Made by a program: the position numbers and the translations under genes. A DNA stretch of 24,000 nucleotides, from positions 7,429 to 31,428 of the forward strand of contig DASVQF010000028.1 of assembly GCA_036389315.1 (NCBI GenBank), given 5' to 3'. The notes beneath the pieces were generated by a model. That model did no database searches and was not told where the DNA came from. It saw only the letters and a program-made list of their open reading frames with translations. Origin of the DNA: Pyrinomonadaceae bacterium. GTDB lineage: Bacteria; Acidobacteriota; Blastocatellia; Pyrinomonadales; Pyrinomonadaceae. Shown piece after piece: positions 1 through 24,000 of this stretch. The first letter of the stretch is position 1; each line of letters starts with the position of its first letter.

Positions 1-65
1 ACCCTCGGCCCACATAATAAGGGTTCAGCGCAGATGGCCCGGAGTACTCTTAGAGGATCACGCCC

Positions 66-2348
66 TTGAGCTATAAACCGCAACCTCTCGACACGGAACG
101 GGTCACTCTTCCCCCGGAGATTATCGAGCTTACGGAGCAATTGGCCCGCAATGCGCACGAGAACTGGGCGCGGAAGCGTCTGGCGGACGGCTGGCGCTAT
201 GGCCCTCGGCGCGATGACGCGCGCAAGGAGCATCCCGGCCTTGTCCCTTACGACGAGTTGAGCGAAGAGGAGAAGCAGTATGATCGCACGACCGCCCTTG
301 AGACGCTGAAGGCGATACTGCTCCTCGGCTATCGCCTGGATGCGCCGAGCCGCGAGGGCGGCGAAGAGGCTCACGCTTCGACCGACAACGAGCTGGCGGC
401 CTTGCGAGCGACGCTCGACAACCTGAGCACGCTTGATCTGGCCTCACTCTTCACGCTCTGGCAGTCTCACAACCCCGAGCAGTGGTCTAGCACGCCGGAC
501 ATCTACATCAGCCTCGGCGACCAGATACTCAAGTCGGGCGAGCCGCTGCTGGCCCACGACGTTCTGCTCGAAGGCTTGAAGCATTGGCCCATGAACGTGC
601 GTCTCAGGCAGTTGCAGGCTCTCGCCCTGGCGCGCAGCGGCGCGACCCAGCGGGCCAACAGCATTCTCATACAGCTTCACAAAGAGGGGCACACGGACGA
701 GGAGACCCTCGGGCTGCTGGCGCGCACGCATAAGGATTTGTGGGCCCGCTCGGCCGACCCCGAAGAACGCGCCCGCCAGTTGCGCCTGGCCCACCTGGTC
801 TACATCGAAGCCTATACTTTGAGCGGCGGCTACTGGACTGGAATCAACGCGGCGACGATGGCGCTCTTGATGGGCCAAAGGGAGCAGGCCGCGCAGTTGG
901 CCCAGGAGGTACACGAAGCTTGTCTGATGGAGTTGGCGAAGACCAGGGACGGAGACGCCAATCGCTATTGGCTGCTGGCGACTTTGGGCGAAGCGGCTTT
1001 GATCCTGGGCCAATGGCGCGAGGCCGAGGATTGGTACGCGCAGGCTGCTGCTCTGGGGCGCGGGCGCTTCGCCGAGCTGAACTCGACGCGCCGCAACGCC
1101 CGCCTCATCATAGACGCGCTCGGGGGCGTGCGCGAGCCCTTCGAGCATTACTTTCAGATTCCGAGCGTCGTCGTCTTCGCGGGCCACATGATAGACAGGC
1201 CCGAGCGCATGAGGCCGCGCTTTCCTCCGCAGCTTGAGCGGCGCCTGCAGGCGGCCATCGCCGGGCGTCTCAAAAGATTGAATGCGGGGGTGGGCTACGC
1301 TTCGGCTGCCTGCGGCTCGGACATCCTCTTTCTGGAAACCCTTCAGGAGATGGGCGGCGAGACGCACGTCGTCCTGCCCTACAATCAGAAACAGTTCATA
1401 GAGGACAGCGTGGAGATCGTCCCCCAGACGGATTGGGGCGCGCGCTTTGAGCAGGTCTTGCGTCGCTCGACGGATGTGCTGGTCGCCTCAGAGCAGAGGA
1501 TGGAGGGCGGCGTGCCCTTCGAGTACACGAACCTCTTGCTGCACGGAATGGCGAGCATTCGCGCCGACCAGTTAGAGACGGAGCTGATACCGCTCGTCGT
1601 GTGGGACGGGAAACGTGGCGACGGCGCGGGCGGAACCGAAAGCATCGTCAATCACTGGCGAGCGATGGGCCACCGCGTAGAGGTCATAGACCTGGCGGAG
1701 CTACTGCGCGAGGAGTGCCCGGAGCTGAGCGTTGGGCCAACGGAGCACGAAGCCCCGTTGCAGGAGGCCACGCCCGAGGAGACTGAGGCTGCGGAGTTCA
1801 CCACGCAGATGATCGCCATCCTCTTTGCCGATGCGGTCAACTTCAGCCGCCTCACAGAAGACGAGCTGCCCCGTTTCGTCCGCCACTTCCTCGGGATGAT
1901 CGGCGAGCTGGCCCTCGGCTCGCGCCATGCTCCGGTGATGAAGAACACCTGGGGCGACGGGCTCTACTTTGTTTTCCGCAGCGTGCGCGACGCAGGGCAG
2001 TTCGCGCTTGAGCTGGCCGAGCGCGTGGGCCACACCGACTGGACTGAGAAGGGCTTGCCGAAAGATATGAACCTGCGCATAGCCCTGCACGCCGGGCCCG
2101 TCTACGCCTGCATTGATCCGGTCACGCGCCAGCCCAATTACATCGGCACGCACGTCAGCCGCGCCGCGCGCATCGAGCCCATCACGCCGCCCGGACAGGT
2201 CTACGCCAGCCAGGCGTTTGCCGCCCTCGCCTCGGCCCAGCACGTCACGGAGTTCACCTGCGACTACGTGGGCCAAACCCCGCTCGCCAAAGGCTACGGC
2301 GTCTTTCCCACCTACCACGTCAGAAAGACAATGATGAAGGATGAATGA
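66..2348 (+). CDS. Multidomain signalling protein: N-terminal RyR domain, TPR-like helical region, SLOG/Rossmann-like module, C-terminal class III adenylate/guanylate cyclase domain
   Basis: 760-aa ORF with a TTG start at 66 and GAGGA 8 nt upstream. aa ~17-90 (NWARKRLADGWRYGPRRDDARKEHPGLVPYDELSEEEKQYDR) fit the RyR-domain consensus. aa ~585-745 (ILFADAVNFSRL, WGDGLYFVF, LRIALHAGPV, GTHVSRAARIE) fit the class III cyclase core. The middle part (VVVFAGH, AACGSDILFLE, VVWDGKRGDGAGGT) looks like a LOG/SLOG-type Rossmann module preceded by TPR-like helices. Confidence 0.85.
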   Translation: MSYKPQPLDTERVTLPPEIIELTEQLARNAHENWARKRLADGWRYGPRRDDARKEHPGLVPYDELSEEEKQYDRTTALETLKAILLLGYRLDAPSREGGEEAHASTDNELAALRATLDNLSTLDLASLFTLWQSHNPEQWSSTPDIYISLGDQILKSGEPLLAHDVLLEGLKHWPMNVRLRQLQALALARSGATQRANSILIQLHKEGHTDEETLGLLARTHKDLWARSADPEERARQLRLAHLVYIEAYTLSGGYWTGINAATMALLMGQREQAAQLAQEVHEACLMELAKTRDGDANRYWLLATLGEAALILGQWREAEDWYAQAAALGRGRFAELNSTRRNARLIIDALGGVREPFEHYFQIPSVVVFAGHMIDRPERMRPRFPPQLERRLQAAIAGRLKRLNAGVGYASAACGSDILFLETLQEMGGETHVVLPYNQKQFIEDSVEIVPQTDWGARFEQVLRRSTDVLVASEQRMEGGVPFEYTNLLLHGMASIRADQLETELIPLVVWDGKRGDGAGGTESIVNHWRAMGHRVEVIDLAELLREECPELSVGPTEHEAPLQEATPEETEAAEFTTQMIAILFADAVNFSRLTEDELPRFVRHFLGMIGELALGSRHAPVMKNTWGDGLYFVFRSVRDAGQFALELAERVGHTDWTEKGLPKDMNLRIALHAGPVYACIDPVTRQPNYIGTHVSRAARIEPITPPGQVYASQAFAALASAQHVTEFTCDYVGQTPLAKGYGVFPTYHVRKTMMKDE

Positions 2349-2399
2349 AAGAGCTGCTGGCTTTTCATTCATCCTTTCGTCTTCCGCCTTCTGCATTGC
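2329..2399. repeat. Copy 1 of a ~70-82 bp imperfect-palindromic intergenic repeat family (REP/MITE-like)
   Basis: Termini are CAATG (2329-2333) and CATTGC (2394-2399). The core hairpin pairs 2336-2351 with 2361-2377 (GAAGGATGAATGAAAG / CTTTTCATTCATCCTTT), about 15 bp with a 1-nt bulge and a 9-nt loop. It shares GAATGAAAAGC, CTTTCATCCTTCATC and GGCGGAAGG motifs with the copies at 8885-8966 and 22281-22361. It lies between convergent genes and probably acts as a bidirectional terminator. Confidence 0.75.
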
Positions 2400-2401
2400 T
2401 T

Positions 2402-3916
2402 TTACTGCTTGGGCTGCACTGTGATGTAGGCGGGCTGGCCCCGGCGATTGACGAGCAGGAGCACGGGCCTCGTCGTCGGGCGTTGGAGTGCCGCCGTCAG
2501 CTCTTGCGGCGTCCGCACGGGCTGGCGATTGATCTCTTCGATCACGTCGCCCTCGCGGATACCTGCGTCGGCCGCCGGGCCATCCTCGTCAACGCTCGTC
2601 ACGACGACGCCCTTCGCGCCGCTCTGTAGGCCCAGTCGGGACGCCAGCGCCGTCGTCAAAGGCTCGACCGTGATGCCGAGCTTGCCCGTGCTTCTGGAGT
2701 TGGGGCCGCCCGTCCCGGTCTCCGCTCCTTCGTCCTCTCTCTTCTCGGCCGTCAGCTCGCTGACAGTCACTTTAAACTGCTGCTCGCGATTATCGCGCAT
2801 CACCGTGACGGTCGCTTCAGCGCCGGGCGTGGTGCGTGCGACCTGATTGCGCAAGCTATTGCTGTCGGTGACGGGCGTGCCGTTGTAAGCAGTAATCACG
2901 TCGCCACGACGAATGCCAGCGCGCTCGGCGGGGCTTCCGGGCTCGACCTGCGTGACGATTGCGCCGCGCGCCTGCTGAAGCCCGAGGCTGGCGGCCATGT
3001 CGGCCGTGACGGGCTGTATGCCGACGCCCAGTTTGCTGCGGCGCACGCGCCCGGTCTTGACCAGTTGATCCATCACGCCGCGCGCCATATTAGAGGGAAT
3101 GGCGAAGCCTATGCCGATGTTTCCGCCCGAAGGGCTGAGAATCTGCGAGTTGATGCCGATCAGCTCGCCCGAGGTATTGACGAGCGCGCCGCCCGAGTTG
3201 CCGCGATTAATCGCCGCGTCGGTTTGCAGAAAGTCTTCGTAGCTGCCGTCGGAGAGGCCCGTCGAGCGACCCTTAGCGGAGATGATGCCGGAGGTCACTG
3301 TCTGGCCTATGCCGAGCGGGTTGCCGATGGCCAGCACCACGTCGCCTACACGCACGCTGTCGGAATCTCCGAGCGGCAGCGCCGGCAAGCCCGTCGCATC
3401 AATTTTGAGGACGGCCAGGTCGCTCAGCTTGTCCGTGCCGATCACTCGGGCATCGAACGTGCGATTGTCCGTCAGCTCGACCTTAATCACAGTCGCGTCT
3501 TCGACGACGTGATTGTTGGTCACGATGTAGCCACTAGGAGTCACGATCACGCCCGAGCCGGTGGCGCTCGCCTTGCGCTCACGCTGCGGCGCGCCCGGCG
3601 TTCCCTGCCCGAATGGAAACGGGAAAGGAAACGGAAACTCTTCGACCTGGCCCTGTCGCACGCGCATCTCCGAACGAATTGTGACGACGGCGGGCGCTAC
3701 GCGGCTGACGACATCGGCGTAAGAGGTCGCGACCGCCGGCGTGGCGCTGCTGCCGCCGCTCGCGGAAGCTGGCCGCTCCGCGACGGCCAACTTCTGCGCG
3801 AAAGAAGCCTGGCCCGCAAAGGCCAGGAGCGAAATCATCATCACGACCAGCACAAGACTTTGCCGAGCGCCGGCCGCAACCTTCATGCCCTTCACTAAAA
3901 ATCTTTTGGTTCTCAT
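2402..3916 (-). CDS. htrA: HtrA/DegP/DegQ-family periplasmic serine endoprotease with two PDZ domains
   Basis: Signal-peptide-like N-terminus (MKVAAGARQSLVLVVMMISLLAFAGQASFA). Trypsin-fold triad context is present (TNNHVV, DLAVLK, GNSGGALV). There are two PDZ-like segments (VEPGSPAERAGIRRGDVI and VDEDGPAADAGIREGDVI). The start is ambiguous between ATG 3925, ATG 3916 (GAGG 9 nt upstream, chosen) and ATG 3886. Confidence 0.9.
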   Translation of the reverse strand: MRTKRFLVKGMKVAAGARQSLVLVVMMISLLAFAGQASFAQKLAVAERPASASGGSSATPAVATSYADVVSRVAPAVVTIRSEMRVRQGQVEEFPFPFPFPFGQGTPGAPQRERKASATGSGVIVTPSGYIVTNNHVVEDATVIKVELTDNRTFDARVIGTDKLSDLAVLKIDATGLPALPLGDSDSVRVGDVVLAIGNPLGIGQTVTSGIISAKGRSTGLSDGSYEDFLQTDAAINRGNSGGALVNTSGELIGINSQILSPSGGNIGIGFAIPSNMARGVMDQLVKTGRVRRSKLGVGIQPVTADMAASLGLQQARGAIVTQVEPGSPAERAGIRRGDVITAYNGTPVTDSNSLRNQVARTTPGAEATVTVMRDNREQQFKVTVSELTAEKREDEGAETGTGGPNSRSTGKLGITVEPLTTALASRLGLQSGAKGVVVTSVDEDGPAADAGIREGDVIEEINRQPVRTPQELTAALQRPTTRPVLLLVNRRGQPAYITVQPKQ

Positions 3917-3979
3917 AACTCTCATCCTCGGATTCCTGCTCTCTCATCCGAACTGTTCGGCCTTTGCCTTTCGGCCGCT

Positions 3980-4546
3980 TCAGTACAGCTCACCCTTGCT
4001 ATCCTCCGTGCGCAGGTTGTTCGTCACGGAGAAGGAGCCCGGCACGGTTCTGGCCGCCATGTAGGCCAACTGGCTGTCCATCTTGTTTGCGACCACGCCT
4101 TCCAGGGTCACATGGCCGCGCTTGACGACGATGTGTATGGAAGGGTTCGCGCCCAGGGCGTAGCGGTAGAGACTGCCCGTGTTGAAGATGCTGCGATAGG
4201 TGCGCAGCCGTATCTCGTCGTCGAAGGGTGAGAGCGGCAGCACCTCTATCTGGTTGACGACGCGCTCGATGCCCGGAATGCGAGCGACGCGCGCGCCCGC
4301 ATCGCTTCTGGTGGTCGGGCGCACGACCTGCCCGTAGAGCGTCACAGTACCTCCCTCGACCTTGTAAGCGAGGTTATCGAATACTCCGTACCAGGGCAGC
4401 GTCACCAGCTCCTTGCGTATCTTCTCCACGATCTGTTCGTGGCCGAGCACGCGCTCGTCAGTCTTTGCCGGAGCGGCGAAGGCAGACGATGCGGCTATCA
4501 AGAGCACGGCGACAATTGCGATCAATCCGGTCTTAATCTTATTCAT
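3980..4546 (-). CDS. Secreted BON-domain protein (OsmY-like)
   Basis: The track ORF 3980-4753 was trimmed to ATG 4546, which begins a signal peptide (MNKIKTGLIAIVAVLLIAASSAFA). Two BON-like repeats are present (VTLYGQVVRPTTRSDAGARVARIPGIERVVNQIEV and VTLEGVVANKMDSQLAYMAARTVPGSFSVTNNL). The discarded upstream extension is Arg/Ser-rich and overlaps the MarR gene. Confidence 0.8.
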   Translation of the reverse strand: MNKIKTGLIAIVAVLLIAASSAFAAPAKTDERVLGHEQIVEKIRKELVTLPWYGVFDNLAYKVEGGTVTLYGQVVRPTTRSDAGARVARIPGIERVVNQIEVLPLSPFDDEIRLRTYRSIFNTGSLYRYALGANPSIHIVVKRGHVTLEGVVANKMDSQLAYMAARTVPGSFSVTNNLRTEDSKGELY

Positions 4547-4595
4547 ACTCTTTAAATTTCCCTTCCCCTTTTGCTTGATCTGAAACTTCCCCCTT

Positions 4596-5069
4596 TTAAC
4601 TTTCCAGCCCTCTCTTCGTGATCTTTCGTTCGTAATCTTCGAGGGCCGCGACCATCTTTTCCAGGGCCGCGACGACCTGCGCCTGCTCCTCCTCCCCGAG
4701 GCTTTTGAAAGCCTCGCCGAAGATGAAGGAGCGGCGCTGGCGGAACTGGTCAACCAGGCGCTTGCCGCGAGGGGTGATGGCGAGCTGTATGGAGCGCCTG
4801 TCGGAGTCGCCCGTCCGGCGCTCTATGAGGCGCTTGCGCACCAGGCGATCTGTCAATTGCGTGCTGGCCGGGGCGGAAATCCCCAGCTCCAAAGCCAGTT
4901 GCCCGGTCAGGACTGGCCCGCGCCGCAGCAGCCTCAAGACCTGCGCCTGCAAGAGCGTCAGGTCAAGCTCGGCCAGGTGCTTCTGGTGCTGCTCGACGAG
5001 CAGCTTCGACATCACTTCCGCGAAGCTGTTCATAACCTCCAGCGCCCGCGCGGGCGAGACGGTCGCCAT
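4596..5069 (-). CDS. MarR-family transcriptional regulator
   Basis: The winged-HTH core (LTLLQAQVLRLLRRGPVLTGQLALELGISAPASTQLTDRLVRKRLIERRTGDSDRRSIQLAITPRGKRLV) is typical of the MarR family. The gene lies 49 nt upstream of the BON gene on the same strand. Confidence 0.85.
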   Translation of the reverse strand: MATVSPARALEVMNSFAEVMSKLLVEQHQKHLAELDLTLLQAQVLRLLRRGPVLTGQLALELGISAPASTQLTDRLVRKRLIERRTGDSDRRSIQLAITPRGKRLVDQFRQRRSFIFGEAFKSLGEEEQAQVVAALEKMVAALEDYERKITKRGLES

Positions 5070-5249
5070 TCATCCCTCTCCTGCTGCTTAATCTGGCTGC
5101 ATATTTAAGATGCCTTAACCAAAGCGGAGTTGCCCGGGCTGCGGGCCCCCGTGGAGAGCCGTACAACGTTTCGCCGGACGCAACATCTAAACCGTGACTT
5201 GGCAGCAGGTTTTTATTTGCCGAGAAGGTTTTTAACAAGCGGAGAAGAG

Positions 5250-5624
5250 ATGTCATACACGGAATTTGAACAGAGCACGGGGCCGCGTTTCCTGGTCAAC
5301 CTGCCGGTGCGTGCGGAATGGGACGAGGAGACGACGGGCAAGCGTATCGTCGCCGAAGGGACGACGGAGAACGTCGGCCCGGCGGGAGCATTGGTCACTT
5401 TCGAGCGGCTCCCGGCCGTCGGCAGCCGTATACGCCTCAGCGTGGCGGGCGCGCGCGGCTCTCATATCGAAACGGTGGCGGAGGTCGTCCGCCTGGTACG
5501 CGACCTGCGCCAGCCGCTCGCCTCTCTTTCGATCATCAAGTCGAAGAAGGAATGGCGCGGCAATGTCTGGGAACCGGCCAGGCTTCAGGCCACACAGCCG
5601 GCCTCGGCGAAGGATGAAGAATAA
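5250..5624 (+). CDS. Small PilZ-like domain protein (degenerate motifs)
   Basis: The track ORF was trimmed to ATG 5250, which has GGAGAAG just upstream. PRFLVNLPVRAEW...AEGTTENVGPAGALVTFERLPAVGSRIRLSV...AEVVR resembles the PilZ beta-barrel and a (D/N)xSxxG-like segment. No clear RxxxR motif is present, so c-di-GMP binding is uncertain. Confidence 0.5.
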   Translation: MSYTEFEQSTGPRFLVNLPVRAEWDEETTGKRIVAEGTTENVGPAGALVTFERLPAVGSRIRLSVAGARGSHIETVAEVVRLVRDLRQPLASLSIIKSKKEWRGNVWEPARLQATQPASAKDEE

Positions 5625-5675
5625 GCTGTCAGGCGGTAGCTCGATAGCTCGCGCGAGCTATTAAAAACTAAGAAA

Positions 5676-5730
5676 GGGTGAAACCTCCTCTGGCCTTGTC
5701 AAGCCACAGGTTTCACCCTTTTCGCTTTGC
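5676..5730. terminator. Bidirectional Rho-independent terminator between convergent genes
   Basis: A perfect 10-bp stem pairs GGGTGAAACC (5676-5685) with GGTTTCACCC (5709-5718), with an inner TGGC/GCCA pairing. It is followed by TTTTCGCTTTG on the plus strand and by TTTCTTAGTTTTTAAT on the minus strand. A separate 18-bp perfect palindrome, ATAGCTCGCGCGAGCTAT, sits at 5644-5661. Confidence 0.6.
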
Positions 5731-5737
5731 TCTTTCT

Positions 5738-6241
5738 TTATGGCTGCGGGGCGGAGGCGGACTGCGCCGTATCGGTCGTGCCGCCCTCCTGCGAGCCTCC
5801 CGCAACGTCAGCGCCCAGCAGCTCTTTGATCTTGCCCGTGAGCGCCGGCAGCACCACTTCGCGCCCGGCCCTCGACAGCTCATTCAACAAGCGGTCTCCG
5901 AGGCTCGAAAGCTCCTCCTGTAAACGGTCGAAAGCCTGCGTGTTCTTGAACTTTTCGATCAGGCCCGGTTTGCCCGCGCCTTCCGCCAGCCCCCAATCCT
6001 GTTTGCCGCTGACGTAGGACGTGTGCTCGGCCGCCGCACTCGCCGTGAGGCCGCCCTGCGACCCTGCATCCTCTTCGCCGAACGCACCGGCCAGCCCGTA
6101 GCCGACCAGAATGCCTGCCGCCAGCGCGCCCGCGCTGAATGCCAGGGGGTGCTCGCTGATCTGCGCCCGCCAGTCAAAGCCGCCCGCAGCAGTCGCCGCC
6201 GCTGCTCCGCTCTGATCGTTTGAAGATAATTGACTAGACAT
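5738..6241 (-). CDS. Hypothetical protein with one predicted transmembrane helix
   Basis: The track ORF 5738-6445 was trimmed to ATG 6241 (MSSQLSSNDQSG). The upstream extension runs through a lower-GC, non-coding-looking stretch. There is a hydrophobic segment (LAFSAGALAAGILVGYGLAGAF) and then a helical C-terminal half. I recognise no family. Confidence 0.55.
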   Translation of the reverse strand: MSSQLSSNDQSGAAAATAAGGFDWRAQISEHPLAFSAGALAAGILVGYGLAGAFGEEDAGSQGGLTASAAAEHTSYVSGKQDWGLAEGAGKPGLIEKFKNTQAFDRLQEELSSLGDRLLNELSRAGREVVLPALTGKIKELLGADVAGGSQEGGTTDTAQSASAPQP

Positions 6242-6715
6242 ATCTGCTCTCCCTGCTCGTTTAAGAGAATTTAAGCATTGCCCCGCGACCCTATCCGAGT
6301 ATTGATGTTTTGTTATTACAGAGATTTCACGGATTCGTTGCCGGAAGGAGCCTGCTTGCAAGTGGGGCCGGGATAGTGCATGATGGACTGGTTGGTTCTC
6401 CTTCTCTCGCGCATCAGCGGCGATCTGGCCCCGCACCTCGATCAATTTGGCGGCGGCGTTACGGATAGTTCGAGAGCAGGCTGATTTTGTTCAATTTCAG
6501 AAGCCACTTTCGCCACCGAGATAGCATCCCGTTCGCAAAAGCCTTTAACGGCCGCCGCCTGCGCCGAAGCGACCTTGAGCGTGAAGCTTCTTTTCATTTC
6601 CCCCGACAGAGGAAACGGATATACGTATGTCCGGACAATAGCGGGGCTCGCTGGCCCGGCCCTGAAACGTGAATGCTGAGACGCGCATCTAACCTATTAA
6701 AAGGAGAAATTTAGT

Positions 6716-6937
6716 TTGGCAAAAGAAGATCTTATTCCGGCGGAGGGCGTCGTGGTGGACAAGCTGCCCAACGCCTTCTTCAAAGTGAGACTCGACGGCA
6801 GCGACCATGTCGTTATGGCGCAGATTTCCGGCAAGATGCGCAAGAACTTTATCCGCATTCTGGCCGGCGACCGCGTGAGCGTCGAGCTTTCACCTTATGA
6901 TCTGACCAAGGGCCGCATTACTTATCGCTATAAATAG
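6716..6937 (+). CDS. infA: Translation initiation factor IF-1
   Basis: The 73-aa product ([72 protein letters not shown]) is an unmistakable IF-1 S1-like OB fold. The start is TTG, preceded by AAAGGAGAAA. Confidence 0.95.
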
Positions 6938-6994
6938 GGCTTGAGACGGCTGCACACCGAAGAGGCGGACATCAGCCACGGAGAGAAGGATATA

Positions 6995-7351
6995 ATGGAA
7001 AAACAGATTTACGCAGTCGGTGATCGTGTCGAGAAATTGTGTGACGTGTGCGAGGAAGAGCGCGGCCATGTCGTCGCATCCGTCACCAAGCGCGGCACTA
7101 TCTCGCGCGTCAGTTGCCCGAAATGCGGAACGCGCAGCGCCTACAAGAGCCGGGAGGCGGACGGGCATGTGCGTGCGACGGCGAAATCCGGGGCCCCTTA
7201 TGATCGGACGCGCACCTATCGCGCCGGACAGACCATGATGCATCCGGTCTACGGCATGGGCGAGGTGACGGCCGTCATCGAGCCGCAGAAGATAGACGTG
7301 CTTTTTCCCGACCGCATGCGCCGTTTGATTCATTCCCGTGCTCAAGCGTAG
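6995..7351 (+). CDS. Hypothetical zinc-ribbon protein with DUF3553-like C-terminal motif
   Basis: Trimmed to ATG 6995. Four Cys form a zinc ribbon (CDVCEEERGH...CPKCGTRS). The C-terminal YRAGQTMMHPVYGMGEVTAVIEPQKIDVLFPD resembles the small G-x-V-x-H-x-x-F/Y-G-x-G-x-V domain I recall as DUF3553 or the CarD N-terminus. This recall is unverified. Confidence 0.5.
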   Translation: MEKQIYAVGDRVEKLCDVCEEERGHVVASVTKRGTISRVSCPKCGTRSAYKSREADGHVRATAKSGAPYDRTRTYRAGQTMMHPVYGMGEVTAVIEPQKIDVLFPDRMRRLIHSRAQA

Positions 7352-7574
7352 AAGATTGAAGACCCTCGCCCTGCGCAAAAGGCAGCGCCGCAGAATCCTT
7401 CCCGCCTGGACGCGCGCCGGGATGCCTCTGACGTTTCGCGCAGAGGTCATGCCCGGACGCTCTGCCAGCGAGCGTACATATACTGTGCTGCGCATACTGG
7501 CGAGCGGGCGAGTCGAGCTGATCGGAATGGCTGGACAGCACGGCGCGGCGGAATTTGAACCGGCGCGGGCTTGA
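7338..7574 (+). CDS. Possible small hypothetical protein (may start at ATG 7422)
   Basis: Open frame with GC-rich third codon positions. The N-terminal 28 aa are Arg/Lys-rich and overlap the previous gene. A 50-aa version starting at ATG 7422 (MPLTFRAEVMPGRSASERTYTVLRILASGRVELIG) is equally possible. I recognise no family. Confidence 0.3.
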   Translation: MLKRRRLKTLALRKRQRRRILPAWTRAGMPLTFRAEVMPGRSASERTYTVLRILASGRVELIGMAGQHGAAEFEPARA

Positions 7575-7601
7575 GCCGCTCGGCCCGCGAGCGAAACCTT
7601 A

Positions 7602-7871
7602 ATGAGCAATCATCCCCTATACGTCAAAGAAGACCCCGCTTCGAGGAGAATCGAGCTGCGCGAGCGCGGCATCTACAGCTTTCCCGACGGCGAGGAGTTT
7701 GTGGCGAGCGTGGCGCGCGGCGGCGGCTACGCGCTCTACGACCCGCAGGTCTGGAAGCGTTACGGGATGCCCGATTACGAGATAGATGCTAAGGGGCGTA
7801 TGACGCACGTCGGCCAATCGACGCACTGGCGCATAGAAGACCTGACCGATACTGGGCGGACGGCCGATTGA
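7602..7871 (+). CDS. Hypothetical protein (89 aa)
   Basis: ATG-initiated ORF with balanced, globular-looking composition (MSNHPLYVKEDPASRRIELRERGIYSFPDGEEFVASVARGGGYALYDPQVWKRYG). No obvious Shine-Dalgarno sequence and no recognised family. Confidence 0.5.
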   Translation: MSNHPLYVKEDPASRRIELRERGIYSFPDGEEFVASVARGGGYALYDPQVWKRYGMPDYEIDAKGRMTHVGQSTHWRIEDLTDTGRTAD

Positions 7872-8080
7872 AGCCAGAGATTTGAGAGCCTCGCCGCCGA
7901 AGCGCGTTTCCTTCCCCTGAGCCTGCAAGCCTTCCCCTCATCGCTAGCCTTCTTTTTATCGCCCCTTCTTCCTATAATTCGAGCGAAACCGCCGAGCGTG
8001 GTTGAGCGTATAGGGCTCCGGAGGTAATTATTTTCAATACCGGCGACAGCGGGGCGGGCGACGGAAAGCATCTAAAGATC

Positions 8081-8881
8081 ATGGCAGGCTTGAGGCATAA
8101 AATCTGGATTATCGCGGCGCTGCTCCTGATGCCGTCGCTCGCCTTCGCTCAAAGCTCAAGGGCGAAGCGCACGGCCGCGACGCAGAAGACGCAAGGCGAT
8201 GCCGTGATCGTCTCGCGCGCCGACGAGCAGCCGGCCGCGCCCCTCATGACGAGCCACCAGGAGCTAGTCAAAGCCACAGAGACTTACAAGTCCAGCCTGA
8301 GAGAGCTGCTCGCGTTGCGTGAGAAAGGGGTCGCGCAGGCGGCCGAAGAGCTGGAAAAGTTGCGGGCGCTTTACAAAGACGGCATCATCTCGCGCCGCGA
8401 CTTTGAGAAGAGCGAAGCGGCATTGACGGAGCTTCGCGGAGGCGTCGAAGAGGTGCGCCAGAAGATCAGGGCGGCCGACCAGATGGTCGCCGAAGCCCTC
8501 ATCGAAGCGCAGGCGGCCGCCGCCCCCCCCGTGCAGGTCATGCCCCGTGGGAGCACTGTGAGAAGCGTCGCCTACATACGCTACGCCGGCTCCGGCAGTT
8601 GGTCTCTTTCCGAGGCCGCGAAGATAGAGAGCTTCTTCTACGGACAGTTCGGCCATCACCTGCCCGTGAGCGCCTTCGGGCAATCAGACCTGCATAACCG
8701 CTGGGGCTACGATCACCGTAACGCTATGGATGTCGCGCTGCACCCGGACAGCCGCGAAGGACAGGCCCTTATGGCCTACCTGAGCAGCCAGCGCATCCCC
8801 TTCCTGGCCTTCCGTCAAGCCGTCCCGGGCTCCGCCACTGGCCCACACATACACGTCGGCAAACCTTCAAGCAAGAACTGA
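8081..8881 (+). CDS. Secreted coiled-coil protein with SHOCT-like motif and possible LAS-type metallopeptidase-like C-terminus
   Basis: Signal peptide (MAGLRHKIWIIAALLLMPSLAFAQS) followed by a helical region containing LEKLRALYKDGIISRRDFEKSEAAL, which is SHOCT-like. The C-terminus has HRNAMDVAL and GPHIHVG, reminiscent of the H..D / HxH zinc ligands of LAS-type peptidases. This last point is weak and by eye only. Confidence 0.6.
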   Translation: MAGLRHKIWIIAALLLMPSLAFAQSSRAKRTAATQKTQGDAVIVSRADEQPAAPLMTSHQELVKATETYKSSLRELLALREKGVAQAAEELEKLRALYKDGIISRRDFEKSEAALTELRGGVEEVRQKIRAADQMVAEALIEAQAAAAPPVQVMPRGSTVRSVAYIRYAGSGSWSLSEAAKIESFFYGQFGHHLPVSAFGQSDLHNRWGYDHRNAMDVALHPDSREGQALMAYLSSQRIPFLAFRQAVPGSATGPHIHVGKPSSKN

Positions 8882-8884
8882 AAA

Positions 8885-8966
8885 GCAATGCGGAAGGATG
8901 AGTGATGAAGGATGAATGAAAGACAAGTTGCTTTTCATTCCGCCTTCCGCCTTCATCCTTTCTTCC
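8885..8966. repeat. Copy 2 of the imperfect-palindromic intergenic repeat family
   Basis: Sequence: GCAATGCGGAAGGATGAGTGATGAAGGATGAATGAAAG-acaagttg-CTTTTCATTCCGCCTTCCGCCTTCATCCTTTCTTCCC. It folds as a long imperfect hairpin, with 8892-8922 pairing against 8931-8962. The 24-nt string GAAGGCGGAAGGCGGAATGAAAAG (reverse complement of 8931-8954) is identical to 22296-22319. The element exactly fills the gap between the stop at 8881 and the convergent stop at 8967. Confidence 0.8.
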
Positions 8967-9701
8967 CTAGTACCACGCCGGTTGTTTATCTATCAGGAGC
9001 TTTGATCTCGGGATGGAAAGATAGTCTTTGGCCCAGGCTTCTCTCTGCACTGGGCGGAAGTCATCCGTCAAGACGGCTTCTCGTCCGTCGAGCGGAACTT
9101 TGTTGGCCGAGAGCTTGCGGTAGTCGCGTGTGCGCCCGCGCACGCTCTCGTAATAATCTCTGAAGTGGACGGGCAAGACCCGCAAGCCTTCCGTCCAGTA
9201 GTAGACCCTGCCGAAGTAGGCCGCATGCAGCCACCGCTCCCACGGGCGCGGCAAGTACAGCTCAGCCTTCAAGCTCGCAGTGTAGAGCGGAAGCCACAGC
9301 ACGTAGATTCCGAGTCGCCCGTATTCGGCCGTGCGGTATTTGATCTTGTCCAGCGAGAGGCTGCTCAGTTGCACCTCTATGGCGACGGGCACGCCGTTGA
9401 TGTAGGCGCTGATGTCCGGCCGCACTGTGCCCAGGTTGCGCTCGATCTCGCATTTGGTGACGCGCTCGTGCGCCGACAGGCTTTCATAAATAGCCATCTT
9501 GCACAGGCGGTGTGCTTCGGATTCTCCCGTCCCGTATTCGCAGACGACGGGCGGCTGGTGTGCGAAGTGCGGCGCGCGCAAAGCGCCCTTGCGCAGCGTG
9601 ACCTGGCGGCCACAGCAATGACAGATAAAAGGTCTCTGCTCCCTGCTAGCTTCCCAGGCCGCGAGCTTAACTCCGTCAGCCTCTCTTCTGGCCGTCAGCA
9701 T
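8967..9701 (-). CDS. CoiA-like competence-family protein (PD-(D/E)xK nuclease fold)
   Basis: N-terminal zinc-finger-like motif RPFICHCCGRQVTLRKGALRAPHFAHQ...CEYGTGESEAHRLCK, then VRPDISAYINGVPVAIEVQLSSLSLDKIKYRTAEYGRLGIYVLWL. This matches the CoiA pattern (HFAH, ESxEH, R-x-D, E-x-Q-x-S) as I recall it. The gene overlaps the upstream gene by 26 nt. Confidence 0.75.
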   Translation of the reverse strand: MLTARREADGVKLAAWEASREQRPFICHCCGRQVTLRKGALRAPHFAHQPPVVCEYGTGESEAHRLCKMAIYESLSAHERVTKCEIERNLGTVRPDISAYINGVPVAIEVQLSSLSLDKIKYRTAEYGRLGIYVLWLPLYTASLKAELYLPRPWERWLHAAYFGRVYYWTEGLRVLPVHFRDYYESVRGRTRDYRKLSANKVPLDGREAVLTDDFRPVQREAWAKDYLSIPRSKLLIDKQPAWY

Positions 9702-10167
9702 CTCTCTCAGGATCGTTAGCAGTAGTGTTGATGTCGAACTGTTCCAGGTATGAAAGGTCTAGCGTCCATTGATGGCAGCTACGACGATGCCACAGCTCGA
9801 AACAGCCTTCGACATAGAAGCTGGCGTCGGAGAGCGACCACCCGTTGACGCGTGCCAGGTGAGCGACGGCGCGGGCCTGATTGCCGCGTACGTGGGCCAA
9901 GCCTATGTGCTTGACTTCGTGGCAGGCCGGACAGAGCGCCAGGAGGCGGACGAGCTTCTGCACGCGCCGCTCATCATCATAGGCGAACACTTCATGACAT
10001 TCGACGGGCCACTTCCGTCCGCGCCCTCCGCACACTTCGCACGCGTAGCGCGCGCGCCTGAACGTCACCCGCTTGAGCCTCTCCCACTCGCCGGCCGAAA
10101 CGTTCGAGCGCACGTTGCGATACCAGGAAGACCTGGGCACAAGCTCGATGGTCAACAGCTCTTTCAC
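9676..10167 (-). CDS. HNH-like zinc-finger nuclease-family protein
   Basis: The track ORF was trimmed to GTG 10167, which overlaps the upstream stop as GTGA. The motif is CEVCGGRGRKWPVECHEVFAYDDERRVQKLVRLLALCPACHEVKHIG, i.e. CxxC...CHE...CxxCHxxxH, a beta-beta-alpha-metal / HNH-type finger. Confidence 0.65.
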   Translation of the reverse strand: MKELLTIELVPRSSWYRNVRSNVSAGEWERLKRVTFRRARYACEVCGGRGRKWPVECHEVFAYDDERRVQKLVRLLALCPACHEVKHIGLAHVRGNQARAVAHLARVNGWSLSDASFYVEGCFELWHRRSCHQWTLDLSYLEQFDINTTANDPERDADGQKRG

Positions 10168-10730
10168 TCGCGCGTCTCTCTTTGATCCCTGCTCATTGCC
10201 GCCAGTCTCTTGAGGAGTTGGCAGGTCGCCTGAACGTCGCGGGCGGCGCGGTGGTTGCCGCCTTCGAGCCCGAAAGCGGCGCAGGCTTCGCCGAGCGTCG
10301 GAGAGCGGCGCGTGCCCAGCATCCTTTTGACGAGCAGCATGGCGCAGCGCCAGCCGCGCTCCGTCGAAGCTTGATGATAGCGCGAGCATTCGGCCGCGAA
10401 GGCGCGACGGTCGAAGGCGGCGTTGTAGGCTATGAGCAGGCGGCCCGCGACCTGCCCGTCGAGCTGCGGCCAGATCTCCTCCCAGCGGGGCGCGCCTTCC
10501 AGCTCCGCGCGGTCGAAGCGATGGTGCTTGGACGGCGGCGGCAGAGCGTTGAAAGTGGGCCGCACGAGCGACTCGTAGATGATCTCGCCGTTCATGTCGC
10601 CGAGGGCGATCTCTATGATCTCGACCGTGGGCCCGGCCCCCACTGTCTCCGTGTCTATGACCAGGGCTCTATCGTTCAGCTCGTAAATCTCAAGCTGCGG
10701 GGTGTAGAGCTGTTTGACGTTAAAGTGCAT
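10164..10730 (-). CDS. DEDDh 3'-5' exonuclease (DnaQ/RNase T superfamily)
   Basis: Exo I motif LVIDTETVG, Exo II motif LIAYNAAFDRRAF and Exo III motif HRAARDVQATCQLL. The gene is 9 nt downstream of the DUF790-like gene. Confidence 0.85.
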   Translation of the reverse strand: MHFNVKQLYTPQLEIYELNDRALVIDTETVGAGPTVEIIEIALGDMNGEIIYESLVRPTFNALPPPSKHHRFDRAELEGAPRWEEIWPQLDGQVAGRLLIAYNAAFDRRAFAAECSRYHQASTERGWRCAMLLVKRMLGTRRSPTLGEACAAFGLEGGNHRAARDVQATCQLLKRLAAMSRDQRETRE

Positions 10731-10739
10731 GATTGATGG

Positions 10740-11954
10740 TTAATCCGAGATGAGAGCGTTGAGGGCCAACTCCACCGCGACCGGCTCCAGCCTGGTCTTA
10801 TAGATGATCGTGTGCGGCGGGACGCGCGTCAGTGGCTCGCGGCTGCCGCGCAAGTCGTCCCAGGCGGCAAGCAGGAAGTTGCGGACTGCGGCGTGCTCGA
10901 ACTCCTTCAATCTCTGCTGCAAGTGACGGGGCGTCCAGAAGCCCAGAATCTCAAGATAAAAAGTATGCCCCCGGTCGTCTGTGAGCACGAAGTCGGGAAT
11001 GAAGGCGCTCTCGCCGAGGTCTATGACTTTGCTGCTCGGCTCAAGAGTCCAGGCGCTCTCGAACCTGGCCCAAGCCTCCAACAGCTTCTCCTGCGCCGAA
11101 GACTCGCGCGCCCCGGCAGCGGCGAAGTAGTGCGAGCGCAGGAGCGTTTGATTGCTATCCAGCTCGAAGAAAGCTTTACCGCCACTGCCCGGCTTCTGTG
11201 CTATCTCCGCCCTCATGCGCCAGCCCTTGCAAAGCAGCAGCGCCGGAAGAAAGACTGCCATCTGCACGCCGTACTTCTGCGAGCGATGAAACATGGAGAC
11301 GGGCCCATCGAGCCGGATTTCGTAACCCGTCTCGGCGCTTCCCTTGATCGTGTGAATCAACCTGTAAGCCTTGATCGCGCCGAACAGCTCACGATAATTT
11401 TCCGGCCCCTGCGGCTCCACCTTGAGGTGCATTTCCAGGCAGCGATAGAGGAGCGCCTGTGCCTGGGCCAGGTTATAAAGATCGAGCAGCTCGCCTTTTG
11501 TCAGGTGCTCGAACTCCAAGAGCTTCTGGTTCGCGGGCAGGTCTGCGTAGAGCCCCGCCAGCACAGTCTCGGGCGCGCACCCGAGCGCGAGCGCCGTCTC
11601 TCGCAACACAGCCTCGCGCTCCTCCTCACTCTCGTCCGTGACCGGATGAAAGTGGCGCGCCTGAAGAAAGAGCGCCCGGCGAATCTCCACAGGGTCTACG
11701 GGGCTGGCGGTTTCAAACGTGCAGCGATCCATCAGAAGCTTGATGAGCCCGCGCAGGATTCTGTAGTCCGTGCCGAGCCCGACGTACTCTTCAAGAGCCT
11801 GGGCCAACTCCTGCCGGGTGCGCCCCTCGTGCTCTACGAAAAGCCTGATCAGCTCCTCGGCGTCGCGCAGGTAGCCCTCGTCCGTAGTCTCTATGTAGCG
11901 TGGGCCACAGCGCCCGCCGCGCTGCCAGCTCTGTGCCAGATCGGCCGTCAACAT
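10740..11954 (-). CDS. DUF790/Bax1-like endonuclease (XPB-associated nuclease family)
   Basis: 404-aa ORF starting 3 nt after the XPB-like helicase gene. The C-terminal AFIPDFVL...FYLEILGFWTPRHLQQRLKEF matches my memory of the restriction-endonuclease-like core of DUF790 (PDF...E-I-x-GFWTPEYL). The conserved helicase adjacency supports the call. Confidence 0.7.
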   Translation of the reverse strand: MLTADLAQSWQRGGRCGPRYIETTDEGYLRDAEELIRLFVEHEGRTRQELAQALEEYVGLGTDYRILRGLIKLLMDRCTFETASPVDPVEIRRALFLQARHFHPVTDESEEEREAVLRETALALGCAPETVLAGLYADLPANQKLLEFEHLTKGELLDLYNLAQAQALLYRCLEMHLKVEPQGPENYRELFGAIKAYRLIHTIKGSAETGYEIRLDGPVSMFHRSQKYGVQMAVFLPALLLCKGWRMRAEIAQKPGSGGKAFFELDSNQTLLRSHYFAAAGARESSAQEKLLEAWARFESAWTLEPSSKVIDLGESAFIPDFVLTDDRGHTFYLEILGFWTPRHLQQRLKEFEHAAVRNFLLAAWDDLRGSREPLTRVPPHTIIYKTRLEPVAVELALNALISD

Positions 11955-11957
11955 AAC

Positions 11958-13379
11958 TTAGATGAACCTGCGCGCGCGGCTCGCCTCTTCGGTCGCGTGC
12001 CGCGCTTCGCGAAACTGACCGGCATCAGTCCTGCGCCTGCTGATGTTCTCCTCCGTGGTCTCGCTGGTGACGACTTCATAAAGAATCGCCTCCTTACCGG
12101 GCTGCTTGCGAAGTATGCGCCCGAGGCGCTGAATGTGCTCGCGCGATGAGCCTGAGCCGGAGAGGATGACGGCGACTGAAGCCTCTGGGATGTTGACCCC
12201 CTCGTTGAGCACCTTGGAAGTGGCGAGCGCAAGCACATCGCCCTGATTGAAAGCCTCTAGCCACTGGCGACGCTCCTTAATCCCCGTCTCATGCGTGATC
12301 GCAGGGATGAAGAACTGCTCGGAGATGCGATAGACCATCTCGTTCTCGGCCGTAAAGATCAAGGTGCGATCCCTCTTGTGGCGGCCGAGCAGTTGAGCGA
12401 GCACCCTCAGCTTGGCTTCCGTCCCCAAAGCTATGCGCTTCGACTCTCTGTAAGCGAGCATGGCGCGGCGTCCGGCTTCGCTGCGCGCGCTCGCGGCGAT
12501 AAACGTCTGCCAGCCGCGTAAAGAGCCCAGGTCTATACGCTTCTCCTGTAGAAAGCGCCGAAAGACTGCGCGCTCAGACTCGTACAGCTCGCGCTCTTCG
12601 GGACTGAGGCGGACGTTGATGCGAACGATACTATAGTCGGCCAGGTACTCGCCGGCCAGTTCGTGCGCCTCGCGCCGGTAAACGATTGGGCCAATCAATT
12701 GCTCAAGACTGTTCTCAGCGCCGTCGGCCCGCTCGGGCGTCGCCGTCAACCCCAGTCGAAAGGGCGCAATCGCCATCTCGGCCGCATAGCGATAGATGCT
12801 GCTCGGCAGGTGATGGCATTCGTCGAAGATGATGAGGCCGAACTGATTGCCCAGGCGCTCCATGAAGCGGAAGGCCGACGCGTAGGTCGTCACGGTCAAA
12901 GCTCCCGTCTCGTAGTAGCCGCCGCCGATCAATCCCACTTCGGCCTGAAAGCAGGAGAGCAGAAGGTCGTACCACTGGTTCATCAGGTCAATGGTCGGGA
13001 CGATGACGAGCGTGGAGCGTTTCGTCTGCTCGATGGCCATCTGCGCGACGAGGCTCTTGCCAGCGCCCGTCGGCAGCACTATCACGCCGCAGCGATTAGC
13101 CCTTCGCCACTCCTGTATCGACTGCTGCTGGTAAGGTCGCGGCTCGACCTGTAGCCGCACGGGGAAATCAAACTCAAGGTAGGCGCGCGCGCGATCCTCG
13201 TAAGGCACTTGCTGGCGAATGAGGTCTCGGACGACGTGGCGATAGGCCCAGGCCGGAGCGCGCCAGCGCATCACGCGCTCGTCCCAGCGAAACTGGGCCG
13301 GAACAACCGCCTCGCGCCCGGCTCCGTCCAGCAGCAACGTCCCCGCCTCGAACCGCAGTAACACATCCGTCGAACTCAT
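11958..13379 (-). CDS. XPB/Ssl2 (ERCC3/Rad25)-like superfamily 2 DNA helicase
   Basis: SF2 motifs are present: I VLPTGAGKS, II IIFDECHH, III LGLTATPERADG (the position of the XPB RED-like motif) and VI HIQRLGRILR. The N-terminal LRFEAGTLLLDG...RWDERVMRWRAPAWAY resembles the XPB damage-recognition-type domain. Confidence 0.85.
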   Translation of the reverse strand: MSSTDVLLRFEAGTLLLDGAGREAVVPAQFRWDERVMRWRAPAWAYRHVVRDLIRQQVPYEDRARAYLEFDFPVRLQVEPRPYQQQSIQEWRRANRCGVIVLPTGAGKSLVAQMAIEQTKRSTLVIVPTIDLMNQWYDLLLSCFQAEVGLIGGGYYETGALTVTTYASAFRFMERLGNQFGLIIFDECHHLPSSIYRYAAEMAIAPFRLGLTATPERADGAENSLEQLIGPIVYRREAHELAGEYLADYSIVRINVRLSPEERELYESERAVFRRFLQEKRIDLGSLRGWQTFIAASARSEAGRRAMLAYRESKRIALGTEAKLRVLAQLLGRHKRDRTLIFTAENEMVYRISEQFFIPAITHETGIKERRQWLEAFNQGDVLALATSKVLNEGVNIPEASVAVILSGSGSSREHIQRLGRILRKQPGKEAILYEVVTSETTEENISRRRTDAGQFREARHATEEASRARRFI

Positions 13380-13453
13380 CTCGCAGTAGAGATTACCTCA
13401 CGCCCACGCCCGATTTCTAACGCGGCCGCGAAAAGCTCCTCGCCCTTCTCCTT

Positions 13454-14446
13454 CTACGCCGCCCGCTCCCTGGCGATCCTCTCCTGTAAAAAGGCCAGCA
13501 CTTCGCGCTTCTGACCCGTCGCCAATGCGTCCACGCTCTCCACCTTATATTTCTTCCCAAGCCAGTCCGAGAGCTGATCTTCCGTTTTACCCAGGCGGCG
13601 GCACGCGGCCAGAATCTCAACGCGAAGCTCAGCCTCCTCCGCGCCTGGCCCGGCAGCTTGCCTCTCATCCTGAGAAAACTTTCGCCCGCCGCCCGCCGTT
13701 GGCCCAACCGGAGCAGGCTGGGACGCCGCAGGCGCTTGTGGCGCAACCGCCGTCGAGGTGCTGATGAAATCTTCAACGTCCTGCGTGAAAAATTCAGAGG
13801 CGTTGACGGCCAGCAGAGTCGCCGCGATCAAAGAGCGTTTCTGCCCCATCTTCTGAATCGTGTTGACCTGATCTGCGATCTCAGCGTTGGGCACACGCCC
13901 GACTTGCTGGCTTTCGATCACAGGGTCGCCCGCGGAGAATTTCGCGCCGCAGCCCCCCTTCTTGCGGAAACAGAGCCAGCCACCGCCGTACTCCTCCTTG
14001 CCCTTGATGATCGCGGCCTGCGCGCACTCGGGGCAGACTCTCTGGGCTTCGCGGTAGCGGTACTTGGTCTCGCGCGAGTTGCAGGAGCCGTCGGCCTCGG
14101 CCACCAGCAGGTCGCCGCGAAAGAGCTGGCAGCGATAGAGGTAATAGAAGAAGGGCTCGCTGTTGTGATCTTCGCCCGTCCAATCCTCTATCCGCTCGAT
14201 CAACTGAAAGCGGGTGCTGAGACCAAAGAAGGTCGTCAGCTTCTCCGCGCCCGGCTTGAGCAGCGTGAGCTTGTCCGTGCCCGGAATCATCCCGTAGTCA
14301 ATGTCCTTCCTGAGCACCCGACTGACGAACTCCGTGATCGTATTGTAACGCTCGACGGCCAGCTCAATGGACATCGCCGGCATGAACTGCGAGCGATCAG
14401 CGGGCGCGAGCGCGCCCCTCATCTCCGGCGGCAACTCTTCATTCAT
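13454..14446 (-). CDS. Putative Rad52-superfamily (Erf/Sak-like) single-strand annealing protein with inserted zinc ribbon and extra C-terminal domain
   Basis: DIDYGMIPGTDKLTLLKPGAEKLTTFFGL...AEADGSCNSRETKY...NTIQKMGQKRSLIAATLLAVNASEFFTQDVED resembles the core and the KMAxKRAL...FTQD..ED helix that I recall from phage Erf/Sak-type recombinases. There is a CPEC...CFRKKGGCG zinc ribbon, then a Pro/Ala-rich linker and a helical C-terminal domain. Adjacency to ssb fits. The functional call is tentative. Confidence 0.45.
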   Translation of the reverse strand: MNEELPPEMRGALAPADRSQFMPAMSIELAVERYNTITEFVSRVLRKDIDYGMIPGTDKLTLLKPGAEKLTTFFGLSTRFQLIERIEDWTGEDHNSEPFFYYLYRCQLFRGDLLVAEADGSCNSRETKYRYREAQRVCPECAQAAIIKGKEEYGGGWLCFRKKGGCGAKFSAGDPVIESQQVGRVPNAEIADQVNTIQKMGQKRSLIAATLLAVNASEFFTQDVEDFISTSTAVAPQAPAASQPAPVGPTAGGGRKFSQDERQAAGPGAEEAELRVEILAACRRLGKTEDQLSDWLGKKYKVESVDALATGQKREVLAFLQERIARERAA

Positions 14447-14525
14447 ATCATTCTCATCCGTGTGCGATGAACGCTTGGCCCAAAGGCGCGCGGTCGCGTG
14501 GGCCCATCCGGCTCGGGCCGAGATC

Positions 14526-14987
14526 TTAGAATGGGATCGAGTCTTCGTCTACGGCGGCCGTGCGCGCTGGAGGAACGCGACCTCCCGCCGGACGCGTGGA
14601 ATTCTGACTTCGCGACTGGTCGAACGAGCGCACCGGGATGCCTTCACGCTCGGCGCTCGCCCCGCCGTCGATGAACTGTACGTCGCTCGCATTGATTTCG
14701 AGCGTGTAGCGCGGCTTGCCTTCCTTGTCCGTCCACTCTTCCAGGTGCAGACGCCCTTCGACATAGGCGCTCCTGCCCTTGGACAGGTACTTCGAGACAG
14801 CCTCGGCCTGCTTGCCCCAGACCGTCACGCGGAACCAGGTGGTAGTGTCCTGCTGCTCGCCCCCGGCCCCTTTGCGCCGCTCGTTCGACGCGATGCTGAA
14901 GGTGCAGACGGGCGTGCCCTGCGGCGTGTATCGCATTTCGGGGTCGCGCCCCAGGTTCCCGACGACGATGATCTTGTTGAATGACAT
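14526..14987 (-). CDS. ssb: Single-stranded DNA-binding protein
   Basis: Trimmed to ATG 14987. OB fold (MSFNKIIVVGNLGRDPEMRYTPQGTPVCTFSIA...WFRVTVWGKQAE), a disordered linker and the acidic tip DEDSIPF. Confidence 0.92.
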   Translation of the reverse strand: MSFNKIIVVGNLGRDPEMRYTPQGTPVCTFSIASNERRKGAGGEQQDTTTWFRVTVWGKQAEAVSKYLSKGRSAYVEGRLHLEEWTDKEGKPRYTLEINASDVQFIDGGASAEREGIPVRSFDQSRSQNSTRPAGGRVPPARTAAVDEDSIPF

Positions 14988-15078
14988 GCTCTTTTTATCC
15001 TCTCGCTTTTTAAAGCCGCTCCTGTTGCAAACGTAGGACAGTGTATCACACGCAGTTTCAACTGTATAGATTCCCATC

Positions 15079-15804
15079 TCAGCTTCTCAAATCGACGACC
15101 CAGGCTTGGGGAAGATACTTGTCGATCAAGTAGCCGTTGAAGTTGAGCCAGCGGGCCGCACGGTCGAGGATGGATGAATCGGAGGTCACGGCTACAGTCT
15201 CGGCAGACGCAGAGATTTCGGCGTCCGGGTTAAAGACTACTTCGACCGTCCAGGGCCAGGCGTGCTCCTGGGCCAAGTCTCTGACTTTCTGCGCGAGGCG
15301 TCCGCTGTTGGAGATGGGTTTGTCCAAGAGCCATCTGACGGAAGCGGGCCCTAGATGAGCGAGCGCCTCGCCCGTCATTTGCACAGCCCGCTCGGTCTCC
15401 TCCACTGAACGATAAGAGCCATGCACGCCGGACAAATCGCGCAGGCAATCGTCGCGACAGAGAATAACGAGGCCGCCCGAGAGAGCCGCTTCGAGGGTGA
15501 TGACGAGATTGAAGCCGTCGATGATTAGATGCTGGCCGCGCGCGGCCTCCACGGGCAGACGCCGCGCGCGCCGCTCTTCAAGGCTCTGCTCTGAGCAGGC
15601 GGCGCGCGCTACGGCCAGGCGTTGCCGCTCGGTCAGGCCGTGACGGTCGCCCACCAGTTTCAAAGCAGACTTCAGGCTGTAGCCGTGCGTCAGCAGCCAG
15701 GACAACTCCCGCACGGCGGCCCTCAGCGCCCCTTGCTGCCGAGCATGGAACAAGCGCCCGTCAGACGGGTGTGGCCCGCGATGCTGCCGATTATCAGGAC
15801 TCAA
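15079..15804 (-). CDS. DUF434-like protein with uncharacterised (possibly PIN-like) C-terminal domain
   Basis: TTG start at 15804 with GGAG 7-8 nt upstream. The N-terminus (HRGPHPSDGRLFHARQQGALRAAVRELSWLLTHGYSLKSALKLVGDRHGLTERQRLAVARA) matches my memory of the DUF434 signature (RGP.P.D...L..A..DL.WLL.RGY....LKLVGDR..L..RQR.A). The C-terminal half (LIIDGFNLVITLEAAL...VAVTSDSSILD) is alpha/beta and acidic-residue bearing. Confidence 0.55.
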   Translation of the reverse strand: MSPDNRQHRGPHPSDGRLFHARQQGALRAAVRELSWLLTHGYSLKSALKLVGDRHGLTERQRLAVARAACSEQSLEERRARRLPVEAARGQHLIIDGFNLVITLEAALSGGLVILCRDDCLRDLSGVHGSYRSVEETERAVQMTGEALAHLGPASVRWLLDKPISNSGRLAQKVRDLAQEHAWPWTVEVVFNPDAEISASAETVAVTSDSSILDRAARWLNFNGYLIDKYLPQAWVVDLRS

Positions 15805-15919
15805 AGCGGAACTCCTTTCACTTCCGACCCGGCCGCCGAACGCCCGGTATTTTAATGCTTTTTTTCCTCTTTCGCTCTTGTCTCATGCGTGAAACATTGT
15901 GGCACAGCCGCACGAAACG

Positions 15920-15928
15920 TGCTATAAT
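15920..15928 (+). promoter_or_regulatory. Extended -10 promoter element (TGcTATAAT) for the SWIM / Zn-ribbon / radical SAM unit
   Basis: TGCTATAAT at 15920-15928 in an otherwise GC-rich divergent intergenic region. I found no good -35 element. The palindrome GCACG-AAA-CGTGC (15910-15922) overlaps it. Confidence 0.4.
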
Positions 15929-15935
15929 GCTTTCC

Positions 15936-16271
15936 ATGAAAACGAGCATAAAAAAGAGAGAGATGGGCAAGGTACACGTTTTCACGGCCGCTGAGCAGCG
16001 AGCGGCGCGCTCTGAGCGCATCAAGGTCTACGAGGCAGAGCCTTATGGTTGGATCGCCCGTTCGGAAGACGCGAGCGCGCAGCGTGACTATCACCTCTTC
16101 CGCGACCCCGAAACGAAACACCTGGCTTGCACCTGCGCGGACTTCATCTACAGGGGCAATGCCGAGCCGGGCTTTGAATGCAAGCACGTTTCGGCCGTGC
16201 TGAAGTTCATAGCGCGCTGGTACTTGGCCCATGAATACACACCTGAGCGTCAGCGGGCCCGCGTCGCCTGA
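15936..16271 (+). CDS. SWIM zinc-finger protein
   Basis: CTCADFIYRGNAEPGFECKHVSAV is the CxCx(n)CxH SWIM signature. The start is uncertain: ATG 15927 lies inside the putative -10, ATG 15936 would be near-leaderless, and ATG 15963 follows AAGAGAGAG. Confidence 0.65.
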   Translation: MKTSIKKREMGKVHVFTAAEQRAARSERIKVYEAEPYGWIARSEDASAQRDYHLFRDPETKHLACTCADFIYRGNAEPGFECKHVSAVLKFIARWYLAHEYTPERQRARVA

Positions 16272-16297
16272 TTCGTTCGACAAGGAGAGTTTTAGAG

Positions 16298-16486
16298 ATG
16301 AGCAAGGATTTCAAATGCGAAGCCTGCCGCAAGACAGCCGAGCGGCTGCACATGCGCGACGCAGACGGCAAGTGGGTCTGCGCCGGGTGTATTCCTGCGC
16401 GCGAGCTGGATGCCTGTCCGGGCTTGCGCGAGCGCCTCGGACTGCGAACCCGAACCGCTTCCGCTCCGAGACGCAAGGCGGCCTGA
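16298..16486 (+). CDS. Small zinc-ribbon protein (62 aa), hypothetical
   Basis: AAGGAGAG lies 8 nt upstream of the ATG. Two CxxC pairs (CEACRK and CAGC) are followed by an Arg-rich tail. Confidence 0.5.
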   Translation: MSKDFKCEACRKTAERLHMRDADGKWVCAGCIPARELDACPGLRERLGLRTRTASAPRRKAA

Positions 16487-16532
16487 AGACGGACGACCGA
16501 GGCTTTCAAACTAAGAGAGGTGCTCGCGGAAG

Positions 16533-17555
16533 ATGCGTTACGTAGAGAACCCTCCCAACCCCTGGCTGAGCACGAATGTTGAGTGGATAGGCGAGCCGCC
16601 CGAAGCCCGCCTCGAAGTCTTTGAAGAGACGGCGACGCGCTCGATCATCACGCGCAACCAGAGTCCGGACGTAGGCTTCGAGTTTTCGGTCAACTGCTAT
16701 CGCGGCTGCCCGCACGCCTGTAGCTACTGCTTCTCGCGCCCGACGCACGAGTACCTGGGCTTCGGCGCGGGGACTGATTTCGAGCGCAAGATCGTCGCCA
16801 AAGTGAGAGCGCCGGAGCTGCTCAGAGCGGAACTGATGCGCCCCTCTTGGCGTGGCGACGAGCTGGTCTTCTCCTTCACCTCCGATCCTTATCTTCCGCT
16901 CGAAGCCCATTACAGGCTGACGCGCAGGTGTCTTGAGGTCTGCCTGGAATTTCGCCAACCTGTAGGCATCGTGACCAAATCGGCGCTCGTTCGCCGCGAC
17001 GTGGAGCTGCTCGCGGAGTTGGCCCGGGAGGCCGCTTGCGCGGTCTTCTTCACTATTCCTTTCAAGGACGAGGAGACGGCGCGCGCTTTAGAGCCCTATG
17101 CGCCCGCGCCCGAGCTGCGCTTTCGCGCGATGGAAGAGTTGTCGCGCGCTGGCATCAAGACCGGAATCGGAATCGCTCCGCTCGCGCCCGCGATGAACGA
17201 TTCCGACATCCCCTCTCTTCTCAAGCGGGCGCGCGAGGCCGGGGCAACGGTGGCCTGGATGACTATGCTGCGCCTGCCTGGAAGCGTCGCGCCATATTTC
17301 GAGCAGCGGCTCAGAGAGCGCCTCCCGCTTCGGGCCGAACGTATCCTCAAACACATCAGGGAAGAGCGCGGAGGGCGACTCAACTCAAGCCAGTTCGGCG
17401 CGCGCATGAAGGGAACGAGCGAGCAATGGAAGATGACGGAACAGCTCTTCAAGCTGCATTGCCGCCGTCTAGGCTTCAACAGTCAGAGATATTTGGAAGA
17501 GGATAAGCCGAACACTTTTCGCCGCCCGACCCGTCAGGGTGCGCTCTTCGATTGA
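16533..17555 (+). CDS. Radical SAM protein, SplB/PA0069-like (annotated elsewhere as DNA repair photolyase family)
   Basis: Canonical CX3CX2C cluster motif in [12 protein letters not shown]. The N-terminus (YVENPPNPW...[17 protein letters not shown]...[23 protein letters not shown]) matches my memory of the PA0069/COG1533 family. Confidence 0.8.
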
Positions 17556-17606
17556 CAGAAGCGGAAAACCTCACAGCCTCAATCCTGGGCTTTCATCTAT
17601 CCGCAA

Positions 17607-19988
17607 TCACTGCTGGCGGCCGAGGCGCAGTCTCAGGCCGAAGCGCAGCAGCACGGGTGGGCCCAGCGTGGTGACGGGCGTGCGGCCTATCTCATACCTT
17701 TGATTGAAGAGGTTCTCTGCCGCCGCGAATAGCTCAAGGCCGCGCGCCAAGCGACGCGAGGCCAGTGCGTCCAGAGTGAAGTAGCGGCCGAGCCGAAAGC
17801 GATTCTGATCGTCGTCGTACTGTGCGCCGGCGAAGCGCGCCTGCAATCCGGCTACCAGGAGCGAGGGGTTAGAGTAACGCGCCTGGAAGCTCAACTGGTG
17901 GCGGGCGACCTGCGGGATGAGCAATCCTTCAAGCTCCGGGTTAGCGGGAAAGCGGCGCACGGTCGCATCCGAAAAAAGATAGCCGCCCGTCAAGCTCCAA
18001 TGTTGGCCCAAGCGCGCTTCCGCCTCTAATTCCAGACCGCGCGAGCGTGTGCGGCCCAGGTTCTCGCGCCGTCGAGTGATGAGGGCGGGCGTGGCGCTCA
18101 AGGTCACGTTGGCTATGGGCCGGGTCGTCTCTGTCCAGAAGAAAGTAGAGCGCGCGCTCATCCTTCGCTGCGGCGAAGAGAAGCCAGCGCCCGCTTCCGC
18201 GCCGGTCAAACGTTCTGCGCGCAAGTTCTCGTTGGCCAGCGTCACGGCGTCTCCGACGCGAAAACTTCTATACAGCTCGTTGAGGGTCGGCTGGCGAAAG
18301 GCGCGATAAGCAGAGACGTTGAGCGAGACGCTCTCCGTGGGTTTGTAGAGCACGGAGAGCTGCGGGCTGAAAGCCCGTTCCGTTCGATCAGCGAATTGAT
18401 TGACCGTGCCGACGCCGCCCCGCAAGGCTGCGGTCGCCTGGAACGCGGAGTAATTACGCCAGCGATCAAAGCGCACGCCGCCCGTGACGAAGAGGCGCTC
18501 GGTGAGGCGCACTATGTCTTCGGCGAAGAGGCCGAAGGTGCGCTCTCGCCCGCCCGCAGCCACAAGCGACTGCGGCCTGTTCTGTGCGAAGACCAGCTCG
18601 TCGCTCGCGCCGCGCACCTCGCGCGCATCGAGCCCGGCCACAATCGTCTGCCTCCGGCCGAGGGCGCGCGACCACTGCGTCGAAAGACCCGTGGCCTGAA
18701 CGGGCACGCGCTGGACGCGCGTCAAAGTCTCGCTCGTTCTATCGGCGCTCACGGCGGAAAAGTTCTGATCGAAGAGCTGTGTGCCGGTGTAGACGCGCAG
18801 GGTGATGGCTCCAGCCCTGCGGTTGGGCCAATCCGCTCCCGCGCTCAACTGGCGTATGTGCGTGCGGTTGGTTTGCATGGGCGTCCCGTTCGTGCGCGAT
18901 TCGACGAAGTAGGCTGCGCGGAGAAAGATGCGCCCTTGCTGGCGGAGACGCCGCTCAAGCGAGAGGTCTAGGGCAGTGCGCAGCGAGCCGGCCAACGTAT
19001 CTATGGGCCCACGCTCGTCATCTTTGACAAGCACGTAGCCGTCCGTGCGAAAGCTCTCGGCCGCAAGAGTAGCCCCCCAGCGCCCCCGCCGCCCTCCGGC
19101 GAAGAGCGAAAGATCGGCCGTTCGCTCGTTGCCGTATGAGGCTTCGAGCGAAAGCACGGGCTCGTCGGCCGGGCGGCGCGTCAGGATATGGACGACGCCG
19201 CCCAGCGCCGTGCTGCCGTAGAGATTGGAAGAGCCGCCGCGCAAGACTTCGACGCTCGCCACAGATTCGCGCGGGACGCGCCCCCAGTAGACCCAGCCGC
19301 CAAAAGGGTCATTCAGCGGCAGGCCGTCCTCCAGAACCAGGGCCCGGCTCGCCCCGCTCGCGCCGACGCCCCTCAGCGAGACTCCCTGCGAAGTAGGGTT
19401 GGCCGTGCGGCTGCCCGAACGGCGAAACAGTTGAAAGCCCGGCACCTGTCTTAAAGCGTCGTCAATTGTTGCGGCGGCAGTCGCCGCAAGCTCCGTCGCG
19501 GAGAGTAGGACGACGCTGGCCGCAGTATCAGCGAGCCGCGTCTCTGTGCGCGTCGCCGTGACGGCCACGACCTCTAGGACGGGCGCTGGCATGAGAGTGA
19601 TGCTGATGAAAGAAGCGCGATTCTCAGAAGAGTTCCAGGGCTTCTCCGCGACGGCGAACCCGCGCGCCGTTACTCTGAGCTTGAGCGGCTTCCTGGGCAG
19701 CGCCTCGAAAACAAACCGGCCATCGCCGCCGGTCGTCAGCTCTGCTAAGACAGATGACTCGGCGCGCACTGTGACGCGCGCACCTTTGACGGGCGCTCCC
19801 GCCTGATCGAAGACCTCGCCCTCTATGCGCAGGGTTTGGGCCAATGGCAGTGCGTGTGCGCTTGGAAGCGATGCGCCGAGTGCGTGAATGATGACGAGCA
19901 AGCAGGCACAGGCGAATGCTGTGCGTGCGCCGAGCGTCTCTGCGCGCGCCGCTCTGATGGCCCCTTGATCTACGGCACGAAGCTTCAT
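17607..19988 (-). CDS. TonB-dependent outer-membrane receptor with carboxypeptidase-regulatory-like N-terminal domain
   Basis: Signal peptide, then a CarboxypepD_reg-like segment (RIEGEVFDQAGAPVKGARVTV...GDGRFVFEAL). A plug follows (TATRTETRLADTAASVVLLSATEL...IDDALRQVPGF, GASRALVLEDGLPLNDP), then a long beta-barrel with alternating pattern (YEIGRT...LRFGLRL). Confidence 0.88.
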   Translation of the reverse strand: MKLRAVDQGAIRAARAETLGARTAFACACLLVIIHALGASLPSAHALPLAQTLRIEGEVFDQAGAPVKGARVTVRAESSVLAELTTGGDGRFVFEALPRKPLKLRVTARGFAVAEKPWNSSENRASFISITLMPAPVLEVVAVTATRTETRLADTAASVVLLSATELAATAAATIDDALRQVPGFQLFRRSGSRTANPTSQGVSLRGVGASGASRALVLEDGLPLNDPFGGWVYWGRVPRESVASVEVLRGGSSNLYGSTALGGVVHILTRRPADEPVLSLEASYGNERTADLSLFAGGRRGRWGATLAAESFRTDGYVLVKDDERGPIDTLAGSLRTALDLSLERRLRQQGRIFLRAAYFVESRTNGTPMQTNRTHIRQLSAGADWPNRRAGAITLRVYTGTQLFDQNFSAVSADRTSETLTRVQRVPVQATGLSTQWSRALGRRQTIVAGLDAREVRGASDELVFAQNRPQSLVAAGGRERTFGLFAEDIVRLTERLFVTGGVRFDRWRNYSAFQATAALRGGVGTVNQFADRTERAFSPQLSVLYKPTESVSLNVSAYRAFRQPTLNELYRSFRVGDAVTLANENLRAERLTGAEAGAGFSSPQRRMSARSTFFWTETTRPIANVTLSATPALITRRRENLGRTRSRGLELEAEARLGQHWSLTGGYLFSDATVRRFPANPELEGLLIPQVARHQLSFQARYSNPSLLVAGLQARFAGAQYDDDQNRFRLGRYFTLDALASRRLARGLELFAAAENLFNQRYEIGRTPVTTLGPPVLLRFGLRLRLGRQQ

Positions 19989-20009
19989 TCTCTCGCCCGG
20001 ATTGTAACA

Positions 20010-21002
20010 CTAAGGCTTGATGACGATTCCCCACGGCCCGTCGCCTGCCTTGATCGTGGCGACGACGGTGTTCGATTGCGTATCGACAACCGAAACGTCG
20101 TTTGACAGTCCGTTGGCCGTGTAGAGCTTTCGGCCATCAGGGGTGAGGGCCAGGCCCCAGGGGCGTTGGCCCACCTGTATCAGGTTCAGGATTTTGTGGC
20201 TCGCCGCGTCTATGACGGCGACGCTATTGCCGCGACCCGTCGCGACGTAGATGCGAGAGGCATCCCTGGAGACGACGACGCCCATAGGCTTCACCTGTGT
20301 CCCCGTGCCCGCGAGCTGAATCGTTGCGCTAACGGTGTGGTCGCGCGTCTCGACGACCGAGAGCGAGCCGCCGTTTTCGGCCGTCACGTAAGCGCGCGCG
20401 CCGTCGGGTGAGAAGGCCGCGTCGCGCGGGCGCGCGCCGACCATGAAAGTCTTCATGACCCGGTTGGTCTCCGTGTCTATGACGGAGACGGTGCTGCTGC
20501 TCTCCGAAGTGACGTAGACCCAGCGCCCGTCCGGGCTCAAGGCGACGCCTTCGGGCTCAAGGCCGACGACCTGCGTGGCTATCACGCGGTTGGATTTGAG
20601 GTCAGTGACGGAAGCCGTCCCGGCATCCTCGTTGGCGATGTAGAAGCGCGTGCCGTCGAGACTGACGGCGAACTGTTCGGGGTCTGTGCCCGCGTCGTAC
20701 TTGGCGACGACCTTGTTGTTGGAAGTATCTATCGCAGCGATCTTGTCTTCGCCCTCTCGCCGGTTGGAAGGATAGCTGAGCGCCACATAGACCAGGCGAT
20801 TGTCCGGGCTCAGGCGAATGCCGCGCGGGCGTGCGCCTGTGCGAATCGTTTCGACCACTGTCTCCGTGCCGGTATCTATAACCGTGATCGTCCCGTCGCG
20901 CTCGTTCGTCACGTAGGCGAGCGGCCCCCGCCTCTTCGGAGCACAAGCGCAGAGAAGCAGCAGGCAGAAGGTGAAGGCCAAAAGATGGAGGCGAGTTTTC
21001 AC
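20010..21002 (-). CDS. YVTN/YncE-type beta-propeller repeat lipoprotein
   Basis: GTG start at 21002 overlaps the upstream stop as GTGA. Lipobox-like LLLLCACA. Seven or so repeats of ~40 aa carry YVTN/YVAL/YIAN/YVTS/YVTA/YVAT/YTAN plus ...VIDT motifs. Confidence 0.8.
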   Translation of the reverse strand: MKTRLHLLAFTFCLLLLCACAPKRRGPLAYVTNERDGTITVIDTGTETVVETIRTGARPRGIRLSPDNRLVYVALSYPSNRREGEDKIAAIDTSNNKVVAKYDAGTDPEQFAVSLDGTRFYIANEDAGTASVTDLKSNRVIATQVVGLEPEGVALSPDGRWVYVTSESSSTVSVIDTETNRVMKTFMVGARPRDAAFSPDGARAYVTAENGGSLSVVETRDHTVSATIQLAGTGTQVKPMGVVVSRDASRIYVATGRGNSVAVIDAASHKILNLIQVGQRPWGLALTPDGRKLYTANGLSNDVSVVDTQSNTVVATIKAGDGPWGIVIKP

Positions 21003-21400
21003 TTCAGCGTATAAAGATAGCTGGCGATGTCGCGCGCGTCCGCGTCCGTGACGCCGAGGTTCGGCATGGCTGTCTTCTCATCCACGCTCTGCGGATTCTG
21101 TATCCAGCGAATCATGTTCTCGGGGCTGTTCTGCAAACGGCCGGCCAGGTAGACGCGGCTCGCCACTTGGGCGAGCGGTGGGCCCACCAGGCCGTTCGCG
21201 CCGCTGACGCCGGGGACTGTGTGGCAGGCCGAACAACCGTAGCGACTGATGGCCGCCCGCCCCTTTGAAGGCGTGCCGCCCGTCATCTCCGCAGCGGCCC
21301 GCTCGGCGTCTCCCGTGCAGGAAGAGAGAGCGCAGGCGAAGAGCAGGCACACGCTCGCAAGCCCCGGCGCGCGCCATGCCCTTCTCAAGCGTCGCTTCAT
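20999..21400 (-). CDS. c-type monohaem cytochrome (lipoprotein-type signal)
   Basis: CSACH haem-binding motif, a distal Met context (KTAMPNLG), the C-terminal ARDIASYLYTLK and a lipobox (ALSSC). Confidence 0.85.
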   Translation of the reverse strand: MKRRLRRAWRAPGLASVCLLFACALSSCTGDAERAAAEMTGGTPSKGRAAISRYGCSACHTVPGVSGANGLVGPPLAQVASRVYLAGRLQNSPENMIRWIQNPQSVDEKTAMPNLGVTDADARDIASYLYTLK

Positions 21401-21415
21401 ACGCTCGCCTCCCTT

Positions 21416-22348
21416 CTATCGCTCCCCGAGTTTTTCAACCCTCGCCACTCGCCGCTCCGATTCACGCATCCACCCGACCATCAAGGCCAGCCCCGCGATG
21501 ACGTAGACAGTAGCCGCCGGAACCCACATGATGAGTCCGCCCAGTTGTTGATCTTCGAGCGGCGTCAGCCCCCAGCTCGCGGTCGTCCCCGCATAGGCCG
21601 GATACCAGACGGAGCGGGCGAAAGTTATCAGCGCGCCGAGCACGCCGCTATGCACAGAGGTCGTGAACATGTAGAGCACGGCCGCGCCGTAACCCATCAA
21701 GCCCTGACGGCCGTGTACCAGCGCCCACCAGAACAGCAGCGCCGAGCCCAGGAAGCTCAGGTGTTGCAGTGTGTGTACAAGGTCGCTCTTGAGCGTCGCC
21801 TGAAACAGCGCAGGGATGTGCCAGGCCCACAGCGCCCCGGCATGAATGGCCCACGCCGCGAGCGGGTTCGTCATCGCGCGCCAAAGCGTTTGCACCCCGC
21901 GCCGCTTGCCGTAGGCCCCGACCGGGTGTCGCCACCCGACGGGCAGGGCCCACAGAAAAGGGAGGAGCGGGCGCGAGAGCACAAGGAGCGGCGCGGCAAT
22001 CAGCATCAGGACTTCGTGCTGCGTCATGTGGGCCGAGAAGAGCACCTCGCCCCAGGGGTGCAAGGGCGAGACGAGCGCGACGAAAAGCGCAAACCACCCG
22101 CCCGCGAAGGCCCAAGCCTCCCACTCGCGCACGCCGCGCCCGCGCCCCCCTTCTCGCCACATGCGACGCACGCCACGAACATATAACCATCCCGTGACGG
22201 CCAGGCTCGCAATCACCACCGGGTCACGCCCCCACGTGTACCACAGATCATCAAACGTGTGCGGCTTGCCTTCATGAAAAGCAAGGCGGAAGGCAGAAGG
22301 CGGAAGGCGGAATGAAAAGCATTCAAGCATGGAAAGCATTCCTTTCAT
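21416..22348 (-). CDS. ctaG: Cytochrome c oxidase assembly factor CtaG (caa3-type, COG3336-like membrane protein)
   Basis: Polytopic membrane protein with FSAHMTQHEVLMLIAAPLLVL and VHTLQHLSFLGSALLFWW motifs. The only in-frame ATG starts (22348, 22339, 22330) lie inside repeat copy 3, so the true start is uncertain. Confidence 0.75.
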   Translation of the reverse strand: MKGMLSMLECFSFRLPPSAFRLAFHEGKPHTFDDLWYTWGRDPVVIASLAVTGWLYVRGVRRMWREGGRGRGVREWEAWAFAGGWFALFVALVSPLHPWGEVLFSAHMTQHEVLMLIAAPLLVLSRPLLPFLWALPVGWRHPVGAYGKRRGVQTLWRAMTNPLAAWAIHAGALWAWHIPALFQATLKSDLVHTLQHLSFLGSALLFWWALVHGRQGLMGYGAAVLYMFTTSVHSGVLGALITFARSVWYPAYAGTTASWGLTPLEDQQLGGLIMWVPAATVYVIAGLALMVGWMRESERRVARVEKLGER

Positions 22349-22361
22349 CCTTCATCCTTGC
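22281..22361. repeat. Copy 3 of the imperfect-palindromic intergenic repeat family (inverted relative to copy 2)
   Basis: Perfect terminal inverted repeat: GCAAGG (22281-22286) and CCTTGC (22356-22361). The interior is GGCGGAAGGCAGAAGGCGGAAGGCGGAATGAAAAGC...GCATTCCTTTCATCCTTCATCC. It aligns end to end with the reverse complement of copy 1 and shares an identical 24-mer with copy 2. Confidence 0.8.
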
Positions 22362-22364
22362 TCT

Positions 22365-22766
22365 TCATCTCATGCACGGGTTGAAGATGAACTGCGGTAT
22401 CCATTGCGCGATGATGATGAGCGCGCTCAGCAGGCTAATCATCACCCCGACGGCCGCCAGCAGGCGATTGCGCATGACTCTCTCTGCGGATTCGTCGGGC
22501 CACTCTCGCCCGGCCCGCGTCCAGTTGCTCCAAGCGATCAGGCCGCCCGCTAAAGCCAGGAGCAGGAAGAACAGCGTCGTGCAGTGAAGCAGAGAGGTGC
22601 GCCCGCCCGGACAGAGCTTCTGCGTGAGCGTGTAGTTGGCTTGCAGGTTGGAGAGGAAGGCCATCGGGGCAACGAGCACGCCCGCCCAGAGCCGCAGCAG
22701 TTCTGTGTCCCGGCCGCGCTCTCGCTTCTTCTCTGTCTTGCCGCTCTCGCCCGAACCCACACCCAC
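22365..22766 (-). CDS. Small integral membrane protein in the cox cluster, hypothetical
   Basis: Three hydrophobic segments (WAGVLVAPMAFL, LFFLLLALAGGLIAW, LLAAVGVMISLLSALIIIAQW). The GTG start at 22766 abuts GGAAGGAGG. The GTG at 22760, 5 nt after that Shine-Dalgarno sequence, is the more likely start. Confidence 0.6.
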   Translation of the reverse strand: MGVGSGESGKTEKKRERGRDTELLRLWAGVLVAPMAFLSNLQANYTLTQKLCPGGRTSLLHCTTLFFLLLALAGGLIAWSNWTRAGREWPDESAERVMRNRLLAAVGVMISLLSALIIIAQWIPQFIFNPCMR

Positions 22767-22775
22767 CTCCTTCCC

Positions 22776-23384
22776 TCAAAGAAAACGGGGCGCGAGAAAG
22801 ATCAACACGTAGCACGGAACCCAGATGCCGACGATGAAATACCAGTAGAGCGCGTTGTCGGTCGCGTCCACCAAGTACTTCGGCTCCGTATGGCCCATGA
22901 AGAGGAGCACCGTGATGACGATTGTCTCTACAACTTCCGATACCAGATGAAACGTGTGTATGACGATGATCGTCCAGAGAATTGAGCCGTAGGCGTTCGT
23001 GTCCCAGTAAACGTTCAGCGCCTTGAACTCGAAGAACCTGAGCGTCACGAAAGCCATGCCGAACAGGTCGCATACGACGTGCCAGAAGCGCACCGAAGAC
23101 ACGTCCAATCTTCTGGCCGCGCGGCTTAAAAGGTACATCGGCGCGATGCTCAGGAGCAGGACGAAGAGGTTGACAGTCGGGATGCCAACGTCGGGCATCA
23201 TGGTCGGCGGCGGAGGCCACTGGTAGGCGCGGTCGCGCAAGTAGAAATAGGTGACGAAGCAGAGCGCGAGCATCGTCCCCTCGATGGCCAGGAAGCCCCA
23301 CACGGCCCACCACGTCACGGCGCGGCTGCCGAAGGCGAAATGCGGCAGGCCCGACACGTCCAGGTCTCTTCTTCTGCTGCTCAT
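22776..23384 (-). CDS. Cytochrome c oxidase subunit III family protein
   Basis: Five-helix pattern. FGSRAVTWWAVWGFLAIEGTMLALCFVTYFYLR...HVVCDLFGMAFV...ILWTIIVIHTFHLVSEVV...ALYWYFIVGIWV is typical of haem-copper oxidase subunit III. The ATG overlaps the cox I stop as ATGA. Confidence 0.85.
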   Translation of the reverse strand: MSSRRRDLDVSGLPHFAFGSRAVTWWAVWGFLAIEGTMLALCFVTYFYLRDRAYQWPPPPTMMPDVGIPTVNLFVLLLSIAPMYLLSRAARRLDVSSVRFWHVVCDLFGMAFVTLRFFEFKALNVYWDTNAYGSILWTIIVIHTFHLVSEVVETIVITVLLFMGHTEPKYLVDATDNALYWYFIVGIWVPCYVLIFLAPRFL

Positions 23385-24000
23385 TGCGTTCTGGCCGCCT
23401 CCCGTCGGCGCTCTTCTTCCGCCATCGCGTCAACTTTCGGCCGCTCGCACACCTCGTCCTGAGCCTTGGGCCACCCCCACACCAGCAGCGCCACAAAGGC
23501 CAGGAGCATTCCGCCCGGCAGGGCCCACGGCGTAAAGATCGAGCCGATGAAGGTCGCCGTCGTCGCTAAGGTCATCAGCAGTGGGCCAATGTTGGGCCCA
23601 GGCAGAGCCAGGCGATGATCCGGCTCGGCCGTCATCGTGTAGGTGATGAGCACTTCGCGGCAATCGCTACGCAGGCCCGTGACGACGGGAGCTTCGCCCC
23701 GGCGGGCCCACAGGGCTTCGCGCCCCTGCACTACGGGCAGGCGAAAGAAGTTGTAGCTCGGCGGCGGAGACGACGTGGCCCATTCGAGCGAGTCCGCGTT
23801 CCAGGGGTTGTCGCCCGCCGCCTCTCCCGCGCGCAGGCTCCACCATGCGTTGATGATAAAGACCAGGACTCCGAGCGTGAGCACCACGCCCCCCATCGTC
23901 GCCAGCAGGTTCAAGTCTCCCCAGCCGGTCTGCGGCAGATAGGTGTAGATGCGTCGCGGCATACCTTCCAGACCGAGTATGTGCATCGGGAAAAAGGTCA
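23381..24000 (-). CDS. Cytochrome c oxidase subunit I, C-terminal part (gene continues beyond the window end)
   Basis: FFPMHILGLEGMPRRIYTY is the conserved helix X-XI region of haem-copper oxidase subunit I. The frame stays open to position 24000. There are additional C-terminal transmembrane helices and a charged tail. Confidence 0.88.
   Translation of the reverse strand, partial: TFFPMHILGLEGMPRRIYTYLPQTGWGDLNLLATMGGVVLTLGVLVFIINAWWSLRAGEAAGDNPWNADSLEWATSSPPPSYNFFRLPVVQGREALWARRGEAPVVTGLRSDCREVLITYTMTAEPDHRLALPGPNIGPLLMTLATTATFIGSIFTPWALPGGMLLAFVALLVWGWPKAQDEVCERPKVDAMAEEERRREAARTQ

Follow-up and report, generated by a model that had tools for sequence, protein, structure and literature searches.

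XPB-Bax1 is a helicase-nuclease machine described for the archaea A. fulgidus and S. tokodaii, in which the gene for the helicase is followed by an adjacent gene for a DUF790 nuclease (PMC7293015, PMC7672443). Among bacteria, the XPB of M. tuberculosis anneals strands and unwinds D-loops, for which a role in single-strand annealing (SSA) or SDSA was proposed; the same 2012 paper states that an XPB-Bax1 complex had yet to be found in bacteria (PMC3353954). CoiA is a D-loop resolvase that is partnered with a helicase and whose range is given as Bacillota only (bioRxiv 10.1101/2024.02.06.579203). The phage two-component recombinases (lambda Red-beta/Exo, RecT/RecE, Erf, and Sak/Sak3) combine an annealase with an exonuclease and often occur with an SSB. 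In Deinococcus, the Rad52-like DdrA and DdrB/SSB act in single-strand-annealing repair, and their genes are dispersed in a radiation/desiccation regulon.

In the 24,000-nucleotide window analysed here, from a soil acidobacterium, eight DNA-handling genes lie in a row from position 15804 down to 8967, all on the minus strand, on which all features below are given. Each of the eight ORFs reported by the initial annotation was found in its place, and separate gene calling on the source contig (JGI Ga0334932_000011, Pyrinomonadaceae MAG, 273,735 bp) yielded the same set. The gaps of 91, 79, 74, 3, and 9 nt were reproduced, as were the two overlaps (GTGA at 10164–10167 and 26 nt at 9676–9701), all of them with starts at 14987 for SSB (MSFNK), 14446 for P6, the candidate annealase, and a GTG at 10167 for the HNH gene. 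The start of the first gene, encoding the DUF434 protein, at 15804 is that of the maximal ORF; gene callers prefer a start near 15714, which gives 208–211 aa, and in the long form the match to Pfam does not begin until residue 27. The eight family identities were all upheld, seven by profile HMMs and the Rad52/Erf-like one, P6, only by its predicted fold and its gene neighbours in phages. We found no named system with the same composition, as had been claimed, and the arrangement ssb-P6-XPB-Bax1 appears to be undescribed.

The XPB-type SF2 helicase (11958–13379; XPB_DRD PF18458 4.8e-17, ResIII PF04851, Helicase_C PF00271, and PF16203) consists of a damage-recognition domain and two RecA-like domains, with GAGKS as Walker A, DECHH as motif II, and RAD in place of the RED motif. 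The Bax1/DUF790 nuclease (10740–11954) starts 3 nt past it and matches PF05626 over the full length (5.7e-102). The pair thus resembles archaeal XPB-Bax1 in gene order and adjacency, in the damage-recognition domain and SF2 core of the helicase, and in the full-length DUF790 match. However, it is bacterial, it carries the RAD variant, and it scores under the NCBIfam equivalog cutoffs, with 208 vs 610 bits for XPB (NF045503, 1.5e-61) and 168 vs 500 bits for Bax1 (2.6e-49). In addition, it lies beside ssb and a candidate annealase, which is unreported for archaeal pairs, and is followed by more nucleases. The annealing and D-loop activities reported for M. tuberculosis XPB, likewise bacterial, agree with this genomic hint. 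Plasmids of Deinococcus and haloarchaea carry XPB-Bax1 as a lone pair, without SSB or annealase.

P6 (13454–14446; phrog_10048 1.7e-39) is a predicted Rad52-superfamily single-strand annealing protein, as suggested by its predicted structure and its phage context. An N-domain (approximately residues 20–228) is followed by a variable linker and a three-helix C-terminal domain (268–329). In the confident AF2 model (pLDDT 87.7), the N-domain has a beta-hairpin and a sheet of three strands, plus a long crossing helix; a zinc ribbon, CxxC...CxxxxxxC (C138–C166), is inserted between this helix and the sheet. When the model was compared with the PDB by Foldseek, human RAD52 ranked first (prob 0.95), as a weak match (E 0.016, TM 0.25–0.34), and Mgm101 was also among the matches. 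Against BFVD, eight matches fell below 1e-3; the first was a "RecT family protein" by automated annotation (4e-14, TM 0.57), and lower-ranked named matches were RecT, ERF, Sak3, Rad52, and "phage recombination protein". The P6 sequence had zero matches in Pfam, NCBIfam, PADLOC, and PDB, and no sequence HMM tied it to the RecT, ERF, or Rad52 Pfam models or to annotated PHROGs. The proposal of the initial annotation, a Rad52/Erf-like candidate with a zinc ribbon, thus escapes detection by sequence but is backed by predicted structure and phage gene context.

The family, phrog_10048, is very large (9,094 cluster representatives), uncharacterised, phage-borne, and without a Pfam model. Its phage members adjoin genes for Gp157, Mu Gam-like, VRR-NUC, DnaB-like, and SSB proteins, and in cultured phages they fill the annealase slot, after Mu Gam in Geobacillus virus E2 and, in Pseudomonas phage UFJF_PfDIW6, immediately before an exonuclease. 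P6 N-domains 74% identical to that of the chromosomal copy occur in phages of this host family (IMG/VR locus L003 and locus L072, the latter a second P6 copy within a MAG that also holds locus L038). Inteins are present in the P6 of two relatives. P6 shares with the phage two-component recombinases a predicted Rad52-superfamily core and, in phages, a position near exonuclease, Gam/Gp157, and SSB genes, which corresponds here to a place beside ssb and near the DEDDh gene. It differs from them in its zinc ribbon, in lying outside their sequence models, in being a chromosomal gene that is passed on vertically and fixed across a bacterial family, and in neighbouring XPB-Bax1 instead of a lambda-Exo or RecE-type 5'-3' exonuclease. 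Taken together, the model and gene context predict that P6 is a domesticated phage-type annealase of the Rad52 superfamily. We propose Deinococcus as a functional analogy, in that a host-owned chromosomal annealase and SSB-type proteins occur in stress-tolerant soil bacteria; the DdrA/DdrB genes are not clustered with XPB-Bax1.

The eight genes had been regarded as one cassette. Gene order across 48 species (linked loci) of Pyrinomonadaceae and related Blastocatellia, with denominators that vary with the evaluable loci, breaks this block into a conserved four and an optional four. The core ssb-P6-XPB-Bax1 recurs in approximately 40 species with gene order and orientation preserved: ssb lies immediately 5' of P6 in 38 of 40, XPB downstream of P6 in 42 of 43, and Bax1 is kept in 36 of 37. 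Recurrence of the remainder is partial, about half of the species having CoiA, the closest clade only having DEDDh-HNH, and none having DUF434. None of the 15 window genes flanking the core is detectable beyond the nine closest loci, yet the core stays, and the genes right next to it group into 18 clusters upstream and 15 downstream. The cluster genes share 69–91% identity with those of the closest relatives and the flanking housekeeping genes lie in the same range, which indicates vertical descent. In nine species, 0.7–7 kb of unrelated genes (SDR, RibD_C, kinase-like, AAA_35, and outer-membrane genes) separate P6 from XPB, with the two modules still at most 7 kb apart and strand and order unchanged. 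Locus L040 has ssb-P6-CoiA without XPB-Bax1, and P6 stands alone in four Blastocatellia (L034, L047, L078, and L098). Further repair genes occur at the locus in relatives, an MPG glycosylase 5' of ssb and an AlkB-like gene between P6 and XPB. Since every linked locus comes from one family or class, common ancestry adds to this conservation.

The ssb gene (14526–14987; 153 aa; PF00436 1.9e-38, TIGR00621 4.7e-43) encodes a protein with the canonical acidic tip DEDSIPF, and may be just the housekeeping copy. A conserved promoter/operator-like element, copy B (15023–15069; core TGTGATACACTGTCCTACG at 15032–15050), was delineated from an alignment of nine relatives, lies 36–82 nt 5' of ssb, and is overlapped by a sigma-70-like site. 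The 19-nt core occurs 55–140 nt upstream of ssb in 25 species loci and directly 5' of P6 where ssb is absent, in the stand-alone P6 of L034 and L047. Copy A (15883–15930; core TGTGCCACAATGTTTCACG at 15888–15906) is recognised from tandem copies in relatives, A and B following each other without an intervening gene in L029–L032 and L085; read on the plus strand, its bases form a TGnTATAAT promoter for a divergent small SWIM-like gene. At XPB, a -10-like hexamer TAATCT (13390–13395) precedes the start codon by 10 nt and a Shine-Dalgarno sequence is lacking, suggesting that XPB is transcribed separately and nearly leaderless. A GTAATCT-like motif ends 6–13 nt ahead of the XPB ATG in 20 of 45 loci, one of which is L042, with two unrelated genes between P6 and XPB. 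These elements suggest three transcription units, DUF434, ssb-P6, and XPB through CoiA. The initial annotation had allowed for a single unit or for two or three linked ones; the latter is more likely, given the P6/XPB interruptions, the ssb-P6-CoiA arrangement of L040, and the separate promoter-like elements for DUF434, ssb, and XPB. Since P6 and XPB can be separated by unrelated genes, co-transcription of the two modules is not required.

The DUF434 gene (15079–15714, extendable to 15804; Pfam DUF434 2e-18 and DUF5616 3.5e-50) belongs to COG2454, a predicted PIN-like/NYN nuclease (PMC5499597). It was present in 0 of 38 evaluable relatives and is specific to this genome; it is read as a recent insertion outside the conserved block, with a copy of the ssb promoter element on either side. 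The accessory DEDDh 3'-5' exonuclease, which is DnaQ-like (10164–10730; RNase_T PF00929 1.8e-16, phrog_192 2.4e-31), and the accessory phage-type HNH endonuclease (9676–10167; phrog_5200 1.9e-50, no match in Pfam), with CxxC...CxxC and H-N-H residues, occur in 10 and 8 of 33 species, respectively. The terminal gene encodes a CoiA-like PD-(D/E)xK nuclease of 244 aa (8967–9701; CoiA_N PF25164 8.8e-12, CoiA_nuc PF06054 3.1e-12) that has the CoiA_N zinc finger and a nuclease core with the D in RPDISAY and the ExQ in AIEVQ. Semi-conserved (17 of 33 species), it often directly follows Bax1, and directly follows P6 in L040. It shares with Bacillota CoiA the principle of pairing a PD-(D/E)xK nuclease with a helicase, whereas the helicase here is XPB, the protein is shorter, the gene is optional, and the phylum is beyond the reported CoiA range, so that the protein is only CoiA-like.

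The possibility that the two modules are neighbours by chance, that is, a housekeeping ssb and a domesticated annealase beside an independent excision-repair-type XPB-Bax1 pair and stray nucleases, with the order reflecting shared ancestry, is somewhat unlikely, and is the most serious of the alternatives. It would account for the separate promoter-like elements of ssb and XPB, the insertions in nine species, the lone P6 genes, the self-sufficiency of XPB-Bax1 elsewhere, and the single lineage from which the linkage is drawn. However, the P6-XPB link has persisted despite turnover of the outer flanks, the modules stay close and in register even after insertions, CoiA is found after either module, and MPG and AlkB-like repair genes are attracted to the same spot. 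A decayed prophage module that lost its structural genes is the least probable reading, and is largely refuted by synteny. P6, HNH, and DEDDh do match phage families best, and phages of this host family carry close P6 relatives, but the window contains no integrase, capsid, terminase, replication initiator, tRNA, Rfam match, or flanking repeat such as att, which bears out the earlier remark that prophage hallmarks are lacking. Moreover, the insertion site is constant across species with divergence equal to that of the flanks, no reading frame is disrupted and the proteins are highly conserved, and neither XPB-Bax1 nor CoiA is a phage family (Bax1 and CoiA had no match in PHROGs). The suggested domesticated phage recombination cassette is, by contrast, among the best-fitting of the roles first proposed; it applies to P6, and perhaps to HNH and DEDDh, but not to XPB-Bax1.

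Housekeeping flanks that are syntenic and equally diverged in close relatives indicate that the locus is not a prophage, and not a defence island either. A helicase-nuclease defence system against phages, as the initial annotation had also listed, or against plasmids is very improbable in view of vertical inheritance and the lack of a complete PADLOC system. Defence systems are known that target or mimic phage recombinases, the locus has multiple nucleases and variable accessory genes, the XPB core matches PbeA (1.1e-54) and dnd-type restriction helicases, and DEDDh matches PDC-S48 (1.8e-25). The PbeA match, however, covers the generic helicase core only (model positions 248–656 of 672); Bax1, P6, SSB, HNH, CoiA, and DUF434 had nothing in PADLOC except one weak zinc-finger match; SSB plus an annealase is a signature of repair or recombination; and a locus fixed in approximately 40 species is the opposite of a patchy island. 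A transformation module, in which SSB and the annealase would guard and pair incoming ssDNA and XPB-Bax1 with CoiA would extend and resolve the D-loop, as RadA-CoiA does in Bacillota, is improbable as well. A dedicated SSB is typical of Bacillota competence regulons, the CoiA_N and CoiA_nuc domains were both detected, and CoiA is known as a D-loop resolvase partnered with a helicase; this role nevertheless comes down to an optional, CoiA-like gene, whose CoiA_nuc match spans 78 of 158 nuclease-domain positions, in a window without com, DprA, or uptake genes. Competence is not known in Pyrinomonadaceae.

Overall, we give about an even chance to the reading of the locus as a chromosomal recombination-repair neighbourhood, inherited vertically and made of separable modules, with an SSA-type repair outcome; break or gap repair, among the roles first proposed, is one of the two that fit best. 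One module would be ssb-P6, driven by the strongly conserved promoter/operator element, and the other XPB-Bax1, probably with its own nearly leaderless promoter and followed here by the DEDDh, HNH, and CoiA-like nucleases. XPB-Bax1 would open and incise damaged, broken, or stalled DNA, exonucleases would bare single strands, SSB would cover them, recruited P6 would pair complementary strands, and flaps or D-loops would be trimmed by the CoiA-like and Bax1 nucleases. This would amount to SSA-type repair of breaks or gaps, independent of RecA or alongside it. The core four genes may constitute an undescribed repair pathway, to which the other four are optional add-ons.

In the window, part of a metagenome-assembled Pyrinomonadaceae (Acidobacteriota) genome, eight minus-strand open reading frames run from 15804 down to 8967, as the initial annotation had described, and its gaps and overlaps proved exact with the homology-supported starts. 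Public gene calls on the JGI contig Ga0334932_000011 (273,735 bp), in which P6 is 100% identical to that of the window, agree with its gene boundaries. Homology supports starts at 14987 for SSB and at the GTG at 10167 for HNH, and places that of DUF434 probably at ~15714, not 15804. Seven of the eight family assignments were borne out by profile searches, the exception being the candidate annealase P6 (13454–14446, minus strand), which received no such confirmation in Pfam, NCBIfam, PADLOC, or PDB sequences. SSB (14526–14987, minus strand) has the canonical DEDSIPF tip, DEDDh matches the RNase_T profile, and HNH matches phrog_5200 (1.9e-50). The DUF434 protein matches PF04256 (DUF434, 2e-18) and PF18481 (DUF5616, 3.5e-50); its N-terminal DUF434 helices and C-terminal PIN-like domain form the COG2454 architecture, which is classed as a PIN-like/NYN nuclease (PMC5499597). 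Because of this classification, the block encodes five predicted nucleases, rather than the four counted initially. PDB sequence searches with the DUF434, HNH, and CoiA proteins gave no useful match, the only one for HNH being IcmJ/DotN at 0.012.

Conservation of the gene order was assessed in loci encoding P6 relatives, 80 from species-representative genomes and 25 viral, in which the eight proteins were located by tblastn. The ssb and/or XPB genes adjoin P6 in 48 loci, all from Pyrinomonadaceae or related Blastocatellia. Among the loci with sufficient sequence to judge, SSB was found upstream of P6 in 38 of 40, XPB downstream of it in 42 of 43, and Bax1 in 36 of 37; CoiA (17/33), DEDDh (10/33), and HNH (8/33) followed, and DUF434 was present in none of 38. 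The remaining 32 genome loci and all of the viral loci contain P6 only, mostly as the N-domain alone, in phage-like or unrelated contexts. P6 stands alone amid housekeeping genes in L034, L047, L078, and L098, and in nine species it is separated from XPB by 0.7–7 kb of unrelated genes, including an SDR with RibD_C, a methyltransferase with an AlkB-like oxygenase, and an AAA_35/TPR protein with outer-membrane genes. These presence counts and variant loci indicate that the block is modular, consisting of ssb-P6, XPB-Bax1, DEDDh-HNH, and CoiA, to which this genome alone adds DUF434. The eight genes are thus not conserved as the single system proposed initially, but as a four-gene core with optional nucleases.

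Past the nine closest loci, none of the 15 flanking window genes was detectable and the four-gene core was still present; the immediate neighbours, called with a crude ORF picker, fell into 18 clusters upstream and 15 downstream. This persistence of the core despite the turnover of its flanks points to some selective constraint on how the core is arranged, within the one lineage from which all of the evidence comes.

A ~48-nt element upstream of ssb is nearly invariant across the nine closest relatives. The 19-nt core, TGTG[AGC][TC]AC[AG][AC]TGT[TC][TC]CACG, lies 55–140 nt upstream of ssb in 25 species loci, and directly upstream of the stand-alone P6 in L034 and L047. From its sequence, we infer an extended −10 promoter (TGnTACAAT, TACACT, or TACGAT) followed by conserved bases, and the element may serve as an operator too. 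It matched no known regulator, and the LexA box GTTCN7GTTC, of the Alphaproteobacteria/Acidobacterium type, was absent from the window. An RNA hairpin (GCAYG-TTT-CRTGC in copy A) was considered as another possible reading of the element; no Rfam family matched within the window. Two copies, A (15930–15883) and B (15069–15023), are present on the minus strand. In the relatives L029–L032 and L085, they stand in tandem upstream of ssb, ~75–125 nt apart with nothing between, and in the window the DUF434 gene lies exactly between them. This arrangement indicates that DUF434 is a recent insertion with copy A upstream, ssb having retained copy B.

A −10-like motif, GTAATCT, ends 6–13 nt ahead of the XPB ATG in 20 of 45 loci, and is retained where foreign genes part P6 from XPB. 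In the window, the TAATCT hexamer (13390–13395, minus strand) precedes the ATG by 10 nt, without a Shine-Dalgarno sequence. Together, the retained motif and the missing Shine-Dalgarno sequence suggest that XPB has its own, nearly leaderless transcript. Downstream of XPB, the gaps of 3 and 9 nt and the two overlaps would allow XPB, Bax1, DEDDh, HNH, and CoiA to share one transcript, and no convincing terminator was found within the block. A small, conserved CxC...CxH SWIM-like protein without family assignment is encoded divergently from the cluster (15927–16271, plus strand); its gene also looks leaderless, with a putative TGnTATAAT promoter (15899–15928, plus strand) 7 nt before the ATG.

For P6, searches of Pfam, NCBIfam, PADLOC, and the PDB (phmmer and profile) returned nothing or zinc-ribbon noise, and the sole PHROG match was phrog_10048, a family of unknown function. 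Likewise, 51 diverse homologues searched against Pfam and PHROG at E values up to 1 matched just phrog_10048 and zinc-ribbon models, and no RecT, ERF, or Rad52 family in Pfam or among the annotated PHROGs. The P6 family is very large, comprising 9,094 representatives (50% identity) at E ≤0.001, or 2,847 at E ≤1e-30, and has no Pfam model; in the cultured-phage collection, all homologues are labelled hypothetical protein.

The AF2 model of the P6 N-domain, built on a diverse alignment, reached a pLDDT of 87.7 and a pTM of 0.75; an earlier model from a shallow alignment of close homologues had a pLDDT of 57 and yielded no meaningful fold matches. The predicted order is a helix, a beta-hairpin (residues 51–62), a helix (64–73), three long strands (77–88, 99–110, and 113–123), an inserted four-cysteine zinc ribbon, and a long helix (190–214). 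This predicted topology fits the definition of the Rad52 annealase superfamily, in which an alpha-helix crosses a three-stranded beta-sheet accompanied by a beta-hairpin (PMC11783212). The top four Foldseek matches in the PDB were all chains from a single structure of human RAD52 (8rjw), and Mgm101 was also among the matches; the best RAD52 match had an E value of 0.016 and a probability of 0.95, but TM scores of just 0.25/0.34 over 98 columns. Among predicted viral structures (BFVD), eight matches fell below 1e-3, the best being A0A8S5UDN7 (4e-14, TM 0.57/0.53), whose name, 'RecT family protein', is an automated label; the lower named matches include RecT, ERF, Sak3, Rad52, and 'phage recombination protein'. 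These fold searches agree, if not strongly, with an annealase reading of the predicted structure.

The gene context provides independent support for this reading. In IMG/VR contigs and non-acidobacterial genomes, the neighbours of the P6 N-domain include integrase, Gp157 (Sipho_Gp157), Mu Gam-like, VRR-NUC, DnaB-like helicase (DnaB_C), SF2 helicase, and SSB genes, and an SSB gene follows P6 in L005 and L099. In Geobacillus virus E2, the P6 homologue lies after 'Mu Gam-like end protection' and upstream of a replisome organiser, and in Pseudomonas phage UFJF_PfDIW6 it is directly followed by an exonuclease; in Myxococcus phage Mx4 and Lacticaseibacillus phage R9.1, all neighbours are labelled 'hypothetical protein'. 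The original guess of a Rad52/Erf-like protein was a good one, and is supported by the predicted fold and the phage gene context: P6 is probably a single-strand annealing protein, and its family most likely represents a branch of the Rad52 annealase superfamily that has gone unrecognised.

Two Pyrinomonadaceae genomes (L068, 10001–11980, DATDFK010000003.1; L088, 9971–12055, OY970256.1) have P6 homologues with inteins that contain LAGLIDADG homing-endonuclease domains, at two different sites, residues ~204 and ~159 of the window P6; one site follows the invariant QKMxQKR helix motif and the other coincides with a cysteine of the zinc ribbon. Inteins prefer critical sites in replication and recombination proteins. 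Two further long homologues, P0121 (684 aa) and P0177 (654 aa), match in two pieces. The homologue of an IMG/VR viral contig (L020, 3234–4502) has, in place of the four-cysteine zinc ribbon, a cysteine-free insertion of ~70 residues, indicating that the ribbon is an insert that can be exchanged for another at this point between sheet and crossing helix. The MAG SMAG_U3383 contains two P6 copies, one in the chromosomal cluster (L038) and one of the N-domain only (L072), which adjoins a Gp157-like gene and is 74% identical to the window P6 over residues 12–251. The IMG/VR viral contig L003 (IMGVR_UViG_3300034402_000016) gives the same match to the window P6 as L072, and the two loci indicate that phages infecting this host family carry close relatives of the domesticated P6.

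XPB (11958–13379, minus strand) consists of an N-terminal damage-recognition domain (PF18458, 4.8e-17, residues 8–64) and an SF2 helicase core (ResIII, 4.3e-29; Helicase_C, 2.2e-16; ERCC3_RAD25_C, 2.7e-13), in which the Walker A GAGKS and DECHH motifs are readable. At the RED motif position after helicase motif III, the window XPB has RAD (TATPERADG), and some relatives have RED (e.g., TATPEREDG in L063). Bax1 (10740–11954, minus strand), encoded 3 nt from XPB, matches PF05626 (DUF790, 5.7e-102) over its full length (positions 1–383 of 387), and the adjacency of the two genes is kept in 36 of 37 species. Since their scores lie below the equivalog cutoffs (NF045503, 208.6 bits versus 610; NF053694, 168 versus 500), XPB and Bax1 are family members and not equivalogs of the characterised archaeal proteins. 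Plasmid-borne DUF790-helicase pairs were found in haloarchaea and on 12 Deinococcus replicons, and the surroundings of the pair on the one Deinococcus plasmid checked held no repair-related neighbours. A search for Bax1 homologues, which speaks for this bacterial family and not for other phyla, gave matches solely from that family. To our knowledge, the role of the XPB-Bax1 pair has been poorly understood ever since its description in archaea. Archaeal XPB-Bax1 is an established helicase-nuclease machine (PMC7293015, PMC7672443), and the biological role of the prokaryotic pair is still described as poorly understood (PMC3353954). Mycobacterium tuberculosis XPB exhibits ATP-independent strand annealing and D-loop unwinding, for which roles in SSA or SDSA were proposed, and no bacterial XPB-Bax1 complex had been identified at that time (PMC3353954).

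The CoiA-like protein matches CoiA_N (PF25164) at 44.8 bits (cutoff 26.3) and the CoiA nuclease domain (PF06054) at 47.3 bits (cutoff 20.3), the latter over just positions 1–78 of 158, and the PD-(D/E)xK residues D and ExQ are present. CoiA is a D-loop resolvase that acts with RadA and is reported to be restricted to Bacillota (bioRxiv 10.1101/2024.02.06.579203), whereas the cluster protein is shorter and comes from another phylum, Acidobacteriota. No competence genes were found in the window. Because of the host phylum, the lack of competence genes in the window, and the reported restriction, the protein is filed as CoiA-like. A transformation-linked role of the locus is highly unlikely. In L040 (9486–11734), the order is ssb-P6-CoiA with XPB-Bax1 absent, indicating that CoiA can directly adjoin the annealase candidate.

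The cluster is flanked in the window by genes for HtrA, a BON-domain protein, MarR, IF-1, a TonB-dependent receptor, a PA0069-family radical SAM protein, CtaG, and cytochrome c. These flanks recur in the same order in the six closest relatives, where the cluster genes are 69–91% identical to those of the window and the flanking genes are in an equal range. The absence of prophage hallmarks noted initially holds, as no integrase, structural or packaging genes, att repeats, or nearby tRNA target were found in the window, from which tRNAs, Rfam matches, and bounding repeats are likewise absent; the block itself has no terminal repeats or tRNAs. The cluster is chromosomal and vertically inherited, not a prophage, and the syntenic housekeeping flanks and equal divergence make a prophage remnant very improbable. 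The same features, a fixed locus whose distribution is neither patchy nor island-like, leave little credence for an anti-phage defence system. In PADLOC-DB 2.0, no system was represented by its full component set and five of the eight proteins had no match; the partial matches, of the helicase core to PbeA and others and of DEDDh to PDC-S48, are generic similarities only. Elsewhere in the window, a 760-aa protein (66–2348, plus strand) has an unusual signalling architecture, in which RyR (9.7e-34) and TPR-S sensor domains precede an adenylate/guanylate cyclase domain at the C terminus. A secreted 266-aa protein without family assignment is encoded downstream of CoiA (8081–8881, plus strand) and is shared by the closest relatives; two conserved ORFs of ~235 aa (5738–6445 and 6890–7609, minus strand) also lack a family assignment.

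The evidence is best read as a neighbourhood of recombination-repair genes, in which a module of the domesticated phage annealase and SSB lies beside a module of XPB-Bax1 and accessory nucleases, and plausibly the two would act together to repair breaks or gaps by annealing. The gene identities and order, the conservation counts, the vertical inheritance, and the conserved upstream elements are shown directly, and the annealase activity of P6, the promoters, and the joint action of the modules are inferred. The recombination-repair and domesticated-annealase parts of the original interpretation are thus kept, and its single eight-gene system is not. Three observations hint in the same direction. 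A methylpurine-DNA glycosylase (MPG) gene lies upstream of ssb in six relatives, namely L061 and five other loci from ORF cluster 19, L051 and L065 among them. In L061, the MPG gene (PF02245, 7.9e-65) is joined by one for an AlkB-like 2OG-Fe(II) oxygenase (2.4e-36) between P6 and XPB, these repair genes occupying 7497–8144 and 12050–12715. The PA0069-family radical SAM gene (16533–17555, plus strand; NF033668, 355 bits, cutoff 360) is ~730 nt away from the cluster, on the other strand, and is kept in the closest relatives and L040; its group, COG1533, is often annotated 'DNA repair photolyase'.

A stronger form of the recombination-repair reading is that ssb-annealase-XPB-Bax1(-CoiA) constitutes a dedicated, possibly damage-inducible, single-strand-annealing pathway for break or gap repair, which we regard as tentative and rather doubtful. 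In such a pathway, the annealase and SSB would pair strands, and XPB-Bax1, with the CoiA-like and DEDDh nucleases, would unwind and process ends or flaps. The main rival, that the two modules are merely neighbours, is rather unlikely; it is kept alive by the insertions between P6 and XPB and by the stand-alone occurrences. The literature searches revealed no system in which SSB, a Rad52-type annealase, and XPB-Bax1 occur together. The combination appears to be new, and its parts are of known kinds, including a large unrecognised annealase-like family.

P6-type proteins, with their zinc ribbon and inteins at two conserved sites, are of practical interest for recombineering, and the locus is a clean case of a phage recombination gene turned into a fixed host gene under a conserved regulatory element. 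For XPB-Bax1, the conserved partnership with SSB and the candidate annealase favours strand-annealing recombination over classic excision repair, and the locus offers a concrete gene set and a testable hypothesis for the role of the prokaryotic pair. A dedicated pathway, if true, would provide the first physiological context for prokaryotic XPB-Bax1, and a bacterial parallel of eukaryotic Rad52-dependent SSA with structure-specific flap nucleases.
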